Assembly: GCA_026770705.1 (NCBI GenBank)
Contig: JANJGN010000041.1
Location: 1,426,001 to 1,490,000, forward strand
Length of the DNA: 64,000 bases
Source: Isurus oxyrinchus
Lineage: Eukaryota
Direction: 5' to 3'
Of this stretch, positions 1 to 64,000 are shown in pieces. The notes under the pieces are model-generated. The model saw only the letters and a list, made by a program, of their open reading frames with translations. It was not told where the DNA came from and did not search any database. Both the position numbers and the translations under genes were made by a program. Within the stretch, counting starts at the first letter, position 1. The number at the start of each line of letters is the position of its first letter.

Positions 1-1110
1 ATATTTGCCTCCAAACGGGACTGAGCTGTCACAAGTAGCTATCCTCCCTGGCACCGTTCAATATGGTCCGGGGAATGAGCTGCCCCTGAGTATAAAGGAG
101 CAGCTCACTCACACTCTGAGGGGGCAAAGCACAAACTACCAGTGCTGACTATCATGTTCAATCATTTTAATTATTCAATTACATATGGACGTTCTCTGAG
201 TCGAATAATTATAAGCAGATGAATATACGAACTCAAAAATGTGATAATTTTAACGAGGCTATGAACGCTTTTTTCATTCAGGGGTCGGGAGTGACGCTGC
301 ATCTGCCATCAGATTTTATTGTCCAGCACTATTTACCATTGAGAGTCTGTTGGTCAGCCTCCGTCCTGACCACTGCAATCCATATTATTTGCGTACAACG
401 AACGTGCTGATCAGGAATTTGTATTCAAGGACCTGAAAATTGTCCCTGGTGTTCAGCATCAGAAACTGTTTTATTCATCGGGTCCCATTCTCTTTAACTA
501 GGCCCAGTGAGTTATTCACAATTTTATGACTTCACGCAGAGATGCAGCCTCCTCAACCCCTCTATGTACACATGTCGCTATGTACACTTCCCTCCACCAG
601 CACAGCGCCCCCATATACCCCAATTTTCTTACGCACACTGGTGCCTCATGTCCTACCGACACTGTTCCCCATTTCCTTTCCAAACTGCACCTCTTTTCAT
701 TTCCTCTTCCCAGACCCTCGACCGAAATGATCTCTCACTGCTTCAGGTTGCATGGGCTAGGTGGACCGAATGGCCTGTTGTGACGAAATCACTACGAATA
801 TCCCTATTACAATGTACTCCAGTGGTGGGCATTGGCTGGAGACTAAAGTCAACTCATTTTTAAAGGAGAGGGTAAGATGTTGAAGTTGTCCAAAATGCAC
901 TGTGTCTACAATTCTTTGCATGTTGACCAGCTGAGCTTTGGTTACCATGGATATTTGGAGCACTTTGCCAATTTGTTAAAAATTTGCTTGTAACACGGAT
1001 CTGACCAGTTTAGGCAGTTGCCATCCTGTCTGACTGTATTGAACAAGTTGTGAAGATCTGGAATTAATGACAAACCCCAGGATGATATCTAGCTGCTCAC
1101 TGCCAGTGTG

Positions 1111-1363
1111 TGTTGTCAATACACAGACCACCCACTCTTGAGTCTCCTAATTTTGCTCGTCGCAATCGAGACACACGGCGGGCTGGTGCTATGCTAACTT
1201 TGACCAATGGACGACAGGCGGCTCAGGTACAAGTAACGATCATTTATTCGAGCAATTGCAAGGACAGAAGCATCTCAAGGCATCATTGAATAACATACAG
1301 TCAAACTGCAATCATGCAGCGTATTTTATACATTGCTGATGCCGTACAAGAACAATATTGAAA
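1111..1363 (-). mobile_element. Putative 3' LTR of an endogenous retrovirus-like element
   Basis: On the minus strand a purine tract (AAGAAGGGGA, 1364-1373) precedes a ~250 bp unit with near-inverted termini (TTTCAATA...TATTGACA) and an internal AATAAA (1243-1248). It lies downstream of the env-like remnant. Confidence 0.5.
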
Positions 1364-1890
1364 TCCCCTTCTTGTCAGAATATGTGTTATGTCATACATG
1401 CTCTTTAACACCGGCAGACAACTCATCCCTAACCTGGCTGGGACCAACTTTCATTTCCTTTTTGGTTGAAATGATCACTTCATCTATGTTATTGTCATCT
1501 CCTGCCTCCAATCAGAATCCCAAGACCTGACTGCTTTTTGCAGGCTCTAAGGCTTTGCAATGTTCATCTGCTAACTTTAACTGTTAATGTGCTAGATAGC
1601 ACCGGCTGCATGAAGTATTTAAATAATGATTCAATTTCAGCACATTCTTCCTGTATGACCACTAAGAATGACCAATTTTGGCCCTTTGCCTAGCCCGGAT
1701 TCGCCAAATACAGGTGTACAGTCCGTTCCTTGTTGTACCAACAGACATTGATACTGGCCAGTTATACAGCTTTGCATTTAAAACTGCCATGGTCAGCTCG
1801 GCTGTATCATCTTGTCCTTCATTTGAGGCCTCAGAATTGTTAGACTTCTTCTCCCCCTTTTACATGCCTCCAGCTCCTCTTCTGTGACGC

Positions 1891-2990
1891 TCAGTCATGA
1901 TGAATCAGGTAGGTGAAACATATAACAGTTATCAGCTGGATCAGAACCAGGGCATGGGAAATAATCCGAATCCACGGTTGCATTTGTACATTGGAGCCTC
2001 AATTCCACCGTCACCGTGAGGAGGAATCGACGTGCCATACCAGGTTATCGTTATGGCTTTCCATGACCTGGGTATTAATCCTTCCTCTCTTGTATGTTTA
2101 GAGCAGTTGTACATTTCCCAGGCTTGCTGGCACCTGCGGGTATAGGGACAACAATTGATTATGGATGGATCACATCGAGTTGCCCCAATGCTGGATCGTT
2201 TGCTGCCAAGCAGTGACAAAATATCTCCTAATCCCCATGTAAGCAACATGGGTCGGTTTTTTTGCAGCACATGCAGTTTTCATTATACAACTTGCTGCTG
2301 CTTTAGATCCACACTTCGTTTCTTCCATCTCTGATATTGGGTGTGTGCATACAAATGCTTGGTCTCGAAACCGTACCCTTCTAATATTGTGCAAACTACA
2401 TTCCATTGTATGTCAACTGCTTATGGCAGAATGCCATGTTGCCTAACATAATAGTTTCCCCGCATCACCCCAACATTTTCGGCTCAATAAAATGTTCTGC
2501 TGGGTGTTGACGTAGGTATAACAGGTATCACTAAGTCAATGCCAATTAGCATGTTACAATTCACAATGCATTCAACATTCTTTCTACATACACGTGTTAA
2601 ACCTCTGAGCTGGCACGCAGCCAAGTCATGATTTTTATGTCGTGGACGGTGAAAAAAAAGTTCATTGGTTGCCCATGAAGCAACTGCATCTTTATTAATA
2701 TCTTAAATTCACTCGGGCTTGTTCCAGTGTAAAGGGTCCATTGGTCCTGCAGACATAACTGCTGTTTGCTTAACCTGAAATATGTTTTGCTATACTGTTA
2801 AATTTATTGATAGACTGCGCATGACCTTCGAGCACGTTCGCCATGTTATGAATTAACTGTTTCATGTCATGGCCTGTATTAAATTGGATGTCGTGAAATC
2901 CATGTCCCCGCTTAAAATTTCCTTAAACTGGGAGATCAAGGATTGGACAATTTTGTCAACAGTTTACAGGTCAGTGGACTTAACACAGAA
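1891..2990 (-). pseudogene. Degenerate retroviral envelope/fusion glycoprotein remnant (ERV env-like)
   Basis: Manual minus-strand translation across stops and frameshifts: heptad-like VKSTDL*TVDKIVQSLISQFKEILS and HDMKQLIHNMANVLEGHAQSINKF, then LIGIDLVIPVIP..FY*AENVGV, Cys-rich FVCTHPISEMEETKCG..SCIMKTAC..AYMGIRRYFVT, then a Trp-rich stretch and TM-like QPWIRIISHALVLIQLITVICFTYLI. Confidence 0.6.
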
Positions 2991-2999
2991 GCTTCCCCA

Positions 3000-4370
3000 C
3001 TGAAGCATTCTGAAGTGTCTCTCCATTTGAACAATAAGGCGATATTTTTCTTCCAACCAAAATACATAACCTCACAATTCTCCATGTTAAACAACATCTG
3101 GCAAATGTTGTCCCATTCACCTTACTTGTCCATATCCATTTGTAAATATCTTATATCTTCATTACAACTTATTTTCCCACCTATTTTGGAATTATCTGTA
3201 ATTTTAGCTATTGTACATTCTATCCCACAACCAAAGTCATTCATAACGATTATATGTAGTTGGGCCCTAGGACCGAACCCATTAGAAACCCAATAATTAC
3301 AGCTGGCCATCGGGAAAAAAAGAACCATTTACCCAGACTCCTTTCTTTCTGTTGGTTAGCCAATTCTCTCTCCAATCTAATATAATACCCCTGACTCCAT
3401 GTGATGTACCTTGTGAATTAATCTTTTGTGCAGCTTCTTTTCAAAGGCCTTCTGCAGTGCAGAAATACAACATCCACAGTATCTCCATTATCCACTTTAT
3501 TTGTCACATGTTCCAAAAACACTAGCAAATTACCGAAACACGAGTTATTTTCATAAAAAAATGCTGACTCTGTTGGATTTTATTTCGACGTTCCAAATGC
3601 CCCGTTAGTAATTCATTAATAACGGTTTCCAACAATTTCTAAACGATAGATATTAAACTGGTTTAGAGTTTCCTAATTTCTGCCTCCACCAACCCTTCTG
3701 AATAAAGTCATTATATTAATGTTGTTCCAATCCACTGTATCCTTTTTGGAATCCAGGGAATTTTGGAACGTAATTACCAACGCATTCACTATTTCTGCTG
3801 CCACATCCTTAACAAACATGGGATTTAGGTCAACAGGTCCTGGGGACTTGTCACCCTTTAATCCAAAATGTTTGCTCAGTACGTTTTCTCTAGTTATGGT
3901 TATTGTTCTAGGTTCCTCCATCTCTATACCCTCTGCTCTGCCTGTTACGACTGGTGTGACAGTAGTTTCCTCCGCCGTGAAAATTGAGGCAATATATTGA
4001 GAATAAGCATATAGTGCCATTTCTATGTTCCCCACTGTTAACTCTCCAGTCCTACCATCCAAGTGACCAACATTTGCGTTTGCTACACTATTTATTTTTA
4101 TATACTTTTGGAAGAATTTGATATCACTTTTTTAATTTTGCGCTAGTTTACTTTCATAATTTTCCTTTGTTATTTTTATTAGCTCTTTGTTCGCCTTTAT
4201 AATGTTCCAAATCTTCCTGCTTGTCACTGACCTTTTCCATTTGGGATGCCTTAATTTTGGATTTTGTGTTGCCTTTAACTTCCTTGCTTAGCCCTGAAGA
4301 TTTTTTCCCGCTCTTACCATTATTCTTCCTCATTGGAACGATTGTTCTCTTTATTTTTGCGATTTGGCCA
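3000..4370 (-). mobile_element. CR1 LINE ORF2 (RT) fragment
   Basis: ORF 3673..4062(-) contains KSPGPVDLNPMFVKDVAAEIVNALVITFQNSLDS, matching the CR1 KSPGPDG.HPRVLKE..EI...L..IFQ.SL motif; ORF 3122..3328(-) has GFGPRAQLHII..ND..CGIECTIAKITDNSKIGG. Confidence 0.85.
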
Positions 4371-4848
4371 AGGCATTTTTGATAAGGTATTTGCACACAT
4401 TTTTGTGACTGAATGTGCTGTCCAGGTTGGTTATTGTTTTACATAATTAGTCTGATCGTTTTAAACCGAGGAGGGATGAAATGTACCCTTGGCTCCTGCT
4501 ATGCTGAATCAGTTTTGATTTTTTTTCCCCAATGTTTTTCTCTTCCCGGTAAATTAGTGATGCTTTTGTTCCTGACACGAAGAAATTGTTATCCCTCAAA
4601 TTGTATTATTTGCTACCAGAATTGAATGGCAGATACCGAATTCCTGGACGTCATATATGTTCCGAAATTAAGGGGAAATTGTCAGGCGAAATTCCCAGAT
4701 TTATTTGTGTGCAATATTGGCATTTATTGTGTTTCTCTCTTTCTGTTTAAATAACAATCGCATTTTTTTGCATCACGGTCGCATTTATCAATGATCCGTC
4801 AGCGGATATTTGTTGCAAGAAGCATTTCTACCCTTCATGTTCTTATCT

Positions 4849-5145
4849 TTCTATCTATCTATCTATCTATCCATCCACTCATCTATCTATCTATCCATGT
4901 ATCTATCTATCGATGTATTTATCTATCTATCTATCTTCTCCATATCTATCAACCTATCCATCCATTTCACTCTCAAACTCTCTTGATCTTTCATTCACAC
5001 GCTCCATTTCTGGCTCGTTCTGTCTCGCTCTCTCTCTCTCTCTCCCGTGTACAACTCTCTTTTCTAATCAGTGTATCCAGTTGGATATCTGTCTATCTGT
5101 GCCTCTATATGTCTGCCTGTCTGTCTGTCGGTCTGCCTGTCTAAC
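4849..5145 (+). repeat. Compound microsatellite (TCTA)n/(TC)n/(TGTC)n
   Basis: Directly visible tandem tetra- and dinucleotide runs. Confidence 0.95.
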
Positions 5146-6049
5146 TATCATGATGATTGATTCTCCCCGGGCTTCACCATGTGAGTACGTGGCAAAAAAA
5201 AAAGTGGCAGTCTGTTATCAATTGTGACATTAGATCGAGTCAATATTTGCACAATCGATTGCCAAATGCTGCATACAATGCCCGTTCAGGTGCAATAAAT
5301 TAACTTTGCCCTCGCTTCCTTGTCTTTAGGTCGCTTGACCCAGTTCTCCACAAATGCCTAAATCATTGGATGATTCCTCTATTTGGTTGTGCCAAAGGTT
5401 TTCTTATTTCGTTCAGAATCATGTTTTCAAATATATCCTTTCCTGTGGCGGGGATGTTGTTAGATGGACCACATGTTATTGCCAGATCCAAATTGCCCTT
5501 GAAAAGGCGGAGGTGCCCTACATTCCAGAAATTGCATATTTCATCTGATTGACGTCAGTGGCATTCCCTCAGTACCTAGAAAAAAGTTCGTCAGGCTCAG
5601 TGTGAATTCAGATGACTGAAGAGTCCCATTCTGGAGCTACATGTTCTTGATAAAGACGGGCACGTGTTTTTTGTGCTGAAGAGTTGAAATCAAAGGCCAA
5701 GGTTGGTTCACTTCTCCATGCTGTGCCTTGGCCGTTCCACCATGCTTGAGCCGCTGAGACTCGAAGCGGTTTTCGATTTGATGCACTGGATGATTCAGGC
5801 CGAGTGATCTGCAGCATTCTCCTCCCGCCCCCTGGTTTTAAGACATCCGTGCATTAGGAAAAACTGGAGATTATACAAACAACGTTCTCTTTGGTCGCCC
5901 TTTGGACGAGGACTGCTAAGTGGTAGATGCAGGTATGGAAACGCAACCCTTTCCTGAAACATGTGCACTACAACCGCCAGATGTCTGCTGCATTTGTACA
6001 GGATTTTGGCTGGGTGCCTATAGGCATCAGAGCCTTGTCAAATCCCCAA

Positions 6050-7130
6050 TCCTCCATGCCTACAGGGCTTTTCACCTGAAGCATGGTTGTAAACCCATAT
6101 GTTAGTACCAGGATTCCCGTGTGCCGTGTCTATGCTTCAAACGATGCAGGCACACCGGGATGCTTTTAGCAATGTAGTGTCAGGGTCCCATGTACTGGGA
6201 TCGAACTTGCAATCTCTGAGCTTAGTTTTCAGATTTCAGACATCCTCTAGTGGAGCTTCCTGTGCTCACCGAGTGTGGCGTGTTTGTATGTACGCATTTT
6301 CCAGATGAACAGCATGACCTAGCCAGGGAACCGGGGCTCTAATGAACATACACTTTGATGTCAGGCTTGCTGCACTTTGCAAGTGCATTGGTTTTGCGGA
6401 TTTTCTCCTGCCAGGAACCGTTGGAAATTCTTCACAGACAGTGATGTTTGAAAGTTTTCATTAGCTTTGTATGTGGCCGAAAGGTTATGCAAGTCTCGCA
6501 ATAATATAGAAGTGATATAATAAAAACTGCCTTGAAAGGCTTGATCTTCCATCTGAGTGAAGATTCCATGTTCTCATTGCCGAAGTCAGTGAGTGAATCC
6601 TGTCAAGTGCCGAACTTGTTTTTGTCAGTTGGTGTGTAAATTGCCCATCCAGTTAGTGGCCTTGGAGTCCATGTGGCCAAGTGAGCAAAATGTGCGTAAT
6701 GAACAAAGTGGTGCATTGTTCAAAGCGGCTGTGGTATCTTGGAGCACGTGACCAGCAACAATTTAATGCAGCATCTCTATCCTTAGTTATATTGTCAAAC
6801 GAAAACTTTCTGTGTTTCCCGCAAAGCCCTGAGCACGCAGCTGAATGTCTCCGGATACTGACGTATGAGAGCGCATTTTTCAAAGAATACGACTTCCCTC
6901 TGTAGCTGCCCAGCAGCCTCTGTGCAAGGTTTTATTCTTGGCTCATTCAAAAGGCTGCCGGTGGTCCTGAAATGAATCGATAATACTTTGTCAAGTTGTT
7001 TGAGTGCATGCTTGGACAAAGACCTACAAATATATGACAAACAGAGCTGGAGATATTAAACAGCATTATTTGGCACTGCAGGTGATATCCAAAGGGTTCA
7101 CACAGACCAAACAGTTTGTATCCCTCTTAT
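6050..7130 (-). mobile_element. RTE-clade LINE RT fragment
   Basis: ORF 6795..7040(-) IHFRTTGSLLNEPRIKPCTEAAGQLQREVVFFEKCALI aligns with the RTE motif IRYRTDGKLFNLRRL.AKTKV...IRELLFADDCAL. Confidence 0.7.
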
Positions 7131-9115
7131 CATGACGTCTTCATTTTAGAGCGAATGCACTGACCATCTGTTCAGTGCTGTCGCATATTCCTGGCTGTAT
7201 TGGATAGTTTATTGACCAAGAAGGGAGTCTAGGTTGTGTTTTGTGAGGGAGTTGGACGAGGGGGCGGATATACGGCGTTGGTTGGGGAAGAACAGGCAGG
7301 AGAGCGGGTCTGAGGACACAATCAGAAAAACCATGATCTTTCCGAATTACAGGACAGGCTCAAGGGGCTAAATGACCTACTGAACTTTATTATTCAGTTT
7401 TTGGTGTTTGGTTGAAATGCAGCCCACACCAAAGGTGGAGGAGCCATCGATTTTGGTTCATTGTAATCAGTGTATCTATCTTCTAATGATTGTCTGCAGA
7501 CTAGATTTGAGGGCCAAGACTAAAATGTTCAGCGCGGAATGCCGTCCCAGCGATGCACTCTAGATATGCGATTGTTTTATTCAAGTAATTGTTTTTCATT
7601 CAGTTGAATCATCACTCTGGTTGGACTATGTGAGTGGGTGAGCAGGAGGATTGGATGACTCGGTGAATTGTTACTGGGGCTGTATGGGGTCGGAATGTCT
7701 TGAAAGCATTATGTTGAAATATTTTGTTTGAGAAAACAAAGGCCTTCTCCATACAGTATTTAATGAACATCAAGTCACCACCAACACCAACCTTCCAGGT
7801 TGAACGTTTGCGGTTATAATTTCCAGGCAGAATGGTGTAAAGTTATGTGCACTGGAAAAGAATGTCGGTCAAGTCACCGATGGAAGTGTCAGTGCTAGAG
7901 GAATCCATGGAAAGATCTGGGACGCGTATGAGTTCCCTCTGGAAGCTTAAATGTCAAAGACAAACATCACACATGTGCCCTGTTGGAACATAAAACGTGT
8001 CCCGAAAAACATGACAGTGGTGAACATTTGAAATTTCCTGCACTACCTCTCCTGACAGTTGAGGCCGATTGAGTTTCCTCGAATCATTTTGAGCTACATT
8101 AGAAAAGATTAGATTTCCAACATCCCTCCGTGGGTCAAGCATTTCCCACCGTGATTATCCACTATGGGATCTACCAGCTGCTCGTTAAAATATAGCCCCT
8201 TCAATTGTATTGACCACAAACATCATTTGAATGTTCGATGTTTCATTTCGAAACGGTTCCTTTCAGAAACAGAGCGACTGATGTAACCTGTTTGTTCAAT
8301 GACTAAAACTAATTGATTTCTTTAGGGGACATGAATGCTCTAATGGGGATTGATCTGCTGCTTATATAACAATTTCTCTGAATGTAAAATTTCATGTTTT
8401 GCAACAGGCTCGGTGTATCGGTTTCAACGTGAGTTAGCTCCTCTCACAGTGAATATAATTTGTTGTACTTCATAAGATACGATCCATTTTCAAACCCGTA
8501 CTGGAAGGTGTCATTTTCCGATGTACGTTTATGAACATGCTCTCGGATTAACAATATCAATTTCTGTCCTTCTTTCGATTCATGGATGAGGGAAATGCAG
8601 GCATGGAGAGCATTCATTGCCCATCTTTAATTCAACTTGTGAAGTGGGTGGTCAGCTGCTGCAATCTTTGTGGTGTAGTTACATCCACAGTATTATTAGG
8701 GGGAAATCCATTAATTTGACAAAGAGACAATGAAGGAACGGAGATATTTTCCCGAATCAGGATGATGAGTGGCTTGGAGAGGAACATTCAGCGACAGGCG
8801 TCCGCATGACCATGCTGACTTTGTCTTTCTAAATGGTAGCGGCCATGGGTTTGATTAGTTAACTAAAGGGCTTCATATTGAGTAAAGGTAACAGCTGTTC
8901 TCTGTCCCCTGCCAGGAATGATGTCATGCTAGTTTTTCCCTGATGCTCTAGAATAATTAAGGTGACATCTCCTTCCGATGCTCCTATGATTTTAAACTGT
9001 TTCTCCTGTTTTCCTGAGATAAAATTTAAAGAAGAATAGGATTTTTACGTTTCAGCTCACACGTTTATTTCTTCTTGTGCACCCATCTCTGTAGGAAAGA
9101 CATCTCCTTAAAAAG

Positions 9116-9185
9116 ATGGGTGAACTGATACTTCACCAGCTAGAAGCCATTTATTATCCTCTTCTCGCGGCTATTGGGGTTCCTG
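9116..9185 (+). CDS. Coding exon 1 of GPR139/GPR142-like GPCR (MGELILHQLEAIYYPLLAAIGVP + 1 nt)
   Basis: ATG at 9116; IYYPLLAAIGVP is the start of TM1; consensus donor G|GTAAG at 9185/9186 in phase 1, joining in frame to the acceptor at 14710 (G+TT = Val, giving GVPVNLVAIVILSRG). A pyrimidine tract + TAG at 9092-9094 suggests an upstream 5'UTR exon. Confidence 0.92.
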
Positions 9186-12100
9186 GTAAGAGCTTTAATG
9201 CAATCATTACCCGTATAAATGGATGTTAACGTTCTTCTTAAGTGCTGGTTCTGATAACATGGAATCATTTCTTTACAGTTGGGAAGTCATGAAAGCAGGG
9301 ATGTAAGTTTAACAATAACATTAAAAGATTTCTTACTGTTGCTGCATCTTTCACTCAGGTGTCTCCACTGCCAACACCTTATTCATGCTTTACAGAATGT
9401 CTTGTAACAGAGTGGGCTCAACAATAGATATCATAATCAAGTGCAAACCGAGTTTGAACTAGTAGAAAACCCAATCTGTGAAAATCTGTGCAGAGGCAAT
9501 TTTTCATTCTACAAGTTCCTGCTCGAAATACTTGAATGCTTTGCTAATGCTATTCATCCATTTCCCAATAGTAAAAGGAACAGGAACACTGTCAAATCGC
9601 ATACTTATTGCCACAGCGATACGTTTTCAAACCTGGATGCAGAGAGGATATCTGAATGTCTGGGTGAAATAGATTCCGTTTGTGCAGAAGACATTTGGTT
9701 GTTTTATTAACCTGTCTATTGAAATGCATGTATTTCTAGAACCTTCTTTATCAAACTTAATGAATGTATATGAAGTGCAGTCAACGAAGTGACGCAAAAG
9801 GTGACAGGCAATTTCTGGTGGAGAAGCTTCTACAGGCAGCAAGTTTACAAGGAGCTGATTATCCGTTTTGTGGGCTTTGGCCGAGGTTCAAATAGTGCTC
9901 AGGACACCAGGGGCTACAACAATGCTGTTCTTCGAAATAGGGGCATGGAAACTTTGAAAATAACTGCGAATCGATTAGTCATGTGTTACGAAAGTTATTA
10001 TAACCCATAGTGCAGAACTACTTCACTACAGCAATGGAGCATTAGCCGAGAATTTTGTTCCCAAGTACAGATGCCGGAGGTAAGTAGTCAAACATCTATC
10101 TCAGCAGTGAGGGTGCTAACTGAGACATAATTGGTCAGATTTTGGAAACCCTATGCACCCTGAGTAGTAATGTGGTTATCATTAATATGCTCATTTCAAT
10201 TTCTAGCCCTCCACTTCCTGTTGTTGAAAACCCTGCTTCCAAATCTAACTGATTTACATTGAGGATTAGTGTAAATTGATATTAAGCATTGCCGGAATCC
10301 CCTGTGGCTTTGGCAAACTCACATTGCCATGTTACATGGTGGCGCTGACAGAGGGACATTGGAGCATAGGAAATACGAGTATGAGTTGACCATTTGGCCG
10401 CACGACGGTGCTCCACTACTCAATTATATCAGCGCTGAAATTATGCCTCCACGAGATTCCTCGCACTATCTCATATCTTTGGACGCATTTACTATTGAGA
10501 AATCAGTTGATTGACACATTCAACATACTCAATGACTGCCAATCCACGGATGTTGCATTACATAATTTCGAAAATTTACCCCTCCCTGAGTAATGAATTC
10601 TTCCTAAGATCAGTTCTAAATGCAGACCTCTTATTGTGATATTGTTTTTCATGTTTTTAGGCACCTCCAACAGGGGAACAATCCATGCAAATCTACACCA
10701 ACGAAATTTATAAGAACGATGAATGCTTCAGTGAGATCAATTCTCATGTGCCAATGCTCCAGAAAGCAGAAGATGAGTCTCGTCAATGTCTCCACATAGG
10801 ACAATCCCAGCGACCTTAATGTAATCCAAGAGGTAATGTGTTGAACATTCCTTGTCGCAGAGCTACAACAGCACCTAATGAAATCCACACAAAAGGGGAA
10901 AAGTAGATGCTTTACTGGAAGCACGAACATCACCATAAACATTCCACATGAATATTGCAGATTTGGGGAATTCCTGGCTTGGGGTTACAAATTATTCTTG
11001 TGCACAAATCAGCTAACGCTGATGGTCCACAGTGCCTCGTGAATGCCCTGTTTTGAGCGGTTTATCAAGGTGAATTGTACGCCATTTAGCACAATGATTG
11101 CCTCACAAAATACAATCGAGAGCAGCCCCGATGTGAAGGCGGAATTCTTCTGAATAAGTACCGTGCAGCGGTTATTCCTATTAATCCTTTAATGAACAGA
11201 TGCACCTGTGGTGGGTAGGTTGGTGGACCGAATTTACATAGAGTTTTGCACCTGCTTGGTTCCCTGAACACCTGCCAAAGACCCAGTCTTGCAGTTATAT
11301 TTATGGACCGGCCAGCTCGGCCATTAATGGCTCAACCGATCCTCTCTTGCTCACAGACATCGAGGTCCCCATTGTGAAGCATTATTCTTTCCCTGTCATT
11401 CCCCAAAAGATCATCGATACATCCACTGAGGGGAAAGGGAGGTTGTCAGCAGGAGGGGGCATTCTTTGCCCATGTGTTTCATGATGTCTTGAGGTTTCGT
11501 TTAAGTACCACGTGCTCTCAAGGATATGAAAAGTGATGCCCACTGAAAGTGTTGCAAAATGGTATTTAGGAATCAGTAATACAATTGAGCAATACCGAGC
11601 AATTCAAATGATATTTCACCTTTTAGATCAGAAAATTTCACTCAGATGTTTGCTGATGATTCAGCTGAACTTTAAAAGCTTTAAGAGGAATTATTCAGAT
11701 TAGGATAAACATCTTGACCCATTAAATTAACGGAATGATTGCAAATCAAGTTGTCTGCTTTGTCCTGGAATAAGTCAATATTGTTGAATTATATTAGAGC
11801 GTAAATCATCCCGGCAGGTGTAGTGTATCCCATCATACTCCTGATCTGAGTATTTAAATGGAAGAAAGGTTTTGGAGAGTCAGGGGTTGCGTAGCTCACA
11901 ACAGCATTCTCAGATTCTGACCTGCCCTTCTAGTCACAGTTTCTTGTCAATGGTTTGTTCAAGGATGGTGAAAATGGAGGCTTAAGCTATGGTGATGTCA
12001 TTAAAACTCAAGGGCATTTTGTTGGATACCCCTTCGGATCAGTGTTCATTGCCTGTCAGTTTTGTGGGATGCAAATTACCTGTCGAATTTCAGCATAAGT

Positions 12101-14710
12101 ATGGCTATTTCCCCGGTATGGATACACATGGGCATGGATATCATCAGCATAAGTTGTGTCGCGAATGGTGCTGAACTTTGAACAATCCTCAGCGGACGCA
12201 ACTTTCTCCCAGTAGCCCACACCCTACCCACCACACCAAACCTCTTTCTGTGTTTTAAATGGAAATAATTTCATTGATGCAGCAGCTTAAGATTGCTAAC
12301 AGAAACCCAAAATTAAATTTTGATCTATTGCCTGGCGTTTTCAAGGCTGTCAAGACCTTTGACATCTCCATTAAGTCCATCAATACTTGCATTCGAGTTA
12401 GAGAATTGTGAATTGGGGACAGCCAACTGGGCTGTGTATGTAATGCAATTAGATACTTGTTTTTTTTTATGTGTGGTCAAGCATTGCCAATTTGCAATCT
12501 GATCCAAAAATGTAAAAAAACTATTTATCTTTATCCGACTATTTCGCATTACTTCATTCAAAGTTCATCTGAATCATTAACCAACAACTTATTGAAATAA
12601 CATGATCCAAAATGTTAATTAAGCACCCGTTTATAGACCATCAATGCATTGTTATTTCCCTACATTCAAGTTTGCGAAAAATCTACGCTGAGTCTGGACC
12701 ATGTTGCACAGCTTGGAAAACAGTTGATACTTGAAATAACTCTCTATCTACTCATCCCATTGTTTTGCGCATGTGCATTATCCATTCATTAATCAGTGCC
12801 TTCCAAATCTGACCGCGGATTTCGGTCGGAAAGCTATTCAGCACCCTTGAAGGAGCCATGACATCCTCTCCTATAGCAGCGCCAGCAGAACTACAAACAA
12901 AATTTCGGCAGCGAGCCGATTACCCACTTTCGATAATAATTCAAGCTAGAGTTACTTAATTTGATTTTAAATGCCGAAAATAATCTAGTAAACGTGTGCA
13001 TCAAGTTATTACATATCTAGCAGCTACAAATTAGTTCAGAAATATTCACTTAGAAAATATAATCTTCAAAATTCAAATGGACATTCACTATCTAAAGAAC
13101 AGAAAGCATAATGCAACCGTGATTATCTGAGGCTCACGTCAATTTCGCTTAACCTATATAGATGATTGGGTTTCATCAGTAATCAGTATAAATGTCTGAA
13201 GTTAATCTTGTGGAAAATAATGCAGCATTTAATAACGGCGTTAATTCTCGAAAAATGTTCCTGCATTTTGAAAAAAAATATGCATGTTAACAAATAATGC
13301 TAAGATTCATGTGTTTCATGAACCTGGCCAATCTGAAATGAAATAAGCTGTAGAGGATATTAATTTAAACATGGGTGTGATAGGTGTAATGTCTTTATGG
13401 TCAGGTTATCGACAATTCGGAATTTCACTTTTCTGAACATATATTAGTTTAAAGATTCAAATTGATGTCCCCATCACCTTCAATCTTTATCACGACCTTC
13501 CGCACTTGATGCCCAGCAGAAATCAATTTTCAGCTTCATATTTAAAATCACTTCGCACGGATGCTGTGCTTGAGATGCCCTTTCTGCCCTTTCGACAATA
13601 AAGTGAATGGTTTTGCTGCCGATCAATTAATGGGAACTCTGTCCTATCTACTAGGAAGTAAACGCTAGTTATGACCTCAACACAATCACATCATCGAATT
13701 GGTCATTAACTTTGCTTTGCAAGAAATGTGCCCCGATGGCCAATAAACATTGCCCACTCAATCTGATAGCAATGTCACCGTTCCCAGTCCGCCATTAAAC
13801 TGCCCTCTTGATCAGCACTGACTCCACCCTTTCTGCATAGCAATGTTGCTTCGCACTTTCTGCAATGAATTAGCGATGCATTCACCTGAAATAATGCTGC
13901 ACAATGCCCAGCCAGCATATCAATCTTACATTACTCATTCTGACTTAAAACACATGACTGATCAGATCTCATTCATGAATAAAACCACTCACTGTGAACC
14001 TGCATAAGAATGTCACTTTGTACTGATTGTCATTGTACCGCCACCGTGATAACTGCTGTGTAATCTTGCATTCGGCCTTGTCTATGCTGTCTTTTATGTA
14101 GCTCAGTGACCATTTTCTGGTCGTATGTTTTTGCCATTCCATCTTTCATCCTCTCAAGCGTTCAGAGTAGGTTCGTGCTACTGGATAATATTTTACCTTC
14201 AAGCTGAAAGTCCTGTAGGACAGTAATGCTTCCCAGTACTTATCACAACTGTAGAACACCCAGCATGCATTGCACCAATACCTCTTCCAGAGTATAACTC
14301 AACTTGGCACAGATACTATTTTGCGCATTAATTTCCCATTTCACATTGTACCAACACACATGAATTGGCACTTTACACCTCCCATTTACCTTTTAATATT
14401 CACGATGCCCAGCCGTTTGTGTGCTTTCAAATTTTCCAGGTCACATTCGCCCTCAGTAATCTCAATCATTATTAAACAATACTTGCCCAGTATACGTTGA
14501 ATATGGTCATTTCAAATTACGAATTATCAACTGAGGTGTTCCTTCCCTATCCATTTTGATTCGGTCCAGTTTAAATTTAGAACATGCTCGCCTCGGAATG
14601 TAGGTTGTGCATATTTGGGATGAATGCATAATCCTTTGCTGCAACAGGAACAAAATTAGTAATGTTTATCTGTGTCGTCTATCTCCTGCTCTCTTTATCC
14701 CCTCTTACAG

Positions 14711-15618
14711 TTAATCTTGTTGCGATTGTGATTCTTTCCCGAGGAAACTGTGGCCTTTCCAAATGTATTACCCACTATATGATCGCCATGGCCGTGGCAG
14801 ATCTCCTGGTTGTTTGTGCTGAAGTCATACTGAAAAATACGCTGGATATTTATTTCCCTGTTTTATTCTTGACCACGAGCACGGTGTGCCCTCTAAAAGC
14901 GACTGTGACTTACGCAGTCATATCAGCCTCTGTCTGGTTAACAGTGGTGTTCACCTTCGATCGTTTTGTGGTCATATGTTGTCAGAAGCTGCGAAAAAAA
15001 TATTGCACGGAGACAACAGCGGCAGCTGTCATATCAGTGGTGAGTGTGTTGAGTTGTTTGATCAACATTCCCTGGTACTTTGCGTTTGAAACTGCATATA
15101 TAATGGACAATGTAAATCGTGGTTGTGTCCTAACACAGAATTTTTTCAATTCTGCTGAATGGGCTGCATTTGACTTGTTTACCATTATCCTGACGCCATG
15201 TGTTCCATTTATCCTAATTTTGTTGCTAAATGCTTTGACGGCTAGACGTATTTTGGCAGCCACTAAAGTTCGCAGGTGTCTCCGCGTTTGCAGCAAGGAT
15301 TCTGAAATAGAAAGCCGAAGAACGTCCATTATTTTACTCTTCAGTATAACCGGGAGCTTTATATTGCTCTGGACAACTCCGGTTATATATATTATCTCTT
15401 TGCATGTAACAGTCACATCGAATTCTGGCGCAAATGTGCTTCAGTCAGTTGGATCCATGCTTGGGATCCTCAGTTGCTGCACAAATACATTCATTTATGT
15501 GCTGACACAGGCTAAGTTTAGGGAGGAGCTGAAGAGCGGAATGCAGTACCTTGTGAAATTGTGCATAAAATTAGGCAAATTACAGTGGAATACCCGTTCC
15601 CTTAACAGTAGGACATGA
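14711..15618 (+). CDS. Coding exon 2 of a GPR139/GPR142-like class A GPCR (probable G-protein coupled receptor 139-like paralog); full protein 325 aa
   Basis: Acceptor ctctttatcccctcttacAG at 14709-14710. Hydrophobic helices with TM2 AMAVADLL, TM3 TFDRFVVIC (DRY variant), TM4 NIPWYF, TM5 PCVPF, TM6 FILLWT, TM7 SCCTNTFIY and helix 8 AKFREEL; no stops or frameshifts. Confidence 0.95.
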
Positions 15619-15787
15619 GGTTTGTGCCCTGAATGATTTCATGTTAGGAAAATGCTTGTAACAACGTTTAAGCATTCTGCATAAAATAATATCCTACTAA
15701 AAATGTTCATTTATACTATAATGTCAAACTGAACTCCTTTTCACAGTATACTGTATTCAATGGTGATTTGTAAGTTGCGATAATAAT

Positions 15788-15803
15788 AATAAATGATAAT
15801 AAA
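15788..15803 (+). terminator. Tandem AATAAA polyadenylation signals of the GPCR gene
   Basis: AATAAA at 15788 and 15798, ~170 bp after the stop codon. Confidence 0.5.
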
Positions 15804-17149
15804 ACGTACTGAACCTCCACTGTTAGCGTTGCAGAGTTTGAAAGGGTGAATTGTGATGCCAGCTTCTGACAGCCTGGTGTTCATTGGAACTGCTGTTTTT
15901 ATCAACATAAGAACACCCCAAGCATCAGCAGCTGCATCAACATAACTCGACAAATGTAACATAGACAAACGTCACGAATTTCCTACGATCTACTCTGGGC
16001 CAATTAGTACATAGGGGGAAATTTCAGAACATGTTACATGAAGTCTGGCACCCTGCAAATATCGGACAGTTCCACAATGAGCTGCTTCTCCAAGTTCCAT
16101 ATACGTCACACGATTGAAACAAGGAAGGCCTGGTCATCACGTGTTTTGTTAAAGGTCGGGTATTGACGCAATTGATCACACATTCCCACGATCCATGGTG
16201 CACAGAGACGACACCATATAATGGATTCAAAACGTTTAAATGCGATTTCCCCCGATTCATTTGAAAGCACAAATGAAATCATACTTGTTTTTTGCACTAT
16301 TAATGGGACTACCTCCTCCCCACATGCTCATTCACAACACTCTCTGTCACATGTTATCTGTTCCTTTCACACATACAGCCTTCAAATGGCTGTTATCATA
16401 TTCTCGAATGTTTTAATAATTTGACTTTATAGCCACTCATCAATATAGTGTATGACACTTCGACCAGGTATCAGCACGAATTCCCAGCCAGAAACCTCTG
16501 ATCACACGTGGCCCTACCACCAACTTACGTCTTTGTATACCTGTGCATATTGAATGTGAAAAATGTAATACAATTGTTCTCGTCGCATATTCTTATCATT
16601 TACCTAACTTAAATGCCGTTCGTAGAATGCAACTGTAGACGGGCTACAGCTCAGAAGCAGACTACGTGACTCGTCCTTTCCTTACTGTATCCCTGCAGGA
16701 AGCTGCAAGCGGCAGCCACTCTTCCAGCCCTTCCCTATTATCTGGGTCATGCGCTTTTCTCAGATATTAATTCAAAAGCCCCTTGATCATTGTTAGTTAA
16801 CCACTCCACACACCGGGTATAATGATTGACCAGAACAACTGCCAGTTAAAGCAGCATTAAATAGAAAACCATAACCGCTGTCCTTGAATAAATGAACAGT
16901 AAAAACAAGACAGATTCGGTCATGGCATGAGGGGCATAGCTGGCAGGAAGAGCAATTATTGCCATCTTTAATTGCTCTTGCAGCCAGGAATATGTGCTCC
17001 ATCTATCAGAGCAGCTGCAGTGTTTCTTCGCCCTGGCTGCTTAGGGCCTGAATTACTAATTGCCCAGACCACCGGCTCAGCTAGCACTCTTTTCTAAATG
17101 TTTACTCTGGCTTTTCGGTAACAGGACTTTCTAAATATACACCCCGACT

Positions 17150-18130
17150 TCTCAGCTTCCAGTCCTTTCTGTTCCTGAGGGAACCTACGTTCCATAAAGT
17201 AATGCCATGACTCAACACTGTTTAGGTCCTTCATCAATGACCTTCTCTCCAGCTTATGGTCGGAAATGGGGATGTTCGCTGATGATTCCTCAATGTTCAA
17301 CACAATTCATGATTCCTGAGATAATGAAGTTGTCTATTGCCAGATGCAGCATGTTCAGGCTTTGGCTCACAAGTGGCAAAGGACATTTACAGCATACAAG
17401 TACCCGGTAATGACTATCTCCAAAATAGAAAATCAAACCATTGCCCGTCAACATTCAATGGCATTACCTTAGCCGAAAATCATTCTAGCAGCATTGTAGT
17501 GGATATCATTGACCAGAAACAACATAACTGGATTGGCCAATAAACACAACGTCTACAAATGCGGTTGAGATGCAACGAATTCTGCAGCAAATAGCACAAG
17601 TGCTGACACCCCATTTCCTTTCCACCATTTACAAGAGAGGAATTTCATGGTATACTCTCTAGTTGCTGGGATGCATGCAGCTCCAATATTAGTCAAGAAG
17701 CATGATAGCATCTGGGATAAATCAGCCATTGATTGACACCACATCAATGAACGTTGACACTCTCCACCACTGATGAACATCGGCAGCAGTGTTTACTATC
17801 TGCAAGGTGCGGGGCAGGAATTCTCGAAATCAACTTGGAGAATACAGTCCAAACCCACGAAAGATAATGGGCAGCAGGTTTATGGGAACACGACTATTTG
17901 GAAGTTCCCCTCCAAGCTACTCACCAGCTTGATTTGAAATGATATCCCTGTCCCTTCCTTGTCATCGTGTCAAATTCCAGAAACTCCATCCCCAAGGGCA
18001 CTATGCATGCAGAGTGGGCAGCGGGACTGCTCCGGTTCAAGAAGGCAACTCCACACCATTTTCTCTAGGGTACCTATGTCTGGGCATTAAACGCTTTGCC
18101 AATGACTGGCACCAATATCCTCTTAACGAA
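17150..18130 (+). mobile_element. CR1/L2-group LINE 3' fragment
   Basis: GMFADDSSMF (atgttcgctgatgattcc, ~17271) RT core and a family-type 3' tail (gggcattaaacgctttgcc); same family as 21700-23230 and 59200-60500. Confidence 0.7.
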
Positions 18131-18649
18131 TAATGATAAAATATAATTGTCCCTCTGGCTGCACAGCTACTGCACTTCTCATTTCTGCAGTCTGTCAGCT
18201 CTGTTCTACTATAACCAAATCACTTTCCTAGCTAATACTTCCTGCTTCTTATAAAACTATGCCCTAGCTATTTAGCTCCCGCACTTTTATAAATCTCTGC
18301 TCTGGGGGAAGACTGCCTTTTACCTTCCAATCTGTGTTTAGATTATCTACGTCCCGCTTTCTTATCTCTGTTATGGGGGTGTAGCCCCTTTCTAATCTGT
18401 GCTTTTAGTATTTCTCTCTCGCTCTTTTTAAATCGCTCCTCTGGCAACTCAGCTTCCGCTCTTTTTACAAATCTGCCCTAGTGCCTCAACAACTCCTCTT
18501 TTTAAGAAATATCACCTGTTCGTGCACAGCTCCCAGCTCGCTCTAAATCTCTGTTCTCACTGTTCAGCTGCAGCAGTAAAAGAATAATTAAACCTGCCCT
18601 GACTGCCAAGTGTCTAGCCCGGAATTGGAGACTGTTGAGTTTAATTAAG

Positions 18650-20200
18650 AATGATCACTGGTTTGTAGCACCACCGTGTCTAAGGAAGTGGGCAAAATCT
18701 ACAAAGGCTGAAAATAGCGAATTCTTCTGACGCACTTCCCACTGAAGATTTAACATATGGTCCAGCAAATTCGCAAGATTTATTCAAAAAAAAGACGATA
18801 GATATTACAGTAAGGAGGGAGCTTGTGAAAATCATCGGAAGTGCCTATGTCTTTCCAAATGATGATGAGAACGAAACTTTTCAGCAGACTTAAAAGCACT
18901 GGAAATGTTAAACGGAGAAAGGGTTGAAACAAATTGCCTGGTTTACACGAAAAATCGCTGATGAAACCTTTTCATTCTGCTGCAAGTTATACGTCACAGA
19001 AACCACACGCAGATTATGCAAGGAATGCGGCAGTGTCTGGAATCATCTCAATGATAGATTGCAATGTCATCGAATTATGAAAGGACAATATTCAAAACGC
19101 AACAAAATGAATTGAAAGTAAGCGAATGATCCCAGAAAAGGAGGCACTGGATGACGAAGCACAGAGATAAATATACAAGGTGAGCATAAATGCCTAGCAA
19201 CGTTGACAGGCATTATTGCAGCCGTTCAGTTCTAGATGAGCAGAACTCAGAGTTTTTTCGAACACCTGCAAGGCTTTATGAACACATCAATGAATCATTT
19301 CTGGGATTAATTGCCATTGGAGCTAACCTCAACCCTCCGATGCAAGGATATGCCCCATGCAGCATAAAGTAACTGTACCTCTGACCATGTTCTTGGACCT
19401 CGTATTCAAAATGAGCTAATTTCGATGATGGCATTGCTGGTGAAGAAATTGAACGTTATTGTAAACTTGAAGGCTGTAATTCACAATGCGCTTCTTCTTG
19501 CCATTACTCCTGGTCTGACTGATGAAGACAAGGTATTCCTTGTGCTTCGTTAGCTTGATCTGTTTTCTGAAGATGTGAATCGAAGGGAGGATTTGATTCA
19601 TTATCTGATGATTCAAGGCAAAATTTTGTAAGGCCTGTCTATTTCTCTCAAGGATGCGCCAGATGGGCTTGGCCTTCGCATCACTGTGAGAGGCAGAGAG
19701 TCAACAATCTGGTAAATATTAAAGATCAGAATTAAGGCGTACAGGCGTGCCCCCTTCAACACAACCGTTGAAGCTTTTTAACCCCATGAGGCTGCCACAT
19801 CTTATCTCTGGTATTGGAAGAAACGGCAAATCGTAGTTCTAAACAATGAAATTGTTTTGGAGCTGTGCAGCGAAATTAAAGAATTATTACAGTTTGAAAT
19901 AACAAATGACATATATTGACAGCGGAAGCTTCCTGCGTAATGTTAAAGTCGTTGTCAGACTGTTGGTGGAATGTCTAGTGTAGAGTGGAAATGCAATATG
20001 TTACCAAACAGCTGATATCAGGAAGGCATTCATTACAGTTCCTGAAGAATGCGGCAACACAGCATTAAAATAGAGACTTAGTCCATGATCAACTACGAAG
20101 TTAAAGGTTTCGAATTTTGCTTTGCAATGGTTGAGTGGCACAACAACATATTCGCCACAAGCATTGCGACCCAGAATATACAATCCTTCGAAATGCAGCT
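18650..20200 (+). mobile_element. hAT (Tip100/ZMYM-like) transposase remnant
   Basis: Degenerate motifs in order: FLGLI (~19298), RQRVNNLVNIKDQN*GVQA (RGQ.YDN..N.KG.N.GVQA, ~19690), P*GCHILSLVL (PCGCH.LNLV, ~19785), LKSLSDCWW (LKSLS.TRW, ~19943). Confidence 0.7.
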
Positions 20201-20249
20201 TTGTGCGGCTTTAGCATTTCAGACGGATGGCGAAAATTAAAAGCAGGCT

Positions 20250-21620
20250 CCGTAGCACTCTTAATAAGCTAAGATATTATTGGTAATAGCGGACCTTCCA
20301 TCAAACGATGATGGGACAATTTATGAGGAGCTGGGAAACATCAAGGGGATCAGGTATTTGTGGGAGTTTTGTATAGCCCAGCAAACCACGGTTCTAAATT
20401 GTGGCGTGGTATACATCAGGAAATTAAAGCTGAATGTAACATGGTTAAAGCAGGAAAATTAGAAACTTCAGTTTGCAACTTGGCCATCGTTAAGCAAATC
20501 AGCACTAATTCATTGAATGTATACAAGATTGGTTTCAGCACTAGTAAGTTGAGGAGCCAACTAGGAATCGAGCTAGTCAGGACTTAGTGCTCGATCATGC
20601 AAAAGACTCAATGCATTTCCATGCTCTCAATTAGTTTTGGGAAATAATCACAATAAAGTGATTGATTTTTCCAAAATGTATGACAGCGATATGCTGAATC
20701 CTAAAACTTGGTTGTTAAATCTGAAGAAAAGAAATTGTGAATGTAAGAGAGGCAAGTTGGCTATAATAGATTGCGAAAGTATAGGAAAAGGTTTGTTAGT
20801 GGAGAGGGAATGGCGAGTATTTAAGGAAATAATGCACTGTCTACATCAGACAAGCATTCATCGAAAGCTCAACACAGAGACAGAAAGAAAACTCAACCGT
20901 TGTTTCCAAACGAAGTTAGATATCGCACTCCATGAAATGAAATGATTTATCATGGTGCAAGAGAAAAATTGGTAAATCTGAGGTTAGGGGGAACTTTAGA
21001 ACCCAGCAAAGGAGGACAAAGAAACTGATTTATAAATGGGAAGAGAATGTAATGCAATCCAGCGAGGAACATAAAGCGTAAGTCAGTACACTTTACATGT
21101 AGGTACGGGAATATTTATCATGGAGAACAGGGAAACATCAGATTAACGAAACAATAACTTTTCGCCTGTCGTCACGGAAGAACATATAGAATATTTGCAA
21201 GATAAGCTAGTCAACCAATGCAGTTGTGAAACAGGGAAGCGAAAAAGAATAAATAGTTTTACAGGAAACAGTAGTGCTTGAAATGTGAAAAAATTGAAGG
21301 TTAAATAATTTGCGGGACTAGAATTTCTTCATCTCAAGAGTGCTGAAGGAGGAGACTGAAGAAACATTGGTTGTTTTGTTTCAAAATTCTTTACTTTCTG
21401 CAAAAACTCCAGCGAATTTTAAAGTATCAGATGTTGCATCACAATTCAAGAATGTAATAAGATGGTCGAGGGAGAACTGCAGACATGTTAGTTTGACATA
21501 GGAATTCTGGGAAAAGTTATAATCTATTAGTACGGAGGTGATAACTGGGTATGTAGTAAGGAAAGGTAACATTGCACAGTGTGAACAAGGATATATGAAA
21601 TGGAAATCATGTAAGAAATA
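20250..21620 (+). mobile_element. CR1 LINE ORF2 fragment
   Basis: Degenerate endonuclease-to-RT CR1 sequence (gttttgtttcaaaattcttta; gagaactgcagacatgttagtttgacat; aaatggaaatcatg). Confidence 0.75.
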
Positions 21621-21699
21621 CAATTAAACAATTCACTGCATAAAGAGTCTCCACACATATCAAGATTTGCAATGCTGCGAGGGCACAGCACATCAGTGG

Positions 21700-23230
21700 A
21701 AAATGTAAAGCTGAAGCACTTTCAACGGTACCGAATGGATGAGGCAACTTCGCCTCCTCCGTAGGTTCCCAAAATTACAGATGTTAGTCTTCAGTCAAGT
21801 GTATTCACTCTCTGTGATATCAGGAAGCCGCTGAACCTCTGGATACTGCAAGACGGTGGACACCGAGAATATTTCGGCAATTGTACTGAATGCTTGTGGA
21901 CTCGATAGTGCCCTATGGCATAGCCATGCTGCTGCAGTACAGATTCAACACTGGAATCTACCCGAATATGAGAAAAACCGCCCAGGTACGAGGTACAGAA
22001 AAATGCAGCACAAGCCAAACCTGTTCAATAACAGTCACGTGACGCTCCATTTGATAATCGGGAAAGTAATGGAGGGTTCATCAAGCAGCATCTGATCAGC
22101 AGTACTCTGCTCATTGAGGCTCAGTTCGGTTCCACAAGATTCACTCTGTTCCCAATAGCATCACTGCCATGGTCAAAATATGGGGTAAGAGCTTAACTCC
22201 AGATTTTACGTGATAGTGATCACACTTAATATAAAGGCAGCATATGATCCCGTGTGGCATCAAGGCGCCCTCAAATAAATTGAATCAAGGTGAATTAATG
22301 GGAAAACTCTTCGTTGGATGGAGTCATATCTGGGAGACATGAATATTGTTCTGGTAGTTGCAGAACGTTCATCTCAGTTCAAAGATGTCACTGCAGGAGA
22401 AGCTCAGGAATTTGGCTAGTCCTCAGCACCTTCAGCTGCTCCATCTATCACCATTTTCCCACCATAAGCTCATAATTGGGGATTTTCGATGACGATTGCT
22501 CAATGGACAAAACAATTTTTATCTCCAAAAAATAAACAAACCATCGTCACTTGGCAACAATAATATTATAATTTCCGAAACTGCGGCTAGCATCACCTTA
22601 GGAACAACTGTTGACTAGTAACTGAATTGGCCAAACCATACAAATACTGTGGCTACAGGAACAGGCCAGTGGATAGGGAATCTGCCGCGAGCAGCTCACG
22701 AACTGACTCCCCACTGCTGGGCCACCACCTACAATGCACAGTTCGGGAGATCCCGGAACAATGCTCCTCCAGCAGCGCTCAGCATCCTCCAAACCATCCA
22801 TGACAAAGCTGGATTGGCAGCCCTTCAATAAGCGTGCACTCCCTCCACCAGCAACGAACAATGATGGCAGTGTGCACCAGCTGGAATATTTTCCTCAGGA
22901 GTACAGCCCTCTGCCTTAGACAGTACATCAAAAATCCAGAACAGCTGCCATCTAGAAGGTCGAGAACAGCAGGCACATGGGAACACCAGCACTAGCAAGT
23001 TTTCCTCCCTGCTACTCAAAATCCTGGCTTGGGACGATCTGTGTTCCTTCATTGTCATTGGGTCAGACCCTGGAGCTAAATCCTTTTACTGAACTGTTGT
23101 TTATCTGCAACAAACGGACAACCAAGGCTCAAGCATTTAGCTCCCCACCAGCTTAGCTTGTCAACGGTACTTAGGACGGGCAGTCAATGGCTGCCTAGAC
23201 AGCGATGCCAACATCCCGTAAAAGATAATG
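21700..23230 (+). mobile_element. CR1/L2-group LINE RT and 3' end fragment
   Basis: KAAYDPVWHQG (aaggcagcatatgatcccgtgtggcatcaagg), GIFDDDC, and 3' tail gggcagtcaatggctgcctagacagcgatgccaacatccc. Confidence 0.75.
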
Positions 23231-24519
23231 AAGAATATAGACATGTTAATGAGTTGAGAATGTTTCCAACTTTTCGTCACTATGTGGCATTCTGTTCGTA
23301 AGCAATGAATGCAATAACATGGAATTTATTCAACGCAGATTTAGAAAGTTTTTTGGTAGAGCAAGGAGTTATTGGTTGTGGACCATGTCGGAAGTTCGAG
23401 TACAGAGAGCTTGCAGGTCAGTTCTCACCTTAATGAATAGACGAGCAGGATAGGAGTGTCGATTGATCTGCTTCAGCCGCTCAGCGGTATAATCAAATCT
23501 TAACCTTCCGCTAATTGTAAACAATATATATACTTATTTACTGCTGTACTCCAATCCTCTTACAAATAATACCAACGTGTCATCTGCCCTCTTAATCGAT
23601 TTCTTTACACACAAGCCCATGTGTTTCAAACTTTTTAAATACTGTACTCTGCTTTAATAATATTAGGGCGGAAGTCAGTGACTTCACACTTCGACACATG
23701 ACACTTCATGTAACATCATATTGACAGCGCAATTCATCATTCTATATATCTAACAACCTTTCTTTTCTGCCCCTCAGCTTACCTTTCTCCATAGGTCTGT
23801 ATGGTCAGCAAGGTTTGATACATAACTCTTTGTCCCTACTCTCGAGTCTTTAAGATTGATTTTAGGAGCAATTTAGCAACTTTCAGGCTTTTCCATAGCA
23901 ACAAGATAATGTAATTCTGAGCGGCGGGCATTTTAGAATAGGTATAGAATGCCTCGAGCCAGTTCCGCAGAAATAGAAGAATGCTATTTCGTCCTTCTTG
24001 TGTTTTTTCCAGAGGAGTTGGGGGAAGGCACTCAGACTCTCCCAATTTTGTTACACAGGGAATGGGGAGAACACAATTCATTCTGTTTTCTACCCTGTAA
24101 CACAGGAGCTGGGGGATGTCATTTAGTACCCAGAGCCTGTTGCCATGGAGCTCTGCGGAATGACTGTACGGGAGCAATAAGCACGTCGTTGGAATGCTCC
24201 ACACAGGCCCTAACGGATGACACAAATTTGAAAAATTACGCTCCTCTTGTAGAATTGCATATGCAGCGGGATATCAATCTTAATGATTTATTTGTTGTTG
24301 TTAGTGTTCATGACATGACAGTAACCGAGAGGAAGCTGTAGTGCATGTCTCTGGCGCATGCAACCCTCAGGAATGGGGGACACATGTTGGTGAATTGAAG
24401 TTGTCAGATGATAACAGGGGTTTCATTTAGCTCTCCCCGACATCCGTTTGTGTAATTATAATTTATGACAAGATTCACAAGAAGAAACTTCGGGCGTTTA
24501 TGGTCAAGGAACGGATAAT

Positions 24520-24771
24520 NNNNNNNNNNNNNNNNNNNNNNNNNNNNNNNNNNNNNNNNNNNNNNNNNNNNNNNNNNNNNNNNNNNNNNNNNNNNNNNNN
24601 NNNNNNNNNNNNNNNNNNNNNNNNNNNNNNNNNNNNNNNNNNNNNNNNNNNNNNNNNNNNNNNNNNNNNNNNNNNNNNNNNNNNNNNNNNNNNNNNNNNN
24701 NNNNNNNNNNNNNNNNNNNNNNNNNNNNNNNNNNNNNNNNNNNNNNNNNNNNNNNNNNNNNNNNNNNNNNN
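24520..24771. other. Assembly gap (252 N)
   Basis: Run of N. Confidence 1.
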
Positions 24772-24799
24772 AGCGAGCACAATATGATTGAAAGTTTCC

Positions 24800-26700
24800 T
24801 CCACCTTCAAATGGAGAAGAGAGTGCCTGAGTCAAGTATTTAAGCGTAAATATGGGCATCCATATGGGCATGAAAACTAAGTGAGCTGATGCGAATGGGA
24901 ATATTAGGCTCGGTGATAGATCAAAGGAGAAGCAGTGGCTGCTAGTTAATGAGGCATTTCAAAAGACTCAGAGTAGGTATATCTCTGCAGTAAAGGAAGA
25001 TTCTGAAAGGAGGACGCACCATCCGCGGATAACTAAAAAAGTTAATGAAGGCAGCCAGGTGATGGAAAACAAAATAAACCATCCAAAGTTTGCTGCCAGG
25101 TCAGGTGATTGGCCAGTTTAAAAGAAACATCAGGGAATGGACTAAATCGTTACCTGGAATAAAAATTTACAGTCTGAGGTGAAAAAATAAAACTAGAAAT
25201 GTAGAACGTATAGAAACAGTTTCATCAGAGTTTTTTTTCGAAAGGAAAAGACTAAGTAAAGGGATTGATATTCCCATTCCACATTAAGAAGGGAGTCAAT
25301 ATTAGCTAATAAGGGAATGGGGAAATAAAGGAAGGCCTGTTTTGCTTCTGTATTCAGCACACAAGTAACACAAATGTTCCACTAATAGCTGGAAAGCAAG
25401 ACAGGAAAGGGAGAGGGATCTTGGTGAAATTACAATCACTAGGAAAGAGATCGCGAACAAACTGATGGAGCTGCAGGCAGACACGTCTCAGGGCCCTCTG
25501 GAACATCATTCTCGGATCTTAAAAGAGGTGGCTAATGAATTGATAGATGCGTTTTTGTTGAAATTCCAATATTACCTAGTTTTGGGAAACATTCCATTCC
25601 AATGGGAGCATGAAACGGACCTTACTATTTAGGAAGGATTTGATATGGAAAACAAGACACTATGGGCCAGTTAGCTTGACATGTGTCATGGGAACGTTGC
25701 TAGAAATGATCAGGCGGGAGTTTATAGCTGGGCACTGAGAGATAATCAAGATAATTGGGAAGAGTATCCATGGTATTGTGACAGGGAAGTATTTTTTAAC
25801 CAATATTTGAAGTTGCTTGAATTATTGACATGCATTGTGGATAAAGGGCTGATTTTGTATGTGCTGTATTTCGGATTCTCGGAAGGCTTTTGATAAGATG
25901 CTACATCAAAGTTTATTTTAGATGAAAAATGTTCATGGCCAATCGGTTAACTTATTAGCATTGATAGAAGATTGGGTAGCTGGCAGATAACAGAGACCAT
26001 GGAGCGTAATATGGGATAATGAGAAGTTTTCACTTTGGCAGAGTGAATGGAAATAAAACTGGGTAATAATTAAACTGAGAAAGGCTGCAGGATTCCGAAC
26101 TGCAGGGGAATCAAGCTGGCCAAGTGCATGTGTTGGAAAAAGTGGCCATGCAGGGAGAGCATGTAGTTCAGAAGGGTAATGAAATGCAATGCTTTTTTTG
26201 TGAGGAGAATTGAAACTAAAAATAAGGTTGTTATGCTTCACTTAAACAGATCATTGCTGAAATCTGGAATATTGTGCGTAGTTTTGATTGCCCTGTTTAT
26301 GCAAGGATGTGGATGCCTGGGGGCACTTCAGAGAAGACTTACTAGGTTGTCACCTGGAATGAATGGAATGTGTTGTGAGGAAAGGTTAGGAAGATCGGAT
26401 TTGCCTGCACAGCATCTTACAGGAGGGGGATAAATAATTGAATTCCATGTGAACCTGCAAGCTTCGTAGAAGGCTGTGGGAAACCATCGCTGATGTATTG
26501 GTTGAGCAGCTAATTAGGAGTCATTTCTTTTTTAAAATATGCTTTGCCCTTGTAGCACACAGTTTTTCTATTTGTGTGTGCGTGTTTTTGTTTGTTTCAC
26601 CTCGAGGTTTATCTGACTTTTTAATTCCCTGCATTAGAACGCTGTGGAGGCCCGATCACAGAATATTGTTAAGATGGAGGTCAATATATTTTAGCAAGGC
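24800..26700 (+). mobile_element. CR1 LINE ORF2 fragment
   Basis: SQGPLEHHSRILKEVANELIDA, YFGFSEGF*, and C-terminal ALQRRLTRLSPGMNGMCCEERLGR typical of CR1. Confidence 0.8.
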
Positions 26701-26799
26701 AGATTGATCAAAGTTTATGGGTTTGTTTGGGATTTTGGAAATCGAAATAATCTGATTCTCCATGAACTTAATGAAAGGTGGAGAATGCTCGATGTTCCA

Positions 26800-27420
26800 A
26801 AAAGCATACGTCTGCTCAAATCTTCTGTGTTTGTATGTTCGTAATCGTGACAACATGGACGAATTTGATCACAACAATATAAACTTAAAATTTAAGTTCT
26901 TGTCAGAGCGGAAGAGTTCAGTGTGCACAAAGGCGATGGTTGAATGAGGTTTCGTGAGATTTTGATAATAGGCAGCAGATTCGAGATGCGCTTTCATCAT
27001 ACAGATTTGTAAATGGGTGTTGCCAGGAAAATAATTAGAAAAGTTGAGCCTGTATTTCTCAAAAGGACAGGTGAGGCCTTGAGCAGCAGGTGATCTGGAG
27101 TACATGTTCTGATATAATGTTGGGGATCGAGTGATAAGCACTGGTTGAGTGTGATAATATGGAGGCGCTTGTTATTTAGTGTCAAGTAGATGGCAAAGGT
27201 TCTGATCTGTCTGTTTCAGCATCAGATATTGGCCAGACACTGTTTCAGGAACGCATATTGATTAGAAATGAGGAAAATGTCTGCCATCTTCACAATCTTG
27301 AGCATCACACATGTTAATGCCATGAATCATGGATTTCAGGCATAGCTTCTGGATATAATGATATAACAGGAAGTCTGCCAAAGCAATGATAGGAGAATGA
27401 GTTAACAAAATCATCAGTAA
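26800..27420 (-). mobile_element. L2 LINE RT fragment
   Basis: Minus-strand NYFPGNTHLQI resembles HFYADDTQLY; upstream LDPQH resembles LGP.L. Confidence 0.5.
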
Positions 27421-27703
27421 GTTAAGAATGGGTTGCCGAGTTAATAACTGGACGCCGAGATTCAAAAAATAAATACAAAGCAGGGCACATTAAATAGCTA
27501 GAATAACAGCACAAACATCGTCCATAGAATTACTCACGGAGTAGAGGTTCTTATTGGAGCACAAACAATAGCCACGATAACTAAGAAATATATTAAAACA
27601 CTAGTCCTAAATGGATCAGTTCGGCTTAGTTATCCACTAATCATTTGCAGAAATCATATTGAAACTGTAAGATAATCCGCTGCTCCTTGTTTGTACATAA
27701 TAC

Positions 27704-27895
27704 TCTGTTGTTCCCACATTGACTGCATTGTGGTAACATTCGAAACAATTGATCTCAGATGCAGATTCAGTTTTCCAACAGTCAATTCGATTATTCTCAG
27801 ATTCAAATGCATTCTGGAACATTTCATTCTGTTGTTCTCAGATTTAAAATTCATTGTTGTACCTTTCTAATCTACTGTTCTCAGATTCAGAACTG
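27704..27895 (+). repeat. Degenerate ~42-bp minisatellite, ~5 copies
   Basis: Core gttctcagatt(c/t) recurs at 27710, 27751, 27793, 27834 and 27877. Confidence 0.75.
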
Positions 27896-27980
27896 TGTAG
27901 GCAAACTGGGTCAATGTTGCTAGAAAATGGAAGTCCAACGGTAAAATGGAGTCTCTTTGATTGCCGCAACATCAGGCCTG

Positions 27981-28052
27981 TTTTCCTTAGTATAGTGGTG
28001 AATATCCCCACCTTCCACACGGGACATCGGGATTCTTTTCACCAATAGGGAG
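27981..28052 (+). pseudogene. Highly degenerate tRNA-Asp-derived pseudogene (anticodon drifted to TCC)
   Basis: TTAGTATAGTGGTGAATATCCCCACCTTCCACACGGGA...GGGAG is colinear with vertebrate tRNA-Asp(GTC); T-loop/B-box and acceptor stem are broken. Confidence 0.75.
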
Positions 28053-30075
28053 GAAAGTCATTATTTGAATTGTGCGCTGTGGAATATGTGGTCATGCTTC
28101 TAATTAGCAAAACGGTTTTCATCTCCCCATGATGATTTACCTAAAGAGCAGTTCCTCATCAATTGGGACAGAAGGCAGATTCGCAAGTATACATTGTGTG
28201 TAAAGCTTTTGGAAAGATCTGGATATCAAAATCCCCTGTGGGTAACGGCACTTCAATCCATCATGTTGCCTGCTGCCATCTTGGAGACATCACAATGTTT
28301 ACACAAATTTACGCATCCCAATGATTATCCAGGGCACTTCATTCAGAAAAAAAAAACATGCTTTTGAATCGACAACGGTGAAAGTCATACCAGACTTTAC
28401 GATAACCGATTAGGTAAACATAATTCACATCCAGACCACGATTGAGCATCCGGGGCGAACTGACGACAACCTGCTCCAGGTAATATCACAGCTCCACGTC
28501 ACCCATAACCGAAGCCGTTGAAGCCTGAAGTAAGGTTGCTATGGCCAGAGTGCCAACTGAAATGTACTCAATGTATTTTTCTAAGCACCAAACTGACAAA
28601 CTCGGAAAAAAAGAGCATTTGAAATCATGAAAATGTCCATTACGCATTCCACACTTTAACGCAATTCTTGAATTTGGACATTTCTTGTGTTATGTGATCA
28701 CTTCCCTTCAGCATATATAAATTCAAGCCAAAAGAAATAACAACCTTGCATGCAGTCGTCTCAAAAGACCAAGATAATCTTGCGTGAAAACAAAGTTTCG
28801 CCAAGAATTCCCTGGTTCTGTCAGCAACGCATCAAATTTTTGCTGCCTGGTAACTCACTGCACTTCAACTAAACTTCTGACTGCCAAAGGAGTCTGGATT
28901 TTGAACGACACACAATAAACACTTCAGAACACACGGTGCTTAAAAGTGAGATAAGCTATTCGATTTCAGCTTTGCATGCAACCCGAATTATGCATGGCTT
29001 GTTCCTCACACCTAACAGGTTCTCTGCCAACTGAGATGCACTGGTGACAAAAATGTCCACTGGGCGAGAAAACCAGTTATTTTAATAGACACCTAAATTA
29101 TTTGAAAAAGTCAGCAGACCTGAAAAAATCGGTGGAAAGTAAGACACTGTTTACTTTACGAGTCTGTGTGGCACTTCCGAAAAACGGTAATTTTTAAACT
29201 ATGTTTGGACGTGTTTGTATATATTGCTCTACGCAGGCTATCCTCACCACAATACTCCACTCCTCTTTAGGCAGTTAACATTCAGTCTGAAATGAAAACA
29301 GCCTTGTGGATATCCTATCCAGTCGCCTCATAAATGAATGAAACAAAATACGCTCTCCCCATGTAGCCTCTGCTCCTCTGACCTCAACTCCCTCCGCTGG
29401 TCCTCACTTCTGCATCGACAGCGTTCCAGAAATTGTGTGATTTTTAACCCTTCGATAGAACACCTTATTTTATTTCTGTGCTGAAAGCTGATCATGAGTT
29501 CTCAAGCTTTTTGTTATCCACTTTTCATGGCGCCCCTTGCGTACATGGATCCTTTTGCTGCACTAATGCTTTATCTCTGAAGATGGACCAAGAAGGACAG
29601 AAAATAGAGAGAGCCAAAACCCACGATTTGGAAACGTTGCTTCTGTCAATATTGTTTATGTTGCTGAATATAAAAGAAGAAATTAGCGTCTTTCTATAAC
29701 GTTTACATGTCATGTTTTGCATCTGACACATTGACATGGTTTTTGGGGATAATGGAAATAGAGCAGGGTTTTGTCACTGCAGCAGAAAAGCATCTGTAGC
29801 ATATGGCCGACTTGAATTCCTTGCGAATTCTTTGCGAGAGTTTGTGAGTGAAAAAAATGAGTGAAATAACTGAGGAAGGAGCAGCTTTGCTGCAGCACAA
29901 CGGACAAAACCGATGCCTTGCATCGATTTTTAAGAAAGAATATTTATCCCGTATAAACCGATGGAAGGTAAGTTTCTGCATTGAGCAGGCAAAGTGTGTA
30001 GCTATTGCTGCAAAATGAAAATCTCACCGCAAACTGGAACCTCAATGGCTTCCTGGGAAAGCAGAAGCAGGCCCC

Positions 30076-30147
30076 TCCTAGTTCGTATACTGGTTAGTAT
30101 CCCCGCCTGTCACGCAGGAGACTGGGGTTTAAATTCCCGACGGGGAG
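30076..30147 (+). tRNA. tRNA-Asp(GTC), probable pseudogene
   Basis: TCCTAGTTCGTATACTGGTTAGTATCCCCGCCTGTCACGCAGGAGACTGGGGTTTAAATTCCCGACGGGGAG: 72 nt colinear with vertebrate tRNA-Asp, anticodon GTC; substitutions in the D-stem and GTTCGA->GTTTAA in the T-loop. Confidence 0.85.
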
Positions 30148-30402
30148 ACAAGTCCACGGTCATATATTGCGAGGTCGAAAGCGCGCTCACGCTTTTGATT
30201 CGCAAACTGGTTTTAATTTCCACAATGTGACTGACAGAATGGGTATCTACAGGAGAGAAGGCAGATTTGCAAAAATCTAAAATGACCATATTTTCTGGAC
30301 AGAAGAGTTTATCAAAATCACTTGTGATCAACGGCGCTTTCCACCATCATTCTGTATTCTTACATCTTGTAAGCGTCGAAACGTTTACCCAAAATAACAC
30401 AT

Positions 30403-32119
30403 TTCCATTTGTGTCCACTGCTTATGCTGCCTGGGTTCCAGGTGCTTGTGCAGCACATCAATGCCGATGGAGTATTGAGTGCAAGGTTTATATCCGGAGG
30501 TTAGTACATCTCTCATTACTCAAACGTATGAAGCATTAAAAGAGACAGGAGGAGGCAATTCAGCCCATGGAAGCTGCACTGCTTTTCAATTGGAATGTAG
30601 CTGATATGTGGCGGAACTCCATCACTGCTCATTGGCTCTATGTACTTAAACAGTTTCCAAAGTGAAAGCTACCAAATGGAGTTTTTAAAATGATTCATTT
30701 GTTTTCTAAATTAACCTGGAAACACGATGCAGTTAATCCTGGTCTCCTCGTACTACCCATCTCCCTGTAGTCACTTACTGATATACTGCATCATTCATGT
30801 ACAATGTTTCCAAATCCCGAGACCTGCTCATCACCTCCTTATCTCTGAAATCACCTCCTGCACAATACTTAATTCAGGTATTAATAGTTCTCGAATTCAT
30901 ACATCATTTGCTTTCCTTGGCAGCAATGCATTCTGCTGCTGGAGCCTCGAGCTCCTGTATTCCCTCTGTTAGCCTCTCCACCTCGCTCTTCCCATTTTAG
31001 ATAATCCATAAAATAAAATGTTCTCATGTGAACTTCAGGTCGACTATTCTTAATACGTTTAGGGGTGGCTTTTGGTAATTTATCCCAATCTCAGACTTCT
31101 GTATGGTTCCTTGGGGCATTTCTTCACTCACCTGGAGCGCCAAAGGTTTCAACCTGCTAATTGGGCAGTGCAGACGCCTCCGTTCATCTCAGTTTGACAC
31201 GATTGGAGCTCTCTGAATATGGCTGGTCCCATATCCCTCACTTCTAACACAGTCTGGGGACCGTGTGCAGTGCTGATGTCTGTATCCCTCTGCAAGAGCA
31301 CCCTTGGAGAACAGTGCACAGTTCTGGTCTCCATATCCTCGGTTAGATAACATTTGTAGCGCTGTGCACAGTTCTGGTTTCCATATCACTCGGTTAGACC
31401 ACACTTGGAGCGCTGAGGATAGTTCTGGTCTCAATATTCCTCGGTTAGATAACATTTGGAGCGCTTTGCACAGTAATGGTCTCCATATCCCTCGGCTAGA
31501 CCGCACTTGGAGCGTTGTGCACCGATCCGGTCTCCATATCCATTGGTTAGTCGAAGCATGGAGCACTGCGCACAGTTCTGGTCTCATATGTGTTGGTTAG
31601 GCCACACTTGGAGTATTGTGAACAGTCCTGGTCACCATACCACTCGATTAGACCACGCCTGGAGCACAGTACACAGTTCGAGTGTCCATATCCCTCAGTT
31701 AGACTACATAAGGAGCACTGTGCACGCTTGTGGCCTCCATTAGCCTCGGTTCTTTTGGACCGCATGCAGAGCACTGGAAGCAGCGCTGGTCTCAATATCT
31801 CATGTTTAGACAGTACATGGAGCACTGAACACAGCACTGATATTCCTATCGAGATGTTAGATCACACTAGGTACACTGTGCGCAGCTCTTGGCTCCAAGT
31901 GCCGCTATGATATCATCAATGTCCATAGATGAGCTCTCAGTACGCATCAGCAATCAAAAGTGCGCCACACAATTCCATGGATCAATAAATCCCTTTGCAG
32001 GTATGATCTTGTGATTTTGGGACAGTGGAAGGACCTGTAATATGGGAGGATTCAATGAAGAGGAGACTTTGATGCCTTGGGAATGCCGATTCGTTTTAAA
32101 GTGCTGTGGGGCTGCATGA
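30403..32119 (+). pseudogene. Beta-defensin-like pseudogene, copy 1 (exon-1 remnant ~30403-30466; exon 2 32001-32119)
   Basis: Exon 2 after tttgcAG: (G)MIL*FWDSGRTCNMGGFNEEETLMPWECRFVLKCCGAA*, with the same Cys register as copy 4, C1 and C3 changed to F, and a stop at 32012. The exon-1 remnant LLMLPGFQVLVQHINA lacks ATG and GT (this assignment is weaker). PolyA signal decayed to AAGAAA (32249). Confidence 0.8.
31190..31897 (+). repeat. 51-bp CR1-derived minisatellite, ~14 units (intron of copy 1)
   Basis: Unit ~ctcggttagaccacacttggagcactgtgcacagttctggtctccatatcc; 17-aa periodicity in the ORF track; one frame reads LVRPHLEYCEQSWSP. Confidence 0.9.
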
Positions 32120-32479
32120 GGTAGAGAAAGTTGAATAAGTCGCATTGTGAAGCTAACTTGAGGATTTGGCTGAGACTGACTCTAATAATGTAATTCAGGC
32201 TATGATACTTGTTTAGATCCAAAGATTCGTGGCTTTCTGAATCATGTGAAGAAACTGTCTGTTTCGATCACTGCCTCTTTTCCCCGTGTCTCATTTCTCA
32301 CTCGGATTGGCGTGTCACCATATCGACAGGGAGGGAGGAGAGGTAAGGAAATTGTAGGGGCGAACTGGCATCTTCAAATGCCAATGTCAACATGCGTGTA
32401 GAAAATGCCAGTGTGTCATTAGCATCTTATAGCTCCTGAAAAGTCATGCTATCAGAATCAGAACTTCACTAAATGCCAA

Positions 32480-33230
32480 AGGTTCGCCAACCATATTCTT
32501 TGGTTTGTCATGGCCCAATGAAAGGAGCAAGGTACCATGCTTCTTGGCACAGGGGCATATAAGAAGTCCGAGCTTGCACTTGCAATGCTTGCTCAGCATT
32601 GACTCCAGGCACTGTCTTGTCACAAGGCTTGAGGGCAAACAGGGCAATGGGAAACTCCTGCTGACTCCAAGCTGCCTCTCTCCCGCAACTGATTCAATCT
32701 CTAATACTCCATTTTAAACACCACATCGAAAAGCAATGAGCATAACAAAGGAACATAATGTTTTCTGCTGTGGGACCAGCATGTTCATCACCCAGAGTGG
32801 CTCAGGGTCACCGTTACAGACCCATGTGGCAAAGCCATGTAAGGTAGAATAGGACTGAAGCAGGTGAACCAACAAGAAGGAAAATTCTTCGTGGCCTCAG
32901 CATCACCAATCCACCTGCTGCAGAAGCATCTCTCGCTGACGGTGTTGCTATGAATGACCACCGCAAAGCCCTACTGACAACAGCCCTCTGTTTTTCAAAC
33001 TGAGGACGCACTCCTTTGTGTTTTGTGACAAGCATTCCTTTCAACGGGGTAGTTTCAAAAGAGATCACACAGCACAACTCGCAACATCCATGAGGTGCCA
33101 TGGGCCGTCAGCAGTAGCAGAATTAAATTCAGGCACAATCTGCAAGACTATGGCCCGATATGCTCCTCACCCTTCCACGACCATTACCGTTAAACAAAGA
33201 GAAAAGGCATGGTTCTCGGGCAATGCAATG
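32480..33230 (+). mobile_element. CR1/L2-group LINE endonuclease-region fragment, shared downstream of all four defensin copies
   Basis: atgttcatcacccagagtggctcagggtcaccgttacagacc (32781) recurs on the minus strand at ~36750 and ~43740 and, more diverged, on the plus strand at ~50571. Confidence 0.7.
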
Positions 33231-34209
33231 AGAATTTCTGATTTTACTACAACAATCTAGCCTTAAATTATGCCCGTTCCTTGCAATTCTATACCGCAGT
33301 CTACCCTTCTAGCCAACTGGTATTCAGTTCTGGCATCTGTTGTATGACAATTCTACACTCTCCAGAGCCCAAGAGCAAAATGTTTCCCAATTACAAACTC
33401 AGTCTAAGTGTGCATGAGCTGATGTAATGATGAGCAGCAAGCAAACCTGAGGATCCAACCCTGTGGTCCGTCACCCCTTTGACGCATTGATCTACTTGCT
33501 CAGGCTGAAGTTACTAATGGTGCTTCATTTCAGCTGAGAAATATAAGATCTCAATTCCTACACACTTTTGGGATTTTCTTATGTTGACCTAGAGTTGGCA
33601 GCTCTACAAATGGTAATGTGCTTTAACGTAACTTTAATGAGACAAGGCAGCACAGAATGGAAATGAGGTTGTATTGGGAAAACATTTGTTCCTGGGATCC
33701 GGAGATTCTAGCATTATCAGTCACCAGACGCCAACCTGGATGCCGATTGTATGGAATGGTGGACTGAAGGCTTGAATCGTAAGGGATGGGCAGAAGTTAA
33801 TTCTAGATTGTTGTTGGAGCGTCAGAGTCTGTCGCCAAACTGGTCGAGAATTGTAAACTACGTACTATGTATGGGTGTATATTGTAGGGATGCACTCATA
33901 CCATTGCTTGAGAATCGCAAAAAAGTTGCTAAGCGAAGGCAACACATTCTTGCCTTTCTAGTGAAGATTACATATAGCCTGACAGAATTTTAAAAATCAA
34001 AAATATAAAAGAGCTAGAATAAGCAACATAACGGAAGTGGAGAAAATTTCGGGACGTTAGGATGGCAAATCCCCAGGGTCAGATAGTTTCCATGCCAGCA
34101 ATTGAAGGTAAAAGCTGAGAAATTGCGGATGTTCGGTCTTTACTATCTCGCAGTTCCATTCATCTCAGAATTATTCATTCAGGCTGGCTAACTCTTTAAG
34201 GCACTCTCT

Positions 34210-34413
34210 NNNNNNNNNNNNNNNNNNNNNNNNNNNNNNNNNNNNNNNNNNNNNNNNNNNNNNNNNNNNNNNNNNNNNNNNNNNNNNNNNNNNNNNNNNN
34301 NNNNNNNNNNNNNNNNNNNNNNNNNNNNNNNNNNNNNNNNNNNNNNNNNNNNNNNNNNNNNNNNNNNNNNNNNNNNNNNNNNNNNNNNNNNNNNNNNNNN
34401 NNNNNNNNNNNNN
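34210..34413. other. Assembly gap (204 N) flanked by CR1 fragments
   Basis: Run of N; CR1-like aaatccccagggtcagat on the left and CR1 3'-type sequence on the right. Confidence 0.95.
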
Positions 34414-34949
34414 GCAGTCAAGTTACCCTAATGTGACTTGTCAGGCGTGGAGGGAATGCAGGATATGCTTACCAGAAATGACACCCGGGCTAGAAGGGAA
34501 AATAGAATGGGAGAAATTGCACAAATCCTGCTTGTGCTTCCTGGAATTCGGAATGTTCCTGATTAGTTGGGTTGAAGTATTCAATGTGTTAAGGGGAACA
34601 GATGAGGCTGGAAAACAGAAAATATTTTCAATGGTGGAGGAGACTCACGCGAAGGGACTGCGTCTAAAATGTCAAGTCAGACTGTTCTCTGCAACATTTA
34701 GGGAACATTGCTACGTACATAGGCAGGACACAACGCTAACCCCCTTCTTAAGGAAGAAACAGATGAGAGATCTATTGCTAAAAATTAACTGTAAAATTGA
34801 AAGATTTCTGTGGCCCAGGGCTCAGGTCCACACCATGGTCACAACATGGATTCAGATGACACATTTTTCACAACTTTGTGGAATTCCAGCCTGCGCATTT
34901 TTCACACAGGCGGCTGGGAAGCAGCTGGAGCCCTGTTCTGGGGCGAATC

Positions 34950-35900
34950 CTTCCTGCCAAATCCTGGCGCCCATGTTCAAGTCTGTCAGACAGGACGGAT
35001 ACTCGTGACCGGTCAGTTCTGTGATCGAAGCAAGTTTTTACCAGGCTGATAAGCAGCCCGAGACGAGCACGACGTTTTGCAAGGATGGCCAGAATGGTGT
35101 CCAAAATTGGTGCAGGTACAAGCCAACAAACATTCTGCCCTCTTCCATCTCCTTCGACAATCCATACTTGGATTGTGTGTCCCACTTGCGAGGCCACCAT
35201 TTATTGACCATTCCTAACAGCCCATGAGAATTTCCTGGCGGTCTACTCCCCTGTGCCGCTACAACCCATGTGTTGCCTGTGCACCCGCAGACAGTCGGAG
35301 AGTGCGGTTTGCGCCGTGACATGAGGTTACAGATTGGGCTTGCGCTCAATCCTGCCTCTGCGGCAGCTGGCCCTCATAGCATCATGGATGCCCAATGCTG
35401 CGCTGCCCGACACGTTTGGGAGTGACACACAGCACCATGGAAGGTGCCCTGAGAGTGAAGACTGGACTTTTCCCCTAAAAGACTTGGTTCCGGTCAGTCC
35501 AGCTGATACCTGTCATGGACAAATTAATCTGCTCAAAGTTAGATTAGCGAGGACCGGGCCAAGCATCTTTCGCTCCTCGTGTTGGTTCTCTCACCACCTG
35601 CTACTGCAAAATGGAAGTCGAGAAAAATAGACGGTTTTGGCTGCTGCCTGCTCACGGAGGCTTGGAAAGGCAGATGCTCTCACAGAAACACATGCAAAAG
35701 CTAGAAACAGGAGGCTAGATGTTGAAGCTGTTGCTCTTCTTCACGTTTTGAAGATTGTTGCCATGCTGAAACAGCCTAGAAAGGGATACGTAGCCAGGCC
35801 CAAGCCAAGGAACGCCCCCAAGAATCGAATGGAGTGGAACAGGTGAAAGTCCCAAGCAGGCTTTTGAGTTCATTGAAGGACAGGGACCTTCCTTTCCTTC
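34950..35900 (-). mobile_element. Possible Tx1/L1-like LINE 3' fragment
   Basis: Minus-strand RLGLLISLVKTC resembles the Tx1 LLGLAKLAI region; otherwise heavily degenerate. Confidence 0.35.
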
Positions 35901-37064
35901 CAGCCTAACTGATAGATCCTTCAATACACAGCCAAGACAGTAAGCAATGATGCTGCTGAGTCATTGTTACTCCTTGGCACTGACCACCCCACAAACCCAG
36001 AGTTCACCCAGTGCCATCTTTTCAATCCCAGCTGATGTTACACCTGGATAAGCGTGATCCCAGTCTGAAACTGAAATTGATAGACACTAACTTTTACTTG
36101 TTTGTTTAGATACGTGGAAAGGACTATTGAAGAGTCGCTGGAGACAGCTGATGTGCTTTTAACAAAATAACAAATCTTTTATTAGGGAAGAAACGTTGAA
36201 CTATATTACAATATTTATTTACCCAGGGCAATACCTTTACAGATATATAAAGGTTTGTCAGGATAGCACATGTTACAAAAGCTATCTTAAACTCTAGTCC
36301 TCACTGTAAGCACAAAGTCCAATAGGCACCCTGCAGTCAGATAGACAACACTCTAAAAACACGTTACAGCTGTTACTTCAACCAGATGCAATGACTCTTT
36401 CTCCAACTCCCCCAACACCCTTATCGCCCAGTGAGCCAACTGGGCTCATTGATCCCCCTCCGTTTTCAGCTATTCGACATGCTCTGTATCTATCCAGTTT
36501 ATCACAGAGGGAGTACCAAACAACATAATGTCGTGTGTCCTGATGATTTACCTTCACAGGGGCTGGGCAGTGGTCACCCCTCCCCATGCCGCCTTGAGCA
36601 GAGGCAACTGCTGCGGGTAGATTTTTGAGGCCCGGTGAAGTGAAATTTCCCCCTATTGTTGTTTCTCTCACCTTCTGTCGCAGGCCACGTCTGACAGGTA
36701 TGTCCTTCAGGGGTCGACAACTATGGTCAGGCGTGAAATTACCGAACCACTCTTGGTGACGCGCATTAAATATCCACCGTTCCCCCTTCATAAAGAACAC
36801 ATCCTGTGTCCCCTTGTCTTCCGATGCTTCCCAATTGTTGATTGACATAGAGGAGAACAGATTGATCAGGCGAGCGAGGGAGGGTAGGAATCAGAATGCG
36901 GTGTCTTTGATCCTTTTCATTCCTCATGACACGAGGGGCTGGGTTGGCGATCAGAAATCAACAGGAAACTTCCTTTCCTGAGTTTTTTTTAATGCTGTTT
37001 CGACACGTCATAGATGCTGTTGGGAAGGTTGTGGGCTCAATTATTACTTTTTTAAACTAAAAAA

Positions 37065-37381
37065 GGGAGGCCAGCATTTATTGTCCAAGCCTAATTGCCC
37101 TTGTTCAGAGGCCATTTTATAGAGTCAGATACATTGCTGTGCACTTGGGTTCAATTGCAGACGAGACCGGCAGACCTCCTTTCCTAAAGAGCATTAGTGA
37201 ACCAACTGGGCTTTTATGATAATTGGTACTAGTTCCATTGGTTATTGTTAGAATTGTTACCTCCAGAAATTAATTGAACTGAAATTCCAACCTATGCCAT
37301 GGCGGGATTCGAAACTGGGTCCTCAGAGTTTTACTCTGGGTCTCTGACTTACCAACTCAGTGTCAATACAACTATGCCACT
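37065..37381 (-). mobile_element. tRNA-derived SINE
   Basis: Minus-strand head tggcatagttgtattgacactgag...gtttcgaatcccgcc (A/B boxes), body ttcactaatgctctttaggaaagg, and LINE-type tail aataaatgctggcc; a second copy lies at ~51236-51545(+). Confidence 0.75.
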
Positions 37382-37779
37382 TCCCCTTCCGAAGGTCTGC
37401 CAGCGGGCCTCAGATTTTGAGGGTCTGTCTGGCAGAACGTACACAGGGGTGGCAACGGGTGAACCTAGGGCATTAACCATAAGGAAAAAGACTGTGTTGG
37501 TGACTGTTTGGATCTAAAAAAAGACAGTATGGCCCGGCCATGATATCACCTCCCCTCACTCCCCGTCGGTAGGTTGATACACTGATCTGAGTGAGAAATG
37601 AGACGCGGATAAGAAGCGGTGATCAACACAGCCAGTTTTATGCACATGATCCAGAAAGCATTTGATCATTGGCCTTTGGACCTACAGAATGATGCAGAGC
37701 CTGAACGACAGAAATTCCAATTTGCTTCAGTCGGAGTCTCAGGCGGGTCTTGCAGTGGGACATCCTGCCTCCGGGTTAC

Positions 37780-39316
37780 TCAAAGAGGTTGGCAGCTCCT
37801 GAACTTGAAGCGGAGGTTGCAATTTCCTGTTGGCCCTGTACGCATCACAATGCTCACATGGGAGTCTTCTACAAAACATTCAACCCCCGTCACACAGCAC
37901 GATCGGGAATGGAAAACAGAAAGGAAGAGCTCATTAGTACCGCTGGTCAGAACTGCTGGGCACCCGCATGCACCTGAAACGGTTTTGGCTTAAAGTGCGT
38001 ACATGGAGTCCCGATATGTGAACAGTGGTCCATATGTGGTCTAACCGAGGCATATGGAGACCAGAGCAGTGCACAGTGCTCCAACTGTCGTCTAACCGAG
38101 GGATATGGAGACTGAACTGCGCACAGTGCTCCGATTGTGGTCTAACCGAGAGGTGTTGAGACCAAAACTCTGCACAGTGCTCAAAGTGTGGTCTATCTGT
38201 TGAGTATGGAAACCAGAACTATGTACACTGTCCGACTGTCGTCTAATTGAGGGATCTGGCGATCAAATATATGCTCAGTGCTTCGAGTGTGTTCCAATCG
38301 AGGGGTATGAAGTCCAGAAAAATGCAGAGTGCTCCATGTGTGGTCCAAACGAGGGATACAGAGGGCAGAACAGTGCACAGCGCTCTAGGTATGATCTAAC
38401 CGAGGGATATTGAGATCAGAACTTTGCAGAGTGTTCCGAATGCGATCTCAATGAGGTATATGGAGACCAGAAATTTTCACAGTGCTTAACGTTCTCTCTA
38501 AATGAAAGCATTAAAGATGGGAATTGTGCACAATGCTCTATCTGTGGTCCAACCGCGGGATATGGAGTCCTGAACAGTGCACAATCAGAATGATGTAGCT
38601 TATGCAACAACTTCATGAAATTTCAAATGGTGCCTCAAGACAGCATGTTAGAAAAATGATTTGACAGAGAGTGACATTAACAGGGATTAGTGGAAGGTGA
38701 CCCAATGCTTACTCGAAGATGGTGGATTGAAGGGCTATCACCAGGGAGGAGAGAGTGTTGGATAGTTTTACAGTGGGAACCTCCGGCCTTGGTCCCAATC
38801 AGTTGAAGGCATCGTGACCAATGGCAGGCTAGTTAATATTTCAGAAAGGATTGGAGGCAGAATGTGTGTGGCATAGGTATCTGGACGGCTGTTTGGGTTA
38901 AAGGAGATTACAGAGAGAGAGCGGGACGAGACAATGGAGACATTGGGAAATGTCATGTATGATTAATTCAAGATATCACCAAGGGAAAGCTCCTGGGTGG
39001 TTGATAGTTGAGCTTGGGTCATTAATGTGCGCAGTTTTTGAAAAAAAAGGCTCACACTGAAACTCACAGCTTTCTGTTTGGACAGGATTTTAATGGTCAT
39101 GGAACGAAGATTGTCCAATGGTGTTAAGACAGTTGTCAGCCGTGATCCAATTGAATGCGTGTATAGGTTTTTGGGGCTGAATGGGCTTCTCCTGTTCCAG
39201 AGAATTTTTCTAGACTTTGACAACTCAGAGATAACCTGCGTGGATAACCTACCGATAAGCTGGGACTCCAATAGCTCCAGCAGTCAAAGTACCGAGACCA
39301 GTGCTTTCCACCTCAT
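37780..39316 (-). pseudogene. Beta-defensin-like pseudogene, copy 2 (exon 1 39253-39316; exon 2 ~37780-37916)
   Basis: TATAAA at 39366-39371. Exon 1 MRWKALVSVL*LLELLESQLI + G|GTAGGT (phase 1), with premature TGA at 39284-39286. Exon 2 FHSRSCCVTGVECFVEDSHVSIVMRTGPTGNCNLRFKFRSCQPL*, with C3->S, the terminal CC lost and the acceptor mutated. Confidence 0.8.
38003..38585 (-). repeat. 51-bp CR1-derived minisatellite, ~11 units (intron of copy 2)
   Basis: Reverse complement of the 31.2 kb unit (ggtctaaccgaggggatatggagac...gcacagtgctcc). Confidence 0.9.
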
Positions 39317-39365
39317 CCCCTGAGCTCGCCAGAGTCACAGTGAGATGATTGGTATACGGAGGCTC

Positions 39366-39371
39366 TTTATA
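39366..39371 (-). promoter_or_regulatory. TATA box of defensin copy 2
   Basis: CATATAAAGA ~50 bp upstream of the ATG; the homologous position in copy 4 reads GCTAAAAAGA (~48747). Confidence 0.6.
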
Positions 39372-41939
39372 TGAACAGATACAGAATTCTGTCGTTAATA
39401 ATTGCAGACACACGGTGAAGGTTAGCTCAACTATGTGCATGTCAAAGGAACACATCACTAACTGAGATGGACAGTAACTGGAATCCACGTCTAAATGTGT
39501 CTCCCAAATCGGATTTTATTAATCAGCAGAGACACTGATAAATGTAATGATTGACCAGGTGAAGTATTACAGGAATTCTTCACTGTGAAAAATTTAGAAT
39601 CATTCAGCAGTGATGGAGGCCATTTGGCCCAACGAGTCTCTGCTGGTTCATTGAGAGGTTTACCGAATCATACCATCCCCATAGCTTCTCATCCCCCATC
39701 GCCCTGTCATTACCTTCCCTGTCAATTATTCATATAATTTCTCTTTTGAAAGGTGTGACTGAATCTGCATTTGTTACCTTTTCAGGCAGCACGTTCCAAA
39801 TCACAACATCTCGCTGCATCATAAATACATTCTGTTCATCTTTCCTCCACTTACTTTGTGAATTATCATTAATATATTTCTACTGCTTTCTCAATCCCCC
39901 ACCCTCGATTGTACCCCACTGTTATTACTGGAAGAAGAGTTGGGGAATTACACCTGATGCCATGGGACCAATAATTATCCAGCGATTAGTATCAATGATA
40001 CAGACTCTCTAGCCATTACGTCACTGGTGTTTGAAGAGCTTGCTGTGGCCATATTGAGTTCTTTGTGTCCCGCCTGACAGAAGAGATGGCAGTTCAAAAC
40101 TAATCCACTGCCGTGTTCTTAACTCTGGTGAAATCTGCGGTTAAGCTGCTTCTCCAGAATTCCTGGTCTTTCTTTGAACTAATTCATCGAGGCGTCATGG
40201 AATTCGAACTCAATGTGGGAGGCATCCAGAGAGAATACCTGCCGACCTCTGAGAGCCTGTCCCGCCAGGGGGTACAGGCTTTTTCGGGGGATGTTGATGG
40301 CCCTGGTCTTTGGGACAATGGATGTGAGTTCCGATTCCCGCATTGGAGCGGGAAAATGCGAATGTGCCCTTGGTATTTCCTGACCTCCCTCCCCACCATA
40401 GTCAATAGGTTGACACAGCGGCACTGAAGTAGGCGCTGATGTTGGTACTTGATTCAATAGCAGTGGGGCAGGTTTCATTGGTCTGCACATGTGTCAGTGG
40501 ACCAAACACACTGGACCTTCCTCATCCCACTGCAAATCCCCTCTCCACCTCTGAGCCGTGAACAGGCCACGCAACACATGGCTCTCCTACAATGCCTGCT
40601 CCGTTGGCTGCACTTCCCGAAAGAACAAGCATTCCTATAATCTACCAACGTTTGAATAGCTCTTGCTGCCATGGTGCCATGGTTACTTTCCCCCTGCACT
40701 CTACAGCCACCACTTCCAACCTTACTGGCCGCCAGAGCCTGTTGCACATTCAGGAAGCCTGATGCTCCTCCATTTCTTCTTCCTCTGTTCCCCATGCCTG
40801 CCACACTCGCAGGCAGCCCTCCTGTCCCTAGCCACTGATCAAATCAGAAGACCCTGCCTGAATAATGTGACTGCCCCCTAGTACAAAGTGCCCAGGCAAC
40901 TGTCCCACTCCCAGGGGCATCACTGTGTCCGCGGCTGGGCCTCCATGTGACACTCACTGCCACCCTGCCTCTTGCCTTGCAAGTTGTTTCTCCATTTCTC
41001 TCTCTCACGCATTCTCTCTCCACCAAACCCATGTCTCTGTTTCTCCACCACTTTCCTTAGTGCATCCTTTTCTGAACCCCTTGCTCAGTTCCTCACTCTC
41101 TCATCTCCATATCTCGATGACTATCTCTTGATCATATTTTCATTGATTCACGGGACGTGGGCTTTGCTGGCTGGGTCCAGAATTTACTGCTCATCAGTAA
41201 TTTCTCCCTTGAGAAAGTGATGGGGGAGCCACCTTCTTGAACTGCTGCAGTCCATGTGGTGTCCAAACACCCACCGTGCTGTAAGGAATGGAGTTAAATC
41301 TTCATGCTCTGTTCCACTGTTTGGCTATTTTTGTCACCATTGATCTTCCTTCTCCAGCTCCATCTTCCACTCATGCCAACTCTGTCTTTATCTCGCCTTC
41401 TCCCTTTCTCTCTCTCACTCCACCTTCCACATCTGCACTGATGGTTAAATATTTCAATTTTATTCCCCTGCTTGTTGGTTAATAATTTACCCCTAAAGCG
41501 GAACTGCCCTTTCTCCAGTCGCCATCCTGTCTGACTCCAGATAGGAATGAGCTGTCCCTGGATATGATCCAGAAGATCAATGCCTTCCTTTTGGGGACAA
41601 TATGCAATCCCTCAATGAATGATTGTCTACATATCATCAGATTAACTGATCTAATGCTGTGAAATAATGCAAGGAGATGTTTTATCAGTAGTGTATATGT
41701 CTATATATATTTATAGTGTGCCAAATGGAGACTACAGCCCCATCATTTCACCCAATGCCATGAGGTTCCATTAGATGCTCGTTGAATTTCGAGTCCTCGC
41801 AGGCCCACCCTCTTCTGACAGTATCCTAATGGGCTACCAAATCTGGTGAGCTGGCTCTGCCGCTGGTGATGATTATTCGCAGGGACAGTGATGGGAAATT
41901 CTGAGCCATTGGCTTTATGGTATCATTCGGTGAGTTTAG

Positions 41940-42500
41940 CTATGTCAGGCCATTGATCGGCCAGTCTCTGGGGCTACGCCACAAATGTTGTCGTTCCCTT
42001 GAACAGTCAAGTGCTGATGAGGCACAATTTTCACGTGGCAGCATTTGTGCCCTCGGCGAACCCACATCCACTGAATGGGGGCAGTGGACACGCTGCCACA
42101 AATCGCCACCAATTTTAATGGCAGCCCTGCTCGGGGGCCCAAACTCTCGGACTGGGCACTGGAGGTTCTGAAGGATGCATTGCAGAGGTGGAGCGATGCA
42201 CTGCAGAGGTGCATCTGACTGACCCAAGCTCACCTTCCTGCCCCTCTCCTCCTCCAACAGCTGACATTGTCCTCCCTGGTCTAACACTCTCCTCCCTTTC
42301 CCCGTCCGGACCAGGTGGATCTCTAGCACAATGACATTCAACAAGAACTCTCATCATCCCGGTGAATCCAGGAGGTTGTCCAACATATACGAGCAGCCTG
42401 GCACTGATCTTGTTCAGTTGATGCCTGCTGGGGTACTGGATTGTGACCCTGTTCATGAAGTGGTGTGCACTGCAGAACATCCGGCTGCGCTGCACTGGTG
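41940..42500 (+). mobile_element. Possible PIF/Harbinger transposase remnant
   Basis: Weak motifs AID (41949), PGGSL (~42311) and VCTAEH (~42463) in the expected order; very degenerate. Confidence 0.3.
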
Positions 42501-44564
42501 GATGGTCAGCTCCTGAATTATTCTTCATGAGTTACCATCTGCAACAGCCTACAACTCATGGATGCACCCACAAACTGACTGGTGCACACCAGTCTATGTC
42601 CTGTGTCCATATTCCTGCCTTAGCCCCGTTCCCCTCAAAACATTTGACGTTCAAACATCTCCCCATCTCATATTTAAAGGTACCATCTTCCTTTCACTAA
42701 CTGCCATTTGTGGAAGAGAGATTCAACTCTCTGCTACCCTTTGTGTGTCGATGTATCCTTTTCCGAGAATAACAAAGCAGCGTGAATATCTTCTACATAT
42801 CCAACTTCGCTCGAATCTAATCGAATATTTAAGATTCTTGACCAAGGACAACAATGAATCTGGTTTCATACAACAATCTAACCTTAGCTTGTACCCTATA
42901 TTTTTATTCTGCTCCAAGTGCAGAGTGCTCAGACTGTTCTGCGATGAATTCCCCTCAAATTACAAATCGATTCTTCAGGCTATTCATCTAGCCAGTCAGC
43001 ATGCACTTTCTGGCTCCTGATTAATTCTGATGCTGGAGCCATTGGAGCCCAAATGTGGCCAAATGCAATCTCCGTTCAAACCTTATCTTTTTACTCTACT
43101 CAAACCTGCATGAAAGCAAATGACTGTTAAAGAGAAGCCAAGTCAAAGGCATCTTAACAATATTCCAATAATACCTACATATCAATGAATTTCATCAATA
43201 ACACTATGTACAGTAGAATTGCTATTGTAGGTAACAATAATTGCACCAATGTATCAATGAGCTGATTCCTAACAATGTTAGAACATCGGTTTCTTTTCGA
43301 TATGCCTTACCCTGCACTTGACACTCTCTCCTGCATTCTTCAGTGAATCAGGCTTGGTCGCTTGCTTTGAACGTTATGGTGGTGTCAGGAATATGGCAGG
43401 CAATATCCTTGCCGGTTGTATTTGAAGTTAATTTCGCTGCTGCTGATGGCCCTTGACGCCTTGTGGATGTTGAGATTTTAGCTGTGTGGTCTGGTCTGAA
43501 TCTATCCCATTGAATCCAATGGTTGCCAGAAAATACAATGGAGAGTATCCTCAGTGTGAAGACAGGAGTCCGTCATCACAAGGGCTGTGTGGTGGTCATT
43601 CCTATCAACACTGTCAGGGACAGATGCAACTGTAGCAAGTAGATTGCTGATGAAGATGTCGTGTAGAAACATCGCTCTTGTTGGTTCTATTCTGCCATTC
43701 AGGGCTCGGACACCTAGGTCTGTAACGGTGACTCTGAGCCACTCTTGGTGATGGACATGCAGGTGCCACAGCAAAGAACATTATGTGCATTTGATATGCT
43801 CAGTGTTTTTTCCATGTTGTGTTTAACATGGAGGAGTATCTATTGAACAGATTCGGTAAAATGGTATGCGGGAGTCAGCAGGATCTTCCGTTTCTATTGT
43901 TTGCCCACCTGTGTTGAGACATCAGAGAGACTGGAGTCTGTGTTGAGCACTCCTGTCATAAGCCTACAGTTATGCATTTCTCTGTGTCAACACATCGGGA
44001 AGAACTTTTCATTCACTGGGTCATTACTTACCCAGGGATGTGGACGATGAGCCTGTGACATTGCCTTTTCAGTTATGATTATTCCAGAGTGATTATGTAG
44101 GAGCAGCCGGGTGTCAAAGTGGCCCTGCCATTACCTGACCTGCCTTCACTCCATGCTGATATGGTGATGCACCGATCCGAGTGCCAATTTGGACATGGAC
44201 AAGAGGCAGTGATCGATGCAACCAGTTTTATTCACATGATGCAGAAAGCAGTGGGCTGGGGTCACTGCATTCTCAGAATGTATCAGAGCAGGATTTATGG
44301 AATTACAGTTAGCTCCAGTAGGAGCCTTGGACATCTCGCACATAGGGACATGTTATGTTTAGGCAATTACTTTTTTATGCAGCAAGTGAGCCAAAATATG
44401 AAGTATGCCAAGAACCACCTCTCATATATTTAACATTGGACAAATCTGCAGGTGCCTCCAAAATCATCACACTCTCTCCGTTGTCCATGGAAACAGAAAT
44501 GAATAATTCAGTGCTACAAACTTTTAAAGCTCTGCCGTATCAGGCTGCCATGTAACGAATTTCT

Positions 44565-44840
44565 CTGGAGACCAGAATTGTGCACAGTTCTCCAGCTGTG
44601 GTCTAACCGACGGATATGGAGACCATAACTGTGCGTGCTACTCCAATGTGTTCTAACCGAGTAACATGGAGGCTGGAACTGTGCATAGTTCTCTAAGCGT
44701 GGTTGATTCGAGGTATATAGAGGCCAGAGCTCTGCACAGTGCTCCAAGCATGGTATAACCGATTGATATGGCGGATGGAACTGTGTACAGTTCTCCAGGT
44801 GTGCTGAAAGCGATTGTTATGGAGATGGGACTGTGCACAA
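44565..44840 (-). repeat. 51-bp CR1-derived minisatellite, ~5 units (intron of copy 3)
   Basis: ggagaccagaattgtgcacagttctccagctgtggtctaaccga repeated. Confidence 0.9.
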
Positions 44841-44984
44841 GGGAAATGCTGCACTTTCTGCATAAAGGAGGAGGGGCAATGGTGGGTTTGAAACACGGTC
44901 CAGACTGATAGGTACCCTCCCGCCCAGCAGGGCATTACTGTCCTAGCAGAGTGAATGGTGATGAAGATGTCTCCCCACATCCGC

Positions 44985-45066
44985 CGGCGGGGGGGGGGGG
45001 GGGGGGTGGTGCAGAGGGGGGGGGGTGCAGGGGGGGGGGGGGGTTGGCGGTGAGGGGTGCGGGGGG
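44985..45066 (+). repeat. Poly-G tracts (G-quadruplex-capable)
   Basis: Several long G runs separated by tgca/tg spacers. Confidence 0.85.
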
Positions 45067-45449
45067 ACACACTGCGGCAGAGCCATAAAACCCTGACCAA
45101 AGTCTGTAGGTAATGCAGGATCTCATCGAGGGTCACCTCGCAGATGGGATGAACAAGGCAACTACGATAGTTGCTTGGGTTATTATCGACAATGATGATT
45201 CATTTTCTTTTAAAAACGATTATGGAAGGGTGCAAAACGGATATGGACAGCTTTCTGTTTAGGAAAGGTTTTAAGGTTTGTGGAATCAAGATGGGCAGAT
45301 GAAGTTAAGACAAAATTTGAAACCTATTTCACTGTATCAAGTGACTTTACAAAAATGAATTGCAATCAGGATATGTGATTGTGGGGGTCGTACAGAAATT
45401 GCATATACATTGTACATTTAAATCTCAGGAATTATATGTCCTGGTGACA

Positions 45450-48400
45450 GGTGTTGACAATGCCTTGACATGAAGCGATTAATGTCCATCATGTTGTAGG
45501 AAATTATTTAAATGCTGGGATTGTTGTAGTGCCTCTGTCTATGTTTGTGTCTGTGTATCTTAACTGGATGAAAGCCAGAGAGGCTGGTTGATTGATGTGC
45601 AGTAGTTTTGGATTTTAGTTAGATAAAGAGAAGCAGTAAAAGGTAAAATGGAATGCATATTTGTTGAACAAACCATTCAAAAGATTGGTAAAATGTTGCT
45701 CCTAGCTACGTGACACCAAGCAATGTCTTTGCATTGCTAATAAAATGGTTGGAACGAAAGGATTATTGTTAACAGAGGTAAAATTAAAGAAAAACAAACT
45801 AGTAAAGCAAATGAAAATTTGCATTCAAAGGGAAAGCTAGATTTAAGCATAAATTAGTTTGTACATACGAGTCATTGACAGCTAAGATCAAACCATGTTG
45901 TCAGCTTGGAGCTGTCTCTGCGAAGAAACAAATTGAAATGAACCACAATTTGAATTCCTAAGTTCAAATGTGCTTTGCCTGGTGTCAATACAAAGTCTAC
46001 TAGTTATTGGTGCCTTGGTGAAAATTTACCTGGGAGCAATTAATTTCAGAAATTGTTTAAAATGTATTAAGTTAATAATTTGTTTACATGTGTATACGTT
46101 ACAATTTGTTGTTAATTTAATAAATGTTTACTTTAGTTTTACATAAAAACCTCGTGAAGATTGATCGTTTTATTTCCGAATTCAGAGTTGCATCTCAAGC
46201 ATACCAGTATAGGCTATGATAGTTCTTCAATTTTCCCTTTTGATTTGTGACAAATAAGCTTTTATCAACTGCTGGGTTGTTAGAGCCTATTGTAGTAGAA
46301 GAACCTGTTGAGACAGAATCAGCAGAGCTTGGGCAGAAAGAGAATCCTAGTGTTTCCAAACTGTGTGGTGATTAAACCATAGGTGAACTCATTTACACAG
46401 GAAGTGGAATAATCTAACAGACAGGCAGACAATGCTGAAATTCAATCGGTTGGATCAATCCTTGAAAATATTGCTCAGGATGAGAGGGTTGAAGAGGATA
46501 AGACTGAAGTATTCAGTTCATTAGTGGAACTAAATATGCAATGCCCATTCGTAACACAGGTAAACCGCACCGTTTAATCTGAAGCAGAAGCAGAATGCAT
46601 TACAGAGTATATTTACATTCAGAACAATGTTAATCAAGAAATTGAGGCAGCGTCTTGTTCATGTAGATAGAAAGTGGACAGTAGTGCACGAAATAGTGAT
46701 ACCATCTGTGTACTGAAATTAAATTTTGAGAGCACCTCATAAAATTCCAATCGCTGTAAATGTGGGAATTAGGAATACCCAAGCTAATGACAATGTTGGA
46801 AACAATCTCTTGGACTTGATTACATGAAGATGTACACAAATTCTGTCAAACATGTCCCATTTGTCAGTTGTGACTTAAAGCAATAGCAGCTGTTAAACCT
46901 GCACATTTAGTGCAAATGCCAGCGTTTGAGGAACCATTTAACAGTTTCCTGATTGATTGTGTAGGACACCTCCCTCAGACTAAAAGTGGTAATCAGTACT
47001 TACTGACAGTCATATATGTGTCCAGAAATTTACAGAAGCTTGCCTTTAAGGAAAAATGCAGCAAAGTGGAGTAAGTCATTTTATATTTGAATGTATGGAT
47101 CAACAAAAGAAATACAGTCGAATCAGTGTTCGAAATTCATATCACAGCTGTGTAGATAAGTTATGGACAGCGTAGGAATATAACAATTTATGAAGTCAGC
47201 GGATCTCCCTGAATCACAGTGTGCCTTAGAATGGTGGTAACACTGCGTAAATGCTATAATTAGCGTATGTGTTCAAGACTATCCACATGGTTATTTTAGA
47301 AGGGATTTTATTCTTTTTGTTTCCTTCAGGGGCATACTTAATGTGTCAAAAGGATTCAGTCCTTTTGAGTTAATTTATGGTCATGCAATGAGGGGAAAGT
47401 TCAAACTGATTCAGGCCAAATTCATGGGGCAAATCTCAGATACTTCTTTTTTGGACCATGTGGCGAATTTCAGAGAAAGATTGAGGAAGGCATCTGAGCT
47501 ATGCAGGGAAATGTTAGTTACACCTCAGCAAGTGCCGAAGGAAAATACAGCTTAAAGGACAAAGTTTCGTAGTTTTTTAGCTGTGGACAAATTGTTAGTT
47601 TTGTTTCCAGTGTTAGGTGAGCATTTGAAGCCAATGTTTAGCAGGCTTTACCAGGTGGAAAAGGGGCTAAGTGTGGTAATCTATGTGGTAAAGTACCCCA
47701 GGTCGTAGGAAGAGCCAGCCGGTGCATCATTGAAATTTGCATAAACATATTTTTAATAGACAGGATAAACAGGAAGAGGTACTTGTAGTTGTAAGTAAGG
47801 GAACAGAGGTAAAGGGTAAGGATTCTGAACCTGACCTACATCTGATTTAAATGCATAATGAGGAAGTACTGAGGAGCATAAATTTGTTCTTAGGTTACCT
47901 TCCAGAAAAGCGCCAGGGTGATTGAAAACTGCTATTGCAGTCATACAAAAGAATTGGGAAATACATATTCGGCTGTACATGATACTGAGTAGGGGAATTA
48001 AGCTTCAAAAAGGCAACACGTTTAGAGATGAAATCCAGTAAAATTACCAATAGAACAGGAGGAAATTCAATTTCTGCTTCAACATGACAGGATAAGGCCT
48101 GGTCACAATAATTGGAGCTCAGCCAACGTAATAGTGCGGAAAACATTTGGGTTACAAACACACTATTGATTACCGAAAAATGAACGCCATAACAAAGGCT
48201 CATTCATATCACAGGCGACGATCAGACGAGCTAGCAAGGAATCCAGACAGTGTACACTTACCACAAAAATTGACTTGCTGAGAGGATACCCTTATGTGAA
48301 AGGGCATCAGCGTTTCTGATGCTGGATGGTCTACATCAACGCCATTATTGAAAGCTCTTTGGCATGAAAAATAAATGCACCAGCAGTGCTTCCTGGAAGG

Positions 48401-48450
48401 ATAATGGAAGATTATGCAATTGTTGAAATGACTCAATTTGAAATTTTTAA
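45450..48450 (+). mobile_element. Gmr1-like Ty3/Gypsy LTR retrotransposon remnant (integrase upstream of RT)
   Basis: Integrase motifs CQTCPICQ, AFEEPFNSFLIDCVGHLPQTKSGNQYLLTVI (~46920) and GFSPFELIYGHAMRG (~47352), followed by RT motifs NWSSANVIVRK, IDYRKMNAITKAHSY and TKIDLLRGY (48110-48290). AT-rich LTR-like region ~45450-46283. Confidence 0.85.
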
Positions 48451-48802
48451 AATGACAGAGCTATGGAGAATGAGTTGATATGGAGTCGGCAGATCGATAG
48501 CTCTGTCAATACGCCAAGAGAGGCTAAATGGCCAAAATGGCCTTATTTTGTGCAAAATGATTCTTACTTCTAACACAGTGACGTTGTTTATTAAACCTTC
48601 TCCACTTCAATCATTACACCGCCCTGTCTCCCTCTTAATTACCACACATCCGACTTGGAATAGTTATTGCGTCGTCATCACTGTTAAAGTGCAGCCAATC
48701 CCCATTGTGTGCATGTTATTATTAACTAGTGAACAGTCGCTCAATTGCTAAAAAGAACATTGGTGTCTGGTTATCTCCTTGTGACTCTCAGGAGCTCAGG
48801 AT

Positions 48803-48866
48803 ATGATGTTGAAAGCTCTGTTTGCAGTACTTGGATTCCTGTTGCTGGGAGAGACTCTCTCTATCT
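48803..48866 (+). CDS. Beta-defensin-like copy 4, exon 1 (signal peptide MMLKALFAVLGFLLLGETLSI); 3' boundary uncertain
   Basis: The 5'UTR gtgactctcaggagctcagg and 21 codons align with copy-2 exon 1; K followed by a hydrophobic core. No GT at the homologous donor; the frame runs on to TAG at 48911. Confidence 0.6.
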
Positions 48867-49665
48867 CGCTCCAAGAGATTGTGCAATTGGGAGTTGAGTG
48901 TGTCTCTCAATAGTGATTCTTGAGCAACATTGATTGGAACAGGAGTCCATTCAACCACTCGAGCCTGTACTATCACTGAACTGGTACAGGGCAGATAGTT
49001 GCTTTACTCCAACTGCCTAGAACAGTCAAAATGATTTCCAAATGCAAATTTACTATTTTTAGTCTGGTGCATTTTCACACAATTCGCTAAATTGTTTTTT
49101 TTTTATTTAGATAATCAGCAGCGAGGCTTATCATAGAAACGGTTCTTCTTTTCCCCTCGTATTTCTCATCTGCGTTCGACCCCTTGGTGATGTATTCCCT
49201 GAACACAATACCGTGTGGACAAATCCTTCCCTATTTCCCCTTTTCCAATTGTTGTCTCCATCTCCTTCCCCGTCTTGTCCAGCAGTTTCACAACCGTGAG
49301 GGGATACCTGCGCCCCAAAGATACTGTCAGAATGTGCACCAACATTGGAGGCTGTGTCTTCAGATGCCCTTGAATTCCCTCCCTCTGTTCATGAGGCTTG
49401 GTATAAGTTGTTTTTCATCATGTTCCTGTTAAGTACACTAATTGGTTTTATATTAAATTGAAGATGCGACAGAAGTTGTTTTCATTCTGGCTGTGCAAAG
49501 CCCAAACCACCATTTTCATCTGTGAGGCGCTGTCTTGAATACAATGCACAGATAAAGTGGCTCTGATAGACCACACTTGGGGAACAGTGCACATTTTTCC
49601 TGATTTGAGCACAATCGACTTTCCTGGCTCGTGGCATCAATAACCTCCTCCTGTCTCTTCACCAG

Positions 49666-49814
49666 GTACATTACTGGGATGTCCCAGCGTTGGAGGGAAA
49701 TGTAGATTCAGCCACTGTAAGCGAGCTGAGACCCGAGTCACAAATAAATGTCTTCCTTTCTTCAAGTGCTGCATGAAACATTCAGTCACAAAAAGTATAC
49801 ATGTACCATTCTGA
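49666..49814 (+). CDS. Beta-defensin-like copy 4, exon 2 (mature peptide GTLLGCPSVGGKCRFSHCKRAETRVTNKCLPFFKCCMKHSVTKSIHVPF)
   Basis: Good acceptor cctcctgtctcttcaccAG, phase 1; C-x6-C-x4-C-x10-C-x5-CC with GxC and the conserved Glu between C3 and C4; 9 K/R versus 1 E; AATAAA at 49922-49927. Confidence 0.85.
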
Positions 49815-51235
49815 ATCCCGTCTGAGGCTCCAGCTGAAGCTGACAGTCTTTTCTGTAAGTCACGCTCTGCCACCTGCCCTAGAAGCAGCCCCACGTGGCC
49901 CACTGTTTTCTGCTTCATGTGAATAAAACCTGCTGCATTGATCAACTCCTCTTGTCCGTTGCTCATTTCACATTTACATCACCACGTACTGAACAGGGGA
50001 TGAAGGGGGAGGTTGGCAAATGGGCAGGACCACTTTGACATGGGATAATGCCACAACAGATCCGGCCTCAGAAACACACAATTTCCAACCAATGCCCCAG
50101 GCTCTTCCGGCACAATCCAGGATCTGCCCTGCACCACGAGTAGGGCAGAGGCATCCGGGGTAACGGCGGAGTGGCAGACAGTCCAGTGGGGGCAATAATG
50201 CGCAGCACCCAGCATTTACTGCAGTGTCTATGGTGCCTCACAGAGCATCAGGGAGAAGACATAAAACGAGGAGAAAAGGAAAATAATGTGGATGCTGCTA
50301 ATCTGACAAAAAAACATAAACATTTGGAAACGCCAAGCAGATCTAAAAGCAGCTGAGGGGAAGAAATAAATCCACAGATAATTGGAATCCGTGTAAATCT
50401 TCCTCAGAGCCTTGGTTCAAAGGAAGTTTCATTCAGACACAGGAAAGAAAGACTCTTGCGGCTTCCCAAATTTCATCTCTCCTCAGTTGGTGGATAGTTT
50501 GTCCTGTGTGCTGAACACCAAGTTAAAGGAGTACTGGGAGAGCAGATTGCACGCTGATGGCGAGTCCCCGATGTTCCTTACCAGGAATGACTCAGCAGTG
50601 GTACGGCTCACGATTTGTTTGGGCCATGAAGAAAATGGACGGCAAGGATTCAAGAACAGGGTTCCTGATTACCTTCTCGAGGGCAACTTACATTGAGCAG
50701 CAAAAATGTGGCCTAGCCACTACACCTCCATCAGGAGGAATAATAATAGGGCATATCTGTCAGGGTTGCTCTGTGCCAGTTGGTGAAAGAACCGGCAGCA
50801 TGCAAAAAACAACATGTCAATATTTTCCTCACCAACTGTCGGTTTTGCAAATGCCAATGTCATCTTAGTTGGAGCGATCACTGCACAAAGCTTTGGAGCA
50901 GAAGTGTTGCAATCACACTGAGGAATTATTCCATTGTGTTGAGCGTCACTCCCACAGTGTTAGATGTATCACATTCAGAACGGAACTAGCAGCGCTATAC
51001 TGTGCGTATGTGAGGCACTGTGGGCCATCAGCAGCAGCGGAATTATGTCACAACCACAATCACCAATCATGGCCCAGCATATACCCCAATCCACCATAAC
51101 CACCAAATTAAGAGTGCAAACATGGCACAATGCAGAATGCAGAGACCATGTCAGGAGCAGCATCAGGTATGCCAAAACATCGATGGGTTGAGCTGTAGCA
51201 CATGCAACAGCTGCAAGTATATTTGCGGGAGGGTA

Positions 51236-51545
51236 TGGTGTTGTGGTATTGTCACTGATCTATTGACCTAGCGATCCAAAGTAATGCACTGGTGTCTTGA
51301 ATTCCAATCCTGCTCCAGCAGGTGGATAAATTCAATGAAAAACAGAATAGCTGGAAATAAAACTCTATTGGTGAACATGACAACATTGTCAATTGTCGAT
51401 TGTCGATTGCTGGAACAGCGCTTCCTTCTGGTTTCACATGTGCTGTCCTTACCTGTTCTGTTCTGCTGTGAATACACATCCACAGCAATATGTGGTTGGT
51501 AGAAATGTCTCTGGGGCTGACCAAGGTAATAAAGCCTCGCCAATC
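51236..51545 (+). mobile_element. tRNA-derived SINE (same family as 37065-37381)
   Basis: Head tggtgttgtggtattgtcactg; body ctggtttcac...gtccttacctg...ccacagcaatatgtggttg; tail aataaagcc. Confidence 0.7.
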
Positions 51546-52749
51546 GCGCACTCACACCATGAATAAAATAATAATAACAAATTCATTCATGTAGGTGAGA
51601 TAGACTGAAGTCAGGGCTCGTACACAAAACGGTTCAGCGTAGCTCAAACCTCTGAATTCCAGTCACATCTATCTGCTTCCAATTAAAAAAAAAGGAAGGA
51701 GTAGGGCTATTCAACTGTTCCCATTTTAAATAGTGCAGCCGGTGTGGCCAGTCACTAATTACCTCCAACCTGAATTGACAAGGTCATTCTTGTCTGCTAA
51801 GCTCTCCAAAAATTGTCAGAGATACCAATATTTAGATTTCACCCCACGGGATGGCACGTAATGGCTTAAAGACCTCTGTTAAGCACACTGAGAAACTTGC
51901 GGATAATATTGCCTCAGAATGACAGCTCATTGCTCACACCTTGCTAAAGAGTTTCACGTAGCAATGCCTGTTTTCTTCATATCTTCTCGAAAACGCTTCT
52001 AATCCCACCAATCAACTACGCTTTGTAAGTACCATGCAATAGTTGGAATATTTAGCAGTTTTGATATCAAACTGTACGACCCTCGTCACGTATTGTCCTC
52101 CAAATACTCACATCTTCTCTCGTACGAATCACAACCGGAACTTTTAGCTCTGAGGGAGGAACCACACCCACGTCCCTGAATACCTTAACATTCCTTTGTT
52201 TAGATTTAATACTCTTGCCTCTGATTAGAACACAACATTTGTAAAATTAATGTAACATTCTTACATATGATGATCCCTCTTTACTTAGGGCTCCTTCACA
52301 TCAAGATTTTTAATTAGCACTTTTCAGTTACATACCCAACTGAGGCACAACATCTATCAGACAGGTTAACAATAACCGATTTGAATATTTAACAAACCAC
52401 AATCGGTTGAACTATGAGATGTTTAGCCATCTGGGCAGAGTTGCGTGGAATTTTGAGAGATGCAACCAATGACAGCACGAAGAAAGATAGGGAAGGAGCC
52501 GGAGGGCGGATCGGAGACAAGCTTACTGCAATTCAAGCAAATTGGCAATGGAAAGAACAAATGGTGATGTGAGGGACTATAAAAAAAAATACACAGAGTC
52601 TGTTACAATTTTGGAGGAATTTTCTGATACTGAATGTGGGAAATTGCAACGGGGCTTTCAAAAGAGAATCTGATCATCATCTGAAAGGAGACAAATGTAG
52701 GGTCCCAGGGAAAGGGAGGTTGAACAGCTTGGTGACAGCCGCCAACCCA

Positions 52750-55450
52750 AGTGATCTAATTTTGCTTACTAACCGTTTTGTGTGTGTCTTTCTACAAAGC
52801 TTACAATAAAATATCTAAAGATACCGGTTCCCCTTTAACTATTCGCATAGTTACATCCTCGAAAAGTACCACCAGGTTGGTTAAGCATGATTTGCCTTTC
52901 CTAAATCCATGTTGCCTTTTCCCAATCCTACCATTATTATCTATGTATCATATTATCACATTCCTTGTTCTAGGTTCTAGCATTGTTCCTAGCAGTGGTG
53001 CAAATATGAAAGGCCTGTTGTGTTCCCTTTCCTCCCTAAATCCTTTCTAAAATAGTAGGGTAATATTTCAATCGGTAGAGCTTCCTAAGAATGCTGAACA
53101 GTCGCCAACAATGCATCTGTTATTTCGACCGCCACCTTTTTTCAGCCCTCCTGGGTATGGACCATTAGGCCCAGGGTGATTTCGCACTTTAAGCACCATT
53201 AATTTCCCTAATACTTTTTTCTCACCTGAATTAAAATCTGGCATACCCTCTTTTAATCTAGCCCTCTGCTTCGCAATCATCTGTGGGATGATTATTTATT
53301 TTCTTTCTCAATGACAACAGACATAAAGTATTTGTGAATCTCTGGTATTTCCTTACGACATGAAATAAACTCTCCTGACTCGGGTTGCAATTGCACATCT
53401 GTTTATTTTTGGTAATCTTTCCCTTATTTTACATACAGGAGCATTTCAATGTTTTTATGTTTCTGTGTGGTTTACTCATAATTTCCCTTTCTTATTATTT
53501 TTCTTGGTGGTCCTTAGCAAAATTCTAAAATGCTCCCAAATCTCAGATTTACTATTTATCAAAAAGGACTCGTCCACTGCCGTTCAATTTGAAGACTTTC
53601 CTTCCCAGGCTCCTGTGCGTTAAAAATGTATTTCTGTTGCATAGTTAGTATTCCTTGCTTAAACATGAGACATTGCTTGTCCAACTCCATATCTTTCAGC
53701 AAGATTTCCCAATTTCCCATCGCCAATCACTTCCCCAAACCCACCCTACGAATTCCTTAACAATCTCTTTCTTTATATTAAGACCCTTTTCTCTGATTGG
53801 AACATAACACCTTGAAACCTAATGAACCCTTCTATCATATTACGTTCACTCTTTCCAAAGGGCTCCTTTACATCAAGAGTATGACTGAGCAATGTTCAGT
53901 TACCCAAGGCTTGATCTGAGAAAACACGTTCACTATTTGTTTTTTCAACGTGCTGCTCTAGAAAACCATCTTGCAAATGTCCTAAGAATTCGTTTCCAAA
54001 AATATTTGAAGGAATTAGTTTAACCCACTCAGTATGCATAGAGAAATCCCCCACGGTTAGAGTTCAGCCCTTCATACAAGCAACTCTAATGTAATGATTT
54101 ATTCGGAGATTTACATTACCATTGCAAATTGGTGGACTATAAATAACTCATTGCAATGTTTCCTGATCCCTGCTGTCCCTTAGTTGCACCCAAACCGATT
54201 ATACATTTTGACCTTTATAGCACCAGTCATTTCTCAGCAAAGTATAAACGGCCTATATTATGACCCCAGTAATTCATCCCAGCTTCTTGTCCTTCCAGAA
54301 TGTCACATGGCCTAGGACATTACTTTCACAGCATTTGTTTGCTTGGAGCTATGGCTCTCCACTGTCTATCAGGCCAGACATATTAAATTATATTTTTGTT
54401 AGAATTCACGTGTTTTCATGCGAATGCTGCAGGCATTCAAATTCAGAGCCCTTAATTCATTGTTTTATTACCGTTTTTTTCCAAACAGTATCTCTGCCTG
54501 CTAGCACAGCCCTCAGATTGCAATTACTTCTCCTTCCTTCCATTAAGTAATTACTTTCACCTTTATATCTTCCTTGATATATTATCTTGACATTTCAATT
54601 TTATTTATTCCAACTCCCCGAGATGATCTCTTCACATTTTTGCTATTTTAAAACCTTCTGTACTTCCTTAGTACTATATCTATAGCTTGCAAACTGGATC
54701 CAGCATGGTTAAAGTCTAGACTACCCTAATGGTAAAGCTCCTAATTTTAGAGTACTGGTGCCAGTGCGACTACATTGGCATTGGGACACGTATTCATCTT
54801 CCTAATTGTATTTGCCTTACACCAATTTTGGCAGCACACTGTTCACAGTCATGGATTGTTAACATTTGTTTCTGCTGTTTTACCTCGTGCCTATATCTCC
54901 AGAGTTGCAATGCATAATATACTTCCTTGTTGTTCCAATGTTATTTTCTACTTACATGGACAACGACCCAGTGAATCCATTCCCTCCAACGTGAAGATCC
55001 TCTCCAGCCTGAGCCTGTCGCTCAAAACCTAGAAGCTTGTAGGTAACACAGCAGGCTGGACTCATGTTACCAATTGCAGTGAACACAACATATCCCACTG
55101 ACTACACTGCCGCCTATCACTGCTATGTTCCTCTTAGCTCTACCCGTTCGAAAGATATTCCTCACCATTGTGTCATGATCATTCTGCACATCTACCTTGC
55201 AGTCTTCCCCCTTCGTACAGGTTGAAAGAGCTTCAAACCTGTGGGAAAGGTCATGGATAGAGGCTCCTTGAAGACTCGGTGCTGAGTCCCCTCATCCACC
55301 AGACAAGCACTCAACCTCCTGCCCCTGACCATTGACCAACCTGAACTTGTCTCCAAATTAAGGGGAATGAATGACTTCTAGAGCAAAGTGTCCAAGCAAA
55401 ATTTGCTCCCCATTACCTTCCTATAAACGGCTGACAATTTCCACAGCTCA
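52750..55450 (-). mobile_element. CR1 LINE fragment (ORF1 to ORF2 RT start)
   Basis: ORF 53068..53280(-) KVLGKLMVLKVRNHPGPNGPYPGGLK; colinear with the CR1 fragment at 3.0-4.4 kb. Confidence 0.8.
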
Positions 55451-55849
55451 TAATCCAGCTTAATGTATTCACTGTATTCCATCAATACCTACATGCTGTG
55501 ATAATGGCAAACCACCAGCCTGCCACTGCTGACAACCTTACTCATTTAATTAGCCAATTAGGTAATAATTTACAGGGATCCGTTCCCAGAATGTTGCACT
55601 CATCTATTTTGGAGATTAGGAGGAAAACAGTCCAGTGACCGGCGGCTGACGGAAATAGGAAACGAAACACGTCCTGACCTCACTTTCCCAAATTCCTATC
55701 TGATCCAAATTCTCAACTCTTCACTCAGTCCACATCTGTCTCAGACTTAGCCGCGTGTCCACATGTCCCTATTGAAGTTCACATTGAACAACACTGTTTT
55801 TACAGAACAACTAATGACTCACCAGCTAGCTCAACATTCCGCTATGACA

Positions 55850-56700
55850 ATTAACATCTATTAAGGGGAAGTAGTTAAAGTGAACTGGTGCCTATTTGAT
55901 GATGTGATGCCCCAGAAGGAAGACACCGTGTTTCGGATTTGAACAGTACCAGCAGATGATTTGTACCTGCTCAATAATTGGTAGCGGCGTCATTTCTGCT
56001 CCAGTTCTTCAGCTGGATCTTAATCGTTTGAAGCTTCTACAGTTCTCAATAAAATCTTCAAAAAAGTAATCACGCTGCCACCATGTTCTGTTCTCATCTT
56101 CAACGTGAACACAATAAACATAGAATAAGGATGTGTAAAACGAATGTCAAGATTTCAACACTTGTTGATACACGCAATTTGGTGAAAGGTGACAAAGGAA
56201 ACCTCCCACTGGTTATTGACTAACGCCATCAAACAGCAGTTGGATTGCCTGTCCACCATGATTAACATCAATTGACGATACACTGAAGGTGTGAAGGACA
56301 AACAGTAGATGTGTTTGAGAAGTATACCTGCTTCAACCATTGCAGACCTGTCCAACTGTGTTCAGTTTCCCTGTTTGTCTTCAGCGTGACAACATCTGAG
56401 TGACTTGAGAAGCCATTTCTGAGCGTCATTGAAGAATGAAGAACGCTGTTGGTCCGCAGTCACATGTCATTTTGAGTGGGTGAAGACGACAGGTGTCCTT
56501 CCTTAAGTGTACGAGATGGGCCTCCGTCCATTCCAAGAATTCTTTGCGGACCGCAACTGATAATTATTATTGTTTCATACAGTAGGAGCATAATTGACAG
56601 CCGTTTCCTGAAACCCAGCATTGAGCTTGCAGCTGGTGGCAATCAAAATATTGCCGGGCTGCCATCCCCGGGACAACTTTGAAAGTCGTCAACTGAGCCC
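55850..56700 (-). mobile_element. Penelope-like element RT remnant
   Basis: Minus-strand SDVVTLKTN (SFDVVSLFTN-like), FDG..Q (Q..G..MG region) and IVFTLKMRTEHGG (FT.E.E..G-like) in the correct order; a possible GIY-YIG-like piece at ~57130-57450(+). Confidence 0.5.
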
Positions 56701-59199
56701 TTTGATTTAGGATCAGTGAGTCAATCAGTGAGTCCGGAGACACCTTTAAATTACCCTGGAGTTACTGGTCACTGGGGGGTCCATCCTGCAGCTGCGTTTA
56801 CATCAGAGACGTTGTCTACCCCTTCCCCCACAACTGCACAGCCCAATTTTCATTCCTCTCCGGTTCCCCCTGCCTTTCTAACGCCCCAACTCACAACCAC
56901 AACACCCAACTTCCTGTCTCCCATGATCCCCAATATCCAGCCCCTCTTCAAATGTCTGCAAAAGCATTGCATCCCACCATTTGTTGCAGCTGTGAGAACT
57001 CGCAGGGCCGAACGGTTTCCTAGACTTTACTGTCTCCAGCTTTTGTTGGTCCCTCATTGTGTTCCAACTATTGGCATTGGCTGGAGTCTGAGCTGCACTC
57101 AGTTATGAGAATGTGAGATCAATGGCAGGTCGTATGTGCTCTATGCAGTTGGTGTGCAGAGTGCTCAATGCCATTCAACTGTCCTGGGAAACATACGGGT
57201 CGTGTTCGGAAGCTTATGAGCCTGCTAAATATTTGCCGGGGTACAGGGCTCACTTGTGGCCAATTGCCATCCAGCCTGACAGTTGGCTGCAAGGCGTGAG
57301 GATGGAAAATGATGAATCATCACAAGACAGGATCCAACAGCCCATTGCTGGTCAGTTTGGACAAGGCACCGGCTGTCCACTGCCCAGCATCCAACCAAAA
57401 AAACCGCTTGGTTTCTTGACAATCTGAAGTGTGTGCTTCAATGTGAGCTTTGAAATGGGCCCTGAAAGGCTGTTTCCTACTTCTGTTCTTGGTTGGCACT
57501 AATATTAATGAAAACTTGCCAGCTGAGGTTGACAGAGAAACAGTTGTGCTCAGTTGGACCCAATTCCAGATTAGGCAGATTATTCTTCTTGCATTATCTG
57601 TGTGCACCTTACACGATCTTTGCGTGCAGTGGACTTGCTGGCATACAGCGTCACCCTGCATAGTAACTCTCCTGCCACGGGATAGGGAGTGCTGTCTGTT
57701 GGAACAACTCAGAGGATTTTGGAATGGAGTTATAACAGAGGAAGAGGGATTCTCACTACCAGCAGGGATGAATGATGTCATTTCACCCACTTGTCGCTCT
57801 CTCCCTAAAACAGATCCTTCTCCTCCCCTCCCCTCCACCCCATTCGTCCTCTAAGAGGACATCTAGCAAGATGCCAACAGCCAAGAGCTCCCCACCCCGC
57901 GGTGAACCCTAGGAGGTGTCCAGTGTGCTCAAGAAGCATAACTCTCACTACTTTTTGTTGATTGCCATAGGAGGCGCAGTCTTCAAATGTTTGACCCAAG
58001 ATGTTGCATCAGGCAAAACGAGGTTTAAACTGGAATTTTGCTTAAGGAGATCTTGGACAGGCGGTGAGCATCGTTATGAACAAAACCCACTGACCAAAGG
58101 TTTTTTTCACTAGTCACTGGTGAAAGCCACTAATATGGTTGCAACAGTGCTCACCATCACGTACACATGTAAGGGCACAAGTGGAGGGTTCCGTGAAGGG
58201 ACTGCGCTCCACATTGCAAAGCATGTGAAAGAAATAGAGATAGATGGAGGGAGACTGGAATGAACCGAGTGGGGTCCTCATGTCAATATATTTAAAATGA
58301 TTGAATATTTTAATATAGTGGTTGCAGAGTAATGGTTTGTTCTAGTGATGGTGCTTATAAATAGAGATCTTAAATAAAAGACAGTCGCCAAGAGAACTCG
58401 CAGGGAATCTGGGAATACTTATTTCCCCGGAGAAAGCTGAGAATGTGGGAGTCACTACCACAGTGGGTGCTGTGGTTTATACATTAGCGCTGGGACAGGC
58501 GGACACCCTATAATGTTACGATTTGAATGGAAAAGCTGCCCATTGCTCAGTGTGAAGTATTACTGGGTTGAGTCGTAAAACAATATGGTCTGGTTTTAAT
58601 CAACGTGAGAGCGGAGCTGCTAACTGGACATTATGCTAGTAATGCGGGCTTTCGGATGGTGGTCTTGATTTTCATGAGTGTCTGCCTCAGGGGAAGTGGG
58701 GGCGGGGAATTAAAGTACCATATCAACCTGCTGCCCCTATCTCGAGATAAAGCTGGTGCCGTTTGGCCTCACCCCGTTTTCCATTCCCCCTAAAGTATGA
58801 AGGGTAAACTCCCCAGCCCCCGTCCCCCACCCCTTCAGGATGCCCCTGACCAAGAACTCCCTTGCTCTCGGTGCAACATAATCAATTATTGAATAGGTTC
58901 CTCTTCGTGGATGATGTTTTATGAGGCAGTGGCTTCATCACCGTTAGCAACAGACCGTGTGTCACGCTAAACTGCTGTTTCTTTTTTGGTTCAGATTGTC
59001 TACAGTGGAACATCGTCAGAATCCACTCACCAGCCTGTTTGGGTTTCACCAAAATACCTGATCTCTCCCCACGAGGACATTGCTCCAAGTTCTGTGCGAC
59101 ACAATCAATTTGATTATGTTGGTGCCTCCTGCCCTGGCCATCTTCAGCTAGTTTATCAAATGGAACAATAACTCCTCATGTGGGGGGTTTGTTTTTATT

Positions 59200-60500
59200 C
59201 ATTCATCGGATGGATGCCTCGCTTGCTGGGGGAAATGTATTGCCCATCCCTAGTTGCCCTTGTGGAGTTGGTGGTGAGCTGCCCTTTGAACGATTGAGGT
59301 CTCTGTGGTATAACTACACCCACAGTATTTTTAAGAGGTGGTGTGTGGAGGTGATTGTCGTACCAAAGGATATTGATCCAGCGAAGGTTAAGTAACACTG
59401 ATGTCTTTCCAAATTGAGATCGTCTGTGGCTTGGCGAGGGGATTGAAGATTGTCTTGTTCGCATTTATCTGCTGACCTTGACCTTCGAGTGAACGTGGAA
59501 GGTGCAGTCGAAGGGATCTTGGTGATTTGATGCAGAGTATCTTATAGATGGTAAAATCTGCTGCTGCTGTGCATCGGTGGTGGAGGGATTGACTGGTTGA
59601 TTTGGCATTATAATCAAGCAGGCTGTTTTGTCCGGGATGGTGACGAGTTTGTGGATTGTTTGTGGAATTGCGTTCATCCTTGAAAGTGGAGAGCATTCCG
59701 ACAAACTGCTGACTTGCGCCTTATAGGTAGCTGACATCCTTTGGGGATCCAGGAAGTGCGTCACTCCCCAGGCGATTCTTAGCATCTGACCTGCTTTTGT
59801 AGCCACAGTACATATGATAGTGAGAGTGGGGTGGTGGGGGTAGGCTGGCGGGGGTGCATAAAGTGATGGTTTTGCCATTGATGGTCAAGGGGCAATGGTT
59901 AGTTTGTCTCTCGCTGAATATGGTCATTGCCTGGCTCTTATATGGCATGATTGTTACTTTCAACAATTCAGTGACAGGCTGGATATTTTCCAGTGCCAGT
60001 ATTCATTGGCCCTGACACGGTGTTTCTCCCTATCAACCATCCCACCCACAGCCCACGGCCCACTACCTTCCTCCAAGGAGGATGAGGCGATCTCTGCTAT
60101 TCCCAAATAGTTTTGCAGGAACGTAATACCCCACCGGGCCGGAGGAGTCACAACATCCCGACCAGGTCGTGCTGCATTTGATCCTGGGCTGCTTCATTAT
60201 CTGAGGAATCGCAAAAGCTCTGAACATTGTGGAATCATCAGTGAACATCAACTCTTCTGACCATATGATGGATGGACACACATTGATGAAGCAACTGATG
60301 CTGTTTGGCACTCAGGAATTACCCTGAGGAAATCCTGCAGTGAGCTGTCTTTCTTTGCTCCTAAGGCAAGTTTCCTTTTGACACGAATTTTGTTCCGGAT
60401 CCTTGATGCCACACTCGGTCAATTGCTGCCTTTAAGGCAAAGGCACTCATTCTCACGTCACTGCTGGAAATAGCTTTTTTGTCCAAGTTGTTTATACTTT
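59200..60500 (-). mobile_element. CR1/L2-group LINE RT and 3' end fragment
   Basis: ORF 60361..60684(-) ALKAAIDRVWHQG; ORF 60063..60311(-) LMFTDDSTMF; ORF 59465..59878(-) ATYKAQVSSLSECSPL. Confidence 0.85.
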
Positions 60501-62799
60501 GATTTATAATTATTAACCTAAAACCTCTTAGCGTTATATTTAATTCAGTATGACTTTTGGCCTTTGTGGAAGTACATGCCAGGCCTGACAGAGCCCATGG
60601 AGAAGTAAAGAGTTTCCGTGGCCTGTACCTTGCAGTGCTGGTAATGGTGAAATCTCTGAATGTCACCTCTATGGACGTTTGCAATCACACAAATATTCTG
60701 CTAATCTCACCTAAGAAAAAAGGCCAGGAGATGTCACATGCCTGAGTCAACCCTCCACACAATCTTTTCATCAAGATGTTGAGCTGATTGCTCACGACTT
60801 GTATAAAATCATTCTTTGTTTTATTTCGGGGGGTTCCTATCATGCTGACAGGCTGCTCAGGAGAACAGATTTTAAACCCTCACTCTGCCAACATCCTTGT
60901 CTTACCACGCTCCCCTCCTGCACACTGACAACTTTAGCTCTTCTCCCCTATGTCACACCAGCTTATCCTCAACCAGTCACTCCATTGCAACTCGTCACCC
61001 AAAACTCCCATGGCACACTTGCACCCCTTAACGCTCATATTCACCCCATCAACACCAATTTGCCCATTCTCCCATGATGTCTCACCATACACAATTTTCC
61101 GCCAATCAACCCTGCTACTCTTGTTTCCACTCCGTTATTCCTAGGCTCCCTGCCATCATGCCCGGATATCCCCATCAACCCATACCTGCATTCGTGAAAC
61201 TTTCTGCCTCAATAGCCTCAGCCTCCCCATTCAACACTCGCTGCGCCATCACCTCTCGCTCCCCCATCATTGCTGCTTACCAGATAACCTCTGACTTCGC
61301 CCTCAAACCGTCTTTTCTTCCCCAATAACTTACATTTAATTCGTCCTGCCTTCAAGCGTATCATAAACCATCTGATAAATAAGGTGAAATGATTCTGAAA
61401 TTTCCAATAATTCCTGACACAAACTTCTCAGTTTGGTATTGTTCATTTCTCTTACGCTCAGCTAACACAGTGACGATTGTGTCACATTTTCAGAAAGTGT
61501 GTTCTCGCCAAATGTGACACTCGGCAATTGGTGACTGTGGCAGTGGCAAATCTGGTTTCCTCAGCCTGATATTTCGATACTTTCTGATTGCTTTCTAAAA
61601 ATAATTTCGTTTCTTGAACTCCATCCCCGTGTGTAATGCCAACACTCTCAGTAACTGACTGTTCTGCCTGGTTCACAGTGTTTCACACCATTCAAAGTTC
61701 TGTAGCTATTTGTTGCCAAAATCAGATAGGTAAATATTTTGCGGGAGCAGCTGTGGCTGAGCATCGTGTAATAGTGACTATTTTGGGCTGTTTAAGGAAC
61801 ATTTCTTGATATTTATTGTTACACAATGAGTATTGGCTGACGATAAAAAAACCCGCTCTGTTAAGTGACAATAAATGAACTGCATTCTTGGGTTTGGAGA
61901 ATAATCAAGTTCCTCAACCACATTCCAACCCTGGAGAGGCCATTTGCCCTGTTTATACTGTTCAGTAGTTTCACTGTCAGGCACAGGTTACTGACCAGCA
62001 GAAGCTGCAGGAGATTCCGGGCGATCAGAAAGATGGAAAATGGAAGGGAACCCAAGATTTTACTTCTATCCTCTCAACCAAATGCATGAAGTAATGGACA
62101 ACGTTTACTGTTTTTCTCTGTGGTGGCAGATGTTTGATGTTTTGTCCAGTTTTATGTATCTCGACAACTTTGTGCAAGTATTTCGCTGCATTCTGCAGCT
62201 CCTGTATTGATGCACAATCATTTGCATTTATGTTGTCGTTCAGAAAATGTTGCAATTGCACTTGAAGAATGTGCTGGAATATGATTAAAGTAACTGAAAC
62301 ATTGTTCCTGGGCAGCACTGTCTAATGCTCTTTCAGCTTTTCAGCATGTGGAAGGGCTTGCCAGCAAGACAAGAGAAGAATAGTGGGCTAGTCACAAATG
62401 GTAACATTGCCTGTTGAACAATTGGCATTTACAAAATGAAGGTATCTCGCTCTGATTAGACATCATAGTCTCCAGAATAACAGCACTCCCATTGGGCAAT
62501 CGACTGTTCCACATTGCTTGTCCTTCACACAACTGTTCTACAAGGTGCCCTCCCAGCAGCATCACCCAAATATCCCATGACACCCATCCCCATCTACAGC
62601 CCCAAATGCATTTGGCCATTCCACATGTCCGTTATAAAACATTCCACAATTGTCCCTTGCAGATGTTGCACATATTTACCACAGTGCTCCCAGACCCCGG
62701 CCTGGACTTGTAGCAAAACTAGCAATCGCTTTACTGATGAACATGAACGATAATTGTCACAGTGATTTTGCAGAAAAGGGTCTTAGTAATTTTTCAATC

Positions 62800-63330
62800 G
62801 CCCCACGAGCCTCCACGCATCTGGCCTCAAACATATTTCCTATTTTACCCTTCATTTCTTTCTCTCTCAGCTGCTTTCCTGGTTTCCCCTTCAAGAGTTT
62901 TATAATGTTCACCTGAACCATCCCATCTCGTAGCGAGTTCCACATTCTCAGGAATCTCTGGACATGAGGTCTCTCCTGAATTCCCCATTGGATAATTTTC
63001 TGATTGTCATACATTGGTGACCATTTAGCTGCGTCCCTCCCCACAAGAGGAAACATTTTCCCTGTATCCAATCTCTCAAAATGCCTGCATTTTAAACACT
63101 TCTATCGTGCCATCCCGGAGACTTGTCTTTTCCAGAGAGAAGAACCACAGTTTGAATACGCCTCTTCATATTTAAACCCGCACATTCCTGGCATCATCCT
63201 TATCAATCCCCTCAAAACTACTGCTTCTATATCGCTTTTATAACAATCCAAGTTGACCATGTGCGCAATTGTCTAAGATTGGTCAACCAATGTTTTAATC
63301 AGGCTCAACATATCTGCTTGACTTTTCCAT
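62800..63330 (-). mobile_element. CR1 LINE 3' fragment
   Basis: ORF 62757..63071(-) MDTGKMFPLVG...QRFLRMWNSL, the CR1 C-terminal region. Confidence 0.75.
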
Positions 63331-64000
63331 TCTATCGCCTAAGGCATGAAGCCAAGTGTTTGGTTTGGAATATTTTAATGTCCTGTTAACATAAGGGTCA
63401 GCTTGAACTGATTGATGTATTTGTACTCCCAAATCGCTTTGTACCTCTTCCCCTTCGAGAGGAAAGATGAAAGAAGAAGAGCCTCGTTTCCTTGTGTCAC
63501 TGCGATCAGCTCTGGACAGCAGGCACATTTAAGGCTATATGGCTTGAAGCGGAGGCCACTATCGTCGGTAGTGATAGGGGTTTTGGGGGGGTGGCAGTGC
63601 GGCATGGGACAAGGAACACATGTACAAGCCAATTCCGTTTTCTGGTGAGGCGGGCTTCATGACCATCTGAAGTAGTCACTGTAGATACTTGAACTGAAGC
63701 GCCAGTTGAGCCCTCATTTAGTGTCAGGCGACATCTTTTTCAAATTGATTTAATCAAAATCCTCAAAGTAACATCACCTAAAAATAGCGAGCGTCCGTGC
63801 TGCTATGCGATATCGAATGCTTATACAATTGTAATAGATGATATTAGTGGGAGACTGGGTAAGACCACAATAAATAAAATGCTATTATTTGTTGTTTCTT
63901 TAAAGGGCATGAAACTGAAGCGATGGGTTTACATTTGGAGAGTGTTTTAATGGTTATGGGATAAAATTGTGGTAATGGTGTTCAGCACACATCAGGCAGC

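What the first reader, a model, noticed from the sequence alone, without database searches (positions are those of the whole stretch)
30403..49927. Hidden four-gene beta-defensin-like cluster in a probable cartilaginous fish
Seen: four short exons share one Cys register (C-x6-C-x4-C-x9/10-C-x5/6-CC; looser in copy 2) at 32001-32119(+), 37780-37916(-), 44367-44485(-) and 49666-49814(+). Each has a homologous signal-peptide exon upstream (clear for copies 2 and 4, remnant for 1 and 3) and a conserved 3'UTR block containing the polyA signal. All are below the ORF-track cutoff. Established: this spacing, the GxC motif and a signal exon joined in phase 1 to a mature-peptide exon are hallmarks of vertebrate beta-defensins. 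Inference: this is a lineage-specific, birth-and-death antimicrobial peptide locus that automated annotation would probably miss; to my knowledge chondrichthyan beta-defensins are poorly catalogued, but I cannot verify novelty here.
Basis: partly seen in the sequence, partly recalled or inferred. Interest (0 to 1): 0.92.

Follow-up and report, generated by a model that had tools for sequence, protein, structure and literature searches.

The report
Shark beta-defensin-like cluster, mostly pseudogenes
A shark genome window holds four related copies of a small two-exon gene that looks like a beta-defensin antimicrobial peptide, but three copies are clearly dead and the fourth, with a perfect peptide exon, lacks a normal splice site.

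Summary
The four repeated units are real. They are paralogues: a signal-type exon or its remnant, an intron with a 51-bp minisatellite, a Cys-rich exon and a conserved 3' block.

Only copy 4 (49666-49814 +) keeps an open six-Cys exon, C-x6-C-x4-C-x10-C-x5-CC, net charge +8. That pattern occurs once in the window against 0.005 per shuffle.
- Copy 1: in-frame stop, two Cys changed to Phe.
- Copy 3: stop, one Cys changed to Phe, acceptor lost.
- Copy 2: stop in the signal exon, acceptor lost, altered Cys pattern.
- Copy 4: no canonical exon-1 donor.

Beta-defensin likeness rests on weak but concordant hits:
- avian beta-defensin 3, E=0.014, all six Cys aligned;
- Pfam Defensin_beta_2, E=0.17, below its cut-off;
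- ESM Atlas nearest clusters are all beta-defensins;
- a phase-1 intron.

The fold test failed (pLDDT about 50). No RNA evidence was found.

The host is an elasmobranch. The scan's first readers noted similar clusters at eight other places on this genome piece. None of my six paper searches returned a paper describing shark beta-defensins.

Verdict: a beta-defensin-like birth-and-death locus, not four live genes.

The parts
30424..30499 (+). Copy 1, remnant of exon 1. It has a substitute ATG and no hydrophobic core. A donor-like gag|GTTAGT follows at 30500 (76 nt, phase 1). The original ATG region is absent in the alignment.
31283..31751 (+). Copy 1, intronic 51-bp minisatellite (9.2 units)
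32001..32119 (+). Copy 1, Cys exon, a pseudogene. The acceptor tttgcag|GT is kept. There is an in-frame TGA at 32012-32014. C1 and C3 read Phe, so 4 of 6 Cys remain.
32232..32359 (+). Copy 1, conserved 3' block. The polyA hexamer is changed to AAGAAA (32249).
34210..34413 (.). Assembly gap (N) in the spacer between copies 1 and 2. No unit crosses it.
37533..37659 (-). Copy 2, conserved 3' block. The hexamer reads CATAAA (37642).
37780..37908 (-). Copy 2, Cys exon. The frame is open but degenerate: C3 reads Ser, one Cys of the final pair is lost, and the loops are longer. The acceptor reads AT instead of AG.
38003..38486 (-). Copy 2, intronic 51-bp minisatellite (9.5 units)
39253..39316 (-). 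Copy 2, exon 1. The ATG is at 39316 and the exon has 64 coding nt. The donor tcg|GTAGGT gives phase 1. There is an in-frame TGA at codon 11 (39286-39284). A TATAAA lies at 39371-39366.
44123..44249 (-). Copy 3, conserved 3' block with AATAAA (44232)
44367..44486 (-). Copy 3, Cys exon, a pseudogene. The acceptor reads AT. There is a TAA at 44432-44430 right after C3. C4 reads Phe, so 5 of 6 Cys remain.
44566..44840 (-). Copy 3, intronic minisatellite of the same 51-bp unit, seen by BLAST against the arrays of copies 1 and 2
45247..45312 (-). Copy 3, intron-1 piece homologous to copy 2 (77.6% over 67 nt). No exon 1 is recognisable upstream of it.
48803..48899 (+). Copy 4, exon-1 candidate. The ATG is at 48803, followed by a signal-like hydrophobic start and an open frame of 36 codons. 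The place homologous to copy 2's donor reads tcg|CTCCAA. The only phase-1 GT is the weak agt|GTGTCT at 48900. The TATA place is changed (48747-48758).
49666..49814 (+). Copy 4, intact Cys exon. The acceptor caccag|GT is in phase 1. It has 48 codons, six Cys as C-x6-C-x4-C-x10-C-x5-CC, net charge +8 and a 13-residue tail. The stop is at 49812-49814.
49896..49975 (+). Copy 4, conserved 3' block with AATAAA at 49922-49927

Best explanation
The window carries a piece of a large, regionally clustered family of two-exon genes for secreted, cationic, six-cysteine peptides of the beta-defensin type, in an elasmobranch (shark) genome.

Gene plan, shown as a composite over the copies:
- a TATA box;
- exon 1 with an ATG and a hydrophobic signal peptide (64 coding nt in copy 2);
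- a phase-1 intron of about 0.8-1.5 kb that holds transposon debris and a 51-bp minisatellite;
- exon 2 with the whole Cys domain and the stop;
- a short 3'UTR with AATAAA.

Inferred working: the prepeptide is secreted, the signal is removed, and three disulfides form, presumably C1-C5, C2-C4 and C3-C6. The cationic peptide then acts on microbial membranes or as an immune signal, as beta-defensins do.

In this window the locus is largely a graveyard of birth-and-death evolution. Copies 1, 2 and 3 are pseudogenes. Copy 4 has a perfect exon 2, acceptor and polyA signal, but a changed TATA place and no canonical exon-1 donor. It is either recently disabled or spliced through a weak or other donor. 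I put the chance that copy 4 is live at about 0.25.
For: Paralogy of the whole unit.

Six-Cys register in copy 4: found once in the window against 0.005 expected per shuffle.

Cys retention in the dead copies: Cys codons are kept at 4 of 6 (c1) and 5 of 6 (c3) positions in a gapless, same-length alignment. Third codon positions are the least conserved (0.31-0.44 identity against 0.40-0.53 at first and second positions). That is the mark of a long coding past.

Similarity to beta-defensins:
- The best PDB sequence hit is avian beta-defensin 3 (7lzl_A), E=0.014, with all six Cys and GG.CRF aligned. The next two hits are alpha-defensins.
- Pfam's only hit is Defensin_beta_2 over its full length, positions 2-30 of 30.
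- The ESM Atlas top hits are all beta-defensin clusters, scoring 0.81, 0.78 and 0.76, with 10 of 10 family-bearing hits in one clan.

Gene architecture:
- Copy 2's donor gives phase 1 after 64 nt, and the acceptors of copies 1 and 4 are in phase 1.
- A phase-I intron at the 5' end of the Cys-rich region is the conserved mark of beta-defensins and big defensins (PMC7203481, passages read).
- Net charge is +8.

Related species and genome context:
- A related species (organism B) holds several variants of the whole copy-4 unit at about 81-94% identity. One exon-2 contig has no gaps, with 26 differences in 295 nt.
- First-reader notes place similar clusters at eight other spots from 243 kb before to 5.25 Mb beyond this window on the same genome piece (unchecked notes).
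Against: - The Pfam score of 12.7 bits is below the 22.2-bit cut-off (E=0.17), and PF00711 was not listed at all.
- The word-indexed search found no candidate.
- phmmer over 1.84 billion representatives gave 0 hits at E<=0.001. A 48-residue query can hardly reach that threshold.
- A profile of all four copies' pieces hit no defensin in the PDB, only zinc-finger and RopB noise at E>=0.24.
- The AlphaFold models were poor (pLDDT 52.8 and 49.6), and Foldseek found nothing. Fold and disulfide pairing are therefore untested.
- No RNA support: no listed holder is an RNA run. The two RNA-guess runs laid gave one 37-nt piece and nothing.
- No single copy in this window has every signal intact.
Confidence: 0.7

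Rival explanations
1. A lineage-specific family of secreted Cys-rich peptides that only converges on the beta-defensin Cys spacing. It would not be homologous and could have another fold or role, for example reproductive, toxin-like or signalling.
For: All sequence matches to defensins are below formal thresholds. No fold was obtained. Copy 4 has a 13-residue tail after the CC pair and a C3-C4 loop of 10 with a C4-C5 loop of 5, rather than 9 and 6.
Against: The three independent weak searches all point to beta-defensins and to nothing else. The phase-1 intron sits exactly where beta-defensin and big-defensin genes have it.
Confidence: 0.17
2. Copy 4 is a live gene and the locus is functional. 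It would splice through the weak phase-1 donor at 48900 or from another first exon, giving a longer pro-region.
For: - Exon 2 is perfect, with a strong acceptor and AATAAA.
- The exon-1 frame stays open for 36 codons, past the lost donor place, and a phase-1 GT exists at 48900.
- An organism-B contig over exon 2 keeps the frame, with 0 gaps in 295 nt.
Against: - The donor agt|GTGTCT fits the consensus poorly, and the TATA place is changed.
- No RNA contig was seen.
- Use of that donor would add a seventh Cys at the junction codon, as read. The exons were not joined.
Confidence: 0.25
3. The units are non-coding repeat or transposon-borne modules, and the Cys pattern is chance.
For: The units are full of repeat debris: a 51-bp minisatellite and shared transposon-like stretches in intron 1. 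In organism B many contigs at mixed identity pile up on the stretch.
Against: - The six-Cys pattern is expected 0.005 times per window.
- Cys codons are kept at homologous positions in the dead copies, and third positions decay most.
- ATG, a signal-like start, a phase-1 donor and acceptor, and a polyA signal all sit in the right order.
- There are only four copies in 64 kb. The other noted clusters all lie on the same genome piece.
Confidence: 0.05

Closest known systems
Vertebrate beta-defensins (Pfam PF00711 Defensin_beta, PF13841 Defensin_beta_2), for example avian beta-defensin 3 (PDB 7lzl)
   Same: - Six Cys in the same order, with near-identical spacing.
- A Gly-x-Cys before C2.
- A cationic mature peptide.
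- A signal peptide on its own exon and a phase-1 intron just before the Cys domain.
- Tandem clusters with pseudogenes.

For the literature, passages of PMC7203481 and PMC8231796 were read.
   Different: - The Pfam score is below the cut-off.
- The loops are 10 and 5 rather than 9 and 6.
- There is a 13-residue C-terminal tail.
- The host lineage is cartilaginous fish. PMC7203481 describes beta-defensins as spread 'from teleosts to mammals'. The review PMC6795676 lists no shark defensin in its passage on antimicrobial peptides.
Teleost beta-defensin genes
   Same: A short first exon ending in phase 1 (55-58 bp in sea bass, 64 coding nt here), six Cys and a cationic peptide (PMC8231796, passages read).
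   Different: Teleost genes have three exons, with the end of the Cys domain on a small third exon of 22-25 bp. Here the whole Cys domain and the stop lie in one exon, as the same paper describes for the two-exon mammalian genes.
Big defensins of invertebrates and amphioxus (C-terminal domain)
   Same: The same disulfide class, and a shared phase-I intron before the Cys-rich domain (PMC7203481).
   Different: No hydrophobic N-terminal domain is encoded here. Exon 1 holds only a signal-type sequence.

Membership tests
Vertebrate beta-defensin | Six Cys in the register C-x4-8-C-x3-5-C-x9-13-C-x4-7-CC (the bounds are recalled, not from a call) | tested here: met
   Copy 4 reads C-x6-C-x4-C-x10-C-x5-CC. 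Copies 1 to 3 keep only 4, about 4 and 5 of the six Cys.
Vertebrate beta-defensin | Score at or above Pfam's gathering cut-off for PF00711 or PF13841 | tested here: not met
   For copy 4, PF13841 scored 12.7 bits against a cut-off of 22.2 (E=0.17), and PF00711 was not listed. Copies 1 to 3 had no hit.
Vertebrate beta-defensin | Significant sequence similarity to a beta-defensin of known structure | tested here: inconclusive
   7lzl_A, avian beta-defensin 3, at E=0.014 and 19.1 bits with all six Cys aligned. A profile of all four copies lost this hit.
Vertebrate beta-defensin | Three-stranded beta-sheet fold with C1-C5, C2-C4 and C3-C6 disulfides | tested here: inconclusive
   AlphaFold2 gave pLDDT 52.8 from the single sequence and 49.6 from a 5-row alignment. 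Foldseek against the PDB gave 0 matches on the poor model.
Vertebrate beta-defensin | Signal peptide on a separate exon, with a phase-1 intron directly 5' of the Cys-rich region | tested here: met
   This holds as a composite. Copy 2 has a donor after 64 coding nt (phase 1). Copies 1 and 4 have acceptors ag|GT in phase 1. The criterion comes from PMC7203481. No single copy keeps both sites and open frames.
Vertebrate beta-defensin | Cationic mature peptide | tested here: met
   The copy 4 exon-2 peptide has 6 K, 3 R, 1 E and 0 D, giving +8.
Vertebrate beta-defensin | Expressed and secreted, with antimicrobial or immune activity | not testable with these tools
   No RNA run holds the stretch. 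The RNA-guess runs X21 and X24 gave one 37-nt piece and nothing.

The most novel reading that the evidence does not exclude
Sharks carry a large, so far unannotated family of beta-defensin genes. The scan has noted clusters over at least 5.5 Mb of one chromosome piece, and variants exist in a second species.

If true, beta-defensins would date to the common ancestor of jawed vertebrates. The two-exon plan, with the whole Cys domain in one exon behind a phase-1 intron, would be the ancestral one, and the teleost three-exon plan would be derived.

The peptide exons are far more diverged than nearby non-coding blocks. Exon identity is 39-50% with saturated silent sites, against 67-80% in the 3' block and 73% over 567 nt of downstream flank. 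This would point to accelerated, diversifying evolution of the mature peptide, or to homogenised flanks.
Probability: 0.5. Interest if true: 0.7.

Novelty: new member of a known kind. Interest (0 to 1): 0.45.

Why it matters
Beta-defensins are the most widespread vertebrate host-defence peptides. PMC7203481 gives their range as teleosts to mammals, and the shark entries in the PMC6795676 passage on antimicrobial peptides are transferrin, squalamine and kenojeinin only.

A verified chondrichthyan family would do three things:
- move the origin of the family to the base of jawed vertebrates;
- say which gene plan is ancestral;
- show that standard annotation misses tens of short two-exon genes in repeat-rich shark DNA.

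For this window alone the yield is modest: one candidate peptide worth synthesising, and three pseudogenes that document turnover.

Tried and rejected
Searches and tests that led nowhere:
- The word-indexed protein search with the copy-4 peptide found no candidate.
- phmmer over 1.84 billion representatives gave 0 hits at E<=0.001. A 48-residue query cannot reach that bar, so this says little.
- Two structure predictions were poor and Foldseek gave nothing. I did not run the VIA-align searches because a model at pLDDT about 50 gives meaningless matches.
- A profile of the four copies' pieces against the PDB returned only unrelated hits. The decayed copies dilute the signal.
- Pfam on 8 of the 23 ORFs of at least 110 aa found only one GPCR, so no synteny marker for defensin loci was obtained.
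- Rfam found only one tRNA-like match outside the units.

Considered and rejected:
- I first read the word depths of 75-180 in organism B as high copy number. I rejected that because the runs' contigs sum to 3-4 billion letters, so the base coverage is unknown.
- Taken at face value, dN/dS would be about 0.35-0.40. I do not use it because dS is saturated or undefined.

Papers:
- Six searches returned no paper in their listings that describes a shark, ray or chimaera beta-defensin.
- For PMC6795676, PMC10707392, PMC7203481, PMC8231796, PMC4690011, PMC7350212, PMC13337447 and PMC4364288 I read only passages found by term search.
- PMC4451809 is not held.
Gene lists in the supplements of shark genome papers could already name such genes.

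Full report
**What is there**

The window is vertebrate DNA with GC 0.43 and two N gaps, at 24520-24771 and 34210-34413.

A single-exon rhodopsin-type receptor ORF at 14662-15618 (Pfam 7tm_1, E=5.5e-19) has 2,112 relatives at E<=1e-10. All 120 listed carry names of sharks, rays or skates. The closest are 79% identical (Carcharodon carcharias) and 76% identical (Cetorhinus maximus). So 'cartilaginous fish' is confirmed, and a shark is likely.

**The four units**

An nhmmer profile of that alignment finds just these four units in 64 kb, with E from 1e-101 to 1e-122, plus a 48-nt scrap at 40420-40372.

Upstream of the exon, copies 1, 2 and 3 hold arrays of one 51-bp unit (31283-31751, 38003-38486 and about 44566-44840). 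Copy 4 holds a single unit.

Downstream, copies 1 and 3 stay alike for another 567 nt at 72.8%. The units are true paralogues in the orientations +, -, -, +.

**State of each copy**

Copy 4:
- Exon 2 (49666-49814) follows a strong acceptor (caccag|GT) in phase 1.
- It encodes 48 residues with no stop and six Cys as C-x6-C-x4-C-x10-C-x5-CC. Net charge is +8, with a 13-residue tail. AATAAA lies at 49922.
- Its exon-1 candidate starts at ATG 48803 with a signal-like hydrophobic stretch and stays open for 36 codons.
- The place homologous to copy 2's donor reads tcg|CTCCAA. The only phase-1 GT is a weak agt|GTGTCT at 48900. The TATAAA of copy 2 is replaced.

Copy 1:
- It keeps the acceptor but has TGA as the fourth full codon, and Phe at C1 and C3.
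- Its exon 1 lacks the original ATG region, and its hexamer reads AAGAAA.

Copy 3:
- It has AT for the acceptor AG, TAA right after C3, and Phe at C4.
- No exon 1 is recognisable.

Copy 2:
- It has the best promoter and donor: TATAAA 55 nt before ATG 39316, and tcg|GTAGGT after 64 coding nt, giving phase 1.
- But it has TGA at codon 11, AT for the acceptor AG, and an altered Cys pattern.

No copy is intact in every part. Three are pseudogenes.

The exons were searched apart.

**Is it more than chance?**

- The strict six-Cys pattern occurs once in the six frames of the window, against 0.005 per shuffle (200 block shuffles).
- In a gapless, same-length codon alignment of copies 1, 3 and 4, Cys codons stand at 15 of 18 homologous positions.
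- Third codon positions are the least alike (0.31-0.44) and first and second positions more alike (0.40-0.53). This is expected of sequences that evolved for a long time as coding DNA.

**Is it a beta-defensin?**

For:
- phmmer against all PDB chains puts avian beta-defensin 3 (7lzl_A) first, at E=0.014, with all six Cys and the GG.CRF stretch aligned. Two alpha-defensins follow at E 1.4 and 2.5. Only these three matches were returned at E up to 10.
- Pfam lists a single family, Defensin_beta_2, matched end to end.
- The ESM Atlas nearest clusters are all beta-defensin clusters, at 0.81, 0.78 and 0.76. Residues 1-38 alone give the same result. These are leads only.
- The intron sits in phase 1 just before the Cys domain. 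Passages of PMC7203481 describe this as the conserved mark shared by beta-defensins and big defensins.

Against or missing:
- The Pfam score is 12.7 bits against a cut-off of 22.2.
- The two large protein searches were blank.
- The four-copy profile hit only noise.
- Both AlphaFold models were poor, and Foldseek found nothing.

I therefore call it beta-defensin-like, with membership probable but not shown.

**Other species and other places**

DNA runs of the window's own species hold about half of the sampled words. Many runs of a second coded species (organism B) hold about a tenth.

I laid four runs on 48400-50100 at 80% likeness. The two organism-B runs gave 100 and 141 contigs covering all 30 bins. 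There were several variants:
- One contig over promoter and exon 1 has 19 differences in 303 nt.
- One over exon 2 has 26 differences in 295 nt and no gap.
- Another has 44 differences and three 1-nt indels with a net shift of one, so it is frameshifted.
- One jumps from 49706 to 50023.

So a relative has the family too, again with live-looking and broken members. Most differences were not listed, so I cannot say whether its copy keeps the Cys or a donor. Depth is no copy number here.

The two RNA-guess runs of the window's species gave one 37-nt piece and nothing. There is no evidence of expression either way.

The scan's first readers noted like clusters at eight other places on the same genome piece, from 243 kb before to 5.25 Mb beyond this window. 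These are unchecked notes, but their clustering on one piece fits a gene family better than a dispersed transposon.

**An unexplained contrast**

The Cys exon is among the most diverged parts of the unit:

| Segment | Identity |
|---|---|
| Cys exon | mean 0.46; 0.39-0.50 gapless |
| Last 80 nt of the intron | 0.47 |
| First part of the 3'UTR | 0.56 |
| 80-nt polyA block | 0.73 |
| 567-nt flank, copies 1 and 3 | 0.73 |

dS in the exon is saturated. Either the peptide exon and its borders evolved much faster than the flanks, or the flanks were homogenised or are constrained. From recall, faster exon evolution is described for mature-peptide exons of mammalian defensins and some toxin genes. With four copies I cannot tell the two apart.

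**The gap**

The N stretch 34210-34413 lies in the spacer between the convergent copies 1 and 2. Neither flank resembles any unit. No frame or exon depends on it. Only the order and orientation of copy 1 relative to the rest do, and that could not be tested.

**Known or new?**

Passages read:
- PMC7203481 says beta-defensins 'spread from teleosts to mammals'.
- The review PMC6795676 names only transferrin, squalamine and kenojeinin as antimicrobials from cartilaginous fish.
- PMC8231796 says teleost genes have three exons and mammalian genes two.

Six full-text searches listed no paper describing a chondrichthyan beta-defensin. The library lacks most subscription journals, and supplements were closed. 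So this is absence in what I could search, not proof of novelty.

**Verdict**

This is a real, decayed piece of a beta-defensin-like multigene family in a shark. It is of moderate interest for this window, and of higher interest for the family as a whole if homology and expression are shown.

Noticed in passing
window 14662-15618 (+): An intact single-exon GPCR ORF of 318 aa (Pfam 7tm_1, E=5.5e-19). It has 2,112 relatives at E<=1e-10. The 120 listed are nearly all named 'probable G-protein coupled receptor 139' in sharks, rays and skates, often several per contig. This points to a very large elasmobranch expansion of this receptor type.
   Followed up: partly
window 31283-31751, 38003-38486, about 44566-44840, and a single unit about 49561-49596: A 51-bp minisatellite sits in the intron of each unit. 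Read in frame, its unit resembles the conserved C-terminal ORF2 motif of CR1-type LINEs (recalled, not tested). If so, the array grew from a retrotransposon fragment before the units duplicated.
   Followed up: partly
window 30076-30147 (+): An Rfam tRNA match just above the cut-off (30.6 against 29 bits) that ARAGORN does not call. The surrounding 330 nt recur at 27987-28316 at 64% identity. It is probably a tRNA-derived SINE just upstream of copy 1.
   Followed up: partly
window 37909-37912 and 44487-44490 (-): Copies 2 and 3 both read CCAT where copies 1 and 4 have the acceptor CAG. This suggests they were duplicated from an already disabled copy. Yet their exons are only 46% identical while their flanks are about 72-78% identical. 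The contrast is unexplained.
   Followed up: no
window 44989-45066: A G-rich low-complexity run (poly-G with GGTGCAGA-like units) lies between the minisatellite and the lost exon 1 of copy 3.
   Followed up: no
window 33237-33327 and 33736-33826: A 91-nt inverted repeat (70% complementary, 408 nt apart) lies in the spacer downstream of copy 1, a few hundred bases before the assembly gap.
   Followed up: no
window 34433-35008 (+): A 191-aa ORF starts 20 nt after the assembly gap and has no Pfam family. It may be a transposon ORF cut by the gap.
   Followed up: partly

Follow-up and report, generated by a model that had tools for sequence, protein, structure and literature searches.

A candidate beta-defensin gene with a damaged splice donor in a decaying cluster of the shark Isurus oxyrinchus

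A 64-kb stretch of the Isurus oxyrinchus genome, here called the window (GC content of about 36-49%; N gaps of 252 and 204 nt), contains four beta-defensin-like copies. Copy 4 is a real gene within this decaying cluster and is its last nearly intact member, while copies 1 to 3 are dead, with stops or broken acceptors in all three. Alignment of copy 4 to the first exon of copy 1 indicates that the ancestral donor of exon 1 lay at 48893/48894 and that it was damaged in place by a G>T change at +1. We lean towards the view that copy 4 is, by way of this change, a null or leaky allele or an early pseudogene. The weights that we give to this and to the competing readings are inferences made with assumed priors.

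The cluster and its last nearly intact copy

Besides these copies, the only clear gene in the window is a single-exon rhodopsin-type receptor (14662-15618; PF00001, E = 5.5e-19) whose open reading frame of 318 codons is without frameshift or stop. Sharks and rays are the source of all 120 best matches listed for its protein, and the top identities among the matches listed are to Carcharodon carcharias (79%) and Cetorhinus maximus (76%). A Pfam search of all stop-free frames of at least 75 aa in the window (171 of 171) returned only the receptor and two sub-threshold matches. No known neighbour of defensin clusters is found among these frames, a size class that short exons would escape. An Rfam search of 28000-54000 gave one tRNA-like match, and ARAGORN makes no call there.

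Exon 2 and the 3′ UTR are common to the four copies, and exon 2 starts two bases and four codons before the position of Cys1 in each of them (4/4). Pairwise identity is 0.54-0.65 in the UTR and 0.38-0.50 in the coding part of exon 2, and these low values indicate that the duplications are old. Across the four copies, divergence has been faster in the coding exon than in the UTR, a usual pattern among defensins. The most distant of them is copy 4, whose UTR identity to the others is 0.54-0.60 versus 0.64-0.65 among copies 1 to 3, and the branch of copy 4 in the unrooted, star-like UTR tree of the four copies (bootstrap 42) has a length of ~0.38 substitutions per site.

The three siblings have decayed in different ways. 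Copy 1, on the forward strand, retains a remnant of exon 1 (30409-30505) with an open frame and a canonical phase-1 donor, GAG|GTTAGT at 30499/30500, but its start codon is lost, and its exon 2 (32001-32119) has a premature TGA and retains 4 of the 6 cysteines. Copy 2, on the reverse strand, has a TGA at codon 11 of exon 1 (39236-39316), and its exon 2 (37780-37908) combines an acceptor changed from AG to AT with an internal TGA and a frameshift. In copy 3, also on the reverse strand, exon 2 (44367-44485) has an acceptor changed from AG to TG, a TAA after Cys3, and tyrosine in place of Cys4; its exon 1 was looked for in the window, and none was found.

The coding part of exon 1 in copy 4 (48803-48893, forward strand; 30 codons plus 1 nt) is homologous to exon 1 of copies 1 and 2. 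It encodes a hydrophobic signal peptide (approximately codons 1-20, with the position of the cleavage site predicted), followed by a pro-segment of about 10 residues. The signal peptide is assigned on the basis of hydropathy, the 7-residue Kyte-Doolittle means from the ATG at 48803 reaching 3.1. Over codons 1-21, copies 4 and 2 are identical at 41 of 63 nt and 10 of 21 residues. The intron that follows, which runs from TT to AG (48894-49665; 772 nt), carries at its 5′ end an old repeat fragment (48938-49110) common to copies 1 and 2 and, in part, to copy 3, and farther downstream one degenerate unit of a 51-nt intronic repeat (49567-49596; E = 0.012) that forms arrays in copies 1 to 3. It ends in a polypyrimidine tract and CAG acceptor (49644-49665), with CCAG| at 49665/49666.

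The first two bases of exon 2 complete a split codon, and therefore a phase-1 donor is needed. Its coding part (49666-49814) encodes six cysteines and a tail and ends in a TGA stop (49812-49814). The cysteines, encoded at 49680-49772, have the spacing 6-4-10-5-0; a strict six-cysteine pattern has a single occurrence in the window, and of 150 simulated 64-kb windows of like composition, one contained it. The net charge of the exon-2 peptide (K+R-D-E, a count that leaves out its three histidines) is +8 over 48 aa, +6 from Cys1 to Cys6, and +7 up to the position at which the siblings stop. A polyadenylation signal, AATAAA, is found at 49922-49927. It is weak evidence of function in copy 4 because the dead copy 3 retains an AATAAA as well. 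The sequence-only reading of this locus had described an intact signal peptide, a strong acceptor, six cysteines with a net charge of about +8, a 13-residue tail and an intact AATAAA, and each of these was recovered on recomputation from the sequence, the signal peptide as a hydrophobic N-terminus.

The tail appears to have a simple origin. The fourth codon after the CC pair is TCA in copy 4 (49782-49784), and copies 1, 2, and 3 have TGA, TGA, and TAA, respectively, at this position. The sequence after the TCA is homologous to the 3′ UTR of the siblings, with 27 of 46 nt identical to copy 2 in ungapped comparison; the ungapped figures for copies 3 and 1 are 14 of 46 and 16 of 46, and alignment to these two needs gaps. 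The simplest reading is thus that copy 4 has lost its stop and that read-through adds 10 residues; sea bass precursors, as described in one report, end 5 residues past the last cysteine (PMC8231796). Alternatively, the stop may have been gained once in the ancestor of copies 1 to 3, since copy 4 stands farthest from the other three, the bootstrap value of the tree is only 42, and copy 4 has one 51-nt unit where its siblings have arrays. The UTR tree, being unrooted, does not set the polarity of the change. At the position of the TATA box (48749-48754, forward strand), copy 4 has TAAAAA, and its counterpart in copy 2 is TATAAA (39371, reverse strand), a comparison with one sibling only. Both the TAAAAA and the stop read-through are likely to be derived changes in copy 4.

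Homology of the exon-1 donor

The sequence-only reading took the exon-1 donor of copy 4 to be missing. It set ATC TCGCTC of copy 4 opposite ATC G|GTAGGT of copy 2 and regarded the latter as the donor that copy 4 had lost. Counting of codons agrees with this pairing, but the pair-HMM alignment gives it a low posterior: when only copies 2 and 4 were compared, the G|GTAGGT of copy 2 (39253/39252) was placed onto 48867 with a posterior of only 0.05-0.14 (11 parameter sets) and onto 48894 with a posterior of at most 0.01-0.03. When a 13-nt repeat-bounded stretch of copy 2 was dropped, the posterior for 48893-48895 rose to 0.27-0.38 only. The homology of the donor as judged from these two copies was ambiguous and spoke against 48894, and that result is superseded by the first exon of copy 1.

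A profile built from the 5′ regions of copies 2 and 4 matches copy 1 at 30416-30537. By itself this match is weak (E = 0.13), but it is followed immediately by the intronic repeat fragment that the copies share (30544-30682; E = 2e-10). The exon-1 frame of copy 1 is in frame and in phase 1 and is two codons longer than exon 1 of copy 4. In all parameter sets (12/12), the +1 G of its donor was aligned to 48894 of copy 4 with a posterior of 0.88-0.97. The comparison of the stretch between the donor and the repeat anchor points the same way, as copies 1 and 4 share 38 of 67 nt without gaps at offset 0 versus 13-23 at 16 other offsets. The distance between +1 and the anchor itself (ACAGGAG) is 45 nt in both copy 1 and copy 4, compared with 40 nt in copy 2. 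The G|GTAGGT of copy 2 was rejected as the counterpart of the copy 1 donor, because the +1 G of that donor was placed on 39252 with a posterior of 0.00 in 8 of 8 parameter sets. Its best partner in copy 2 is instead CAG|GTTA at 39235 (posterior, 0.31-0.58), and the homologous donor of copy 2 is likely this CAG|GTTA (39236/39235), followed by a 5-nt deletion.

The site in copy 4 is thus a damaged ancestral 5′ splice site, GAG|TTGAGT (48894-48899, forward strand), with T for G at +1 relative to copy 1 and with G at +3, where copies 1 and 2 have T. From the homology of the copy 1 donor, it follows that the ancestral donor is to be placed at 48893/48894, that the lesion in copy 4 is a +1 G>T change, and that the pro-segment of about 10 residues is ancestral. 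The alignment therefore speaks for a donor damaged in place rather than a missing one, and the G|GTAGGT of copy 2 no longer qualifies as the donor that copy 4 lost. Among the candidates in exon 1, 48893/48894 also has the best pairing with the 5′ end of U1 (7 Watson-Crick and 2 G-U pairs of 11; -6.0 kcal/mol). At most one mismatch to AG|GTRAGT is found at 78 of 127,088 positions in the window, which corresponds to a chance of ~1% among 16 phase-1 positions, a post hoc figure. The first exon of copy 1, the GT registers at 48892/3 and 48897/8, the read-through origin of the tail, and the TAAAAA had all been overlooked in the sequence-only reading.

A site that is one base off the consensus in an otherwise intact coding path is also what an assembly or base-call error would produce, in which case copy 4 would have a canonical GT donor and be an ordinary working gene. 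The two N gaps indicate that the assembly is unfinished. However, the 318-codon receptor frame is undamaged, and consensus sequences seldom carry a substitution error at any one given base. Furthermore, genuine loss of genes is frequent in this cluster (three of four copies). We consider such an error improbable.

The intact state of the rest of copy 4 bears on the time at which function could have been lost. We simulated neutral decay in 3,000 runs, scoring the start codon, frames, cysteines, and acceptor of copy 4 as intact or not. In the runs without indels, the intact fraction was 79% at d = 0.01, 0.30 at d = 0.05, and 10% at d = 0.1, and none of the 3,000 runs was intact at d = 0.4; with an assumed indel load, it was 69% at d = 0.01 and 2% at d = 0.1, again with none at d = 0.4. 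Set against a branch length of ~0.38, the absence of intact runs at d = 0.4 indicates selection over most of the copy 4 branch. The 95% bound on the time since loss is d = 0.08-0.13, and the median is 0.02-0.03. A mutation rate of 7e-10 per base per generation is given for the epaulette shark (PMC10587355), and at that rate, these figures amount to tens of millions of generations or more. The proposal that copy 4 is a very recent pseudogene may hold but is not required, as the intact frames bound the loss only at less than ~0.08-0.13 substitutions per site.

Splice registers and predicted products

A precursor of 79 aa with six cysteines results only from cleavage before the TT at +1. It faces competition from three GT dinucleotides that all lie 7 nt or less from the TT (48893-48901), with cuts after 48892 (phase 0), 48897 (phase 2), and 48899 (phase 1), and two of these are out of frame. 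The -1 register, in which the GT overlaps the TT, causes a frameshift and gives 66 aa without cysteine, and the +5 register, with a U1 pairing of -5.1 kcal/mol, likewise shifts the frame and gives 44 aa without cysteine. An in-frame TAG (48911-48913, forward strand) ends the product of intron retention at 36 aa and limits donors farther downstream. Every stop in these products lies either in the last exon or in the intron when it is retained, and the transcripts joined at +1 and at -1 would differ by one G only. Exon 1 has no phase-1 GT upstream of 48893. The GC donors in exon 1 were rejected as all weak or out of frame, and micro-exons were rejected for their weak donors.

The two phase-1 options named in the sequence-only reading, G|TTGAGT (48893/4) and T|GTGTCT (48899/900), are both present. 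The second of these, the +7 register, has the one GT of the exon-1 frame that is in phase 1, and a gene that functioned through it would keep the defensin frame and yield a precursor of 81 aa with a seventh cysteine in the pro-segment. Its pairing with U1 is weak, however (4 Watson-Crick pairs; -2.4 versus -5.1 kcal/mol at the out-of-frame +5 site). In addition, it is not at the ancestral position and leaves an odd cysteine. Thus, it is very unlikely to account for copy 4. Even less credible is a gene with three exons, in which a hidden middle exon would restore the frame after the phase-0 GT donor. Open combinations formally exist, with acceptors at 49283 or 49286 and donors after 49325 or 49421. 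However, these donors are weak (ACT|GTCAGA and CAT|GTTCCT), each combination adds at least one extra cysteine, and copy 1 has a phase-1 donor that serves the phase-1 acceptor directly.

The reading that deserves more weight is that of a functional TT-AG intron, in which U1 would bind in its normal register and the transcript would be cut before the TT often enough for the 79-aa precursor to be under selection. No other candidate in exon 1 pairs with U1 as well as gAG TTGAGTgt does, and both frames, the six cysteines, the acceptor, and the AATAAA are intact in a copy that, of the four in the window, is the only one to have survived. In work with human reporters, TT was the second most used noncanonical donor, and accurate cutting at +1 was tied to a GT at +5/+6 and to submaximal pairing with U1 (PMC6280755). 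The copy 4 site has both of these features. A difference lies at +3, which is G in copy 4 and A in all TT sites that section 6 of that paper describes. ETV1 has a constitutive TT-AG intron (PMC4176328), and its natural site, aAG TTAAGTtg, is reported to be cut at +1 only (PMC6280755). The human TT-AG introns, namely those of ETV1 and FBXO9 and of the leaky FANCC allele, resemble copy 4 in their xxG|TTRAGT pattern, in the GT at +5/+6, and in the -1 GT that overlaps the TT. They differ from it in having A at +3, and in copy 4 the -1 and +5 registers shift the frame.

Other results from human cells make this reading rather unlikely. Such introns are very rare: one survey counts only 184 high-confidence noncanonical U2/U12-like introns of all kinds in human (PMC4176328). 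The use of noncanonical donors in the reporters was strictly dependent on splicing enhancers (PMC6280755). Cutting at -1, which is out of frame here, is also on record (PMC6280755 and Roca 2012 as cited there). Most human GT>TT donor mutations are stated to disrupt splicing (PMC6280755, citing Krawczak 2007), and FANCC c.165+1G>T is given as a leaky exception (PMC6280755). All of these data are from human cells.

In the reading that we favor, copy 4 is a two-exon beta-defensin-like gene with a signal peptide and short pro-segment, a phase-1 intron, and six cysteines in exon 2. Purifying selection would have acted on it long after the death of its three siblings, until the +1 G>T change arose at the ancestral donor. 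U1 would still pair best at the TT site. Because a GT is lacking at +1/+2, however, the majority of transcripts would be cleaved in the -1 or the +5 register or would retain the intron, yielding cysteine-free products of 66, 44, and 36 aa, respectively. At most, a minority would be cut at the TT to give the 79-aa precursor. The allele would be null or strongly hypomorphic and may be either fixed, as an early pseudogene, or segregating. If the peptide is made, it would, by analogy with the family, be secreted, have three disulfides, and act in host defense as a cationic membrane-active or chemotactic peptide. In favor of this reading, besides the donor homology and the competing GT sites, are the decay of all three siblings and the other changes in copy 4 that are likely derived, namely the TAAAAA and the stop read-through. 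Speaking against a null allele, copy 4 has no second coding lesion.

The sequence-only reading had offered a functional gene with an extended pro-segment, a recent pseudogene or null allele, and a base-call error. That set of options was the right one, but it was framed around a donor thought to be absent, and the donor is better described as damaged. It had also proposed that a lack of transcripts, with the donor confirmed absent, would make copy 4 a pseudogene. Since the out-of-frame registers and intron retention would still yield transcripts, that criterion is too coarse. As for the marks of a pseudogene in the DNA, a lesion that may be disabling (+1 G>T) is present and the intron is retained in the locus.

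Family assignment and significance for sharks

The peptide of copy 4 is beta-defensin-like and, as judged from its sequence and gene layout, is probably a beta-defensin. Its six cysteines have beta-type spacing and end in CC, and all six align to those of avian beta-defensin 3 with one gap of 1 residue. A short pro-segment and a spacing of 6 residues between Cys1 and Cys2 fit the beta-defensins. The precursor is predicted to be secreted (signal peptide by hydropathy), the mature peptide is small and cationic, and signal peptide and mature peptide are encoded on separate exons, split by a phase-1 intron whose position agrees between copies 1 and 4. With vertebrate beta-defensins in general, copy 4 shares the signal peptide, the six cysteines ending in CC, the cationic mature part, the tandem cluster, and the birth and death of genes.

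Database searches point consistently to the same family, though at low scores. The top match in the PDB is avian beta-defensin 3 (7lzl; E = 0.014 with the single sequence), and a profile of three copies matched it less well (E = 0.2). The only Pfam family matched by the exon-2 peptide is PF13841 (Defensin_beta_2), for which it fell short of the cutoff of 22.2 bits (12.7 bits, E = 0.17; without the tail, 13.7 bits, E = 0.084); thus, we do not file it as a member. Copy 3 independently matches PF00711 (Defensin_beta; E = 0.088). All three of the Atlas matches listed are beta-defensin clusters (0.76-0.81), which is a lead only. For the exon-2 peptide, no candidate homologue was found among proteins of 26-84 aa, and there were no matches at E ≤ 0.001 among 1.84 billion representatives. 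The exon-1 frame had no candidate among proteins of 23-74 aa and no usable Atlas match. Vertebrate beta-defensins have a fold of three antiparallel beta-strands in one sheet, with disulfides Cys1-Cys5, Cys2-Cys4, and Cys3-Cys6. The single-sequence AlphaFold model of copy 4 is of a quality too poor to speak for or against that fold (pLDDT, 52.8; pTM, 0.26), and a fold search with that poor model gave no Foldseek match and no chain of 48,161 at Z ≥ 2.

Two other defensin families were considered. A big defensin was rejected, as only about 10 residues lie between the signal peptide and exon 2 and neither exon matched a big-defensin profile. Alpha-defensins and cryptdins resemble copy 4 in having a pro-segment and gave weak matches (E = 1.4 and 2.5), but only the stretch from Cys2 on is matched. 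One account has alpha-defensins as the group more confined to mammals (PMC8231796).

The teleost beta-defensins (sea bass defb1 and defb2 and those of olive flounder) have a prepropeptide of similar size, and a proregion of 5-15 aa reported for olive flounder is a precedent for the pro-segment (PMC8231796). Exon 1 of copy 4 is long in comparison, with 91 coding nt versus 55 and 58 nt in sea bass (PMC8231796), and the charge of its peptide (+6 to +8) exceeds the +1 to +5 given for teleosts (PMC3978493). Teleost genes are described as having three exons, with the cysteines spread over two (PMC8231796, PMC3978493), whereas copy 4 has two coding exons with all six cysteines in one, as in mammals. 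According to one proposal, the two-exon state is the ancestral one and teleosts gained their third exon (PMC8231796). The two-exon layout in the shark, with all six cysteines in one exon, fits that proposal.

The donor lesion is most likely ordinary gene loss, and the locus matters more than the lesion, as it holds a candidate beta-defensin family of chondrichthyans. We found no report of a chondrichthyan beta-defensin in the titles and abstract openings searched, a set that mostly excludes subscription journals, in which one may be in print. The account of shark and skate antimicrobials in a review of fish immunity names only transferrin, squalamine, and kenojeinin I (PMC6795676). The sequence of copy 4 can serve as a seed for finding intact orthologues in other shark genomes. 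Should the TT-AG intron work, copy 4 would be a living shark beta-defensin and the only copy of the cluster still at work, built of two exons and keeping the pro-segment of its ancestor, and its rare natural TT-AG intron would be a nonmammalian test of the rules for TT donors. It would then also be a kind of chondrichthyan beta-defensin not met in the literature searched and would support a two-exon ground state for the beta-defensins of jawed vertebrates.

Flanking sequence and the duplicated unit

The cluster comprises four beta-defensin-like copies. Downstream of copies 1 and 3, both of which are dead, lies an inverted pair of about 560 nt (32590-33155 and 43399-43949) with 73% identity, which probably belongs to the duplicated unit. 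Copy 3 and the nearly intact copy 4 are 85% identical over 60 nt that surround the polyadenylation signal (44197-44256 and 49898-49957, respectively), a value well above the 60% identity of the whole untranslated region. A short fragment on the reverse strand (40355-40420) also matches the profile of the distal 3' flank of the copies (E = 0.0003), and it is possibly the trace of a fifth copy or, alternatively, a dispersed repeat.

The introns share a 51-nt minisatellite, which we take to resemble CR1 LINE sequence from the 3' part of the element. There are about 13 units in copy 1 (31203-31897, forward strand), about 12 in copy 2 (38003-38584, reverse strand), and 5 to 7 in copy 3 (44566-44840, reverse strand), and a single worn unit is found in copy 4 (49567-49596, forward strand).

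Other elements in and around the cluster

Copies 3 and 4 are arranged head to head, and between them, where exon 1 of copy 3 is missing, is a forward-strand open frame (47241-47555) that presumably resembles a remnant of an LTR-retrotransposon integrase; a Pfam search at an E value of 0.01 returned no match for it. Near copy 1, about 260 nt upstream of its exon-1 remnant, a degenerate tRNA-like sequence on the forward strand (30076-30147), which presumably resembles tRNA-Asp, scores 30.6 bits against the Rfam model RF00005 (cut-off, 29 bits) and is not called by ARAGORN.

On the 3' side of copy 4, a forward-strand Cys-rich frame ending in CC (51131-51244) fits a loose defensin pattern. It fails the strict six-Cys pattern and has neither a Pfam match nor homology to copies 1 to 4, and its resemblance to a defensin is probably a chance match. 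Farther along, about 170 nt of AT-rich sequence (52162-52331) recurs in inverted orientation at 53735-53903 with 75% identity.

Receptor gene and assembly gaps

An intact, single-exon gene for a rhodopsin-type receptor is found on the forward strand (14662-15618). Among the matches listed, the highest identities are to Carcharodon (79%) and Cetorhinus (76%), and the family is expanded in sharks and rays, where it is annotated as "probable G-protein coupled receptor 139." The window contains two assembly gaps (24520-24771, 252 N; 34210-34413, 204 N). The second falls within the cluster, with copy 1 on one side and copy 2 on the other, and may therefore contain an additional copy.
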